64,000 nt of DNA from Escherichia coli. Its GTDB lineage: Bacteria > Pseudomonadota > Gammaproteobacteria > Enterobacterales > Enterobacteriaceae. Each line of letters starts with the position of its first letter. Positions within the stretch are counted from its first letter, which is position 1. The notes beneath the pieces were generated by a model. That model saw nothing but the letters and a program-made list of their open reading frames with translations, was not told where the DNA came from and searched no databases. Below are positions 1 to 64,000 of this stretch, in pieces. Made by a program: the position numbers and the translations under genes. The stretch is taken from the NCBI RefSeq assembly GCF_003334405.1, contig NZ_QOWM01000016.1; one strand, given 5' to 3'.

Positions 1-123
1 GCCGGATAAGGCACTTGTGCCGCATCCGGCAATCAATGCCTGATGCGACGCTGTCGCGTCTTATCAGGCCTACAACTGTTGCCGACCCGTAGGCCGGATA
101 AGGCGCTCGCGCCGCATCCGGCA
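1..123. repeat. REP/BIME cluster (three REP palindromes) at the 3' side of rhaA
   Basis: Three GCCGGATAAGGCG...CGCATCCGGC / GCCTGATGCGACG...TTATCAGGCCTAC type imperfect palindromes, the canonical E. coli REP sequence; spurious ORF 43..321 lies inside. Confidence 0.85.
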
Positions 124-127
124 GTGT

Positions 128-3140
<3,013 letters not shown>

Positions 3141-3977
3141 ATGACCGTATTACATAGTGTGGATTTTTTTCCGTCTGGTAACGCGTCCGTGGCGATAGAA
3201 CCCCGGCTCCCGCAGGCGGATTTTCCTGAACATCATCATGATTTTCATGAAATTGTGATTGTCGAACATGGCACGGGTATTCATGTGTTTAATGGGCAGC
3301 CCTATACCATCACCGGTGGCACGGTCTGTTTCGTACGCGATCATGATCGGCATCTGTATGAACATACCGATAATCTGTGTCTGACCAATGTGCTGTATCG
3401 CTCGCCGGATCGATTTCAGTTTCTCGCCGGGCTGAATCAGTTGCTGCCACAAGAGCTGGATGGGCAGTATCCGTCTCACTGGCGCGTTAACCACAGCGTA
3501 TTGCAGCAGGTGCGACAGCTGGTTGCACAGATGGAACAGCAGGAAGGGGAAAATGATTTACCCTCGACCGCCAGTCGCGAGATCTTGTTTATGCAATTAC
3601 TGCTCTTGCTGTGTAAAAGCAGTTTGCAGGAGAACCTGGAAAACAGCGCATCACGTCTCAACTTGCTTCTGGCCTGGCTGGAGGACCATTTTGCCGATGA
3701 GGTGAATTGGGATGCCGTGGCGGATCAATTTTCTCTTTCACTGCGTACGCTACATCGGCAGCTTAAGCAGCAAACGGGACTGACGCCTCAGCGATACCTG
3801 AACCGCCTGCGACTGATGAAAGCCCGACATCTGCTACGCCACAGCGAGGCCAGCGTTACTGACATCGCCTATCGCTGTGGATTCAGCGACAGTAACCACT
3901 TTTCGACGCTTTTTCGCCGAGAGTTTAACTGGTCACCGCGTGATATTCGCCAGGGACGGGATGGCTTTCTGCAATAA
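3141..3977 (+). CDS. rhaS: AraC-family activator of rhaBAD and rhaT
   Basis: 278-aa [44 protein letters not shown]..., C-terminal AraC HTH; AGGAGG RBS at 3130..3135. Confidence 0.95.
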
Positions 3978-4050
3978 CGCGAATCTTCTCAACGTATTTG
4001 TACGCCATATTGCGAATAATCAACTTCGTTCTCTGGCCGAGGTAGCCACG

Positions 4051-4899
4051 GTGGCGCATCAGTTAAAACTTCTCAAAGATGATTTTTTTGCCAGCGACCA
4101 GCAGGCAGTCGCTGTGGCTGACCGTTATCCGCAAGATGTCTTTGCTGAACATACACATGATTTTTGTGAGCTGGTGATTGTCTGGCGCGGTAATGGCCTG
4201 CATGTACTCAACGATCGCCCTTATCGCATTACCCGTGGCGATCTCTTTTACATTCATGCTGACGATAAACACTCCTACGCTTCCGTTAACGATCTGGTTT
4301 TGCAGAATATTATTTATTGCCCGGAGCGTCTGAAGCTGAATCTTGACTGGCAGGGGGCGATTCCGGGATTTAACGCCAGCGCAGGGCAACCACACTGGCG
4401 CTTAGGTAGCATGGGGATGGCGCAGGCGCGGCAGGTTATCGGTCAGCTTGAGCATGAAAGTAGTCAGCATGTGCCGTTTGCTAACGAAATGGCTGAGTTG
4501 CTGTTCGGGCAGTTGGTGATGTTGCTGAATCGCCATCGTTACACCAGTGATTCGTTGCCGCCAACATCCAGCGAAACGTTGCTGGATAAGCTGATTACCC
4601 GGCTGGCGGCTAGCCTGAAAAGTCCCTTTGCGCTGGATAAATTTTGTGATGAGGCATCGTGCAGTGAGCGCGTTTTGCGTCAGCAATTTCGCCAGCAGAC
4701 TGGAATGACCATCAATCAATATCTGCGACAGGTCAGAGTGTGTCATGCGCAATATCTTCTCCAGCATAGCCGCCTGTTAATCAGTGATATTTCGACCGAA
4801 TGTGGCTTTGAAGATAGTAACTATTTTTCGGTGGTGTTTACCCGGGAAACCGGGATGACGCCCAGCCAGTGGCGTCATCTCAATTCGCAGAAAGATTAA
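4051..4899 (+). CDS. rhaR: AraC-family activator of rhaSR
   Basis: Track ORF 3877..4899 extends upstream into rhaS; the currently accepted 282-aa product starts at GTG 4051 ([13 protein letters not shown]...), an older 312-aa model starts at ATG 3961. AraC-type HTH at the C-terminus. Confidence 0.85.
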
Positions 4900-5930
4900 T
4901 TCGCCATGCCGATGCCGACGATGTTAGCGGCGACAATAATCACCACACAACCGAGGCTCAACACCGTTACCGGACGGCGTCCTGCATTGTTCCACTCTTT
5001 CAGCACCAGCCCGACGATACCGCCGCACAATACATAGAAACTCATATGCAGCATCCAACTGATGTAGTCATACTGCGCCGGAATGCGGGCGTGGCCCCAG
5101 GCATAGAAAAAGAATTGCAGATACCACATCAACCCGCCCAGTGTCGAGAGTAACACATTGTGAATGATCAGCGATTTTGCCAGCGAGAAGTCGGCTTTTA
5201 GCGACAAATCCTTCACTTTTGCCAGACGAATAAAACAGAAACCGAGGTTAATGATCGCGCCGCCGCCCATGATGACAACATAGCTTGGCAGAGCGACATA
5301 CAGTGGATCGACGCCAAGTGCGGCAGCGGCTTCATGCATCGGTTTTGCGGCGTTCATCGCAAAGGACATCCCGGCAGAGAAAATGCCGCACATCACCGCC
5401 AGCACCAGCCCTTTTTTCAGATTGAACTCTTCGGCTTTAATGCCCATCTTGCGCTCTTTCAACTGCCCGGCGCGAGTTACAATCCCTACGCCAATCAGCG
5501 CCACCAGAACGCCGAGCAACGTCATGCGTCCGCCTTCGGTGCTAATCAACACATCGAAATTGCCGTTGATAATTGGCGTCATCAGCGTACCGACAATCAA
5601 CGTAATGCCAATGGCGATGCCAATTCCCATCGACATGCCGAGATAACGCATGGTCAGGCCGTAGTTGATATTACCGATCCCCCACATAGCGCCGAACAGA
5701 AAAACAGGCAGTAGCGTAGAGAGACTAAACGAGCTGTAATACGCCCAGAAATTCGGTAGTAACAGGGCGCTGATGGCCCACGGCAGAATAATCCACGAAA
5801 CAATCCCACCGACTGACCACATGGTTTCCCATGACCATTTTTTTACTTTTTTGAACGGAGCGTAAAAACAGGCTGCACTGGCCGCGCCGATCAAATGCCA
5901 AAATATCCCCATCGTAATCGCGTTACTCAT
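4896..5930 (-). CDS. rhaT: L-rhamnose-proton symporter
   Basis: 344-aa polytopic membrane [37 protein letters not shown]...; stop codon overlaps the rhaR stop. Confidence 0.95.
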
Positions 5931-6121
5931 CTTCTTATCCTCATCATTTTTCGTCGCGTCACATCTCCGACGAGATGAGTGTAAAAATCGTGCTGTCGAT
6001 TAACCTTTCGCCTGTTGCCGCCGTTGTCGATTTACTGGCAATCACGGCATTAAGTGGGTGATTTGCTTCACATCTCGGGCATTTTCCTGCAAAACCATAC
6101 CCTTACGAAAAGTACGGCATT

Positions 6122-6160
6122 GATAATCATTTTCAATATCATTTAATTAACTATAATGAA
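6122..6160 (+). promoter_or_regulatory. sodA promoter with putative Fur box and -10 TATAAT
   Basis: GATAATCATTTTCAATATCATTTAATTAAC resembles the Fur consensus GATAATGATAATCATTATC; TATAAT at 6152..6157, about 60 bp upstream of the sodA ATG. Confidence 0.5.
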
Positions 6161-6214
6161 CCAACTGCTTACGCGGCATTAACAATCGGCCGCCCGACAA
6201 TACTGGAGATGAAT

Positions 6215-6835
6215 ATGAGCTATACCCTGCCATCCCTGCCGTATGCTTACGATGCCCTGGAACCGCACTTCGATAAGCAGACCATGGAAATCCACCACAC
6301 CAAACACCATCAGACCTACGTAAACAACGCCAACGCGGCGCTGGAAAGCCTGCCAGAATTTGCCAACCTGCCGGTTGAAGAGCTGATCACCAAACTGGAC
6401 CAGCTGCCAGCAGACAAGAAAACCGTACTGCGCAACAACGCTGGCGGTCACGCTAACCACAGCCTGTTCTGGAAAGGTCTGAAAAAAGGCACCACCCTGC
6501 AGGGTGACCTGAAAGCGGCTATCGAACGTGACTTCGGCTCCGTTGATAACTTCAAAGCAGAATTTGAAAAAGCGGCAGCTTCCCGCTTTGGTTCCGGCTG
6601 GGCATGGCTGGTGCTGAAAGGCGATAAACTGGCGGTGGTTTCTACTGCTAACCAGGATTCTCCGCTGATGGGTGAAGCTATTTCTGGCGCTTCCGGCTTC
6701 CCGATTATGGGCCTGGATGTGTGGGAACATGCTTACTACCTGAAATTCCAGAACCGCCGTCCGGACTACATTAAAGAGTTCTGGAACGTGGTGAACTGGG
6801 ACGAAGCAGCGGCACGTTTTGCGGCGAAAAAATAA
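6215..6835 (+). CDS. sodA: manganese superoxide dismutase
   Basis: Track ORF 6209..6835 trimmed to [36 protein letters not shown] (206 aa); Mn/Fe-SOD signature residues. Confidence 0.95.
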
Positions 6836-6892
6836 TCATTTGCCGCCTGCTGCAATGAGGCGTATAGGCCGCATATCAGCTTAAAAAATGAA

Positions 6893-6918
6893 CCATCGCC
6901 AACGGCGGTGGTTTTTTT
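6893..6918 (+). terminator. Intrinsic terminator downstream of sodA
   Basis: Hairpin CCATCGCC-AAC-GGCGGTGG followed by TTTTTTT. Confidence 0.7.
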
Positions 6919-7094
6919 GTGATCAATTTCAAAATAAAAACAATGATCCGATAAAAATAAAACAGCGTTTCAATTGATGTGGTTTTGATCACTTTTATTG
7001 ATTAAATGAATGTCTATCTTCGTTTCCATCAACACTGATGCTCCATTGAGGAATTACGCATCAGCCCTTAAAAATATGCCGACAGGTGATGGAA

Positions 7095-8078
7095 ATGCAG
7101 ATAAAACGCTCGATTGAGAAAATCCCGGGGGGGATGATGCTCGTCCCGCTATTCCTTGGCGCACTGTGCCACACCTTCTCGCCGGGGGCGGGGAAATATT
7201 TTGGATCATTCACCAACGGGATGATTACCGGTACGGTGCCCATTCTGGCGGTGTGGTTTTTTTGCATGGGGGCGTCAATAAAATTAAGCGCGACGGGAAC
7301 GGTACTGCGTAAATCCGGTACGCTGGTGGTAACTAAAATTGCCGTCGCGTGGGTGGTTGCGGCAATTGCCTCGCGTATTATTCCGGAACATGGTGTTGAA
7401 GTTGGATTCTTTGCCGGACTTTCAACGCTGGCGCTGGTGGCGGCGATGGATATGACCAATGGCGGACTTTACGCTTCCATCATGCAGCAGTACGGCACAA
7501 AAGAAGAAGCTGGGGCATTTGTGTTGATGTCGTTGGAGTCCGGGCCGCTCATGACGATGATTATTCTGGGCACTGCCGGGATTGCCTCGTTTGAACCGCA
7601 TGTTTTCGTCGGCGCAGTATTACCGTTCCTGGTGGGCTTTGCCCTGGGGAACCTTGACCCTGAATTGCGAGAATTTTTCAGCAAAGCGGTGCAAACGCTG
7701 ATTCCATTCTTTGCCTTCGCGCTGGGCAATACCATTGATTTGACTGTGATTGCCCAGACTGGTTTGCTGGGGATCCTGTTGGGTGTGGCAGTAATTATCG
7801 TGACCGGTATTCCGTTGATTATCGCCGATAAATTGATTGGCGGTGGCGATGGCACTGCCGGAATTGCCGCTTCCAGTTCCGCAGGGGCCGCGGTAGCGAC
7901 ACCTGTGCTGATTGCAGAAATGGTGCCTGCGTTTAAACCGATGGCTCCGGCAGCAACTTCGCTGGTAGCGACGGCGGTCATTGTGACTTCGATTCTGGTG
8001 CCAATTCTTACCTCTATCTGGTCACGTAAAGTCAAAGCCAGAGCAGCGAAAATCGAAATTTTAGGTACGGTGAAATAA
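7095..8078 (+). CDS. kdgT: 2-keto-3-deoxygluconate permease
   Basis: Track ORF 7086..8078 trimmed to [28 protein letters not shown] (327 aa); polytopic membrane protein. Confidence 0.9.
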
Positions 8079-8226
8079 ACCTGCTTCCTTAATCCCCACA
8101 GCCGGATGAACTAACGTTCGTCCGGTTTGCTATTGAGTTCCTGCCTGGATACTTACCGCGAAAACAGCACGCCTGACATAAAATAAATATGGTCTAATGG
8201 GGAAATTTCTCGTGGAGAGGGAACAG

Positions 8227-8901
8227 ATGCGATATCCGGTTGATGTATACACAGGCAAGATTCAGGCTTATCCCGAAGGCAAACCCAGCGCAATTGCTAA
8301 AATCCAGGTTGATGGTGAGTTGATGCTGACGGAGCTGGGGCTGGAAGGTGACGAGCAGGCGGAGAAAAAGGTTCACGGCGGGCCAGACAGAGCGCTGTGT
8401 CATTATCCTCGTGAGCATTATCTCTACTGGGCGCGGGAATTTCCGGAACAGGCGGAGTTGTTTGTTGCGCCTGCGTTTGGTGAAAACCTCTCAACCGACG
8501 GCCTGACGGAAAGTAATGTTTATATGGGCGATATTTTCCGCTGGGGAGAGGCATTAATTCAGGTCAGCCAGCCGCGCTCGCCTTGCTATAAACTCAATTA
8601 CCATTTTGATATCAGCGATATAGCGCAGTTGATGCAAAACACAGGTAAGGTGGGGTGGTTGTATAGCGTGATAGCGCCAGGGAAAGTGTCTGCGGACGCG
8701 CCGCTGGAGTTGGTTTCCCGTGTCAGCGATGTGACCGTGCAGGAGGCTGCCGCCATCGCATGGCATATGCCGTTTGATGACGATCAATATCACCGTTTAC
8801 TCTCCGCTGCCGGGTTATCGAAAAGCTGGACGCGGACGATGCAAAAGCGCCGACTGAGCGGCAAGATCGAAGATTTTTCCCGCCGGTTGTGGGGAAAATA
8901 A
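8227..8901 (+). CDS. yiiM: MOSC-domain protein (6-N-hydroxylaminopurine resistance)
   Basis: Track ORF 8197..8901 trimmed to MRYPVDVYTGKIQAYPEGKPSAIAKIQVDGE (224 aa). Confidence 0.85.
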   Translation: MRYPVDVYTGKIQAYPEGKPSAIAKIQVDGELMLTELGLEGDEQAEKKVHGGPDRALCHYPREHYLYWAREFPEQAELFVAPAFGENLSTDGLTESNVYMGDIFRWGEALIQVSQPRSPCYKLNYHFDISDIAQLMQNTGKVGWLYSVIAPGKVSADAPLELVSRVSDVTVQEAAAIAWHMPFDDDQYHRLLSAAGLSKSWTRTMQKRRLSGKIEDFSRRLWGK

Positions 8902-8911
8902 CCCCCGGAGT

Positions 8912-8992
8912 GTAGGCCTGATAAGACGCTATCAGCGTCGCATCAGGCATCCTGCTCAAATGCCGGATGCGGCGTAAACGCCTTATCCTGCC
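8912..8992. repeat. REP/BIME between convergent yiiM and cpxA
   Basis: GTAGGCCTGATAAGACGCTATCAGCGTCGCATCAGGC and a degenerate GCCGGATGCGGCGTAAACGCCTTATCC palindrome. Confidence 0.8.
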
Positions 8993-9006
8993 TGCAAATG
9001 CGAAGT

Positions 9007-10380
9007 TTAACTCCGCTTATACAGCGGCAACCAAATCACCAGCCGTAAACCGCCCAGCGGGCTGTCTTCTGCCTTCACCCAGCCACGATGCTGCTGAATG
9101 GCGGTTTCAACAATCGCCAGCCCCAAACCTGTACCGCCAGATTCACGATCGCGTGCTTCATCGGTACGATAGAACGGACGGAAAATCTGTTCGCGATCTT
9201 CCGGGCTAACGCCAGGACCATCGTCGTCCACCGTAATGGTGATACCGTCTTTATCTACCGCAAAGCCCACTTCAATCTTCGTATGGGAATAACGCAGAGC
9301 ATTACGAACAATGTTTTCCAGCGCACTTTCCAGGGCGTTCGGATTGCCGTACAGCGGCCACGGCCCAGGCGGGAAGTTAACTGTCAACGACTTGCCCATT
9401 TGCTCGGCTTCGAACGCCGCGTTATCCAGCACTTCACTCCACAACTGGTTGGCTTTGATGGTTTCGCTAACCAGCGCGTTTTTTTGCTGATTACGTGACA
9501 TCACCAACAGATCGTTGATCATGCTGTCCAGACGTTGCGCTTCGGTTTCAATACGCTCCAGTTCCTTGCTTTCACCGCTACGACGGCGCAGTAACGCCGT
9601 ACCCAGTTGCAGACGCGTCAGCGGGGTGCGCAGCTCGTGAGAGATATCAGAAAGCAGACGCTGCTGAGAGGTCATCATGCGCTCCAGCGCGGTGACCATC
9701 TGGTTAAAACTGGCACCTGCGGCAAGGAATTCCTGTGGCCCCGCTTCCAGTTCCGGGTGCTGGCGTAAGTTTCCCTGGGCAACTTCATCGGCAGCGTTTT
9801 TCAGCTTACGCGCCGGTTTTGCCAGACTCCAGGCCAACCACAACAGCAGCGGCGTACTGACCAACATGGTGACAATCAGCAGTAATAGCGGGCGGTCAAA
9901 CAGTAAGTTAATGAAATCGGATTGAGAACTGCTGGCCGGACGAATCAGATAAAGTTGGTAATTATCTTCGCCATCACGCACGGAGAACGGACCGACCAGT
10001 TCCACGCGGCCATACTTTTTCTTCTGCGGATGATCGGCGTTATCGGCCTGACCAATAAAGTTACGAATGATCTGCATTTCGCTGCGTTCAGCGCCGATCA
10101 CGCGGCCTTCGGTGGTCACCAATAACAAACGCTGTCCTGGCGGTGCCCACTTATCAATCGCCCGGAACAGACGCCGCCACCACATTAAATCGTTGGGCGG
10201 ATCGTTCGCCAGCTCCGCTTCGACATGCTGCTCAATCATCAGCCCCTGACGCTGTTCGCTATCCAGAAGCTCGGTCATCTGGCGTGAATCGAGCTTGGGT
10301 AACATCAAAACCAACATCAACACCAGCGCCAGCGTCAGCCAGAAGATGGCGAAGATGCGCGCGGTTAAGCTGCCTATCAT
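9007..10380 (-). CDS. cpxA: envelope-stress sensor histidine kinase
   Basis: 457-aa ORF, MIGSLTARIFAIFWLTLALVLMLVLMLPKLDSRQ...; H-box SDISHELRTPLTRL; 4-bp ATGA overlap with cpxR. Confidence 0.95.
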   Translation of the reverse strand: MIGSLTARIFAIFWLTLALVLMLVLMLPKLDSRQMTELLDSEQRQGLMIEQHVEAELANDPPNDLMWWRRLFRAIDKWAPPGQRLLLVTTEGRVIGAERSEMQIIRNFIGQADNADHPQKKKYGRVELVGPFSVRDGEDNYQLYLIRPASSSQSDFINLLFDRPLLLLIVTMLVSTPLLLWLAWSLAKPARKLKNAADEVAQGNLRQHPELEAGPQEFLAAGASFNQMVTALERMMTSQQRLLSDISHELRTPLTRLQLGTALLRRRSGESKELERIETEAQRLDSMINDLLVMSRNQQKNALVSETIKANQLWSEVLDNAAFEAEQMGKSLTVNFPPGPWPLYGNPNALESALENIVRNALRYSHTKIEVGFAVDKDGITITVDDDGPGVSPEDREQIFRPFYRTDEARDRESGGTGLGLAIVETAIQQHRGWVKAEDSPLGGLRLVIWLPLYKRS

Positions 10381-11075
10381 GAAGCAGAAACCATCAGATA
10401 GCCGCGACCACGCAAGGTTTTAAACCACGGGTGACCATCTTTACGATCCGGCAGTTTACGACGCAGGTTGGAAATGTGCATATCAATAGCGCGGTCGAAA
10501 GGCGTCAGGCGTTTGCCCAACACTTCCTGGCTTAAATGTTCACGGGAAACCACCTGACCCAGATGCTGTGCCAGCAAATAGAGCAGGGTAAACTCAGTAC
10601 CGGTTAACTCCAGCGTTTGCCCGTCGAAGCTGGCTTCCTGACGGCCTGGATTCAGCACTAAGGCATCAACTTCCAGTGTCGGTGAACCGTTGTCGTTGTT
10701 TTGCTGTTGCTCGCTCCAGTGCGAACGGCGCAGGATCGCGCGAATACGTGCCACCAGCTCACGATCATTAAACGGTTTCGGGAGATAGTCATCTGCGCCC
10801 AGCTCAAGGCCGAGAACGCGATCAAGTTCACTGCCGCGCGCCGTCAACATAATGACAGGCGTCTGGTGTGTCTGGCGAAGTGCTTTTAATGTGTCGATAC
10901 CATTTTTCTTCGGCATCATTACGTCAAGCAAAAGTAAATCAATGCTGTCGTCCAGAAGATCAAGCGCCTGTTCCCCATCGTGGGCAACAATCACGTTGAA
11001 GCCTTCCATCTCGAGCAGCTCCTTTAATAGGGAAGTCAGCTCTCGGTCATCATCAACTAACAGGATTTTATTCAT
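10377..11075 (-). CDS. cpxR: envelope-stress response regulator (OmpR family)
   Basis: 232-aa ORF, MNKILLVDDDRELTSLLKELLEMEGFNVIVAHDGEQALDLL... Confidence 0.95.
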   Translation of the reverse strand: MNKILLVDDDRELTSLLKELLEMEGFNVIVAHDGEQALDLLDDSIDLLLLDVMMPKKNGIDTLKALRQTHQTPVIMLTARGSELDRVLGLELGADDYLPKPFNDRELVARIRAILRRSHWSEQQQNNDNGSPTLEVDALVLNPGRQEASFDGQTLELTGTEFTLLYLLAQHLGQVVSREHLSQEVLGKRLTPFDRAIDMHISNLRRKLPDRKDGHPWFKTLRGRGYLMVSAS

Positions 11076-11130
11076 TGTTTAAATACCTCCGAGGCAGAAA
11101 TTACGTCATCAGACGTCGCTAATCCATGAC

Positions 11131-11145
11131 TTTACGTTGTTTTAC
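11131..11145. promoter_or_regulatory. CpxR box (GTAAA-N5-GTAAA, here as TTTAC-GTTGT-TTTAC) in the cpxRA / cpxP divergent region
   Basis: Exact tandem pentamer with 5-bp spacer between divergent cpxR and cpxP; matches the published CpxR-P consensus as recalled. Confidence 0.75.
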
Positions 11146-11224
11146 ACCCCCTGACGCATGTTTGCAGCCTGAATCGTAAACTCTCTATCGTTGAATCGCG
11201 ACAGAAAGATTTTGGGAGCAAATG

Positions 11225-11725
11225 ATGCGCATAGTTACCGCTGCCGTCATGGCCTCAACGCTGGCAGTCAGTTCATTAAGCCACGCTGCTGAAGTCGGTT
11301 CAGGCGATAACTGGCATCCGGGTGAAGAACTTACGCAGCGCAGTACGCAGAGCCATATGTTCGACGGCATAAGTTTAACCGAACATCAGCGTCAGCAGAT
11401 GCGAGATCTTATGCAACAGGCCCGGCACGAACAGCCTCCTGTTAATGTTAGCGAACTGGAGACAATGCATCGCCTTGTCACCGCAGAAAATTTTGATGAA
11501 AACGCTGTGCGCGCACAGGCAGAAAAAATGGCGAATGAGCAAATTGCTCGTCAGGTTGAGATGGCAAAAGTCCGCAACCAAATGTATCGCCTGTTAACGC
11601 CGGAGCAGCAAGCGGTTTTAAACGAGAAACATCAACAACGAATGGAGCAGTTGCGTGACGTGACGCAATGGCAAAAAAGTTCATCGTTGAAGCTATTGAG
11701 TAGTAGCAACTCACGTTCCCAGTAG
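11225..11725 (+). CDS. cpxP: periplasmic Cpx pathway inhibitor/adaptor
   Basis: Track ORF 11222..11725 trimmed to [33 protein letters not shown] (166 aa); signal peptide, two LTxxQ motifs. Confidence 0.93.
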
Positions 11726-11734
11726 TAAACCCTG

Positions 11735-11792
11735 TTTTCCTTGCCATAGACACCATCCCTGTCTTCCCCCACATGCTGTGGGGGTTTTTTTT
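11735..11792 (+). ncRNA. cpxQ: CpxQ-like 3'-UTR-derived sRNA (cpxP 3' UTR plus terminator)
   Basis: About 58 nt from just after the cpxP stop to the terminator CCCCCACA-TGC-TGTGGGGG-TTTTTTTT (11766..11792); matches my recollection of CpxQ; the 5' end is processing-defined and approximate. Confidence 0.5.
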
Positions 11793-11873
11793 ATCCTCAA
11801 TTTGCCTGCTGCTTAATGCATTGCAGATGATTTGCTTCCGTTATACTAGCGTCAGTTGATAGCGGGAGTATTT

Positions 11874-12776
11874 ATGAATCAATCTTATGGACGGCTGGTC
11901 AGTCGGGCGGCGATTGCTGCGACGGCGATGGCTTCGCTGCTATTGCTGATTAAAATTTTTGCATGGTGGTATACCGGGTCGGTGAGTATTCTCGCCGCGC
12001 TGGTGGATTCGCTGGTGGATATCGGCGCGTCGTTGACGAATTTATTGGTGGTGCGATATTCCCTGCAACCTGCCGACGATAATCACTCGTTTGGTCACGG
12101 TAAAGCTGAGTCCCTCGCGGCGCTGGCGCAAAGTATGTTTATCTCCGGTTCGGCACTATTCCTGTTTTTGACGGGTATTCAACATCTGATATCTCCAACA
12201 CCGATGACAGATCCAGGCGTCGGGGTTATCGTGACAATTGTGGCGCTAATTTGTACGATTATCCTTGTCTCGTTTCAGCGTTGGGTGGTGCGGCGGACGC
12301 AAAGCCAGGCGGTGCGGGCTGATATGCTACATTACCAGTCTGATGTTATGATGAACGGCGCAATTCTGCTGGCGCTGGGGTTGTCCTGGTACGGCTGGCA
12401 TCGCGCCGATGCTCTGTTTGCATTGGGAATCGGCATCTATATTTTATATAGCGCGTTACGCATGGGATATGAGGCGGTACAGTCATTACTGGATCGCGCA
12501 TTGCCTGATGAGGAACGGCAAGAAATTATTGATATCGTGACTTCCTGGCCGGGTGTTAGCGGCGCTCACGATCTTCGCACGCGGCAGTCAGGGCCGACCC
12601 GCTTTATTCAGATTCATTTGGAAATGGAAGACTCTCTGCCTTTGGTTCAGGCACATATGGTGGCGGATCAGGTAGAGCAGGCTATTTTACGGCGTTTTCC
12701 GGGATCGGATGTAATTATCCATCAGGACCCCTGTTCCGTCGTACCCAGGGAGGGTAAACGGTCTATGCTTTCATAA
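11874..12776 (+). CDS. fieF: cation-diffusion-facilitator Fe/Zn efflux transporter
   Basis: Track ORF 11856..12776 trimmed to [35 protein letters not shown] (300 aa). Confidence 0.9.
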
Positions 12777-12956
12777 TCAGTATAAAAGAGAGCCAGACCC
12801 GCATTTTGTGTATAAAATACCGCCATTTGGCCTGACCTGAATCAATTCAGCAGGAAGTGATTGTTATACTATTTGCACATTCGTTGGATCACTTCGATGT
12901 GCAAGAAGACTTCCGGCAACAGATTTCATTTTGCATTCCAAAGTTCAGAGGTAGTC

Positions 12957-13919
12957 ATGATTAAGAAAATCGGTGTGTTGACAAGCGGCGGTGATGCGCC
13001 AGGCATGAACGCCGCAATTCGCGGGGTTGTTCGTTCTGCGCTGACAGAAGGTCTGGAAGTAATGGGTATTTATGACGGCTATCTGGGTCTGTATGAAGAC
13101 CGTATGGTACAGCTAGACCGTTACAGCGTGTCTGACATGATCAACCGTGGCGGTACGTTCCTCGGTTCTGCGCGTTTCCCGGAATTCCGCGACGAGAACA
13201 TCCGCGCCGTGGCTATCGAAAACCTGAAAAAACGTGGTATCGACGCGCTGGTGGTTATCGGCGGTGACGGTTCCTACATGGGTGCAATGCGTCTGACCGA
13301 AATGGGCTTCCCGTGCATCGGTCTGCCGGGCACTATCGACAACGACATCAAAGGCACTGACTACACTATCGGTTTCTTCACTGCGCTGAGCACCGTTGTA
13401 GAAGCGATCGACCGTCTGCGTGACACCTCTTCTTCTCACCAGCGTATTTCCGTGGTGGAAGTGATGGGCCGTTATTGTGGAGATCTGACGTTGGCTGCGG
13501 CCATTGCCGGTGGCTGTGAATTCGTTGTGGTTCCGGAAGTTGAATTCAGCCGTGAAGACCTGGTAAACGAAATCAAAGCGGGTATCGCGAAAGGTAAAAA
13601 ACACGCGATCGTGGCGATTACCGAACATATGTGTGATGTTGACGAACTGGCGCATTTCATCGAGAAAGAAACCGGTCGTGAAACCCGCGCAACTGTGCTG
13701 GGCCACATCCAGCGCGGTGGTTCTCCGGTGCCTTACGACCGTATTCTGGCTTCCCGTATGGGCGCTTACGCTATCGATCTGCTGCTGGCAGGTTACGGCG
13801 GTCGTTGTGTAGGTATCCAGAACGAACAGCTGGTTCACCACGACATCATCGACGCTATCGAAAACATGAAGCGTCCGTTCAAAGGTGACTGGCTGGACTG
13901 CGCGAAAAAACTGTATTAA
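12957..13919 (+). CDS. pfkA: 6-phosphofructokinase I
   Basis: Track ORF 12861..13919 trimmed to [29 protein letters not shown] (320 aa); the PFK GGDGS motif is present. Confidence 0.95.
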
Positions 13920-13976
13920 TGATTTCGGAAAAAGGCAGATTCCTTTACCCTGAAACCGATGACAGAAGCAAAAATG

Positions 13977-14074
13977 CCTGATGCGCTTCGCTTATCAGGC
14001 CTACATGAATTCTGCAATTTATTGAATTTGCAAACTTTTGTAGGCCGGATAAGGCGTTCGCGCCGCATCCGGCA
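13977..14074. repeat. REP/BIME between pfkA and sbp
   Basis: GCCTGATGCGCTTCGCTTATCAGGCCTAC and GTAGGCCGGATAAGGCGTTCGCGCCGCATCCGGCA; spurious ORF 13959..14156 lies inside. Confidence 0.85.
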
Positions 14075-14238
14075 TGGACAAAGCGCACTTTGTCAGCAAT
14101 ATGAGGCGGATTTCTTCCGCCTTTTTAATCCCTCAACATATACCCGCAAGTTATAGCCAATCTTTTTTTATTCTTTAATGTTTGGTTAACCTTCTGGCAC
14201 GCTTTGCTCATCACAACACAACATAAGAGAGTCGGGCG

Positions 14239-15228
14239 ATGAACAAGTGGGGCGTAGGGTTAACATTTTTGCTGGCGGCAACCAGCGTTATGGCAAAGGA
14301 TATTCAGCTTCTTAACGTTTCATATGATCCAACGCGCGAATTGTACGAACAGTACAACAAGGCATTCAGCGCCCACTGGAAACAGCAAACTGGTGATAAC
14401 GTGGTGATTCGTCAGTCACACGGTGGCTCAGGTAAACAAGCGACGTCGGTAATCAACGGTATTGAAGCTGATGTTGTCACGCTGGCTCTGGCCTATGACG
14501 TGGACGCAATTGCGGAACGCGGGCGGATTGATAAAGAGTGGATCAAACGTCTGCCGGATAACTCCGCACCGTACACTTCCACCATTGTTTTCCTGGTACG
14601 TAAGGGAAATCCGAAGCAGATCCATGACTGGAACGATCTGATTAAACCGGGTGTTTCGGTGATCACGCCTAATCCGAAAAGCTCTGGTGGCGCGCGCTGG
14701 AACTACCTGGCAGCCTGGGGCTACGCGCTGCATCACAACAACAACGATCAGGCAAAAGCACAGGATTTTGTTCGGGCACTGTATAAAAACGTCGAAGTTC
14801 TGGATTCTGGCGCGCGTGGCTCCACTAACACTTTTGTCGAGCGCGGAATTGGCGATGTACTGATTGCCTGGGAAAACGAAGCTCTGCTGGCAGCGAATGA
14901 ACTGGGGAAAGATAAATTCGAAATCGTCACGCCGAGTGAGTCTATCCTCGCAGAGCCAACCGTGTCGGTGGTCGATAAAGTGGTCGAGAAAAAAGGTACT
15001 AAAGAGGTGGCGGAAGCCTACCTGAAATATCTCTACTCGCCAGAAGGTCAGGAAATTGCCGCGAAAAACTACTACCGTCCGCGCGACGCTGAGGTGGCGA
15101 AAAAGTACGAAAATGCGTTTCCAAAGCTGAAGTTATTCACCATTGATGAAGAGTTCGGCGGCTGGACGAAAGCGCAAAAAGAGCATTTTGCTAACGGCGG
15201 TACGTTCGATCAGATCAGCAAACGCTGA
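14239..15228 (+). CDS. sbp: periplasmic sulfate-binding protein
   Basis: 329-aa [50 protein letters not shown]..., with signal peptide. Confidence 0.93.
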
Positions 15229-15248
15229 TTTCCCCAGGATAATTATCA

Positions 15249-15280
15249 AACCCGGTGGTTTCTCGCGACCGGGTTTTTTA
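15249..15280 (+). terminator. Intrinsic terminator downstream of sbp
   Basis: Hairpin CCCGGT-GGTTTCTCGCGA-CCGGG followed by TTTTTT. Confidence 0.7.
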
Positions 15281-15334
15281 TTTGTCACGATTTTGCGTTA
15301 CCCTTGCATCTCTTTGAGGTACAGGGAAAAAAAG

Positions 15335-16090
15335 ATGAAAAAAGCGGGTCTTCTTTTTTTGGTGATGATAGTTATCGCCGTTGTGGCTGCCGGTATTGGT
15401 TACTGGAAATTAACCGGTGAAGAGTCGGATACATTACGTAAGATTGTCCTTGAGGAATGTTTGCCCAATCAGCAGCAAAATCAAAATCCTTCGCCATGTG
15501 CGGAAGTCAAACCCAATGCCGGATACGTGGTTTTAAAAGATCTTAATGGCCCACTGCAATATCTGTTGATGCCAACGTATCGTATTAACGGTACTGAAAG
15601 TCCTTTGTTGACCGATCCTTCAACGCCGAACTTCTTTTGGTTGGCTTGGCAGGCGCGTGATTTTATGAGCAAAAAATACGGCCAGCCGGTTCCCGATCGC
15701 GCGGTTTCTTTGGCGATCAACTCCCGCACCGGGCGTACGCAAAACCATTTTCATATTCATATCTCTTGTATTCGTCCTGATGTGCGCAAACAGCTGGATA
15801 ACAATCTGGCGAACATCAGCAGCCGCTGGTTGCCACTGCCAGGTGGTTTGCGCGGGCATGAATACCTGGCGCGTCGGGTAACGGAAAGCGAACTGGTACA
15901 ACGCAGCCCATTTATGATGCTGGCAGAAGAAGTACCTGAGGCGCGGGAACATATGGGACGCTACGGGCTGGCGATGGTACGGCAGAGTGATAACTCATTT
16001 GTATTGCTGGCGACACAACGAAATCTACTGACGCTTAACCGTGCTTCAGCCGAGGAAATTCAGGATCATCAGTGTGAGATTTTGCGTTAA
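15335..16090 (+). CDS. cdh: CDP-diacylglycerol pyrophosphatase
   Basis: Track ORF 15143..16090 trimmed to [33 protein letters not shown] (251 aa). Confidence 0.9.
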
Positions 16091-16112
16091 GGCGAAGAGT
16101 TAAGGAAAGTAA

Positions 16113-16135
16113 GTGCCGGATATGAAATCCGGCAC
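16113..16135. terminator. Hairpin between convergent cdh and tpiA
   Basis: Perfect inverted repeat GTGCCGGA-TATGAAA-TCCGGCAC in the 54-bp convergent spacer; no strong T-tract, so terminator function is tentative. Confidence 0.4.
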
Positions 16136-16144
16136 CTGTCAGAC

Positions 16145-16912
16145 TTAAGCCTGTTTAGCCGCTTCTGCAGCTTTAACGATTACTGCGAAGGCGTCAGCTT
16201 TCAGAGAAGCACCACCAACCAGCGCGCCGTCGATATCCGGCTGAGCAAACAGTTCTGCAGCGTTAGACGCGTTTACAGAGCCGCCGTACTGAATGATCAC
16301 TTGTTCAGCGATGTTAGCGTCAACTTTAGCGATGTGGTCACGGATGAATTTGTGAACAGCCTGTGCCTGAGCCGGAGTTGCAGATTTGCCAGTACCGATT
16401 GCCCATACAGGTTCGTAAGCGATAACCGCACCTTCGAATGCCGCAGCACCCTGAGTTTTCAGTACCGCGTCGATCTGACGTGCGCAAACTTCTTCAGTTT
16501 TGCCCGCTTCATTTTCAGCTTCGGTTTCACCGATGCACAGAACCGGAGTCAGGCCCTGCTCTTTCAGCACCGCGAATTTTTTCGCGATCAGTTCGTCAGA
16601 TTCTTTGTGGTAAGTACGACGTTCAGAGTGACCGATGATGATGTACTGTGCGCCGATGTCTTTCAGCATAGCAGCAGAGGTTTCACCGGTGAATGCGCCG
16701 GACAGGTTCAGGTCCACGTTTTGCGCACCCAGCATGATGTGGCTGCCTTCAGCTTCGCGCTTCGCCATATCGATATACATTTCCGGTGGTGCGATTGCAA
16801 CCGCACAGCCAGCAACACCTGCCAGCTCTTTACGCAGGTTAGAAACCAGCTCGTGAACCATGTGGCGGCTGCCGTTCAGTTTCCAGTTACCCATCACTAA
16901 AGGATGTCGCAT
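16145..16912 (-). CDS. tpiA: triosephosphate isomerase
   Basis: 255-aa [46 protein letters not shown]... Confidence 0.96.
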
Positions 16913-17019
16913 TTTAATTCTCCACGCTTATAAGCGAATAAAGGAAGATGGCCGCCCCGCAGGGCAGCAGGTCTGTGAAACAGTATAGAGATTCATCGGC
17001 ACAAAGGCTTTGCTTTTTG

Positions 17020-17619
17020 TCATTTATTCAAACCTTCAAGCGATTCAGATAGCGCCAGCTTAATCGGTTCAACAGCGAAGGTCAGCCCCTTTTCGCCGTT
17101 GTCCGCGACAACATAACGCAGTGCACCTTCTGTCTCGGTGTAATAACGTTTGTTTTTCCCCGCCGTTAGTAGCGACTGCAGTTTTTTCTGGCTTTGTGTT
17201 TTGGTCATTAATGGGGTGAGTGTGCGGATCACCGCTGCCATGTATTCCTGAGCTTTCGCTTTCGCGGCTTTTTGCTCTGGCCCCTGGATGGGTAGCCAGG
17301 TCATTTGAATGCTTTTGATTTTTAAGGTACCGCGCTCCAGCGCTGTAGAAGCATACAAGTTCTCATTAATTTTACTTGCAGCACGAGTGAGATTGGCTTT
17401 GTCGGGACTGCTGTCGATGGCACGAAATTCGTTCAGTGGCAGGCTGGGATTCTGGCTGTTAAAGTCTTCTCGAAACTGGCTGATGGAGAGATCGAAAGTA
17501 GGGGCTCCAGCCAGCAGATAAGGCGCGGTCGTTGCCGTATCTGGTGTTTGTGCATGCGCCGCTGTTGTAACGGTTAATGCAGAACATAAGAGAAAAAACA
17601 GCGTACACCCTGGCTTCAT
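17020..17619 (-). CDS. yiiQ: DUF1454-family secreted protein of unknown function
   Basis: 199-aa ORF with N-terminal signal peptide MKPGCTLFFLLCSALTVTTAAHAQ. Confidence 0.8.
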   Translation of the reverse strand: MKPGCTLFFLLCSALTVTTAAHAQTPDTATTAPYLLAGAPTFDLSISQFREDFNSQNPSLPLNEFRAIDSSPDKANLTRAASKINENLYASTALERGTLKIKSIQMTWLPIQGPEQKAAKAKAQEYMAAVIRTLTPLMTKTQSQKKLQSLLTAGKNKRYYTETEGALRYVVADNGEKGLTFAVEPIKLALSESLEGLNK

Positions 17620-17719
17620 TGACAGTACCTTTTGTTATGACTGGCTCCGATTAAAACGATATCTGTCGCCCTTGTCAAAAGGGTAGAATCCTGGAAAAGA
17701 CAACCATCAAGGAACTTAC

Positions 17720-18160
17720 ATGACCATACAGCAATGGTTATTCTCATTTAAAGGGCGTATTGGACGCCGTGATTTCTGGATTTGGATAGGCCTGTGGTTC
17801 GCAGGCATGCTGGTGCTTTTCTCACTGGCGGGTAAGAATCTACTCGATATTCAGACCGCGGCGTTTTGCCTTGTGTGCTTGCTCTGGCCAACAGCGGCAG
17901 TAACTGTTAAGCGCTTGCATGATCGCGGGCGTTCCGGCGCATGGGCATTTCTGATGATTGTGGCGTGGATGCTGCTGGCGGGTAACTGGGCGATTTTACC
18001 GGGTGTCTGGCAATGGGCGGTGGGGCGTTTTGTCCCGACGTTGATTCTGGTGATGATGCTTATCGATCTTGGTGCGTTTGTTGGCACACAAGGCGAAAAT
18101 AAATATGGTAAAGATACTCAGGATGTGAAGTATAAAGCCGACAATAAATCAAGTAATTAA
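17720..18160 (+). CDS. yiiR: DUF805-family inner membrane protein
   Basis: 146-aa hydrophobic ORF, MTIQQWLFSFKGRIGRRDFWIWIGLWFAGMLVLF... Confidence 0.8.
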   Translation: MTIQQWLFSFKGRIGRRDFWIWIGLWFAGMLVLFSLAGKNLLDIQTAAFCLVCLLWPTAAVTVKRLHDRGRSGAWAFLMIVAWMLLAGNWAILPGVWQWAVGRFVPTLILVMMLIDLGAFVGTQGENKYGKDTQDVKYKADNKSSN

Positions 18161-18371
18161 CCTTTAATATATCTCTTACTGCTATTTTTTTCCGGGATTG
18201 TTATTTCCACGATGCAAATGACAATACCCGGAAAATCCTTCTGAACTCTTCACCTTAAGCAATATCAAAAAAAATGGTAATCCATAAGATCATTACTTGT
18301 TTGTTCTTCCCTTAACGGCGCATTATTCTTAAGTCGTAATCGACAGAGAGGCGAATATACAGAGGTGCCCT

Positions 18372-18671
18372 ATGAAAGATGTCGTAGATAAATGCAGTAC
18401 TAAAGGATGTGCGATTGATATCGGTACGGTGATTGATAACGACAACTGTACCAGTAAGTTTTCGCGCTTTTTTGCCACCCGCGAAGAAGCAGAGTCTTTT
18501 ATGACCAAACTGAAAGAGCTTGCCGCCGCTACATCCTCTGCAGATGAAGGGGCCAGCGTGGCCTATAAGATTAAGGATCTGGAGGGGCAAGTTGAGCTTG
18601 ATGCGGCCTTCACTTTCTCATGCCAGGCCGAGATGATTATTTTTGAGTTATCACTGCGTTCGTTAGCTTGA
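18372..18671 (+). CDS. yiiS: small conserved protein of unknown function (UPF0381/DUF406)
   Basis: 99-aa [37 protein letters not shown]... Confidence 0.8.
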
Positions 18672-18697
18672 TGGAGTTGCTTTAGAAGGAGTTAAAC

Positions 18698-19126
18698 ATG
18701 GCTTATAAACACATTGGCGTGGCAATTTCCGGGAATGAAGAAGATGCCTTACTGGTGAATAAAGCCCTGGAGCTCGCCAGACATAATGACGCTCACCTGA
18801 CGTTAATTCATATTGATGATGGCTTAAGCGAGTTGTATCCGGGTATCTACTTCCCTGCAACAGAAGATATTCTTCAATTGTTGAAGAATAAGTCGGATAA
18901 CAAGCTGTATAAACTGACGAAAAATATTCAATGGCCGAAGACAAAACTGCGTATTGAACGCGGAGAAATGCCGGAAACACTGCTGGAAATTATGCAAAAA
19001 GAGCAGTGCGACCTCCTTGTCTGTGGTCATCATCACTCATTTATCAACCGTTTGATGCCGGCATATCGCGGGATGATCAATAAGATGAGTGCGGATTTGC
19101 TCATCGTGCCGTTTATCGATAAGTAA
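18698..19126 (+). CDS. uspD: universal stress protein D
   Basis: 142-aa [43 protein letters not shown]... Confidence 0.85.
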
Positions 19127-19130
19127 CCGC

Positions 19131-19877
19131 TTACCAGTAATGCTCCGCTGTCATATGGCCCGGTCGGCGACGTAAATGTTTCGTCATCTGCCGGGTCTCT
19201 TTCAGCAACTGTTGTGTATCGCGCACCATCTGTGGATTGCCGCACAGCATCACATGGCTGGTTTCTTTATTCATCGGCAGGCCAATCGTGCTTTCCAGTT
19301 CCCCACTTTCAATTAATGCCGGTATCCGTCCGGTGAGCGACCCCGCTGCCGTTTCCCGACTGACCACCGTCTGAATGCGCAGTTTTCCTTCGTAGCGTTT
19401 TTCCAGTTCCTGCATCAGTGGCAAATAGCTTAAGTCGGCGGCATAACGTGCGGCGTGCACCAGGACCAGATTTTTGAAGCGATCTAAATCTTTACCTAGT
19501 TGCAGAATCGATAAATAAGGGCCAATCGCTGTACCGGTTGCCAGCATCCATAGCGTTTCGCAGTGCGGCACTTCATCGAGCACAAAGAATCCTGCCGCTT
19601 CGCTAACCACCTGCACTTCATCGCCTGGTTTCAGTGCCGCCAGTCGTGGGCTTAATTTGCCATCGGGGACGGTGACCAGGTAAAACTCCAGATCGGGATT
19701 ATCGGGCGAGTTTACATAGGAGTAGGCGCGCTGGACGCGTTCGCCGTCGATTTCAAGGCCAAGCTTGGTAAATTGCCCGGCGGTAAACGGAAGCACGGGG
19801 GCGTGAACGGTGAGACTAAACAGGGCGTCGGTCCAGTTCTGCACTTTAGTGACTTTGCCTGTTACCCAATCAGCCAT
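19131..19877 (-). CDS. fpr: flavodoxin/ferredoxin-NADP+ reductase
   Basis: 248-aa ORF, MADWVTGKVTKVQNWTDALFSLTVHAPVLPFTAGQFTKLGLE... Confidence 0.93.
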   Translation of the reverse strand: MADWVTGKVTKVQNWTDALFSLTVHAPVLPFTAGQFTKLGLEIDGERVQRAYSYVNSPDNPDLEFYLVTVPDGKLSPRLAALKPGDEVQVVSEAAGFFVLDEVPHCETLWMLATGTAIGPYLSILQLGKDLDRFKNLVLVHAARYAADLSYLPLMQELEKRYEGKLRIQTVVSRETAAGSLTGRIPALIESGELESTIGLPMNKETSHVMLCGNPQMVRDTQQLLKETRQMTKHLRRRPGHMTAEHYW

Positions 19878-19921
19878 GTTTTTCTCCTGTTTTGATTGAC
19901 TTGCCTTATCTTCGTTCTCCG

Positions 19922-19950
19922 AACAAAAAAATTCCAGTCCCGAAGGACTG
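19922..19950 (-). terminator. Intrinsic terminator at the end of glpFKX
   Basis: Minus-strand hairpin CCAGTCC-TTCG-GGACTGG followed by a run of U (plus-strand A-tract 19924..19930), 24 bp past the glpX stop. Confidence 0.7.
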
Positions 19951-19973
19951 GAAGGCTCAATCGATCAAATCAA

Positions 19974-20984
19974 TCAGAGGATGTGCACCTGCATTTCCGG
20001 GTCTTTGCGATCCAGATAGTGGATGGACTGAATGCGGCGAATGGTGCGTGACTTGCCGCGGATCAGCAGCGTTTCGGTAGTCGCGATATTGCCTTTGCGG
20101 CTAATGCCTTCCAGCAGATCGCCTTTGGTAATACCGGTGGCAGAGAAGATGACGTTATCGCTGCGCGCCATATCGCCCAGGCGCAATACTTTACCGGCTT
20201 CGATGCCCATCGCTTTGCAGCGTGCCAGCTCCTGCTCGCCAATGCGACGATTCTCTTCGTTGTCGCCTTTGACGTCATGACGCGCCAGCAGACGACCGTT
20301 CATGTCGCCATCTAATGCGCGGATCACCGCCGCAGAAACTACGCCTTCCGGCGCGCCACCAATACCGTACAGCACGTCAACTTCGCTGTCTGGCATACAG
20401 GTGAGAATTGAGGCCGCAACGTCGCCGTCCGGAATAGCAAATACGCGTACGCCGAGTTGCTGCATTTCAGCGATAACGGCATCGTGGCGTGGTTTAGCCA
20501 GAATCGTTACCGTCAGTTCGCTCAACGGTTTGCCGAGCGCCGCCGCTACATTGCGCAGGTTATCCGCCAGCGGCAGGTTCAGATCAATGGTGCCTTTGGC
20601 TCCCGGCCCGACAATCAGCTTCTCCATATACATATCCGGCGCATTGAGGAAGCAGCCTTTATCGCCTACTGCCAGCACCGCCAGCGCGTTAGCCTGGCCC
20701 ATCGCCGTCATGCGCGTGCCTTCAATCGGATCAACAGCAATATCTACCGCGTCGCCGCGACCAGTACCGACTTTTTCACCAATGTAGAGCATCGGTGCTT
20801 CGTCGATTTCACCTTCACCAATGACGATGGTGCCGTCAATGTTGACCTGGTTGAGCATAATACGCATGGCGTTTACCGCCGCGCCGTCCGCGGTGTTTTT
20901 ATCGCCGCGTCCTAACCATTTGTAGCCAGCCAGCGCCGCTGATTCGGTGACGCGGGAAAATTCGATGGCAAGTTCTCGTCTCAT
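19974..20984 (-). CDS. glpX: class II fructose-1,6-bisphosphatase
   Basis: Track ORF 19974..21113 trimmed to MRRELAIEFSRVTESAALAGYKWLGRGDKNTADGAAV (336 aa). Confidence 0.93.
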   Translation of the reverse strand: MRRELAIEFSRVTESAALAGYKWLGRGDKNTADGAAVNAMRIMLNQVNIDGTIVIGEGEIDEAPMLYIGEKVGTGRGDAVDIAVDPIEGTRMTAMGQANALAVLAVGDKGCFLNAPDMYMEKLIVGPGAKGTIDLNLPLADNLRNVAAALGKPLSELTVTILAKPRHDAVIAEMQQLGVRVFAIPDGDVAASILTCMPDSEVDVLYGIGGAPEGVVSAAVIRALDGDMNGRLLARHDVKGDNEENRRIGEQELARCKAMGIEAGKVLRLGDMARSDNVIFSATGITKGDLLEGISRKGNIATTETLLIRGKSRTIRRIQSIHYLDRKDPEMQVHIL

Positions 20985-21118
20985 AGCAAACTCTAAGCAG
21001 TAAGGAATGGCGCGAAGTGTAGCACAGGGGAAGGGAGGGATTATTGATGTGTGCGGGGTTGCCCCCGCACGTTTCGGGACTACCGGATGCGGCATAAACG
21101 CTTCATTCGGCATTTACA

Positions 21119-24165
<3,047 letters not shown>

Positions 24166-24220
24166 TTACGCTTCATCTTCCGCGTAATTTCTTTACTGTG
24201 TAGGCCAACAGGTAACGCAG

Positions 24221-24250
24221 AAAAAAGGCACCTTGCGGTGCCTTTCTTAT
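24221..24250. terminator. Bidirectional intrinsic terminator between convergent zapB and rraA
   Basis: AAAAAA-AGGCACC-TTGC-GGTGCCT-TTCTT; hairpin flanked by an A-tract on one side and a T-rich run on the other. Confidence 0.7.
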
Positions 24251-24735
24251 CATTCAATATCCAGCGGATCTTCTGAAAGAATAATCCCGGTATTGTCGGC
24301 ATAAAGATGGTCGCCGGAGAAGAAGGTGACACCGCCAAAATTGACGCGGACATCGCTTTCGCCAATGCCTTCGCCAGCGGCACCAACCGGAATTGCCGCC
24401 ATCGCCTGGATGCCGATATCCAACTCTTCCAGGTCATCTACCTGACGCACCGCGCCGTAAATGACCAGACCTTCCCATTCATTTTGTACTGCCAGACGCG
24501 CCAGTTCAGCATCGACCAGTGCGCGACGAACAGAACCACCGCCATCGACGACAAGAACACGACCACGGCCATTCTGTTCGAGCAGATCGTACAGCAACCC
24601 GTTGTCCTCGAAACATTTTACCGTGATTATTTGTCCGCCAAACGACGCCCGTCCGCCAAAGTTGGAGAACAGCGGTTCCACGACGTTAACATCTTCTTGA
24701 TAGATGTCACAAAGCTCGGAAGTATCGTATTTCAT
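24250..24735 (-). CDS. rraA: RNase E inhibitor RraA
   Basis: 161-aa [49 protein letters not shown]... Confidence 0.92.
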
Positions 24736-24827
24736 AGGCTTAACATTCAGTTGCTGCGAGAATTTTCAGTATATCGCGCTATGTGGGCTGTTGGCAAAAT
24801 CATCAATTGTTAATTGATATTTGTCAG

Positions 24828-25754
24828 TTATGCTGCCCACTGGCTTAGGAATATCCCTAAAACAAACAGCAGGTTAGTCAGTAACGCTCCCTTGACAGTA
24901 CGTTCCAGCATTGGTCGCATCGCCACCGGGTCCATTTCCCGCATCACATAACGGGCTTGCTTCACCAGTAATGGTGCCGCCAGCAGGAACAGCCAGCCCC
25001 ACAGGCTATGCAGCGAAAAGAGATTAAACAGCGCCAGACACACCAGCGAGCCCATCAGCAGGCAGGCATGATAACGACGCGCGTTCACTTCACCTAAGCG
25101 CACCACCAGCGTGTTTTTGCCATTTTCGCGGTCGCTATTGATATCACGCAGGTTATTAATATTCAGTACTGCCGTTGCCAGCAGGCCGCATGCGGTCGCC
25201 GGAAGGATCAGTGCCGGAATCAATGTATGAGCCTGTAAATACCAGCTCCCCATGACACTCAACCAGCCAAAGAAAACCAGTACGGAAATATCACCCAGAC
25301 CGATATAACCATAAGGACGATTGCCCACGGTGTAGGTGATAGCGGCAATGATCGACAACCCGCCAAGAATCAGGAAACCGACAAAATCGGCCAGCGTATG
25401 GCATGCCACTGCAACCAGTGCCAGCCCGGAGAGACAGATGAGCACGACGGTAATAATGAGCGCCCGTTTCATCTCTTGCTGGGTAATGACCCCTTTTTGC
25501 ATGCCGCGTAGCGGCCCAATGCGGTCAGGTTTATCGCTGCCTTTTACCGCATCGCCGTAATCATTGGCGAGGTTAGAAAGGATCTGTAATAGCCCGGCGG
25601 TAATTAGTGCCAGCAGGGCGACCAGCGGATCGAAGTGACCTTGCCACCATGCCAGCGCTGTCCCGACGATAATTGCAGCAAAGGCGAGGGGGAGGGTTTT
25701 AGGTCGTAAACTTTCCAGCCACGCCTGAGTTCGGCTAATTTGTTGTTCAGTCAT
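24828..25754 (-). CDS. menA: 1,4-dihydroxy-2-naphthoate octaprenyltransferase
   Basis: Track ORF 24828..25766 trimmed to MTEQQISRTQAWLESLRPKTLPLAFAAIIVGTALAWW (308 aa); UbiA-family membrane prenyltransferase. Confidence 0.9.
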   Translation of the reverse strand: MTEQQISRTQAWLESLRPKTLPLAFAAIIVGTALAWWQGHFDPLVALLALITAGLLQILSNLANDYGDAVKGSDKPDRIGPLRGMQKGVITQQEMKRALIITVVLICLSGLALVAVACHTLADFVGFLILGGLSIIAAITYTVGNRPYGYIGLGDISVLVFFGWLSVMGSWYLQAHTLIPALILPATACGLLATAVLNINNLRDINSDRENGKNTLVVRLGEVNARRYHACLLMGSLVCLALFNLFSLHSLWGWLFLLAAPLLVKQARYVMREMDPVAMRPMLERTVKGALLTNLLFVLGIFLSQWAA

Positions 25755-25764
25755 AATACGCGCC

Positions 25765-25790
25765 AATAAAAATGGGGCCTTTCAGCCCCA
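25765..25790 (-). terminator. Intrinsic terminator downstream of hslU
   Basis: Minus-strand hairpin TGGGGC-TGAAAG-GCCCCA followed by UUUUUA (plus-strand A-tract 25767..25772); lies only about 11 to 35 bp upstream of the menA ATG. Confidence 0.65.
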
Positions 25791-25820
25791 TCAAACAATG
25801 ATGAAAATGATTGAACGCGA

Positions 25821-27152
25821 TTATAGGATAAAACGGCTCAGATCTTCATCTGCCACCAACGCATCCAGATGTTTGCTCACATAATCTGCGTCAATAGTGA
25901 TATTTTGACCGCTTAAATCGCTGGCGTCGTAGGAAATCTCTTCCATTAAACGCTCCAGAACAGTGTGTAAACGACGAGCACCGATGTTTTCGGTAGATTC
26001 GTTCACCTGCCATGCCGCTTCCGCGATGCGTTTAATACCGGAGTCGGTAAACTCGATATTTACGCCTTCAGTCGCCATCAGTGCTTTGTACTGCACGGTG
26101 ATAGAGGCATTCGGCTCGGTCAGAATACGCTCGAAGTCGCTGGTGGTCAGCGCCTGCAGTTCAACGCGGATTGGCAGACGACCTTGCAGTTCCGGGATCA
26201 GGTCAGACGGTTTCGCAATCTGGAACGCGCCAGAAGCGATAAACAGAATGTGGTCAGTTTTGACCATCCCGTGTTTGGTGGAAACGGTGCAACCTTCTAC
26301 CAGCGGCAGCAGGTCACGCTGAACGCCTTCACGAGAAACATCCGGACCGGAAGACTCGCCGCGCTTACAGATTTTGTCGATTTCGTCGATAAACACGATC
26401 CCGTGCTGCTCAACAGCGTCGATAGCGTCTTGCTTCAGCTCTTCCGGGTTCACCAGTTTCGCCGCTTCTTCTTCAATCAGCAGCTTCATGGCGTCTTTGA
26501 TTTTCAGCTTACGCGCTTTTTGCTTCTGGCCGCCCAGGTTCTGGAACATGGACTGCAGCTGGCTGGTCATCTCTTCCATGCCCGGAGGAGCCATAATTTC
26601 AACGCCCATCGGTGCTGCGGCAAGATCGATCTCGATTTCTTTGTCATCAAGCTGGCCTTCACGCAGTTTTTTGCGGAATGCTTGACGAGCAGCGGACGGT
26701 TCCTGCTGCTGTTCGGTCTGTCCCCAGTTGTTTTTAGCAGGTGGGATCAGCACGTCGAGAATACGTTCTTCTGCCAGTTCTTCAGCGCGATAACGGTTTT
26801 TCTCGATAGCCTGGACGCGTACCATTTTCACGGCGGCATCGGTCAGATCGCGAATAATAGAATCCACTTCCTTACCGACGTAGCCCACTTCGGTGAATTT
26901 GGTCGCTTCAACTTTGATGAACGGCGCATTCGCCAGCTTAGCCAGACGACGGGCGATTTCAGTTTTACCGACACCGGTCGGGCCGATCATCAGGATATTT
27001 TTCGGGGTCACTTCATGGCGCAGCTCTTCGTTGAGCTGCATGCGACGCCAGCGGTTACGCAGAGCAATCGCCACAGAACGCTTGGCGTTGTCCTGGCCGA
27101 TGATGTGCTTATCCAGTTCGCTGACGATTTCGCGTGGGGTCATTTCAGACAT
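25821..27152 (-). CDS. hslU: ATP-dependent protease ATPase subunit HslU
   Basis: 443-aa [43 protein letters not shown]...; Walker A GPTGVGKT. Confidence 0.96.
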
Positions 27153-27161
27153 GGGAGATCC

Positions 27162-27692
27162 TTACGCTTTGTAGCTTAATTCTTCGATGGTGTGGAAATG
27201 GTTGGTATAGATGCAAATGTCGCCTGCAATATCCAACGCCTTTTCAGCAATTTCACGGGCGCTAAGTTCAGTGTTTTCTAACAGCGCGCGCGCCGCAGCC
27301 TGGGCGTAAGGGCCGCCGGAGCCGATAGCAATAAGATCGTTTTCTGGCTGCACCACGTCACCGTTACCGGTGATGATAAGCGATGCAGTTTCATCCGCGA
27401 CTGCCAGCAGTGCTTCAAGTTTGCGCAGCATGCGATCGGTACGCCAGTCTTTTGCCAGCTCAACGGCGGCTTTGACCAGATGGCCCTGATGCATTTCCAG
27501 TTTACGTTCAAACAGTTCGAACAGCGTAAAAGCATCCGCAGTACCGCCCGCAAAGCCCGCGATGACTTTGTCGTTGTACAGACGGCGGACCTTTTTCACG
27601 TTGCCTTTCATTACGGTATTGCCCAACGTGGCCTGACCATCACCAGCGATGACCACATGGCCGTTACGGCGTACGCTTACTATAGTTGTCAC
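27162..27692 (-). CDS. hslV: ATP-dependent protease subunit HslV
   Basis: 176-aa [42 protein letters not shown]...; N-terminal Thr nucleophile after Met removal. Confidence 0.96.
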
Positions 27693-27751
27693 GAGCTGAC
27701 CCCTTGGTTACGAATACAGAGTACAAACCCCGTACAAAAGTACGGGGCATA

Positions 27752-27786
27752 ATGCAATTATAGATGGGGGGGATTTTGAGGGTTTC
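27752..27786 (-). promoter_or_regulatory. sigma-32 heat-shock promoter of hslVU
   Basis: Minus-strand -10 CCCCATCT (plus 27755..27762) and -35 GTTGAAAC (about 27778..27785) resemble the sigma-32 consensus CTTGAAA / CCCCATnT; a 5'-UTR hairpin CCCCGTAC-TTTT-GTACGGGG follows at 27724..27745. Confidence 0.6.
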
Positions 27787-43192: not shown

Positions 43193-43292
43193 TGCCGGAT
43201 GCGGAGTGAACGCCTTATCCGGCCTACAAAAGCACGCAAATTCAATATATTGCAGAGATTGCGTAGGCCTGATAAGCGTAGCGCATCAGGCA
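43193..43292. repeat. REP/BIME between yijF and gldA
   Basis: GCCGGATGCGGAGTGAACGCCTTATCCGGCCTAC and GTAGGCCTGATAAGCGTAGCGCATCAGGC, followed by hairpin AACTCCCGG-ACAA-GCCGGGAGTT (43303..43328); spurious ORF 43199..43948 starts inside. Confidence 0.85.
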
Positions 43293-43336
43293 ATTTTGCG
43301 TTCAAACTCCCGGACAAGCCGGGAGTTTGGAGTAGG

Positions 43337-44440
43337 TTATTCCCACTCTTGCAGGAAACGCTGACCGTACTGGTCGGCTACCAGCAGAGCGGCGTAAACC
43401 TGATCTGGCGTCGCGCCGCCAGGCATGTTGTGAATGGTTTCACCTTCTGCACATGCCGCTTCTGCCACAATTCGCATTTTCGCCGGGACATCTTCTTTAA
43501 TATCCAGTTGAGCGAGAGTTATTGGCAAACCTACCGCATGGCTAAGGGCAGCTACGGTTTCGATTTCCTCCACCGGCGCATTTTCCAGAACCAGCTGCGT
43601 CAGCGTACCGAATGCCACTTTTTCACCGTGATAATAGTGATGCGCGTCCGGGATAGCGGTCAGGCCGTTATGCACTGCGTGCGCCGCAGCCAGACCACCA
43701 CTTTCAAAACCAACACTGCTCAAATAGGTGTTCGCTTCAATCACGCGCTCCAGCGCCGGAGTCACTACATGCTGTTCGGCAGCAAGCATCGCTTTTTCGC
43801 CTTCTTCCAGCAGGGTGTTGTAGCACAGTTCAGCCAGTGCCAGCGCAGCCTGGGTGCACTTGCCGCCCGCCATGGTGGTCGCGCCGCTACGAGAGCAGGC
43901 ACGCGCTTCAAACCAGGTTGCCAGCGCATCGCCGATACCCGCCGCTAACAGACGTGCAGGTGCGCCAGCGACGATTTTGGTGTCGACAATGACCATATTC
44001 GGGTTATTTGGCAACAGCAGATAGCGGTCAAACTCACCCTCATCGGTGTAGATAACAGACAATGCGCTGCACGGTGCATCGGTAGAGGCGATAGTCGGTG
44101 CGATCGCTACCGGAACACCCATGAAATGTGCCAGTGCTTTGGCAGTATCGAGGGTTTTTCCGCCACCGATACCGAGAATTGCGCCACACTGCGCAGTCTC
44201 CGCGATGCCACGCAGACGGTCGATCTCATTTTGCGAACATTCACCGCCAAACGGCGCAATTTCTACTACCAGTCCAGCATCTTTAAAGCTTTTCTCGACA
44301 GTGGATTGAGCAAAACCTAAAACAAATTTGTCACCCACCACTAACCAGCGTTCTGCCAGCGGCTTCAGGTATTCGCCCAGACGATTAATCACATCAGCGC
44401 CCTGGATGTATTTACCCGGTGATTGAATAATGCGGTCCAT
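43337..44440 (-). CDS. gldA: glycerol dehydrogenase
   Basis: Track ORF 43337..44479 trimmed to [39 protein letters not shown] (367 aa). Confidence 0.93.
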
Positions 44441-44450
44441 AATTGCTCCT

Positions 44451-45113
44451 TTAGAGATGAGTAGTGCCAAATGCGGCATTCCAGTCGTGTTCGAACTTCT
44501 CTATAGCTGACTCTACCGCAGGGGTGTTGAGCATTTGTTGCGCTACATCTAAGGGCAGGGTGATGGATTCACATCCTGCCAGTAAACAGTCCAGCGCCTG
44601 ACGCGGCGTTTTAAAGCTGGCTGCCAGCACCATGCTTTCTGGCGCGTGCATTTCTAACAGCGTTTGCAGCTCCTGAACCGTACGAATGCCGTCTCCGCCC
44701 TGGGCATCTACGCGGTTAACATACGGAGCAACGTATTTTGCCCCTGCCAGTGCGGCTAATAACCCTTGTGCGGCGCTATATACAGCAGTGCCAAGTGTAG
44801 TAATACCCTCTTTTTTCAGTATTTTAATTGCTGCCAGACCTTCGGAAGTCACCGGGATTTTCACCACAATACCCGGAATAGCGTCGCGCAGGCGCTTCGC
44901 TTCTTCCACCATCCCCTGCGCGTCGCGGCTCATGGTCTGAGCAAACAGAATGCCCTCATCACCAATCGCTTTTTGCAGACGCGGCAGCACTTCCCATATG
45001 GACTCCTTGCTGGCAGCGATAATGCTCGGGTTAGTTGTCACCCCGGCAATGGGGAATATGCGTGCCAGACGTTCGACTTCTGCGACGTTAGCGGTGTCCA
45101 GATACAGTTCCAT
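44451..45113 (-). CDS. fsaB: fructose-6-phosphate aldolase 2
   Basis: 220-aa [46 protein letters not shown]...; transaldolase-like fold. Confidence 0.9.
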
Positions 45114-45124
45114 GATGTTTCCTT

Positions 45125-47626
45125 TTACAGTTCCAGTTCATGTTGCAGCAGGCTGGCGATAGCGTCGGCAGAGGCGGCGTTAACCAGCGCGTTACGGAAT
45201 TCTTCGTGCATGATGCGGCGAGCGAGGCGCGAGAAAATGCGCATATGCTGATCGCCCGCAGCGTGTTTGTTCAGGGTTAACATAATGATGAATTGCGCTT
45301 CATCATCGCCCCAGCGCACCGGCGCTTGCAGACGCGCCACGCTGATGGTGGATTGCTCAATGTGTTCTGATTTGCTGTGTGGAATGGCAAAACTAAAGCC
45401 CAGACCGGTAGAGAAAACGGCCTCGCGCGCCCACAAGTCGGCTTCCAGTTTACGCGGATAGCGGCAGCGGCCCGCCAGCAGCAGGTTATCGGTCATGCCT
45501 TTGAGCACTTCTTCTTTGCTGCGCCAGTCGCTTTCCAGTGTGATGCACTCGGCGGTGACCAGCGGTGCGTCTTGTTGGGTCATGCGGAATTGCGCCAGCA
45601 GGTGTTCCACTTCCAGCGAAGTACGGCAGGCCATTGCCTGGTTGAGCAACTTGCGGCACTCACGGCTATCAAGTTGCGCCATCCGAGCTTTCGCCGCCGG
45701 AATTGATGGTGCGCTCATGCTGAGTTCATCCAGCCCTAAGCCGACCAGCAACGGCAGCACGGAACCTTTCGCTCCCAGCTCACCGCACAGACCAATCCAT
45801 TTGCCCTGGCGATGCACCGCTTGCACGGCGTAATCGAGCGCCCGCAAGAATGCCGGATTCAGGCTGTTGTAGTGACGAGTAACCTTAGCGTTATCGCGAT
45901 CCACCGCCAGCAGATACTGCGTCAGGTCATTACTACCAATACTAAAGAAATCAATCTCTTCGCAGCATTGATCGATGATGAACATCACCGACGGCACTTC
46001 CAGCATGATGCCGAGCTGGATTTTCTCATCAAACGGAATGTGTTCGTTACGTAGTTGCTGTTTGGCTTCCGCCAGTTTTTCTTTCACCCATAAGATCTCT
46101 TCCATTGAGGAGATCATCGGGATCATGATTTTCAGGCTGCCGTGAGCGGAGGCGCGGAGGATCGACCGTAGCTGCGTGGTAAACAACGACGCGTACTCTT
46201 CATAAATACGCACGGCGCGATAACCGAGGAACGGGTTTGCCTCTGCGGGAATGTTCAGATAATCAACGGGTTTGTCGCCGCCAATGTCCATAGTGCGCAC
46301 AATAATGCTGCGTCCGTTGGCGGATTCCAGCGCCTGACAAAAAATGTTGTACAACTCGCTTTCGCCCGGTGCGCTGGTGCGATCCATATAGAGCATTTCA
46401 GTGCGGAACAAACCAACGCCTTCCGCACCATTGCCGAATGCGGCCTGCGCTTCCACGGAGTGAGCGATGTTAGCGGCAATTTCAATGCGGATACCGTCAG
46501 CGGTACGGGCTTGTTGGGTCAGCCAGACACGCTGTTGCTCACGCAGGGCGTCCTGTACGCGGGCTTCTTGCTGATAATAACGAGCTACGGCTTCCCCTGG
46601 CTCAACCACAATCGCCCCGGCGTTGCCGTCGATATAAATCGTTTGTTGCTGCCACGGAGTAAGGGCATCAATATCCACACCAACCAGCGTTGGAATGTTG
46701 AACGAACGGGCAAGGATCACCGTATGTGAGGTGGTGCCGCCGCTTTTGAGCAACAATCCTTTGAGGTGATTTTTATCCAGTTCGAGGAACTGGCTGGGGG
46801 TCAGTTCATCAGCCATACAAATGGCGGGCTGCGTCAGTTTGCCCGGTGCCGGGAAGCGTTGCTCACCGTAGATTTGCTGGAGTAACTGGAAGCAGACGTC
46901 GCGTACGTCCAGGGCACGTTCTTGCAGGTAGCTGCTGCTGGAACGGGAAAACTCTTCGCAAAAGTGATTCGCGCTGGCAACAATTGCTTCGGCGCAGCTT
47001 AATCCGGCGCTGACGCCTGCCAGTAAATGTTCGCGCAGGGAAGTATCGCCAGCCAGGGATCGGTGAGCTTCCAGAATCGCGCTGGTAGCACCGTCGCTAT
47101 CCAGCAGACGAAACTCAATGTTTTTCAGTACCAGCGTCAGGCCGTTTTCCAGTGCGGATTGCTCGGCGTCAACGCCTTTGGCTGCGGGAAGATTACCCAG
47201 CGCATTGAGATCTAAAGAAGAGATCGGCGTCAGAATGCCGCCTGCACTACCGCTGCACACGGTGCGGGCGCGGATAATTTGCGGATTCAGATTGGTCAGT
47301 GAAACCGGCAGTGGTTCCAGTTCGTCAGATTTAACTTCCGCCAGCGGCGCATCGCAGTGGGGGAATTCATCGCGCAGCCATTGGCTTAAACGCTGGTGCG
47401 CTTCCTGTTCGTCGGCCCCGGAAATCAGTAACTGGCAGTTATCGCCCGCCAGCGTATCGGTGCCAATCAGCGCAAGGGCGCTTTTGGCGTTGCCCTTGCG
47501 GTCAGTGCGCAGGTTATGCCACTCAATTTGTGATGAAAAAGTATTACACAGCGTTTCAACGTGGCTTGCCGGACGCGCATGTACGCCGTTAGGTAGCTCA
47601 CAAATAAATTCCACAATCAGGGCCAT
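45125..47626 (-). CDS. ptsA: multiphosphoryl transfer protein (fused PTS domains: IIA-like, HPr-like, enzyme I-like)
   Basis: 833-aa [31 protein letters not shown]... (HPr-like N-terminus with the phospho-His context GVHARPA) followed by a PEP-utilising enzyme I-like region. Confidence 0.9.
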
Positions 47627-47934
47627 TGCCTCTCTCCCGGTACGGTTTTCTGTTTACAGGATAAGAGCGCACGGCAACGGCCTGCCATGTGACAAATCTG
47701 CCAAAAGCTGGACAAATGTAATGTAACCGTCAATTTGCGACGCGTCTCACAAGACGCTGTTTTGCGGCATGCTTCCGGTTTATCGCAAGTTATGAGGCGG
47801 ATCGCATTTTTGTACTGATATTACAAAAGTCCAGTAAATGGCCTTTTTATCCACTGTTTGCTCCGCCTGCGATTGCCTATTGTTTCCTCCATCAAAAATA
47901 TGGACATGGGCTTTCGCAAGCCCGGGAGCAGCTT

Positions 47935-49014
47935 ATGAATGAGTTGGTGCAGATCCTGAAAAATACCCGTCAGCATTTAATGACGGGCGTTTCACACATG
48001 ATTCCCTTCGTGGTATCGGGCGGTATTTTGCTGGCGGTTTCCGTCATGTTGTATGGCAAAGGCGCAGTGCCGGATGCCGTAGCCGATCCAAATCTGAAAA
48101 AACTGTTTGATATCGGCGTTGCGGGCTTGACGCTGATGGTGCCTTTCCTCGCAGCGTACATCGGTTATTCCATTGCAGAGCGTTCTGCGCTGGCTCCGTG
48201 CGCTATCGGTGCCTGGGTTGGTAACAGCTTTGGTGCGGGCTTCTTTGGTGCACTGATCGCCGGGATTATCGGCGGCATCGTGGTGCATTACCTGAAGAAA
48301 ATTCCGGTGCATAAAGTTCTGCGCTCGGTGATGCCTATCTTCATTATTCCTATCGTCGGCACACTGATTACCGCAGGCATCATGATGTGGGGCTTGGGCG
48401 AGCCTGTAGGGGCGTTGACCAACAGCCTGACTCAGTGGCTTCAGGGGATGCAGCAGGGCAGCATTGTTATGCTGGCGGTGATCATGGGTCTGATGCTGGC
48501 GTTCGATATGGGCGGTCCGGTTAACAAAGTGGCCTATGCCTTCATGCTGATTTGCGTTGCTCAGGGTGTTTATACCGTGGTGGCCATCGCTGCCGTGGGT
48601 ATTTGTATCCCGCCGCTGGGGATGGGGCTGGCGACGCTGATTGGTCGTAAAAATTTCTCCGCAGAAGAGCGCGAAACCGGCAAAGCGGCACTGGTGATGG
48701 GCTGTGTTGGCGTTACTGAAGGGGCGATTCCTTTCGCCGCTGCCGATCCGCTGCGTGTCATTCCTTCCATCATGGTCGGTTCAGTTTGTGGTGCAGTAAC
48801 TGCGGCGCTGGTCGGTGCGCAGTGCTATGCAGGCTGGGGTGGTCTGATTGTGCTGCCGGTGGTTGAAGGCAAGCTGGGTTATATCGCAGCAGTGGCTGTC
48901 GGAGCAGTGGTGACGGCTGTTTGTGTGAACGTGCTGAAAAGTCTGGCGCGTAAAAATGGGTCTTCGACTGATGAAAAAGAAGACGACCTGGATTTGGATT
49001 TTGAAATTAATTAA
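47935..49014 (+). CDS. frwC: fructose-like PTS permease IIC component
   Basis: 359-aa polytopic membrane ORF, MNELVQILKNTRQHLMTGVSHMIPFVVSGGILLAVSVMLYG... Confidence 0.88.
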   Translation: MNELVQILKNTRQHLMTGVSHMIPFVVSGGILLAVSVMLYGKGAVPDAVADPNLKKLFDIGVAGLTLMVPFLAAYIGYSIAERSALAPCAIGAWVGNSFGAGFFGALIAGIIGGIVVHYLKKIPVHKVLRSVMPIFIIPIVGTLITAGIMMWGLGEPVGALTNSLTQWLQGMQQGSIVMLAVIMGLMLAFDMGGPVNKVAYAFMLICVAQGVYTVVAIAAVGICIPPLGMGLATLIGRKNFSAEERETGKAALVMGCVGVTEGAIPFAAADPLRVIPSIMVGSVCGAVTAALVGAQCYAGWGGLIVLPVVEGKLGYIAAVAVGAVVTAVCVNVLKSLARKNGSSTDEKEDDLDLDFEIN

Positions 49015-49028
49015 TTGAGGAACGAGCC

Positions 49029-49349
49029 ATGACGAAAATTATTGCAGTAACCGCATGTCCTTCAGGTGTTGCCCATACCTATATGGCAGCAGAGGCGCTG
49101 GAAAGTGCCGCGAAAGCGAAAGGCTGGGAAGTGAAAGTAGAAACCCAGGGGTCAATTGGTCTGGAAAATGAACTGACTGCGGAAGATGTGGCGAGCGCTG
49201 ATATGGTGATTCTGACCAAAGATATCGGCATCAAGTTTGAAGAGCGTTTTGCTGGCAAGACCATCGTGCGCGTCAACATCAGCGATGCAGTAAAACGTGC
49301 TGACGCCATTATGAGCAAAATTGAAGCTCACCTGGCGCAAACCGCTTAA
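49029..49349 (+). CDS. frwB: fructose-like PTS IIB component
   Basis: 106-aa ORF, MTKIIAVTACPSGVAHTYMAAEALESAAKAKGWEVKVETQG...; phospho-Cys context TACPSG. Confidence 0.88.
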   Translation: MTKIIAVTACPSGVAHTYMAAEALESAAKAKGWEVKVETQGSIGLENELTAEDVASADMVILTKDIGIKFEERFAGKTIVRVNISDAVKRADAIMSKIEAHLAQTA

Positions 49350-49399
49350 GTTCTTCTCCCGCTCGCAAGGGCGGGTTCGCTTTCCCACAGGAGTTCCTC

Positions 49400-51697
49400 A
49401 TGACGAATCGTATCTCTCGCCTCAAAACTGCACTGTTTGCCAATACCCGTGAAATCTCGCTGGAGCGGGCGCTGCTTTATACCGCCAGCCATCGGCAAAC
49501 CGAAGGCGAACCGGTGATATTGCGCCGGGCGAAAGCAACAGCGTATATCCTTGAACATGTTGAAATTTCGATTCGTGATGAAGAACTGATTGCCGGTAAC
49601 CGCACCGTAAAACCGCGCGCCGGGATTATGTCGCCGGAAATGGACCCTTACTGGCTGCTGAAAGAGCTGGATCAATTCCCGACGCGTCCGCAGGACCGCT
49701 TTGCTATCAGCGAAGAAGATAAACGTATCTACCGTGAAGAGTTGTTCCCGTACTGGGAAAAACGTTCGATGAAAGATTTCATCAACGGGCAGATGACAGA
49801 TGAAGTAAAAGCCGCGACCAACACGCAGATTTTCAGCATCAACCAGACGGATAAAGGCCAGGGGCACATTATTATTGATTACCCACGCCTGTTGAATCAC
49901 GGGCTGGGTGAGCTGGTGGCACAGATGCAGCAACATTGTCAGCAACAGCCGGAGAATCACTTTTATCAGGCCGCGTTGTTACTGCTGGAAGCCTCGCAGA
50001 AACACATTTTGCGTTACGCCGAACTGGCGGAAACGATGGCGGCAAACTGCACAGATGCCCAGCGTCGCGAAGAGCTGCTGACTATTGCAGAGATCTCCCG
50101 CCATAACGCGCAACATAAGCCGCAGACGTTCTGGCAGGCGTGCCAGTTATTCTGGTACATGAACATCATTCTGCAATACGAATCCAACGCCAGTTCGCTA
50201 TCGTTGGGGCGCTTCGACCAGTATATGTTGCCGTTCTATCAGACATCATTAACCCAGGGCGAAGATGCGGCGTTCCTGAAAGAACTGCTCGAATCTTTAT
50301 GGGTGAAATGCAACGACATCGTGCTGTTGCGCTCCACCAGTAGCGCGCGTTATTTCGCCGGTTTCCCGACCGGCTATACCGCACTGCTCGGCGGGTTAAC
50401 CGAGAACGGACGTAGCGCGGTGAACGTGCTTTCGTTCCTTTGCCTTGACGCCTATCAAAGCGTGCAATTACCGCAACCGAACCTCGGCGTGCGCACTAAC
50501 GCCTTGATCGACACGCCGTTCCTGATGAAAACCGCCGAAACCATTCGCTTCGGCACCGGTATTCCGCAAATCTTTAACGATGAAGTGGTGGTGCCAGCGT
50601 TCCTCAACCGTGGCGTTTCGCTGGAAGATGCGCGCGACTATTCCGTAGTGGGCTGTGTGGAATTATCTATTCCCGGCAGAACCTACGGCTTGCATGACAT
50701 CGCGATGTTTAATCTGCTGAAAGTGATGGAAATCTGCCTGCATGAAAATGAAGGCAATGCTGCGCTGACTTATGAAGGTTTACTGGAGCAGATCCGCGCC
50801 AAGATCAGCCACTACATCACCCTGATGGTTGAGGGCAGCAATATTTGTGATATCGGCCATCGCGACTGGGCACCTGTACCGCTGCTCTCATCGTTTATCA
50901 GCGATTGTCTGGAAAAAGGCCGCGATATTACCGATGGCGGCGCGCGTTATAACTTCTCCGGCGTACAGGGGATCGGTATCGCCAACCTGAGCGATTCTCT
51001 CCATGCGTTGAAAGGGATGGTTTTTGAGCAACAGCGTTTAAGTTTTGACGAATTGCTGTCGGTATTAAAAGCCAACTTCGCAACGCCAGAAGGCGAAAAA
51101 GTCCGCGCTCGCTTAATTAACCGCTTCGAGAAATACGGTAACGATATCGACGAGGTGGATAACATCAGCGCCGAACTGTTGCGCCACTACTGCAAAGAAG
51201 TGGAAAAATACCAGAACCCGCGCGGCGGCTACTTCACGCCGGGATCGTATACCGTTTCTGCTCACGTCCCGTTGGGATCGGTGGTTGGCGCGACGCCAGA
51301 CGGTCGTTTTGCCGGAGAACAGCTGGCAGACGGCGGCTTGTCACCCATGCTGGGCCAGGACGCACAAGGGCCAACAGCGGTACTGAAGTCAGTCAGTAAG
51401 CTCGATAACACGCTGCTGTCTAACGGTACGTTGCTGAACGTGAAATTCACTCCGGCGACCCTGGAAGGTGAAGCAGGATTACGCAAACTGGCCGACTTCT
51501 TACGGGCGTTTACCCAGCTTAAGTTACAACATATTCAGTTTAACGTGGTGAACGCCGACACGTTGCGGGAAGCGCAACAGCGCCCACAAGATTATGCCGG
51601 GCTGGTGGTGCGCGTTGCCGGATACAGCGCCTTCTTTGTCGAACTGTCGAAGGAGATCCAGGATGACATCATCCGCCGGACAGCGCATCAGCTGTAA
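49400..51697 (+). CDS. pflD: glycyl-radical enzyme, PFL family (annotated formate acetyltransferase 2)
   Basis: 765-aa ORF; C-terminal glycyl-radical motif RVAGYSA (Gly codon at 51620..51622); active-site loop VGCVE (Cys codon 50654..50656, Glu 50660..50662). Confidence 0.9.
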   Translation: MTNRISRLKTALFANTREISLERALLYTASHRQTEGEPVILRRAKATAYILEHVEISIRDEELIAGNRTVKPRAGIMSPEMDPYWLLKELDQFPTRPQDRFAISEEDKRIYREELFPYWEKRSMKDFINGQMTDEVKAATNTQIFSINQTDKGQGHIIIDYPRLLNHGLGELVAQMQQHCQQQPENHFYQAALLLLEASQKHILRYAELAETMAANCTDAQRREELLTIAEISRHNAQHKPQTFWQACQLFWYMNIILQYESNASSLSLGRFDQYMLPFYQTSLTQGEDAAFLKELLESLWVKCNDIVLLRSTSSARYFAGFPTGYTALLGGLTENGRSAVNVLSFLCLDAYQSVQLPQPNLGVRTNALIDTPFLMKTAETIRFGTGIPQIFNDEVVVPAFLNRGVSLEDARDYSVVGCVELSIPGRTYGLHDIAMFNLLKVMEICLHENEGNAALTYEGLLEQIRAKISHYITLMVEGSNICDIGHRDWAPVPLLSSFISDCLEKGRDITDGGARYNFSGVQGIGIANLSDSLHALKGMVFEQQRLSFDELLSVLKANFATPEGEKVRARLINRFEKYGNDIDEVDNISAELLRHYCKEVEKYQNPRGGYFTPGSYTVSAHVPLGSVVGATPDGRFAGEQLADGGLSPMLGQDAQGPTAVLKSVSKLDNTLLSNGTLLNVKFTPATLEGEAGLRKLADFLRAFTQLKLQHIQFNVVNADTLREAQQRPQDYAGLVVRVAGYSAFFVELSKEIQDDIIRRTAHQL

Positions 51698-52541
51698 CGT
51701 TGTGGAAACGCGCCGCGATGATGTGGCGCGCATTTTCAACATTCAGCGTTATTCACTGAATGACGGCGAGGGCATTCGTACGGTGGTCTTTTTTAAAGGC
51801 TGTCCGCATCTTTGCCCGTGGTGTGCTAATCCGGAGTCGATCTCCGGCAAAATCCAGACGGTACGCAGAGAGGCGAAATGTCTGCACTGTGCGAAATGTT
51901 TGCGTGATGCGGATGAATGCCCCTCCGGGGCGTTTGAACGGATTGGTCGCGATATCAGCCTTGACGCTCTGGAACGGGAAGTGATGAAAGATGACATTTT
52001 CTTTCGCACGTCCGGCGGCGGCGTCACGCTTTCTGGCGGCGAAGTGTTAATGCAGGCGGAGTTTGCTACCCGTTTTTTACAGCGACTGCGGCTGTGGGGT
52101 GTGTCATGCGCCATTGAAACTGCCGGAGACGCACCAGCCAGCAAGCTATTACCGCTGGCGAAATTGTGCGATGAAGTGTTGTTCGATTTAAAAATTATGG
52201 ACGCGACTCAGGCGCGGGATGTGGTGAAGATGAACCTGCCACGCGTGCTGGAGAATCTGCGTTTGCTGGTGAGTGAGGGCGTCAACGTGATCCCGCGTTT
52301 ACCGCTGATCCCTGGTTTCACGCTCAGCCGGGAGAATATGCAGCAGGCGCTGGATGTACTGATCCCGCTGAATATCAGGCAGATCCATCTGTTACCGTTT
52401 CATCAGTACGGCGAACCGAAATACCGCCTGCTGGGGAAAACATGGTCGATGAAAGAGGTGCCTGCGCCGTCGTCAGCTGATGTGGCAACGATGCGCGAAA
52501 TGGCAGAACGGGCCGGACTTCAGGTTACCGTGGGAGGTTAA
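51663..52541 (+). CDS. pflC: glycyl-radical enzyme activating enzyme (radical SAM)
   Basis: Track ORF 51594..52541 trimmed to MTSSAGQRISCNVVETRRDDVARIF (292 aa); radical-SAM cluster motif CPHLCPWC plus a second Cys-rich stretch CLHCAKCLRDADECP; 35-bp overlap with pflD. Confidence 0.88.
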   Translation: MTSSAGQRISCNVVETRRDDVARIFNIQRYSLNDGEGIRTVVFFKGCPHLCPWCANPESISGKIQTVRREAKCLHCAKCLRDADECPSGAFERIGRDISLDALEREVMKDDIFFRTSGGGVTLSGGEVLMQAEFATRFLQRLRLWGVSCAIETAGDAPASKLLPLAKLCDEVLFDLKIMDATQARDVVKMNLPRVLENLRLLVSEGVNVIPRLPLIPGFTLSRENMQQALDVLIPLNIRQIHLLPFHQYGEPKYRLLGKTWSMKEVPAPSSADVATMREMAERAGLQVTVGG

Positions 52542-52542
52542 A

Positions 52543-52884
52543 ATGGCATACCTGGTGGCAGTAACCGCCTGCGTAAGCGGCGTGGCGCATACTTATATGG
52601 CGGCGGAACGGCTGGAAAAGTTGTGCCTGTTAGAGAAGTGGGGAGTCAGCATTGAAACTCAGGGCGCGCTGGGAACGGAGAATCGTTTAGCGGATGAGGA
52701 TATCCGCCGGGCGGATGTTGCTCTGTTGATTACGGATATCGAGCTTGCCGGTGCCGAGCGATTTGAACATTGCCGCTATGTGCAATGCAGCATCTACGCA
52801 TTCCTGCGTGAGCCGCAGCGGGTAATGAGCGCGGTGCGCAAAGTGCTTTCTGCGCCGCAGCAAACCCATCTTATTCTGGAGTAG
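52543..52884 (+). CDS. frwD: fructose-like PTS IIB-type component
   Basis: Track ORF 52480..52884 trimmed to MAYLVAVTACVSGVAHTYMAAERLEKL (113 aa); paralogous to frwB (same TAC.SGVAHTYMAAE motif). Confidence 0.85.
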   Translation: MAYLVAVTACVSGVAHTYMAAERLEKLCLLEKWGVSIETQGALGTENRLADEDIRRADVALLITDIELAGAERFEHCRYVQCSIYAFLREPQRVMSAVRKVLSAPQQTHLILE

Positions 52885-53722
52885 TCGGTTTTTCTGTCAG
52901 TTGGCTGTGGTACTGCCGGCGATATTCCGACGGCGAGCGTTCGGTGTTTTTACGAAACAGACGGCAGAAGTAGTTGCTGTCGACAAAGCCGCAGGCGTGC
53001 GCCACTTCTTTTACCTTCAGGTCATAGCCTTTCAATAACGTCTTAGCGTGCTCCAGTCGCGTGTGATTCAGGTATTCGTTAAAACCAATGGCCCCCGTTT
53101 TTTGAAACAGGTGCGAGAGGTAATTTGGCGAAATATAAAACGCCTGTGCAACAGATTCGCGGGTAAGCGCGGAGGCATAGCGTTCGTCGATATAATCGCG
53201 AATAGCTTCAAATAGTGCCTGGCTGCGTGAGGCGGTCTGGATTTGGCTGCCAAGCAAATCGCGGCAGTGGCTAAGCAGGCTGGCGACGATAAGCCTTGCC
53301 GTTTGCTGCTCCTGCGGCTGCATTTGCATTTCATTGAGCGTTTGTAGCAGAAAAGAACCTATGCGTGGGCCGCGTCGGGCGACGTGTTGCTTCGCCAGAT
53401 TTTGATATTGTTTGCCATCCCATTGCACGACGCTGAAGCCGAGTTGCTGTTTGCCAAACAGCACGCTAAAGGTAGTAGCGGGGGCTTGCCATTGTGGAAA
53501 ATTCCAGCCACCAGCAGGAACGTACAGCACATCGCCGGGAACTAACGTTGCTCCAGCGCCGGTATCAACAAACTCACCTTCCAGCACAATTTCCAGCCGT
53601 GGAAAATCGACCTGATACGCAAGATCGGGCACCGGGCCGTTACTGCTGGCAAAGTAAATCTGGCGCAGGGACAGCGGGCCGTTGATCAGGCGGGAGAGCA
53701 GATAGCTGACGTCGTGATACAT
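52871..53722 (-). CDS. yijO: AraC-family transcriptional regulator
   Basis: 283-aa ORF; C-terminal AraC-type HTH (…NEYLNHTRLEHAKTLLKGYDLKVKEVAHACGFVDSNYFCRLFRKNTERSPSEYRRQ). Confidence 0.85.
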   Translation of the reverse strand: MYHDVSYLLSRLINGPLSLRQIYFASSNGPVPDLAYQVDFPRLEIVLEGEFVDTGAGATLVPGDVLYVPAGGWNFPQWQAPATTFSVLFGKQQLGFSVVQWDGKQYQNLAKQHVARRGPRIGSFLLQTLNEMQMQPQEQQTARLIVASLLSHCRDLLGSQIQTASRSQALFEAIRDYIDERYASALTRESVAQAFYISPNYLSHLFQKTGAIGFNEYLNHTRLEHAKTLLKGYDLKVKEVAHACGFVDSNYFCRLFRKNTERSPSEYRRQYHSQLTEKPTTPE

Positions 53723-53769
53723 GTTATTCCCTTAGGTATGTAGACGGGAAAACAGTAACTGGCATTATT

Positions 53770-53798
53770 AAAAAAGGCCACCTGAAAAGTGTGGCCTG
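53770..53798 (-). terminator. Intrinsic terminator downstream of eptC
   Basis: Minus-strand hairpin GGCCAC-ACTTTTCAG-GTGGCC followed by TTTTTT. Confidence 0.7.
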
Positions 53799-53833
53799 AG
53801 GGGAGTTCGATGTAAACATTGCGGCAGTTGTAT

Positions 53834-53917
53834 TGCCGGATGTGGCGTAAACGCCTTATCCAGCCTACCGCCGCGATCTGTAGGCCGGATAAGACGCGTC
53901 AAGCGTCGCATCCGGCA
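53834..53917. repeat. REP/BIME between eptC and yijO
   Basis: TGCCGGATGTGGCGTAAACGCCTTATCCAGCCTAC and GTAGGCCGGATAAGACGCGTCAAGCGTCGCATCCGGCA; spurious ORFs 53768..53962 and 53819..54025 lie inside. Confidence 0.85.
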
Positions 53918-53936
53918 AATAGCGCCTGGCTGATAA

Positions 53937-55670
53937 TTACTGATTACCCACCTGATCGCCATAGGGCAGTGTGTCGTAATCGATCAGTGCGTTTTTCTTA
54001 TACGGGTTACCAATCCAGCGGGTAGTTTCTTTGAACTGCGGATTCACCACTGAACGGGTTGGATCGTAACCGTCGTAAGATAAGCCCGCCAAATCTGACC
54101 AGGTGTGGATCAGTTCCGCCAGGCTGTATTTACGATCAACATCCTGCGAGAAATCACGGGGATGAGTCGCTTGCCATTTTTCTGACGTCCACAGCAGGAA
54201 CGGAATGGTGTACATATGACGCGTCGGGTTGTCCTCATTACGCCCCTGAGTTTTGTGCGGCGGCGTGTCGTAAACCTCTTCACCGTGGTCAGAGAAATAA
54301 ACCAGGAAACCGTTCGGGTTTGCTGCTTTAAAGTCTTTAATCAGGCTGGCAACCACATGATCGTTATACAGGTTAGCGTTGTCATAATCGTTATATGACT
54401 CCAGCTCTTCCGCGTTTAATCCCGGCGGAACATGATCGGTATTGCCATCAAACTTGCCCTGATTTTCCGGGTAGCGGTATTTGTATTTGATATGCGTACC
54501 CAGCAGATGAACAATGATCAGTTTCTTCGGCGCAGGGTCATTCAGCACTTCCTGGAACGGCTTCAGCACGTTGGTGTCGTATTCACGCGCACTCTGCGTA
54601 CGTTGCTGGTTCATGTAGTACTGCTTGTCGGTCTGGCGCGAAAATACCGTCAGCATGGTATTGCGGGCGGTCATCGTCTGCTGGTTGGTGATCCAGAAGG
54701 TTTTATAACCCGCCTGTTTCATCATGTTCATCAGCGACGGCTGCGTCAGATACAGATCCGGGTTCTTTTCATTGGCAAAGGTCAGCGCCTGTTGCAGGAT
54801 TTCAATGGTGTACGGACGAGACGTAACTACGTTATTAAACACGGTCAGATTCGGATCGGTTTTATGCAGCGCATCCAGCTCCGGCGTGGTTTCACGCGGA
54901 TAACCGTACAGACTCATGCGTCCGCGCTGGGTCGACTCGCCAATCACCAGCACTAAAGTGCGCGGTTCGTTACCCGATTCATCTTTGAAATTAGCCAGTG
55001 GCGGCAAGGCATTATTTTCATTCAGTAACTTTGTTAGCGAGTTTAGTTGCTGACGATACTGATAATAGCCGGTCAGGAATTGCCACGGTGCGGCAGGCTC
55101 CATACGCGAGGCCAGGTTATCCAACGTTTTCTCAAACGGCTTGTTTTTGATAAACGTATTCATGGCGATCGGATGCAGAATCAAGCCATAAAGCAGGGCA
55201 AAAGAGACAACATAACGCCACGGCTTTGGAATATAGACCGGGCGCAGGCGTGTCCACAGCAGAACTGCCACCGCCGTATAGGCCAGCGCGATAAGCACAA
55301 TTTTCAGGCTGAAATACTGGCTTAAATACTCGCTGGCTTCGTTGGTGTTGGTTTCGAACATCACAAACAGAACGCTCTGCGAGAACTCCTGACCGTAGAT
55401 GACGTAGTAGCACAGCGCCGCCAGAGAGGCCGCCCATAGCACCACGCCGATTACTGCGGCAATAATTTTAATCCGCTTCGGAAAGAGGAATACCGGGATC
55501 AACCACAGCGAACTGAATAACAGCGAGTCGCGAATGCCGTTAGTGCCACTATAACCACTGATGTAAATAATGGCCTGTAGCAGAGTAGAGAAAAACCAAA
55601 AGTAGAGCAGTGCCCAACCCAGGGCTTTCCAGCTAAAAAGAGGTTTAGCCTGGACTTCTGTGGAATGCAT
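53937..55670 (-). CDS. eptC: phosphoethanolamine transferase (LPS core modification)
   Basis: 577-aa ORF, MHSTEVQAKPLFSWKALGWALLYFWFFSTLLQAIIYISGYSG...; N-terminal TM segments plus sulfatase-like domain. Confidence 0.88.
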   Translation of the reverse strand: MHSTEVQAKPLFSWKALGWALLYFWFFSTLLQAIIYISGYSGTNGIRDSLLFSSLWLIPVFLFPKRIKIIAAVIGVVLWAASLAALCYYVIYGQEFSQSVLFVMFETNTNEASEYLSQYFSLKIVLIALAYTAVAVLLWTRLRPVYIPKPWRYVVSFALLYGLILHPIAMNTFIKNKPFEKTLDNLASRMEPAAPWQFLTGYYQYRQQLNSLTKLLNENNALPPLANFKDESGNEPRTLVLVIGESTQRGRMSLYGYPRETTPELDALHKTDPNLTVFNNVVTSRPYTIEILQQALTFANEKNPDLYLTQPSLMNMMKQAGYKTFWITNQQTMTARNTMLTVFSRQTDKQYYMNQQRTQSAREYDTNVLKPFQEVLNDPAPKKLIIVHLLGTHIKYKYRYPENQGKFDGNTDHVPPGLNAEELESYNDYDNANLYNDHVVASLIKDFKAANPNGFLVYFSDHGEEVYDTPPHKTQGRNEDNPTRHMYTIPFLLWTSEKWQATHPRDFSQDVDRKYSLAELIHTWSDLAGLSYDGYDPTRSVVNPQFKETTRWIGNPYKKNALIDYDTLPYGDQVGNQ

Positions 55671-55805
55671 AGTAAGAACCTGTCTTGAAAAAATATCGCC
55701 GAATGTAACGACAATTCCTTAAGGATATCTGAAGGTATATTCAGAATTTGAATAAAATGCAGACAGAAATATATTGAAAACGAGGGTGTTAGAACAGAAG
55801 TATTT

Positions 55806-55836
55806 CAGAAAACCCTCGCGCAAAAGCACGAGGGTT
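55806..55836 (-). terminator. Intrinsic terminator downstream of ppc
   Basis: Minus-strand hairpin CCCTCG-TGCTTTTGCG-CGAGGG followed by TTTTCT, 16 bp past the ppc stop. Confidence 0.7.
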
Positions 55837-55851
55837 TGCAGAAGAGGAAGA

Positions 55852-58503
55852 TTAGCCGGTATTACGCATACCTGCCGCAATCCCGGCAATAGTGACCATT
55901 AACGCTTGTTCGACGCGAGGATCCGGTTCCTGGCCTTCTTTTTCTGCCTGGCGGGAGCGGTGCAGCAACTCGGCCTGCAATACGTTCAGCGGGTCGGTGT
56001 AAATATTCCGTAGCTGAATAGACTCTGCAATCCACGGCAGATCGGCCATCAGATGGGAATCGTTGGCAATCGCCAGCACCACTTTGATGTCTTCTTCTTG
56101 CAGGTTGCGTAACTCTTTACCTAACGGCCACAGTGCTTTGTCTACCAGGCGTTGGTCATAGTATTCCGCCAGCCACAGGTCTGCTTTGGCGAAGACCATC
56201 TCCAGCATGCCGAGACGCGTCGAGAAGAATGGCCAATCGCGGCACATAGCCTCCAGCTCGCTCTGTTTGCCGTCTTCGACCACTTTTTGCAGCGCCGTAC
56301 CTGCACCCAGCCAGGCGGGGAGCATCAGACGGTTTTGCGTCCAGGCGAAGATCCACGGAATGGCGCGTAGTGACTCGACGCCGCCGGTTGGGCGACGTTT
56401 CGCCGGACGTGAACCCAACGGCAGTTTGCCCAGTTCTTGTTCCGGCGTAGCGGAGCGGAAGTAAGGCACAAAATCTTTGTTTTCACGTACGTAGCCGCGG
56501 TAGACATCGCAGGAGATGACTGACAGTTCATCCATAATGCGACGCCAGCTCTCTTTCGGCTCCGGCGGTGGCAGCAGGTTGGCTTCCAGAATCGCCCCGG
56601 TATAAAGCGACAGGCTGCTGACGGTGATTTCTGGCAGACCATATTTAAAGCGGATCATCTCGCCCTGTTCGGTTACGCGCAGGCCGCCTTTCAGGCTTCC
56701 TGGCGGTTGTGACAGCAGCGCCGCATGAGCAGGTGCGCCGCCGCGACCAATGGAACCGCCGCGACCGTGGAACAACGTCAGCTCAATACCCGCTTTTTCG
56801 CAGGTTTTGATTAATGCATCCTGTGCCTGATATTGCGCCCAGGAAGCTGCCATCACTCCCGCATCTTTTGCTGAGTCGGAATAGCCAATCATCACCATCT
56901 GTTTGCCCTGAATCAGGCCACGATACCAGTCAATATTGAGCAGCTGGGTCATGACATCGTTGGCGTTGTTCAGATCATCGAGGGTTTCAAACAGCGGAGC
57001 AACCGGCATCGCAAACCCGATACCCGCTTCTTTCAGCAGCAGGTGGACAGCCAGTACGTCGGACGGCGTTTTCGCCATCGAGATCACGTAGGCGGCAATG
57101 GAGCCTTGCGGTGCTTCGGCAATCACCTGGCAGGTATCGAGCACTTCGCGCGTTTCGGCGCTTGGTTGCCAGTTGCGCGGCAGAAGCGGACGTTTGGAGT
57201 TCAGTTCGCGGATCAGGAACGCCTGTTTGTCGGCCTCTGACCAGCTTTCGTAGTCGCCGATACCGAGGTAGCGGGTCAGCTCGCCCAGCGCTTCGGTATG
57301 ACGCGTGCTCTCCTGACGGATATCAATACGGACCAGCGGTACGCCGAAACATTTCACGCGGCGCAGGGTGTCGAGCAGATCGCCGTTGGCGATAATACCC
57401 ATGCCACACGCCTGAAGTGACTGGTAGCAAGCGTAGAGCGGTTCCCACAGTTCTTCGTTTTGTGTCAGCAGGCCTTCTGGTTTTGGCAGTTCTTCGCCTT
57501 TCAGGCGCGCTTCCAGCCATGCCTGTGTCGCCATCAGGCGAGAACGCAGGTTTTTCATCAGATAGCGATACGGTTCTGCGGCACCTTCTTCGCCAACCAG
57601 CGCCAGCAGTTCAGGGGTCGCTTCAACCATCGACAGTTCAGAAACCAGCACCTGAATATCTTTCAGGAACAAATCGGTGGCTTTCCAGCGGCTGAGTAGC
57701 AGGACGTGGCGGGTGATATCGGCAGTGACGTTCGGGTTGCCGTCGCGGTCGCCGCCCATCCACGAAGTAAAACGGACCGGAACAAATTCGACGGGCAGTT
57801 TGTAGCCGAGGTTCTCTTCCAGTTGTTCGTTCAGTTCGCGCAGGTAATTTGGTACGCCTTGCCACAGGCTGTTTTCCACTACGGCAAAGCCCCATTTGGC
57901 TTCATCTACCGGGCTTGGACGCAGCTTACGGATTTCATCGGTATGCCATGACTGGGCGATCAACTGGCGCAGGCGACGCATCAGCTGGTTGTGTTCGTAG
58001 TCAGCGATATCTTTGTTATCGAGCTGTTTTAAACAGGCGTTCACTTCCACCATTTTGTGGATCAGTGTACGACGGGTAATTTCGGTTGGGTGAGCCGTGA
58101 GGACCAGTTCCAGCGACAGCGATTCCACTGCTTTTTTGATGGTGTCTTCGCTCAGTTCCGGCTGGTTTTTCAGTTTACGCAGGGTGCGGGCGATCACTTC
58201 CGGGTTGCTGGCAGCTTCGCCTTTCGGCGAAATGCTGTGGTATTGCTCGGCGGTGTTGGCCAGGTTCAGGAACTGACTAAACGCACGCGCAACGGGCAGC
58301 AGCTCGTCGTTCGACAAATTTTGTAAGGTGGTGAGCAACTCCTGGCGGTTAGCATCATTGCCAGCGCGTGAAGATTTCGACAACTTACGGATAGTTTCTA
58401 CGCGTTCAAGAATGTGTTCTCCCAACGCATCCTTGATGGTTTCTCCCAGCACTTTGCCGAGCATACTGACATTACTACGCAATGCGGAATATTGTTCGTT
58501 CAT
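55852..58503 (-). CDS. ppc: phosphoenolpyruvate carboxylase
   Basis: 883-aa [44 protein letters not shown]..., ending in the conserved C-terminal ...MRNTG. Confidence 0.96.
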
Positions 58504-58751
58504 ATTACCCCAGACACCCCATCTTATCGTTTGATAGCCCTGTATCCTTCACGTCGCATTGGCGCGAATATGCTCGGGCTTTGCTTTTCGTCGTCTTTTA
58601 TAAAGCCACGTAAAAGCGGTGACGTCAAATGCTGCGAAATCGCTTCAGCAAACGAATAAATAGCAGGAATTTACGTCATTAAATTCACGACGCTTTAAAT
58701 AAGCGTAACTTATGGAAATGTTAAAAAATCGCCCCAAGTAACACCAAAGGT

Positions 58752-59100
58752 GTAGGTCGGATAAGATGCGCAAGTATCGCATCCGACATTATTGCGGCAC
58801 TGGAGTTTGGCAACAGTGCCGGATGCGGCGCGAGCGCCTTATCCGGCCTACAGTTGGGCATCGTTTGAGTCACTGTAGGTCGGATAAGATGCGCAAGTAT
58901 CGCATCCGACATTATTGCGGCACTGGAGTTTGGCAACAGTGCCGGATGCGGCGCGAGCGCCTTATCCGGCCTACAGTTGGGCATCGTTTGAGTCACTGTA
59001 GGTCGGATAAGATGCGCAAGTATCGCATCCGACATTATTGCGGCACTGGAGTTTGGCAACAGCGCCGGATGCGGCGCGAGCGCCTTATCCGGCCTACGTT
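58752..59100. repeat. Three-copy tandem BIME (123-bp unit, each with two REP palindromes plus a linker hairpin) between ppc promoter region and argE 3' end
   Basis: Unit starts at 58752, 58875 and 58998 (period exactly 123 bp); copies identical except one substitution in copy 3 (C at 59063 versus T) and truncation of the last linker; produces the artefactual ORFs 58721..59113 and 58766..59104. Confidence 0.9.
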
Positions 59101-60252
59101 TTAATGCCAGCAAAAATGGTGAATTACCTGGGTTATCAGTTCGCGGGTGGGCTTGATAAACCGTGTTTCCAGATATTCATCAGGTTGATGAGCCTGATTA
59201 ATTGAGCCAGGCCCCAACACCAGCGTCGGGCATAACGTTTGAATAAACGGCGCTTCGGTACAGTAGTTCACCACTTCGGTTTTTGCTCCGAGCAATTTCT
59301 CAACCACTTCAACCAGTTGATGATTCGGTGGGCATTCATAGCCAGGGATCGGCGGATGCAGCTCGTCGACCGTCAGACGACCCGGCCAGCGTTCGCTCAC
59401 CGGAGCCAATGCATCGTTGAGCAAACCATTAAGTTCATTGAGTGTCATGCCAGGCAGCGGACGAATATCCATATGCAACTCACAGCAAGCGCAAATACGG
59501 TTAGAAGCGTCGCCACCGTGAATATGCCCGAGGTTGAGCGTAGGGTATGGCACGGTAAACGCTTCGTAGTGATAACGTTCTTTCAGGTTATCGCGCAATT
59601 GCAAAATATGCCCGATGGCGTCGTGCATTAGTTCGATAGCGTTAACTCCGCGTGCTGGATCGCTGGAGTGCCCCGACTGGCCCTGAATACGGATGGCGTT
59701 AGAGATATGACCTTTATGTGCGCGTACCGGTTGTAGTGACGTCGGTTCGCCAATGATGGCGCAATCCGGGCGCAGGGCGGTAGTTTCGGCAAAATAACGC
59801 GCTCCGGCCATACTGGTTTCTTCATCAGCAGTCGCCAGAATGTAGAGCGGTTTTTTCAGTTTCGTGACGTCGACATCGCGTAGCGCATCAAGGATAAACG
59901 CAAAAAAGCCTTTCATGTCGGCGGTGCCTAAGCCGTAAAGCTTGCCGTCATGCTCCGTCAGTGTAAACGGATCGCGCGTCCAGCGACCGTCATCAAATGG
60001 CACCGTATCGGTATGCCCCGCCAGCAACAAGCCGCCAGCCCCCTGTCCGATACTTGCCAGCATATTGAATTTGTTGCGAGTTCCTGGAACAGGCTGCACT
60101 TCCACATTGAAGCCCAAATCTTTAAACCAGTCCGCCAGCAGAGTGATTAAATCTGCATTGCTTTGATCGAGTGCCTCTTCCGTGGCGCTTATTGAAGGTG
60201 TGGCAATCAGAGCGCGGTAAATCTCGATAAATGGCGGTAATTTGTTTTTCAT
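59101..60252 (-). CDS. argE: acetylornithine deacetylase
   Basis: Track ORF 59101..60291 trimmed to [35 protein letters not shown] (383 aa); M20 peptidase family. Confidence 0.93.
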
Positions 60253-60278
60253 TGTTGACACACCTCTGGTCATGATAG

Positions 60279-60318
60279 TATCAATATTCATGCAGTATTT
60301 ATGAATAAAAATACACTA
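60279..60318. promoter_or_regulatory. Tandem ARG boxes (ArgR operator) in the divergent argE / argCBH control region
   Basis: ATCAATATTCATGCAGTA and TTTATGAATAAAAATACA resemble the ARG box consensus TnTGAATwwwwATTCAnw; region between divergent argE and argC. Confidence 0.7.
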
Positions 60319-60405
60319 ACGTTGAGCGTAATAAAACCCACCAGCCGTAAGGTGAATGTTTTACGTTTAACCTGGCAACCAGACATAAGAAGGTGAATAG
60401 CCCCG

Positions 60406-61410
60406 ATGTTGAATACGCTGATTGTGGGTGCCAGCGGCTACGCTGGCGCAGAGCTAGTGACCTATGTAAATCGCCATCCGCATATGAACATAACCGCTTT
60501 GACTGTTTCAGCGCAAAGCAATGATGCGGGAAAGTTAATCTCCGATTTGCATCCGCAGCTAAAAGGCATCGTTGATCTGCCGTTGCAGCCGATGTCGGAT
60601 ATCAGCGAGTTTAGCCCAGGGGTGGACGTAGTGTTTCTCGCCACCGCCCATGAAGTTAGCCACGATTTAGCGCCGCAGTTTCTTGAAGCGGGCTGCGTGG
60701 TGTTCGACCTTTCCGGCGCGTTTCGTGTTAACGACGCCACCTTCTATGAAAAATATTACGGCTTTACCCATCAATACCCGGAACTGTTGGAACAGGCAGC
60801 CTACGGTCTGGCGGAGTGGTGCGGTAATAAATTAAAAGAAGCGAATTTGATTGCGGTGCCGGGCTGTTATCCGACGGCGGCACAGCTGGCGCTGAAACCG
60901 TTGATTGATGCCGATCTTCTTGACCTCAATCAGTGGCCGGTGATCAACGCCACCAGCGGCGTGAGCGGTGCAGGGCGTAAAGCGGCCATTTCAAACAGCT
61001 TTTGTGAAGTTAGCCTGCAACCGTATGGCGTCTTTACTCATCGCCATCAACCAGAGATCGCCACACACCTCGGTGCTGACGTTATCTTCACCCCACATCT
61101 GGGCAATTTCCCGCGCGGCATTCTCGAAACCATTACCTGCCGCCTGAAATCGGGTGTGACCCAGGCGCAAGTCGCGCAAGTGTTACAGCAGGCGTATGCC
61201 CATAAACCGCTGGTGCGGCTGTATGACAAAGGCGTTCCGGCGCTGAAAAATGTCGTTGGGCTGCCATTTTGCGATATCGGGTTTGCCGTTCAGGGCGAGC
61301 ATCTGATTATTGTGGCGACCGAAGACAACTTACTGAAAGGCGCGGCGGCACAAGCGGTACAGTGCGCCAATATTCGTTTCGGCTATGCGGAAACGCAGTC
61401 TCTTATTTAA
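60406..61410 (+). CDS. argC: N-acetyl-gamma-glutamyl-phosphate reductase
   Basis: 334-aa [45 protein letters not shown]... Confidence 0.95.
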
Positions 61411-61417
61411 GGGTGCA

Positions 61418-62194
61418 ATGATGAATCCATTAATTATCAAACTGGGCGGCGTACTGCTGGATAGTGAAGAGGCGCTGGAACGTCTGTTTAGCGCACTGGT
61501 GAATTATCGTGAGTCACATCAGCGTCCGCTGGTGATTGTGCACGGCGGCGGTTGCGTGGTGGATGAGCTGATGAAAGGGCTGAATCTGCCGGTGAAAAAG
61601 AAAAACGGCCTGCGGGTGACGCCTGCTGATCAGATAGACATTATCACCGGAGCACTGGCGGGAACGGCAAATAAAACCCTGTTGGCATGGGCGAAGAAAC
61701 ATCAGATTGCGGCCGTAGGTTTGTTTCTCGGTGACGGCGACAGCGTCAAAGTGACCCAGCTTGATGAAGAGTTAGGTCATGTTGGACTGGCGCAGCCAGG
61801 TTCGCCTAAGCTTATCAACTCCTTGCTGGAGAACGGTTATCTGCCGGTGGTCAGCTCCATTGGCGTAACAGACGAAGGGCAACTGATGAACGTCAATGCC
61901 GACCAGGCGGCAACGGCGCTGGCGGCAACGCTGGGCGCGGATCTGATTTTGCTCTCCGACGTCAGCGGCATTCTCGACGGCAAAGGGCAACGCATTGCCG
62001 AAATGACCGCCGCGAAAGCAGAACAACTGATTGAGCAGGGCATTATTACTGACGGCATGATAGTGAAAGTGAACGCGGCGCTGGATGCGGCCCGCACGCT
62101 GGGCCGTCCGGTAGATATCGCCTCCTGGCGTCATGCGGAGCAGCTTCCGGCACTGTTTAACGGTATGCCGATGGGTACGCGGATTTTAGCTTAA
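61418..62194 (+). CDS. argB: acetylglutamate kinase
   Basis: Track ORF 61385..62194 trimmed to [34 protein letters not shown] (258 aa). Confidence 0.93.
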
Positions 62195-62254
62195 GTTTTG
62201 TTGGCCGGAGGCGCAGCTTTCCGGCATTGAATTTCAAAATAAGGAAACAGAGTT

Positions 62255-63628
62255 ATGGCACTTTGGGGCGGGCGTTTTACCCAGGCAGCAGATCAACGGT
62301 TCAAACAATTCAACGACTCACTGCGCTTTGATTACCGTCTGGCGGAGCAGGATATTGTTGGCTCTGTGGCCTGGTCCAAAGCCCTGGTCACGGTAGGCGT
62401 GTTAACCGCAGAAGAGCAGGCGCAACTGGAAGAGGCGCTGAACGTGTTGCTGGAAGATGTTCGCGCCAGGCCACAACAAATCCTTGAAAGCGACGCCGAA
62501 GATATCCATAGCTGGGTGGAAGGCAAACTGATCGACAAAGTGGGCCAGTTAGGCAAAAAGCTGCATACCGGGCGTAGCCGTAATGATCAGGTAGCGACTG
62601 ACCTGAAACTGTGGTGCAAAGATACCGTTAGCGAGTTACTGACGGCTAACCGGCAGCTGCAATCGGCGCTGGTGGAAACCGCACAAAACAATCAGGACGC
62701 GGTAATGCCAGGTTACACTCACCTGCAACGCGCCCAGCCGGTGACGTTCGCGCACTGGTGCCTGGCCTATGTTGAGATGCTGGCGCGTGATGAAAGCCGT
62801 TTGCAGGATGCGCTTAAGCGTCTGGATGTCAGCCCGCTAGGCTGTGGCGCGCTGGCGGGAACGGCCTATGAAATCGACCGTGAACAGTTAGCAGGCTGGC
62901 TGGGCTTTGCTTCGGCGACCCGTAACAGTCTCGACAGCGTTTCTGACCGTGACCATGTGTTGGAACTGCTTTCTGCTGCCGCTATCGGCATGGTGCATCT
63001 GTCGCGTTTTGCTGAAGATCTGATTTTCTTTAACACCGGCGAAGCGGGGTTTGTGGAGCTTTCTGACCGCGTGACTTCCGGTTCATCATTAATGCCGCAG
63101 AAGAAAAACCCGGATGCGCTGGAGCTGATTCGCGGTAAATGCGGCCGGGTGCAGGGGGCGTTAACCGGCATGATGATGACGCTGAAAGGTTTGCCGCTGG
63201 CTTACAACAAAGATATGCAGGAAGACAAAGAAGGTCTGTTCGACGCGCTCGATACCTGGCTGGACTGCCTGCATATGGCGGCGCTGGTGCTGGACGGCAT
63301 TCAGGTGAAACGTCCACGTTGCCAGGAAGCGGCTCAGCAGGGTTACGCCAACGCCACCGAACTGGCGGATTATCTGGTGGCGAAAGGCGTACCGTTCCGC
63401 GAGGCGCACCATATTGTTGGTGAAGCGGTGGTGGAAGCCATTCGTCAGGGCAAACCGCTGGAAGATCTGCCGCTCAGTGAGTTGCAGAAATTCAGTCAGG
63501 TGATTGACGAAGATGTCTATCCGATTCTGTCGCTGCAATCGTGCCTCGACAAGCGTGCGGCAAAAGGCGGCGTCTCACCGCAGCAGGTGGCGCAGGCGAT
63601 TGCTTTTGCGCAGGCTCGGTTAGGGTAA
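62255..63628 (+). CDS. argH: argininosuccinate lyase
   Basis: 457-aa [47 protein letters not shown]... Confidence 0.95.
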
Positions 63629-63651
63629 GAACATTTATATGTATAAATTTG

Positions 63652-63679
63652 AGCCTGGCTTATCGCCGGGCTTTTTTAT
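63652..63679 (+). terminator. Intrinsic terminator downstream of argH
   Basis: Hairpin AGCCTGGC-TTATC-GCCGGGCT (one G-U pair) followed by TTTTTTA. Confidence 0.65.
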
Positions 63680-63683
63680 GGCA

Positions 63684-63799
63684 AAAAAAAGCGGATCCTG
63701 GAGATCCGCAAAAGTTCACGTTGGCTTTAGTTATTCGAGTTGAGAAACTCTCGAAACGGGCAGTGACTTCAAGGGTTAAAAGAGGTGCCGCTCCGTTTC
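63684..63799 (-). ncRNA. oxyS: OxyS oxidative-stress small RNA
   Basis: The minus strand reads GAAACGGAGCGGCACCTCTTTTAACCCTTGAAGTCACTGCCCGTTTCGAGAGTTTCTCAACTCGAATAACTAAAGCCAACGTGAACTTTTGCGGATCTCCAGGATCCGCTTTTTTTT, matching the OxyS sequence as I recall it, including the terminal hairpin GCGGATCTCCAGGATCCGC plus U-tract; divergent from oxyR. The 3' end is approximate. Confidence 0.85.
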
Positions 63800-63894
63800 T
63801 GTGAGCAATTATCAGTCAGAATGCTTGATAGGGATAATCGTTCATTGCTATTCTACCTATCGCCATGAACTATCGTGGCGATGGAGGATGGATA
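63800..63894. promoter_or_regulatory. Divergent oxyS / oxyR promoter region (OxyR autoregulatory site expected)
   Basis: 95-bp region between the oxyS 5' end and the oxyR ATG; known architecture of this locus. Individual OxyR tetrads not delimited. Confidence 0.5.
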
Positions 63895-64000
63895 ATGAAT
63901 ATTCGTGATCTTGAGTACCTGGTGGCATTGGCTGAACACCGCCATTTTCGGCGTGCGGCAGATTCCTGCCACGTTAGCCAGCCGACGCTTAGCGGGCAAA
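63895..64000 (+). CDS. oxyR: LysR-family oxidative-stress regulator OxyR (5' partial; continues beyond the window)
   Basis: ATG at 63895 opens [35 protein letters not shown], the OxyR N-terminal HTH; not in the ORF track because no stop falls inside the window. Confidence 0.85.

Follow-up and report, generated by a model that had tools for sequence, protein, structure and literature searches.

In the frw operon of Escherichia coli, the genes pflD, pflC and frwD are packed so closely that they overlap or nearly touch. The question was whether this packing reflects genuine gene starts, and whether it implies coupled translation and a fixed stoichiometry of the three products. Both had been proposed in a sequence-only reading of the locus. 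We analyzed a window of 64,000 nucleotides from E. coli K-12 (contig NZ_QOWM01000016.1, assembly GCF_003334405.1). The three genes are all on the + strand. The pflD coding sequence (49400–51697, 765 aa; ORF list, translation and RefSeq) ends with TAA at 51695–51697, the pflC coding sequence (52541 being its last base, 292 aa) runs from ATG 51663–51665 to TAA 52539–52541, and frwD (113 aa; ORF list and RefSeq) occupies 52543–52884. The bases, read directly, bore out the placement of both junctions in the earlier reading. The pflC ATG lies 35 bases inside pflD, at the 11th sense codon from its end and in the +1 frame, and the frwD ATG follows the pflC stop after one base, A 52542. The spacings of −35 and +1 leave no room for a promoter or terminator between the genes, and a promoter/terminator scan found nothing promoter-like inside the operon on the + strand. 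The ORF list and the RefSeq annotation of the identical K-12 record agreed with these boundaries, and the −35/+1 architecture was unchanged in six more E. coli genomes (98.6% to 97.1% identical). The boundaries are already known; they stand in the RefSeq annotation, and a published table gives the two pairs as −35 and +1. Overall, this is an ordinary gene architecture that was known before.

The identities of the products were assigned with family models. PflD, a glycyl-radical enzyme, matched NCBIfam NF007437 over its full length (1724.8 bits, cutoff 1109) and scored 1356 against TIGR01774 (cutoff 678), which places it in the PFL2/glycerol dehydratase subfamily. PflC, a radical-SAM activase, matched NF007483 with residues 1–292 on the 292-position model (627 bits, cutoff 326) and scored 262 against the radical SAM activase model TIGR02494 (cutoff 174). 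Its translation carries the CxxxCxxC cluster motif as CPHLCPWC. Residue 21 of PflC aligned to residue 3 of the solved E. coli PflA structure, and the radical-SAM core begins at about residue 21. FrwD, a PTS IIB-like protein, matched NF007747 with residues 1–113 on model positions 2–114 (224 bits, cutoff 153) and the PTS fructose-type IIB domain model TIGR00829 (85.7, cutoff 76.9).

Long overlaps are often suspected of being start-codon errors. We compared the pflD–pflC junction in 51 gammaproteobacterial orthologous loci. The pflC ATG inside pflD, at −32 from the pflD stop, was kept in 50 of the 51, with the same overlap. In E. coli, the 35-nt overlap (51663–51697) contains pflC codons 1–11 and part of codon 12, and a variable linker, codons 12–21 (51698–51725), leads from the pflD stop to the conserved ARIFNIQ core. 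This post-overlap linker varied from 10 to 28 codons among the orthologues. The stretch from the pflD stop to the core took 10 different lengths, each 1 mod 3 and in frame. The pflC frame from the internal ATG was open in all 51 loci; stop codons within the linker numbered 0 in the pflC frame and 18 and 43 in the other two. About 20 species lacked any start codon from the pflD stop to the radical-SAM core.

The pflC Shine-Dalgarno sequence, AAGGAG (51650–51655), is built from Lys-Glu codons of pflD and is followed by a 7-nt spacer and the ATG. At these codons, 42 of 45 orthologues had AAG and 46 of 51 had GAG; GGAG survived where the Lys of PflD was replaced by Gln or Arg. We then ranked the twofold-degenerate codons among the final 150 of pflD by variability. 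Of the six that varied least, five supply the pflC Shine-Dalgarno sequence and ATG, and the top four all fell among those five columns of 40 (chance probability 5.5e-5). Vibrio orthologues lacked the pflC Shine-Dalgarno sequence and had a second in-frame ATG at −8. The comparison of orthologues showed that this putative pflC initiation site inside pflD is kept by selection across Gammaproteobacteria.

The earlier reading had noted that a downstream in-frame pflC start would remove the overlap. Two such codons are present in E. coli, GTG 51702, which is 4 nt past the pflD stop and close to the efficient reinitiation range, and GTG 51723, just before ARIFNIQ. A mis-annotated start would agree with a core that begins only at about residue 21, and in Firmicutes homologues the start does lie past the glycyl-radical enzyme stop, a few residues ahead of IFNIQ. 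However, neither GTG has a Shine-Dalgarno sequence and neither is conserved, and across the 51 loci a downstream start was contradicted by the conserved ATG, the open linker frame, the species with no start codon in the linker and the synonymous constraint. We consider it very unlikely that pflC begins at either GTG, and minor extra initiation may occur at GTG 51702 in Escherichia and Citrobacter. An upstream ATG at 51594 was found in a few loci only and was unconserved. A programmed +1 frameshift at the pflD stop, producing a PflD-PflC fusion in the manner of prfB, would fit the +1 frame of pflC and the stable hairpin just 3′ of the stop. But a slippery sequence is absent. Depending on the orthologue, pflD ends with CTG, TTG, CTC or TTA as its final sense codon and with TAA, TGA or TAG as its stop, and initiation, not frameshifting, accounts for a conserved Shine-Dalgarno sequence and an ATG 32 nt upstream. 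We regard frameshifting as extremely improbable.

The pflC–frwD junction was compared in the same way. It reads TAA-A-ATG (52539–52545), and the two Gly codons that close pflC spell the frwD Shine-Dalgarno sequence GGAGG (52533–52537), with a 5-nt spacer before the frwD ATG. K-12, the six other E. coli, Citrobacter, Phytobacter, Pluralibacter and Lelliottia shared the 1-nt gap; E. albertii and Enterobacter had a gap of 2 nt, and elsewhere it was 15–45 nt. In several genera frwD was missing downstream of pflC. All 24 loci in which the next gene starts close by (within 5 nt) had GGAGG-type terminal Gly-Gly codons, against 6 of the 27 others (Fisher p = 5e-9, for species that are phylogenetically non-independent). 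In Vibrio, the GGAGG-stop-N-ATG arrangement recurred before a different downstream gene. At both junctions, the Shine-Dalgarno sequence of the downstream gene lies inside the upstream ORF and is conserved at synonymous sites. Judged from these alignments, the two junctions are conserved and look selected. A possible upstream frwD start, ATG 52480, was present among the loci examined in K-12 and L003 only.

RNA folding was predicted around the pflC start. In the 51625–51745 fold, the pflC Shine-Dalgarno sequence and AUG were predicted to be paired in both the minimum-free-energy and the centroid structures (z = −2.5). An 8-bp hairpin (51631–51655) is predicted in which CCUUCUUUG, from pflD Ala-Phe-Phe-Val codons, pairs with the Shine-Dalgarno sequence CGAAGGAG. 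A small GGAUG/CAUCC hairpin (51661–51674) is predicted around the AUG. Across 51 species, 94% of cells were pairable in the first hairpin, with small covariation, and 96% in the second, with no two-sided changes; covariation was nearly absent because the PflD peptide there is invariant. Among 56 initiation regions in the window, that of pflC had the second lowest predicted accessibility and the lowest predicted folding energy. Both predicted hairpins lie within the stretch of pflD read by its ribosomes, which ends at 51697. Both arms of the Shine-Dalgarno hairpin are upstream of the footprint of a ribosome at the stop codon, so the simple picture of a terminating ribosome holding the structure open is inapplicable.

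These features were set against published spacing rules. Coupling is most efficient at stop–start spacings of −4 to +3 nt, and reinitiation coupling drops steeply with longer overlap, with none at −25 in one systematic study (Brown & Wade 2025). The +1 spacing of pflC–frwD is inside the efficient range and the −35 spacing of pflD–pflC is outside it. For frwD, the +1 spacing and the strong Shine-Dalgarno sequence at the end of pflC make coupling to pflC plausible. The "tight coupling" of pflC to pflD proposed earlier is unjustified as stated. Judging from the predicted structure, any coupling at −35 would more likely involve unfolding of the RNA, or else the kind of inefficient back-scanning seen in MS2 coat-lysis. 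A literature search returned no transcript, ribosome-profiling, start-site, reporter or other translation data on pflC or the operon.

An alternative is that the genes, though compact, are not coupled: overlap and 1-nt gap would be by-products of genome compaction and start-codon drift, and pflC and frwD would initiate independently of upstream translation. Both Shine-Dalgarno sequences are near-consensus and well spaced, and such strong sites could support independent initiation. A spacing of −35 is outside the reinitiation range in test systems, the frwD gap ranges from 1 to 45 nt among genera with frwD absent downstream in several, and the overlapping bioB-bioF pair was found to initiate independently. 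But four of five overlapping pairs tested in E. coli were coupled. By prediction, few initiation regions in the window are as structured as that of pflC, and this speaks against efficient initiation on its own; the internal start persists across taxa though the linker is free to vary; and the GGAGG-stop-N-ATG arrangement recurs before a different gene in Vibrio. We consider independent initiation somewhat unlikely. Because the predicted pairing covers both the Shine-Dalgarno sequence and the AUG of pflC, and −35 is beyond the efficient range, pflC most likely needs pflD translation. The reading we favor, with moderate confidence, is that these are two genuine frw junctions with the ribosome-binding site in the last codons of the upstream gene, where pflC initiation depends on pflD translation and frwD has reinitiation-range spacing.

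Under the favored reading, pflC would be translated from AUG 51663 via AAGGAG 51650–51655, both within conserved C-terminal codons of pflD. The first ~20 PflC residues would form a spacer peptide under weak sequence constraint before the radical-SAM core. Ribosomes translating pflD would open the structure over the pflC Shine-Dalgarno sequence and AUG and permit initiation, and rare back-scanning after pflD termination may add to it. PflC output would then track that of PflD, at a lower level. Translation of frwD would start from AUG 52543 via the GGAGG of the terminal PflC Gly-Gly codons, where the +1 spacing would, by the published rules, allow efficient termination–reinitiation or Shine-Dalgarno-assisted post-termination initiation.

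The two junctions resemble different known systems. As in short-spacing coupled E. coli pairs (−4 ATGA, −1 TGATG/TAATG, to about +3; Huber et al. 2019, 2023; Brown & Wade 2025), pflC and frwD are co-directional, are spaced at +1 and have a strong Shine-Dalgarno sequence in the upstream 3′ end. The differences are that their products are not known as a complex, that the +1 spacing is kept only in a subset of Enterobacteriaceae, and that coupling here is read from the sequence. The pflC start is more like that of the MS2 coat-lysis pair (−50 nt), as it precedes the stop of the upstream gene by tens of nucleotides and has a ribosome-binding site predicted to be structured. Low downstream output tied to upstream translation, typical of that pair, would be expected for pflC too. 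Unlike MS2 coat-lysis, pflC has a strong conserved Shine-Dalgarno sequence, and its structure is by prediction. A glycyl-radical enzyme gene adjacent to and co-directional with that of its radical-SAM activase, at very short spacing, is also found in E. coli ybiY-ybiW and in Firmicutes PflD-like loci, and Huber et al. listed the COG1180/COG1882 pair among conserved close pairs. The paralogous ybiY-ybiW has the opposite gene order, with the activase first and a +5 gap. In the Firmicutes homologues, the activase starts 5–24 nt past the enzyme stop with its own intergenic Shine-Dalgarno sequence, and the N-terminal extension is absent. By this comparison, only the gammaproteobacterial pflD-pflC lineage places the activase start within the enzyme gene.

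Fixed stoichiometry, which the sequence-only reading had drawn from the packing, does not follow. Glycyl-radical activases act catalytically. A complex is not known, and Huber et al. flagged both pflD-pflC and pflC-frwD accordingly ("CMPLX not"). The reversed order of ybiY-ybiW and a hairpin after the pflD stop also speak against it. The packing of these three genes therefore indicates co-expression and probably dependent translation, not a fixed 1:1:1 ratio.

The hairpin, a side finding of the analysis, is conserved and in E. coli spans 51699–51740 on the + strand, with an inner GC stem at 51709–51730 flanked by an A-tract and AUUUUC. At −20.8 kcal/mol, its predicted energy ranks in the 1st percentile among stretches of equal length taken from pflD and pflC. 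The terminator scan did not flag it because its T-run is too short, and an Rfam search of 47000–54000 gave only sub-threshold REP-like naRNA4 matches, outside the operon. In 20 of 51 loci, the stretch past the pflD stop ranked among the lowest 5%. Covariation was moderate, and distant taxa had different, unrelated hairpins at the same place. A predicted stable hairpin right past the pflD stop suggests differential, not equal, expression. One speculative extension, which we consider unlikely, is a conserved module for setting product ratios, made up of the internal pflC start together with the hairpin. The pflC start would stay in pflD so that a sequence-tolerant translated spacer could hold the RNA hairpin, and this terminator-like structure would act as a partial terminator, an mRNA 3′-end stabilizer or a translation brake. 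If so, a single operon would yield abundant PflD and scarce PflC, with pflC still gated by pflD translation.

The results have little reach beyond annotation quality. On the comparative evidence, the unusually long 35-nt same-strand overlap of K-12 reflects a genuine gene start under selection, not a misplaced start codon, and the locus illustrates cleanly how an upstream gene can maintain ribosome-binding sites at its synonymous positions. The frw/pflDC locus was recently linked to anaerobic 1,5-anhydromannitol use (Ma et al., as summarized in PMC12441222). How the enzyme-to-activase ratio is set at frw/pflDC is a small but reasonable question, for which the hairpin after the pflD stop is a concrete candidate element.

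pflD (49400-51697), pflC (51663-52541) and frwD (52543-52884) all lie on the + strand, and the ORF list, translations and RefSeq agreed on these coordinates. NCBIfam models identified PflD, PflC and FrwD as named. Direct reading of the + strand bases placed the pflC Shine-Dalgarno sequence AAGGAG at 51650-51655, 7 nt ahead of the pflC ATG (51663), and the pflD stop TAA at 51695-51697. At the second junction, the frwD Shine-Dalgarno sequence GGAGG (52533-52537) was followed by the pflC stop TAA (52539-52541), a lone A (52542) and the frwD ATG (52543). The sequence-only reading had reported a 35-nt overlap of pflD with pflC, the latter in a different frame, and a 1-nt gap between the pflC stop and the frwD ATG; all were confirmed by the bases, ORF list, translations and RefSeq, the pflC frame being +1. 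The window is E. coli K-12 sequence: 49300-53000 was 100% identical to K-12 records, and 5419 of the 5426 complete E. coli genomes contain it. The same layout (stop-to-start spacings of -35 and +1 nt) recurred in six further E. coli genomes, chosen to span 98.6% down to 97.1% identity. Overlaps occurred in three of about 37 annotated co-directional neighbour pairs of the window: cpxR-cpxA (4 nt), rhaB-rhaA (4 nt) and pflD-pflC (35 nt). Both spacings already appear in Huber et al. (2023, supplementary table). The junctions are real, selected gene starts; they are standard annotation, already in print, and an instance of a well-known operon architecture.

We took 80 related loci, one per species, and analyzed the 51 gammaproteobacterial loci with pflD directly upstream of pflC. 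Their genera include Escherichia, Citrobacter, Klebsiella, Enterobacter, Serratia, Hafnia, Rahnella, Yersinia, Edwardsiella, Gilliamella, Necropsobacter and Vibrio. A downstream in-frame pflC start would remove the overlap, and E. coli contains GTG 51702 and GTG 51723 downstream, together with ATG 51594 upstream. Conservation of the internal ATG, the linker frame and synonymous constraint ruled against a downstream start. Of the 51 loci, 50 kept the ATG 32 nt upstream of the pflD stop (Vibrio hannami did not), and about 20 species had no other ATG, GTG or TTG between it and the conserved core. The PflC DGxGIR motif lay at ten different distances past the pflD stop (64, 67, 73, 76, 82, 85, 91, 94, 115 and 118 nt), each of them 1 mod 3, and in every locus the reading frame set by the internal ATG stayed open. 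At least nine independent length changes all preserved the frame, with a probability of about 5 × 10^-5 were the linker non-coding. Summed over the 51 loci, linker stops numbered 0 in the pflC frame versus 18 and 43 in the other two.

Since the PflD C-terminal peptide is almost invariant, synonymous sites at the end of pflD are informative. The last 150 pflD codons include 40 conserved twofold-degenerate columns, of which Asp-11 (GAT in 50/51), the source of AT in the pflC ATG, varied least. The next-least variable were Lys-15 (AAG), Gln-12, Asp-10 and Glu-14 (GAG), whose codons make up the Shine-Dalgarno sequence and spacer and add the G of the pflC ATG. GGAG was retained even in orthologues with Lys replaced by Gln or Arg. 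On these alignments, the annotated pflC start and its overlap are very probably real and selected; minor additional initiation at GTG 51702 may occur in Escherichia.

In an alignment with the solved E. coli PflA structure, PflC residue 21 matched PflA residue 3; therefore, the first ~20 residues of PflC are a lineage-specific extension. The pflD frame determines codons 1-11 of this extension; its remaining codons vary freely. In contrast to the gammaproteobacterial internal start, the activase of Firmicutes homologues begins 5-24 nt past the enzyme stop behind a Shine-Dalgarno sequence of its own, and the spacing up to the activase core follows no fixed value mod 3. In Vibrio, three of four orthologues (loci L047, L049 and L052) lacked the pflC Shine-Dalgarno sequence (AAAGAAATTCAAGATG), V. 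hannami (L045) retained AAGGAG, and all four had a second in-frame ATG 8 nt upstream of the pflD stop. With its -32 ATG lost (GAC codon) and the -8 ATG present, V. hannami may have shifted its pflC start, giving an 11-nt overlap.

From its start at 52543, frwD matched its NCBIfam model end to end. An upstream frwD start, ATG 52480, was rejected as not conserved among orthologous loci. The arrangement GGAGGN-stop-N-ATG, with a 1-nt gap, was found in E. coli, Citrobacter, Phytobacter, Pluralibacter, Lelliottia and Edwardsiella hoshinae. Enterobacter, E. albertii and one divergent 'E. coli' lineage had a 2-nt gap, whereas in Klebsiella, Raoultella, Serratia, Hafnia, Rahnella and Yersinia the gap was 15-45 nt and included a Shine-Dalgarno sequence of its own; several genera had no frwD downstream of pflC. 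The conserved terminal Gly-Gly of PflC was encoded as a GGAGG/GGGGG-type run in 24/24 loci with the next ORF at most 5 nt away, compared with 6/27 otherwise, two of these six being misclassified adjacent starts. The association of codon choice with an adjacent start had a Fisher p of 5 × 10^-9, among species that are not phylogenetically independent. In two Vibrio species, the same motif preceded a different next gene. Escherichia FrwD (52543-52560) was five codons short after Met-Ala, reading MAYLVAV versus MAVASVRYLVAV in Citrobacter, Phytobacter and Pluralibacter (loci L005-L012, ~4381-4410); this in-frame deletion left the stop-N-ATG junction intact.

The tight packing had been taken to imply coupled translation. 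In E. coli, coupling is most efficient at -4 to +3 nt and decays with positive spacing and faster with growing overlap; one systematic study detected no coupling at -25 (Brown & Wade 2025). Of five overlapping E. coli pairs tested, four were coupled, and the Shine-Dalgarno sequence made a difference in four of five. Under the published spacing rules, frwD, with +1 spacing and a strong Shine-Dalgarno sequence, is a good reinitiation candidate. Its coupling to pflC is plausible, and would proceed by termination-reinitiation or by Shine-Dalgarno-assisted initiation straight after termination. Because of its -35 spacing, pflC is not a good candidate for efficient reinitiation under these rules. 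RNA unfolding is the favoured model where overlaps are long, as in MS2 coat-lysis (-50). In the predicted fold, the pflC Shine-Dalgarno sequence paired with CCUUCUUUG at 51631-51638 and the AUG lay within a GGAUG/CAUCC stem (z = -2.5 versus shuffles). The pflC initiation region had the second-lowest predicted accessibility and the lowest folding energy of 56 in the window, a set in which some starts in the first 20 kb were mapped 1-2 nt off. These folds fit a need for pflD-translating ribosomes, which would open the RNA over the pflC initiation region by a mechanism distinct from that at frwD; pflC output would then be tied to pflD and probably lower. A ribosome on the pflD stop would already be past both arms of the Shine-Dalgarno hairpin, so the simple picture of a terminating ribosome holding it open does not apply. 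The pflC hairpins are not confirmable by covariation because the encoded peptide is invariant. A literature search for experimental work on translation of the frw/pflDC operon found none.

A stable terminator-like hairpin was predicted at 51699-51740, directly 3' of the pflD stop in the variable pflC linker, with GGAAA and AUUUUC on either side of an inner stem at 51709-51730. The hairpin's energy was -20.8 kcal/mol versus -10.9 ± 3.8 for same-length pflD/pflC windows (1st percentile). The linker window fell in the lowest 5% of energy in 20/51 loci and the lowest 10% in 27/51. Longer linkers contained unrelated strong hairpins (Zophobihabitans, Gilliamella, V. hannami, Necropsobacter, V. maritimus), and the hairpin was absent from several Citrobacter, Rahnella, Hafnia and Vibrio loci among the 51. 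Covariation was moderate (one pair GC:5, CG:4, GU:3, AU:1), scoring above 500/500 shuffles in one alignment and matched by 37/500 in the other. The modeled hairpin could act as an attenuator, a 3'-end stabilizer or a translation brake. The 50-nt frwB-pflD gap also contained a terminator-like GC hairpin, CCCGCTCGCAAGGGCGGG then TTCGCTTTCC (49358-49375), a possible attenuator of transcription into pflD.

Activases of glycyl-radical enzymes act catalytically. Huber et al. (2023) mark neither pflD-pflC nor pflC-frwD as a complex in their table. The E. coli K-12 paralogous pair ybiY-ybiW (locus L091, 42341-45678) has the opposite order, activase first, with a +5 gap. The hairpin at 51699-51740, if functional, would favour unequal expression. 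On these grounds, the fixed stoichiometry proposed by the sequence-only reading was unsupported. The ybiY-ybiW pair adjoins a second fsa gene. A 2025 review (PMC12441222) credits Ma et al. with identifying PflD as the glycyl-radical enzyme that acts after a PTS to cleave 1,5-anhydromannitol-6-phosphate.

The 3' ends of frwD (+) and yijO (-) overlapped convergently by 14 nt (52871-52884), and the yijO-eptC intergenic region (53793-53953) had two sub-threshold Rfam naRNA4 matches (REP-like repeats). In the W3110 record NZ_CM143902.1, starts mapped 1-2 nt off for genes in window 1-20000, which implies that the record and the window differ by small indels; uspD is marked frameshifted in the record.

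Follow-up and report, generated by a model that had tools for sequence, protein, structure and literature searches.

The convergent 14-bp overlap between frwD and yijO in Escherichia coli and its conservation in Enterobacteriaceae

In Escherichia coli, the terminal gene of the frw operon, frwD, and the oppositely oriented yijO gene end inside one another. Such an arrangement raises the questions of whether the overlap is real, how old it is, what keeps it in place and whether it couples the expression of the two genes. We addressed these questions in a 64,000-nt stretch of E. coli DNA (contig NZ_QOWM01000016.1), hereafter referred to as the window, whose positions are used throughout. The reading that we hold with high confidence is that of a genuine and ancient tail-to-tail overlap, maintained by dual-coding inertia and not by a dedicated function.

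Anatomy and conservation of the frwD/yijO junction

The junction is composed of the following elements:

52543..52884, plus strand: frwD coding sequence, 342 bp, 113 aa, PTS EIIB-like (from the sequence, the ORF list and the annotation)
52871..53722, minus strand: yijO coding sequence, 852 bp, 283 aa, AraC-family regulator of unknown function (from the ORF list and the annotation)
52882..52884, plus strand: frwD stop codon TAG, spanning yijO codons T280/T281
52871..52873, minus strand: yijO stop codon TAA, antisense of frwD cTT Att
52871..52884, both strands: 14-bp stretch common to both genes, read from the sequence
52870..52875, plus strand: frwD codons 110-111 (CTT ATT), whose third and first bases, respectively, are constrained to supply the yijO stop

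On the plus strand, frwD terminates with ...CAT CTT ATT CTG GAG TAG, up to position 52884, and the TTA at 52871-52873 reads TAA on the minus strand. In the frwD frame, the common stretch comprises two nucleotides of L110 followed by I111, L112, E113 and the stop; in the yijO frame, it comprises two nucleotides of T280 followed by T281, P282, E283 and the stop. The codon positions of the two genes are thereby paired 1:1, 2:3 and 3:2. The first-pass annotation had placed both stops at these positions and described a convergent 14-bp overlap. The stops are confirmed by the sequence, the ORFs and RefSeq, and the overlap proved exact to the base, with each stop lying inside the coding sequence of its partner on the opposite strand. 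We found the same ends of both genes called by RefSeq/PGAP in MC4100 and BW25113 (K-12 derivatives identical to the window here), in an E. coli of 96.7% identity and in E2348/69.

Both ORFs are genuine protein-coding genes. FrwD matches the Pfam family PTS_IIB (E=8e-15, residues 5-95), and YijO carries an AraC-type DNA-binding domain (HTH_18, E=4.5e-21, residues 192-270); orthologues of full length, 66-100% identical, occur in 80 species. By these limits, neither Pfam domain is reached by the overlap, which takes up just the three to four terminal codons of each gene. frwD is the last gene in the order frwC-frwB-pflD-pflC-frwD. Its longest mechanical ORF opens at an upstream ATG at 52480, and the annotated start at 52543 is a refinement of it. 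We also observed that the operon is tightly packed throughout its pflD, pflC and frwD part: the pflC stop (TAA, 52539-41) and the frwD ATG are one base apart, and pflD shares 35 bp with pflC, which runs in the same direction (window 51663-51697).

The conservation of the overlap, a check proposed in the first-pass annotation, was followed both within E. coli and among species. In a survey of 5426 complete E. coli genomes, the 64-nt junction with the overlap at its centre was present at 95% identity or more in 5417, and 4931 of these 5417 carry it letter for letter. The 1243-bp frwD+yijO segment was recovered at a coverage of at least 80% in 5416 of the 5426 genomes. The rare exceptions are structural changes. 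In strain T28R (NZ_CP142708.1; locus 3716-4162), a deletion has joined the 5' portions of frwC and yijO; both genes are annotated as pseudogenes, and frwB-pflDC-frwD together with most of yijO are gone. In turn, strain ST540 (NZ_CP007265.1; locus 2540-3302) harbours IS1A within the part of yijO encoding the C-terminal tail, just past the frwD stop, so that frwD is intact and yijO has been re-annotated as a 285-aa gene ending in the IS. This insertion is a natural physical 'uncoupling' of frwD from yijO.

Among species, we scanned for YijO in one genome per GTDB species, which gave 80 loci; both genes were located and each was extended to its stop. Shigella was either placed inside E. coli or absent in the collections used, and E. 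fergusonii had no locus among the 80. Among the scanned loci, frwD adjoins yijO in 52 Enterobacteriaceae species. In 45 of these 52, frwD and yijO overlap by exactly 14 bp, a count of phylogenetically related species and hence not of independent events. The 45 species span at least 12 genera, including Escherichia, Citrobacter, Pseudocitrobacter, Phytobacter, Kosakonia (one species), Intestinirhabdus, Enterobacter, Trabulsiella, Pluralibacter, Lelliottia, Kluyvera and Buttiauxella. Of the remaining seven species, three have an 8-bp overlap and one each has 29 bp, 11 bp, 4 bp (TTAA) or 0 bp (Leclercia adecarboxylata), and a spacer between frwD and yijO was found in none of the 52. This distribution indicates that the overlap is ancient.

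The frw operon itself is less constant than its junction with yijO. Eight loci, all from Pseudocitrobacter and Kluyvera, have a frwC-frwB-frwD operon devoid of pflDC, and the 14-bp overlap is unchanged in such operons. The absence of pflDC between frwB and frwD in these genera marks it as a movable insert. Another locus of unexpected layout comes from a record titled Edwardsiella hoshinae NBRC 105699, a genus outside Enterobacteriaceae. It encodes a YijO of 84% identity within a complete frwB-pflDC-frwD/yijO arrangement, with a 4-bp TTAA overlap and neither eptC nor ppc upstream of yijO, which suggests that the locus was acquired horizontally or that the contig is mislabelled.

A sequencing error or a miscalled stop that lengthens one of the two ORFs had been named in the first-pass annotation as what could overturn the overlap. 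We found nothing in favour of such an artefact, and it is virtually ruled out by the occurrence of the junction in 5417 of 5426 genomes, in 4931 of them without a single change, and by the co-location of both stops in 45 species, in which the substitutions are stop-preserving (TAA exchanged with TGA; TAG, TAA or TGA). The C-terminus of FrwD is, moreover, conserved to the penultimate residue, and the conservation of the overlap among orthologues with matching protein lengths speaks against a misannotated 3' extension.

Dual coding at the ends of frwD and yijO

We found that among orthologues with the 14-bp overlap the frwD stop is TAG in 33, TAA in 9 and TGA in 3, and that the yijO stop reads TTA (37) or TCA (8) on the plus strand, i.e., TAA or TGA. 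Codon 110 of frwD is CTT, ATT, ATC, TTT, GTC or CTC, its last base being always T or C (NTY), and codon 111 invariably begins with A; in consequence, the antisense is always TAA or TGA. Wherever codon 110 encodes Leu, it is CTT or CTC and never CTG, in 24 of 24 species, which are related and do not amount to 24 independent trials. Among the other Leu codons of the same frwD genes, CTY accounts for 27% and CTG for 48%. The site does vary among species, only in ways that preserve the stop. This codon usage shows a dual-coding constraint, under which the yijO stop carried in the antisense of frwD would be under selection.

The two protein ends differ in their conservation. The C-terminus of FrwD, ...APQxTH[L/I][I/T]L-x-stop, is kept across genera. 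In turn, the conserved core of YijO ends with ...YHSQLTEK and is followed by a short, variable tail (PTTPE, KTTPE, EANPE, TTE etc.), which differs or is absent where frw is missing, e.g., TEK* in Salmonella enterica subsp. arizonae and diarizonae. Given the 1:1, 2:3, 3:2 pairing, the last residues of YijO are dictated by the Ile-Leu codons of FrwD (ATT CTG yields ..CCA GAA, Pro-Glu).

From these features we propose how the arrangement may be held. The yijO frame would pass its conserved core into a dispensable tail and end at the first antisense stop, which would be supplied by a frwD codon NTY for L, I, F or V and a following Ann codon for I or T, giving TAA or TGA. The conserved C-terminus of FrwD would fix the last residues of YijO, usually -P-E, and the requirement for a yijO stop would in turn bar from frwD the otherwise preferred CTG Leu codon. 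Escape from this state seems difficult in both directions. Loss of a stop would cost yijO an extension of 46 aa and frwD one of 53 aa. As for shortening, no single substitution turns a Pro or Thr codon in the tail of YijO into a stop, and the sole tail codon that is one step from a stop (GAA to TAA) could change only by altering the conserved Leu112 of FrwD. With stop loss being costly and few single mutations able to shorten FrwD or YijO without harming the partner, dual-coding inertia would be enough to explain why the overlap persists. The 14 bp do not represent a required length, as evidenced by the drift to 0, 4, 8, 11 and 29 bp. Selection for the overlap itself is also conceivable, considering that 45 of the 52 species share the same length and that a spacer is found nowhere among them.

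yijO loci without the frw operon

The first-pass annotation had further presented yijO as 'the regulator' tied to the frw operon. This designation lacks support. YijO is still listed with those transcription factors of E. coli whose function is unknown (PMC9308461), and the sole binding reported for it, from an in vitro screen, is to a probe of the rmf promoter (PMC6134199); on YijO function and on frwD/pflC transcription, we found lists and screens in the literature and no characterisation. In our scan, 27 of 79 species keep yijO in a ppc-(eptC)-yijO neighbourhood without adjacent frwD, pflDC or frwB, which departs from the co-occurrence to be expected of a dedicated regulator and its operon. 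In nearly all of these frw-less species yijO is followed by a same-strand ORF of 220 aa, and in most of them by one of 367 aa; the two lengths match those of fsaB and gldA, located beyond ptsA in E. coli.

In the divergent ptsA/frwC intergenic region (window 47805-47841), we observed a near-palindrome, ATTTTTGTA-N7-TACAAAAGT, followed by CCAGTAAATG. Upstream of frwC in Kluyvera and Pseudocitrobacter, its right half, ACAAAA(A/G)TCCAG TAAATG...TTTTTATCC, shows strong conservation. The motif TACAAAAATCCAG TAAATG... is located upstream of frwC in E. coli, Kluyvera and Pseudocitrobacter, and the same motif occurs near the yijO stop, upstream of fsaB, in 21 of the 27 frw-less species. Its distance to the yijO stop is 178 nt in Citrobacter sp. 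R56 and 8-45 nt in the 20 others. We regard the motif at 47805-47841 as a candidate operator/promoter element, and possibly it constitutes the real connection of yijO with this frw locus.

The frw-less loci look like the outcome of repeated losses of the frwC...frwD block up to, and not into, yijO. The clearest case is Citrobacter sp. R56, in which the frw operon is gone and fragments of the frwD 3' end remain over approximately 180 nt past the yijO stop. They correspond to frwD nucleotides 139-161, 240-277 and 313-338 of 342, and the yijO stop is at the old overlap position; this is a decaying deletion scar. Clear frwD remnants beside yijO were found among the frw-less species just in this one, the other nine pairs giving no significant match. 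The sequences therefore favour deletion over insertion for the Citrobacter sp. R56 lineage alone.

Transcription across the junction and related gene pairs

Conservation at the junction might also reflect an element within the shared region, be it a compact terminator acting in both directions or some different RNA or DNA feature. The junction region is conserved, and a T-run (GGTTTTTCTG) is located directly 3' of the frwD stop. However, the T-run is the antisense of conserved Glu-Lys codons of YijO and is not preceded by a hairpin, and the two protein sequences fully account for the conservation of the junction. A consensus scan detected no terminator-like site near 52871-52884. Single-sequence folds of the junction RNA were unremarkable on both strands (z = 0.34 and -1.76), consensus folds of a 21-species alignment reached only -2.7 and -3.8 kcal/mol on the two strands and contained no more than a single compensatory pair, in one sequence, and searching the entire window at the Rfam gathering thresholds gave no family near 52.8 kb. 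An intrinsic or bidirectional terminator at this site is rejected by the concordant scan, z-scores and consensus folds, and we consider any conserved element of this kind very improbable. The sole promoter-like match in the region, on the minus strand (52900..52873; 9/12), is at chance level, with 1 found and 1.6 expected.

Other features of the window comprise repeats upstream of yijO and four Rfam matches:

53833..53918: nested inverted repeats of REP/BIME type, GCCGGATAAGACGC / GCGTCGCATCCGGC, in the eptC/yijO interval, immediately upstream of yijO
63690-63799, minus strand: OxyS sRNA (Rfam)
8915-8992, minus strand: REP-derived naRNA4 (Rfam)
27690-27747, minus strand: ClpQY (hslVU) promoter element (Rfam)
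32359-32411, plus strand: L31 leader (Rfam)

The BIME upstream of yijO has been placed in a putative 'attenuator' cluster (PMC2965389). The four Rfam matches are expected for this K-12 region and unrelated to the frwD/yijO overlap.

As for the ends of the transcripts, one further region is relevant:

52551..52790, minus strand: C-rich, G-poor RNA past the yijO stop (C/G 1.5-2.2 in 80-nt windows)

This region is antisense to frwD and to the end of pflC, and its composition makes it a plausible candidate for Rho loading on the yijO transcript. In turn, the RNA past the frwD stop is G-rich, and frw read-through may reach further into yijO. Lacking both intergenic DNA and an intrinsic terminator, the junction leaves each polymerase no choice but to enter the partner gene. 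Each transcript would run into it as antisense RNA, and the overlap of the two mRNAs would amount to no less than 14 nt, probably to far more. We infer that transcript ends are probably Rho-dependent, plausibly so for yijO with its C-rich downstream RNA, and that the overlap has no selected regulatory role.

The overlap of the coding sequences also makes any mRNA with a complete frwD or yijO reading frame complementary to the 3' end of the partner. The earlier statement that full-length transcripts of each gene are antisense to the end of the other thus follows by logic, and published RNA-seq agrees with it: frwD-yijO is listed among 165 convergent pairs with overlapping transcripts in a coverage-based analysis of 58 MG1655 transcriptomes (PMC12288877, Table 1). 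The present analysis shows the anatomy, the conservation, the constraint on codons and that no hairpin is present, and the transcript overlap is taken from this RNA-seq literature. Since the coding regions already overlap, the listing is nearly automatic and silent on reciprocal regulation.

Being flagged as an excludon by RNA-seq nonetheless leaves room for a regulatory effect. According to this rival reading, the overlap is a selected 'excludon', in which polymerase collisions and RNase III-cleaved double-stranded RNA would let frw/pfl induction lower YijO, and vice versa; such mutual antagonism would also be the reason why frwD and yijO were never separated. Membership of the pair in the MG1655 'excludome', in at least 50% of the 58 transcriptomes (PMC12288877), is in line with this, as are the lack of a spacer in all 52 species, the constant 14 bp in 45 of 52 species and the read-through made unavoidable by the missing intrinsic terminator between or near the two stops. 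Yet, the coverage-based method flags any expressed pair of overlapping coding sequences, and the listing is therefore no evidence of regulation. The length of the overlap has drifted in seven lineages, yijO has been retained without frw in 27 species, and one E. coli strain carries IS1 between the two genes. Expression or RNase III data on frwD-yijO were found neither in the papers located nor in the text of PMC12288877. Altogether, both the antagonism and its role in keeping the genes together appear unlikely to us. A stronger form, in which the overlap was kept through the history of these Enterobacteriaceae as a hard-wired excludon that sets a bistable or mutually exclusive switch between frw/pfl and YijO, is slightly less probable again, and the same holds for its corollary that the switch went unstudied owing to a lack of expression of both units in laboratory media. 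Dual-coding inertia remains the explanation that we prefer.

In kind, the frwD/yijO pair resembles many others. Convergent overlaps constitute 3035 of 42,055 overlaps (7%) among well-characterised genes of 338 genomes (PMC2478687), and about 1890 such cases were recorded in 58 genomes, where phase (123:132) is the commonest among those of at least 5 nt (49% of 1218) (PMC2174442). Like these pairs, frwD and yijO are opposite-strand genes with a short overlap in phase (123:132), and nothing essential differs. Conservation among orthologues, which serves to recognise genuine convergent overlaps in PMC2478687, is found here as well; the overlap of frwD and yijO spans at least 12 genera, whereas most long convergent overlaps in that study are confined to very close species. 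Like the excludons reported by ExcludonFinder (PMC12288877), the pair has a short intergenic distance, -14 nt here against an E. coli mean of 95 nt; in contrast to the 146 of 165 pairs with an intrinsic terminator predicted inside the partner gene, none was found for it. Documentation for the pair is confined to the transcript overlap, and antagonistic expression, double-stranded RNA and RNase III dependence would be hypothetical here.

Two of the nine annotated convergent junctions in the 64-kb window overlap, namely frwD/yijO and rhaR/rhaT. The latter also pairs a gene for an AraC-family regulator with a sugar-transport gene, is convergent with overlapping stops and figures in the excludon list. 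Its overlap (rhaR on the plus strand, rhaT on the minus strand) is a stop-on-stop TTAA of 4 bp (window 4896-4899), which shares no sense codon, in contrast to the 14 bp of frwD/yijO, and the targets of RhaR are known, whereas those of YijO are not. We also observed that the convergent ends of uspD and fpr are 4 bp apart (window 19126-19131) and that this pair is likewise in the excludon list (PMC12288877). A further entry in that list, mscL-arfA, consists of convergent E. coli genes with antisense 3' regions, whose overlap reportedly has regulatory consequences (PMC10070815). Unlike frwD/yijO, mscL-arfA reportedly has experimental support, and it serves as a lead rather than a tested comparison.

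The frwD/yijO overlap is real, already annotated and catalogued, and ordinary in kind. To this, our analysis adds the depth of its conservation, an explicit dual-coding constraint and the finding of no support for yijO as a dedicated frw regulator. The ends annotated for frwD and yijO are confirmed as correct, which is of little import beyond housekeeping. The locus is, in turn, a textbook case of mutual frame constraint, with a rare Leu codon fixed in frwD and the C-terminus of FrwD setting the end of YijO. In practice, any deletion or tag placed at the 3' end of one gene (Keio-type deletions, C-terminal tags, CRISPR edits) alters its partner. If the excludon reading were true, the pair would be one more convergent-transcription switch on the list of 165 in E. 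coli.

Follow-up and report, generated by a model that had tools for sequence, protein, structure and literature searches.

The window, the 64-kb stretch of DNA analysed here, is colinear with E. coli K-12 MG1655, and both carry a three-unit array at the same site in the spacer between argE and ppc. On the transcribed strand the array lies downstream of argE and upstream of ppc, in the following setting:

55852-58503, minus strand: ppc, phosphoenolpyruvate carboxylase (open reading frame list and RefSeq annotation of the colinear K-12 locus).
58504-58750, minus strand: the 247-nt part of the spacer from the array to the ppc ATG, alignable in all Escherichia alleles.
58751-59097, minus strand: the whole array, 2.8 tandem 123-bp BIME units in the argE 3' UTR, upstream of the ppc promoter region (Tandem Repeats Finder, repeat finder, fold).
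59101-60252, minus strand: argE, acetylornithine deacetylase, with its stop codon at 59101-59103 (RefSeq annotation of the colinear K-12 locus).

Tandem Repeats Finder reports a single array at 58751-59097, with a period of 123, 2.8 copies, 99% matches, no indels and a score of 687, and this is the sole tandem repeat in the window that scores at least 80. The repeat finder delimits copies at 58751-58873, 58874-58996 (100% identical) and 58997-59119 (85%), the last being so low because its final 22 bases are unique flank. Base-by-base comparison revealed that unit 1 equals unit 2 exactly and that unit 3 deviates at 59063 alone, where it carries C, up to the end of the repeat at 59097, with 3 nt between it and the argE stop codon. 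Chance cannot account for an exact duplication of 123 bp. These results confirm what the sequence-only reading had proposed, namely a tandem BIME array between ppc and argE (supported by both repeat searches and the flanking genes) with two identical copies and a third that bears C at 59063 and ends in a short tail at the argE stop; the unit starts that it gave (58752, 58875 and 58998) have the right period and are offset from the longest register by one base to the right, which is immaterial. The ppc promoter and leader presumably lie within 58504-58750, and a consensus promoter scan gave no minus-strand site and so did not place the promoter. Two hexamers picked out by eye, TTGACG (58628-58623) and TATAAA (58602-58597), are spaced 20 nt apart, and we make no promoter claim for them.

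In the sense of argE and ppc transcription, every unit runs from a Y-type REP through a linker of 30 nt to a Z2-like REP and then a spacer of 23 nt, and the parts succeed one another along the array as follows:

59064-59097, minus strand: Y-type REP of unit 3, the first hairpin past argE (Rfam naRNA4 alignment; -21.1 kcal/mol).
59034-59063, minus strand: head-to-head linker of unit 3 (30 nt), bearing the C at 59063 (sequence comparison, fold).
58998-59033, minus strand: Z2-like REP of unit 3, with T at 59021 (sequence comparison, naRNA4 alignment).
58975-58997, minus strand: tail-to-tail spacer between units 2 and 3 (23 nt), with A at 58975 (sequence comparison).
58941-58974, minus strand: Y-type REP of unit 2 (naRNA4 alignment, fold).
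58911-58940, minus strand: head-to-head linker of unit 2, with the stem GGCACTG...CAGTGCC (fold).
58875-58910, minus strand: Z2-like REP of unit 2, with A at 58877 (sequence comparison).
58852-58874, minus strand: tail-to-tail spacer between units 1 and 2 (direct sequence reading).
58818-58851, minus strand: Y-type REP of unit 1 (naRNA4 alignment, fold).
58788-58817, minus strand: head-to-head linker of unit 1 (fold).
58752-58787, minus strand: Z2-like REP of unit 1, the last hairpin ahead of the ppc upstream region (naRNA4 alignment, fold).

The six REPs have the length of the imperfect palindromes of 30-40 nt by which REPs are recognized, the Y type measuring 34 nt (about -21 kcal/mol) and the Z2-like type 36 nt (about -13 kcal/mol), and all six bear GTAG/CTAC at the foot of the palindrome, a conserved GTAG tetranucleotide in this position being part of the REP definition (PMC3333891). 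The Z2-like REP of K-12 unit 2 carries GTCG, not GTAG. In unit 3, the GTAG of the Y REP (59097-59094) begins 3 nt past the argE stop and the first paired base (59093) lies 8 nt past it, well inside the 15 nt downstream of a stop codon that delimit stop-proximal REPs. The linker stem GGCACTG...CAGTGCC shares four bases with the 3' arm of the Y REP, and the C at 59063 turns one A-U pair of this stem into G.U on the RNA strand (-13.0 versus -13.4 kcal/mol). Folded as minus-strand RNA, the whole array reaches -184.8 kcal/mol (z = -10.3 versus shuffles). The two REP palindromes and the linker hairpin that had been read by eye in each unit are thus borne out by the naRNA4 alignment and the hairpin folds.

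The Rfam naRNA4/REP325 model fits each unit end to end on the minus strand (best 53.3 bits, E = 1e-8), with the Y and Z2 hairpins in model order, no indels in the hairpins and one 17-nt insertion in the linker; the scores (53.3, 53.3 and 50.7 bits) fall below the gathering threshold of 59.5 for RF02564, and the units do not qualify as members of that family. As in BIME-2 elements (definitions in PMC3333891), y and z2-type REPs alternate in orientation, the Z2-like REP being a sequence variant, and tandem copies that are alike at one locus vary in number between strains (2.8 copies in the window; 5,426 genomes surveyed). Unlike in BIME-2, the two REPs of a head-to-head pair are not joined by the short S motif, their linker measuring 30 nt, against 13 nt in the naRNA4 model. 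The array is not a BIME-1, that is, a single z1 + y pair whose linker L holds an IHF site, as its copies are in tandem and its second REP has the length of Z2. We conclude that the element is BIME-2-like with an unusually long head-to-head linker; a strict motif grammar would file it as an atypical BIME, a residual class without positive definition that suits y and z2-like REPs joined by a long linker of neither S nor IHF type. IHF binding belongs to BIME-1 elements with the long L linker, and a search for the IHF consensus WATCAANNNNTTR on both strands of 58740-59110, allowing one mismatch, gave no hit; the suggestion that IHF may bind here is unsupported for these two reasons, the array being a y/z2-like tandem.

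The unit can also pair along its whole length: in the minimum-energy fold (-53.9 kcal/mol) and in the RNAalifold consensus, Y is paired with Z2 in one long hairpin, as in REPINs (RAYT/TnpA-REP), which likewise comprise two inverted REPs of about 100 nt in total with GTAG/CTAC ends. Unlike the dispersed REPINs, the argE-ppc doublet is amplified in tandem at one locus, and its linker is locus-specific, the three copies of that linker in K-12 being the three units at this locus only; the window contains no RAYT gene. Among 17 distinct units from five Escherichia lineages, standard pairs make up 97.5% of pair cells; in the same set, covariation measures for the three hairpins equalled those of shuffled controls, and one pair alone had changed on both sides. 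What backs the hairpin structure is sequence conservation and nothing further, a pattern that homogenisation alone could yield. RNAalifold also flagged one possibly compensatory pair (columns 18/82) favouring the long Y:Z2 hairpin, which we do not count because it is based on three homogenised units of a single array.

Two long open reading frames run over the array:

58721-59113, minus strand: 130-aa ORF, a by-product of the repeat (open reading frame list).
58766-59104, plus strand: 112-aa ORF, a by-product of the repeat (open reading frame list).

Both exist because 123 is 3 x 41 and the unit has one stop-free frame per strand, and the earlier view that the long ORFs are artefacts of repetition is sustained by this periodicity, by the stop-free frames and by the lack of an NCBIfam match. 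PGAP lists the 130-aa ORF in a few RefSeq genomes as the hypothetical protein WP_000880425.1, but the chance that either frame encodes a genuine repeat protein is close to nil: the frames are due solely to the period and its one stop-free frame per strand, NCBIfam has no match to the array-spanning ORFs, their length would shift with each change in copy number, the ORF is missing from one-unit strains, the 130-aa frame begins at TTG and overlaps the argE stop codon, and the array DNA carries no gene annotation in most genomes. We rejected a protein-coding reading of both frames on the grounds of repeat periodicity and the absent NCBIfam match, and for annotation this means that the 130-aa "hypothetical protein" of PGAP is a repeat by-product that should not be propagated. 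The translations of the array ORFs, used as haplotype fingerprints, had no exact match in the protein collection, but the K-12 positive controls were likewise unmatched.

Copy number and junctions were counted in 5,426 complete E. coli genomes, among which the site ranges from no full unit (34%-44% of genomes) to at least seven units. At least two units are present in 1,330 genomes (24.5%; median 2 junctions, maximum 6), three being the commonest state in this group, and the locus-specific linker occurs 5,596 times in 3,012 of the 5,426 genomes, with a maximum of 9 per genome. The argE-ppc spacer falls into classes with three, two or one unit, a single REP or an unrelated insert; a mouse-gut strain of K-12 serotype holds four units, B2 strains such as Nissle have a lone REP whose distance from the argE stop codon exceeds 15 nt, and relatives identical to the window over 25 kb have three units in some cases and one in others. 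The arrays of PD7 and R2 are the exact crossover product predicted between K-12 units 2 and 3. Copy number therefore does vary between strains, as the sequence-only reading had expected, and the three-unit state of the window is no assembly artefact, the finished K-12 reference also having three. What calls for a check at read level is whether the units really are identical in sequence, and not how many there are.

The exactness of the repeat, which had been stressed from the letters alone, is true of the window and is not a property of the element, since the units differ from one another at 1-3 positions in the K-12 reference and in every other three-unit genome examined. Compared with K-12, the window has A instead of C at 58877 (and hence an intact GTAG where K-12 has GTCG), A instead of G at 58975, and T at 59021, where K-12 and all close relatives have C. 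Three of the five private base changes of the window fall inside the array, all three raise the likeness of the units, and none of the 5,426 complete E. coli genomes has the resulting, fully homogenised haplotype. Units 1 and 2 are identical either because sequence was exchanged between units very recently or because the source assembly has a consensus error here. That this identity and the T at 59021 are such errors, the true array having the K-12 haplotype, is a serious possibility to which we give somewhat less than even odds. Short-read graph construction or polishing would swap minority bases in near-identical units for the majority base except near unique flanks, and all three array differences from K-12 and from ETEC1706, the closest relative found, do replace a unit-private base by the base of the other units. 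Three of the five private changes are concentrated in 347 of 64,000 bases (binomial P ~9e-6 for three of the eight differences from ETEC1706), and the haplotype that they produce is the one missing from the complete genomes. The surviving private base at 59063 lies 35 nt from the unique flank and the erased one at 59021 lies 77 nt from it, which by our own reckoning fits an anchoring limit near the common k-mer size of 77, and a natural origin from the K-12 haplotype would, as reasoned from the haplotypes, require at least two exchange events. Against this, the four variable positions are combined in mosaic fashion in natural arrays (in an early sample of five other strains no two haplotypes agreed, and more were found later), so that an unseen combination is unsurprising; the combination of window unit 3 (T25 + C67) occurs naturally in R2, 2013C-4991, PD7 and unit 1 of NCTC9080, a junction identical to that of the window is present in 96 genomes, and 150-nt reads cover more than one variable site and should be placed correctly. 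A single gene-conversion tract from the K-12 haplotype was rejected as the origin of the window array, because a template out of register by one unit would also give C at 59000, where the window has A.

The argE-ppc site is occupied by the same unit as in E. coli in three further lineages, E. whittamii (4.8 units), E. albertii (2 units) and Escherichia sp. E1V33 (1.8 units). The E. albertii units are 95% alike mutually and ~85% identical to the E. coli units, and in E. whittamii the inner units are 98% alike and the edge unit is 97% identical to the edge unit of K-12. These comparisons show that the array units of Escherichia evolve in concert: misaligned exchange between units readily shifts their number among strains, and this exchange also keeps the units of one array alike. 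No such array occurs in the argE-ppc spacer of the other genera, where the whole spacer has a median of 271 nt, close in size to the 247 nt between array and ppc in the window. Among 99 other Enterobacteriaceae, at least 23 have a hairpin followed by a T-run after argE; in 19 of these it begins no more than 30 nt past the stop codon. The Escherichia array resembles this intrinsic argE terminator in occupying the same place, past the argE stop and before the ppc upstream region, and in forming a stable GC-rich hairpin; unlike an intrinsic terminator, it has no hairpin with a T-run after it, and a search for GC-rich hairpins with T-runs gave none in 58350-59350 and, in a second scan, none in the whole argE-ppc spacer.

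The closest known counterpart is the REP325/naRNA1-6 array between yjdM and yjdN of K-12 (RF02564). In both, tandem units run Y then Z2 when read along the upstream gene, the two flanking genes point the same way, the array starts near the upstream stop codon and the units within one array are near-identical. Unlike REP325, with 6 units, 12 hairpins and a 13-nt head-to-head linker, the argE-ppc array has 3 units, 6 hairpins and a 30-nt linker, and its Z2-like REP has a GTCGGATG...CATCCGAC stem, with an A.C mismatch in the inner stem of most E. coli units. In a 2026 preprint, REP325 is described as 12 alternating Z2/Y hairpins between tandem genes that stabilise the upstream mRNA and attenuate read-through with partial Rho dependence (bioRxiv 10.64898/2026.03.23.713779), and its deletion alters the expression of both adjacent genes (bioRxiv 10.64898/2026.03.23.713779). 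We put at roughly 0.75 the probability that the site is a chromosomal BIME of the E. coli argE-ppc spacer that undergoes unit exchange and, by analogy with REP325, has a role at the RNA level. On that analogy, its hairpins in the argE 3' UTR would most likely shield the argE mRNA and lessen read-through in the direction of ppc. Since argE transcripts must enter the array, the six stable hairpins probably act as those of REP325 do: they could block 3'-to-5' exonucleases and thereby stabilise the upstream argE mRNA, and they could attenuate transcription in a leaky, partly Rho-dependent manner, so that less of it reaches the ppc promoter region. Fragments of REP325 with 2-4 hairpins showed no Rho dependence (bioRxiv 10.64898/2026.03.23.713779), so the six-hairpin array may attenuate weakly. 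A REP that lies no more than 15 nt past a stop codon stalls ribosomes and lowers upstream translation (Liang, Rudd and Deutscher 2015, as summarised in PMC12306157 and PMC7967276), and the position of the first REP, 3 nt past the argE stop with its stem at 8 nt, means that the first hairpin may reduce ArgE synthesis by hindering the terminating ribosome. The RNA-seq table in the supplement of the preprint lists a baseMean of 21,925 for ppc and 959 for argE, a ~23-fold ratio that is not length-normalised (bioRxiv 10.64898/2026.03.23.713779), and argE read-through can therefore add little ppc mRNA under those conditions. Many genomes have no full unit, and copy number varies even between very close relatives; whatever effect array length has is therefore dispensable.

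The same variability in presence, absence and copy number among close relatives, with no visible constraint, is what one would expect if the array had no function at argE-ppc and were the remnant of a selfish REPIN, spread by a REP-associated transposase and drifting neutrally in length in a permissive spacer. Its absence from other genera, the lack of a covariation signal in the hairpins and the REPIN-like long Y:Z2 hairpin open to each unit also fit this explanation, as does the ability of TnpA-REP to cleave and recombine BIME DNA in vitro, which the authors of that work tie to copy-number variation (PMC3333891). We nevertheless consider it rather unlikely. The unit was in place before the divergence of E. 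albertii, E. whittamii and E. coli and has stayed there, a long time for neutral DNA to persist when genomes are compact; in many relatives a terminator occupies the position of the array; and deletion of the comparable REP325 array changes the expression of both neighbours. A selfish origin and a local RNA effect are compatible and may both hold.

Action at the DNA level, as a site of gyrase cleavage or binding or through cruciforms with HU and REP-derived RNA that aid chromosome organisation, strikes us as unlikely. BIME-2 elements are reported as gyrase targets (Espeli and Boccard 1997, as cited in PMC4550694), DNA condensation with HU has been proposed for REP325 and naRNA4 (PMC4550694), and the unit shares the naRNA4 architecture; yet its naRNA4 match stays under the Rfam gathering score (53.3 versus 59.5), many E. 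coli lack the array, and the 2026 re-examination of REP325 reports that REP325 and its RNAs left nucleoid volume unaffected and that contacts between REPs were not observed (bioRxiv 10.64898/2026.03.23.713779). The array could also be the body of a plus-strand non-coding RNA that starts in the ppc upstream region, divergent from ppc, and runs towards the 3' end of argE. This is improbable as well, given that the consensus scan gave no promoter-like site in or beside the array, that reads within near-identical repeats are hard to place, and that the naRNA4 match is far weaker on the plus strand (32 bits, versus 53 on the minus strand); the source of the idea proposes no function for such an RNA.

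Within the preferred reading of a 3'-UTR hairpin array, a bolder version holds that unit number is a heritable quantitative setting, the array having replaced the plain argE terminator of other genera and been kept by concerted evolution throughout the history of the genus Escherichia; we regard this as speculative and unlikely. If it were true, strains with 0, 1, 3 and 5 or more units would differ measurably in how stable argE mRNA is, in how much ArgE is made and in how well the ppc promoter is shielded from arginine-regulated transcription, and changes in unit number, which are seen within the K-12 lineage, would be frequent enough for a contingency-type regulatory switch.

REP/BIME biology has been under study for 40 years, and the element itself is already known, being present in the K-12 reference genome, with the ppc-argE REPs named in the literature; our literature search found no paper joining "bacterial interspersed mosaic" with argE. 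Because near relatives disagree in copy number and the homogenised version of the window is found nowhere else, the site makes a handy assembly-quality sentinel for collapse or over-polishing of short tandem repeats. Natural alleles with anything from no full unit to at least seven also occur in otherwise near-identical backgrounds; together with the orthologous arrays of sister species, they provide a clean system for testing the terminator-plus-stabiliser model recently put forward for REP325.

Tandem Repeats Finder resolved 58751-59097 as one array (period 123, 2.8 copies, 99% matches, no indels), with no other tandem repeat of the 64-kb window reaching a score of 80, and repeat comparison bore out the three-copy, 123-bp BIME that the sequence-only reading had placed between ppc and argE. 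On the transcribed strand the order is argE, 3 nt, array, 247 nt and ppc, with units numbered here by rising coordinate:

Features of the argE-ppc spacer
58503 to 55852, minus strand: ppc
58751-58873: unit 1, 100% identical to unit 2
58874-58996: unit 2, 100% identical to unit 1
up to 59097, where the repeat match stops: unit 3, differing from units 1 and 2 by C at 59063
59103-59101, minus strand: TAA stop codon of argE

Unit comparison agreed with the earlier description of two identical copies and a third with C at 59063 and a shortened tail by the argE stop; the array had also been placed correctly, its unit starts being shifted rightward from the longest register by a single base, which makes no difference. 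Along the direction of argE transcription the unit divides into four parts:

Parts of the 123-bp unit
Part 1, 34 nt: Y-type REP, GTAGGCCGGATAAGGCGCTCGCGCCGCATCCGGC, hairpin of -21 kcal/mol
Part 2, 30 nt: linker
Part 3, 36 nt with CTAC at its end: Z2-like REP, hairpin of -13 kcal/mol
Part 4, 23 nt: tail-to-tail spacer, AGTTGGGCATCGTTTGAG

Under the BIME class definitions summarised in PMC3333891, the array has the hallmarks of BIME-2 (y and z2-type REPs, tandem copies in strain-variable number, and well-conserved copies at one locus), but it has no short S linker and therefore falls strictly into the residual 'atypical BIME' class. BIME-1 was ruled out, the array having neither an L linker nor an IHF site and not being single-copy; the suggested IHF binding found no consensus match within the array, even with one mismatch allowed. 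The Rfam model naRNA4, which describes one unit of REP325, the array between yjdM and yjdN of K-12, aligns full length to every unit on the minus strand (53.3 bits, E about 1e-8) with a 17-nt linker insertion as the sole indel, although this similarity scores below the gathering threshold of 59.5 bits. REP325 likewise consists of tandem Y/Z2 units and lies between co-directional genes. The array is thus an already known kind of element in an already known place.

The linker hairpin noted from the sequence, GGCACTG...CAGTGCC, is present in the unit, and four bases of its stem also belong to the 3' arm of the Y REP, which keeps the two hairpins from both forming fully; C at 59063, a G in the RNA, leaves this stem with G.U in place of an A-U pair (-13.0 versus -13.4 kcal/mol). 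The array is predicted to form very stable hairpins: minus-strand RNA of the whole array folds at -184.8 kcal/mol (z = -10.3 against shuffles), and in alternative folds adjacent REPs pair together, and the entire unit can become a single long Y:Z2 hairpin (-53.9 kcal/mol). Among 17 distinct Escherichia units the hairpins are 97.5% paired with nearly all pairs invariant and covariation equal to that of shuffled controls; the structure is therefore backed by conservation only. No T-run follows any array hairpin, which ruled out an intrinsic terminator, and a consensus scan found no promoter-like site on the minus strand. The unit has one stop-free frame per strand and 123 equals 3 x 41, hence ORFs of 130 and 112 aa, neither with an NCBIfam match; the earlier view of these long ORFs as artefacts of repetition was upheld. 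PGAP annotates the 130-aa ORF as the hypothetical protein WP_000880425.1 in a few genomes (P13-6, 5060-5452; strain 300709), the same DNA being left unannotated in K-12, ETEC1706 and most others.

Five allele classes occupy the argE-ppc site in E. coli:

Allele classes and example strains
Three units: K-12
Two units: NCTC9080
One unit: E24377A, O157:H7, O104:H4, BL21(DE3)
Single Z2-like REP plus remnant: Nissle and other B2 strains
Unrelated 161-bp insert with a CCCTCTCCCC/GGGGCGAGGGG palindrome: MS1050 class

The 161-bp insert replaces the BIME in about 5% of sampled E. coli and also contains ATTTGGGCATCATTTGAG, similar to the tail-to-tail spacer of the array. A probe for the inter-unit junction matched 1,330 of 5,426 genomes (24.5%), with 2,552 junctions in total, a median of 2 per genome and a maximum of 6, so that some arrays have seven units; in an even sample of 60 junction-bearing genomes, 8 had two units, 50 three and 2 four. 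A probe for the head-to-head linker found 5,596 copies in 3,012 genomes (maximum 9 per genome), and the two counts agree (5,596 - 3,012 = 2,584 versus 2,552). K-12 has exactly three linker copies, which restricts this unit type to the argE-ppc locus. By coverage of a longer query at least one unit is present in 3,569 genomes, and 34% to 44% of genomes thus have no full unit. The strain-variable copy number proposed earlier ranges from no full unit to at least seven. Over its first 25 kb the window matches four natural phylogroup-A strains at 100% identity; among strains matching there, P13-6 and P377 have three units and FJ_Ec_21 and YZ_2_2 one, a 2:2 split caused either by rapid change in nature or by collapsed repeats in some of the assemblies.

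Array haplotypes proved to be mosaics of four variable unit positions (4, 25, 67 and 102):

Array haplotypes
K-12: [ref][C4,G102][C25,C67]
M217: [ref][C25,C67,G102][C25,C67]
Mouse-gut strain of K-12 serotype: four units, as in K-12 but with the last unit type present twice
PD7 and R2: two units, the second C4,T25,C67
Window: [ref][ref][C67]

The second unit of PD7 and R2 is exactly what a crossover joining K-12 units 2 and 3 would yield, and these mosaics indicate that misaligned unit exchange is common in nature and the argE-ppc site a hot spot for it. The window haplotype is one more exchange mosaic, requiring at least two events from that of K-12.

The window is colinear with K-12 MG1655 (12 substitutions and no gaps in 64 kb), and ETEC1706, the closest whole-window relative found, differs at eight positions, three of them inside the array (binomial P about 9e-6). 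These three, identical in every comparison, are 58877 (A in the window, C elsewhere), 58975 (A, elsewhere G) and 59021 (T, elsewhere C), and each replaces a base private to a single unit with that of the other units. Against six relatives the window has five private alleles, three within the 347-bp array; the only ones outside it are the C to T substitutions at 32868 and 43717. Over 39001-64000 bit scores imply about four mismatches in the best-matching of the 5,426 genomes, of which presumably one, at 43717, lies outside the array. None of these 5,426 complete E. coli assemblies contains the window's version of the array: the K-12 haplotype comes nearest (3 mismatches in 367), and a diagnostic 151-nt stretch is matched at best with one mismatch. 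Of the exact three-copy array described earlier, the copy number stands and is not an artefact, because the K-12 reference and roughly a thousand other genomes have three units; the exactness is peculiar to this assembly and not a property of the element. Given such natural mosaics, we favour a fresh natural exchange as the source of the perfect identity of units 1 and 2, at a probability of roughly 60%; that the assembly itself made the two units identical, in a version seen in none of the other genomes, is a somewhat less probable but serious alternative.

Outside E. coli, we recovered the locus from 120 species-representative genomes with a degenerate pattern for the ppc start. argE lies directly upstream of ppc in 104 of them, with a median spacer of 271 nt, close to the 247 nt between the E. 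coli array and ppc.

The argE-ppc site in other Escherichia (123-bp units)
E. whittamii: 4.8 units, 94% alike
E. albertii: 2 units
Escherichia sp. E1V33: 1.8 units
SCPM-O-B-8794, a divergent 'E. coli': 1 unit
Escherichia sp. MOD1-EC7003: single-REP allele

Units resemble one another more within a species than across species: in E. albertii they share 95% identity among themselves and about 85% with E. coli units. The inner units of E. whittamii are 98% alike. Its edge unit, next to the stop, shares 97% identity with the K-12 edge unit and only 88-93% with its own neighbours; the Y-REP loop is CTCG, the E. coli type, in that unit and TTTA in the four inner ones. Such within-species likeness with a divergent edge is the classic signature of concerted evolution, the edges escaping homogenisation. 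The array is absent outside Escherichia, where a perfect-stem hairpin and T-run follow argE in at least 23 of 99 spacers (19 starting within 30 nt of the stop), an arrangement found in none of the Escherichia spacers. Some other genera have their own REP pairs or CCCTCTCCC-type palindromes there; the latter, some in tandem, occur in Enterobacter sp. kpr-6, Pseudenterobacter timonensis and Enterobacteriaceae bacterium 89 and are similar to the CCCTCTCCCC...GGGGCGAGGGG palindrome of the MS1050 insert.

After its stop codon the argE transcript meets the array first, the first REP beginning 3 nt past the stop. A preprint describes REP325 as stabilising the upstream yjdM mRNA and attenuating transcription into yjdN, with a partial Rho dependence seen only for the full array (bioRxiv 10.64898/2026.03.23.713779). 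REPs lying no more than 15 nt past a stop codon reportedly stall ribosomes at termination and cut protein yield (Liang et al. 2015, as cited by PMC12306157 and PMC7967276). Its likeness to REP325 and its stop-proximal REP lead us to regard the array as an element of the argE 3' UTR, which by analogy would act as a barrier to exonucleases and a leaky attenuator ahead of the ppc promoter region, and may also damp ArgE translation. A strong role is opposed by the third or more of E. coli genomes with no full unit, by the differing copy number among close relatives, and by ppc reads about 23-fold above argE reads in one data set (not length-normalised), so that read-through cannot matter much for ppc mRNA there. 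A published re-analysis of transcription start sites lists a well-expressed plus-strand start in the spacer, from which transcription would run across the REPs towards argE (PMC7967276); REPs being palindromic, the array could damp transcription arriving from either side.

The window itself starts inside another BIME (1-141), in the rhaD-rhaA spacer, numbered REP299 (EcoCyc) in a preprint, with two Y-type REPs 92 bp apart at 78% identity; the first 123 bases of the window match K-12 at two offsets. P377 has an IS621 (IS110-like) insertion of about 1.28 kb between gldA and yijF, corresponding to window 43265/43266, which is absent from the window and the other relatives.
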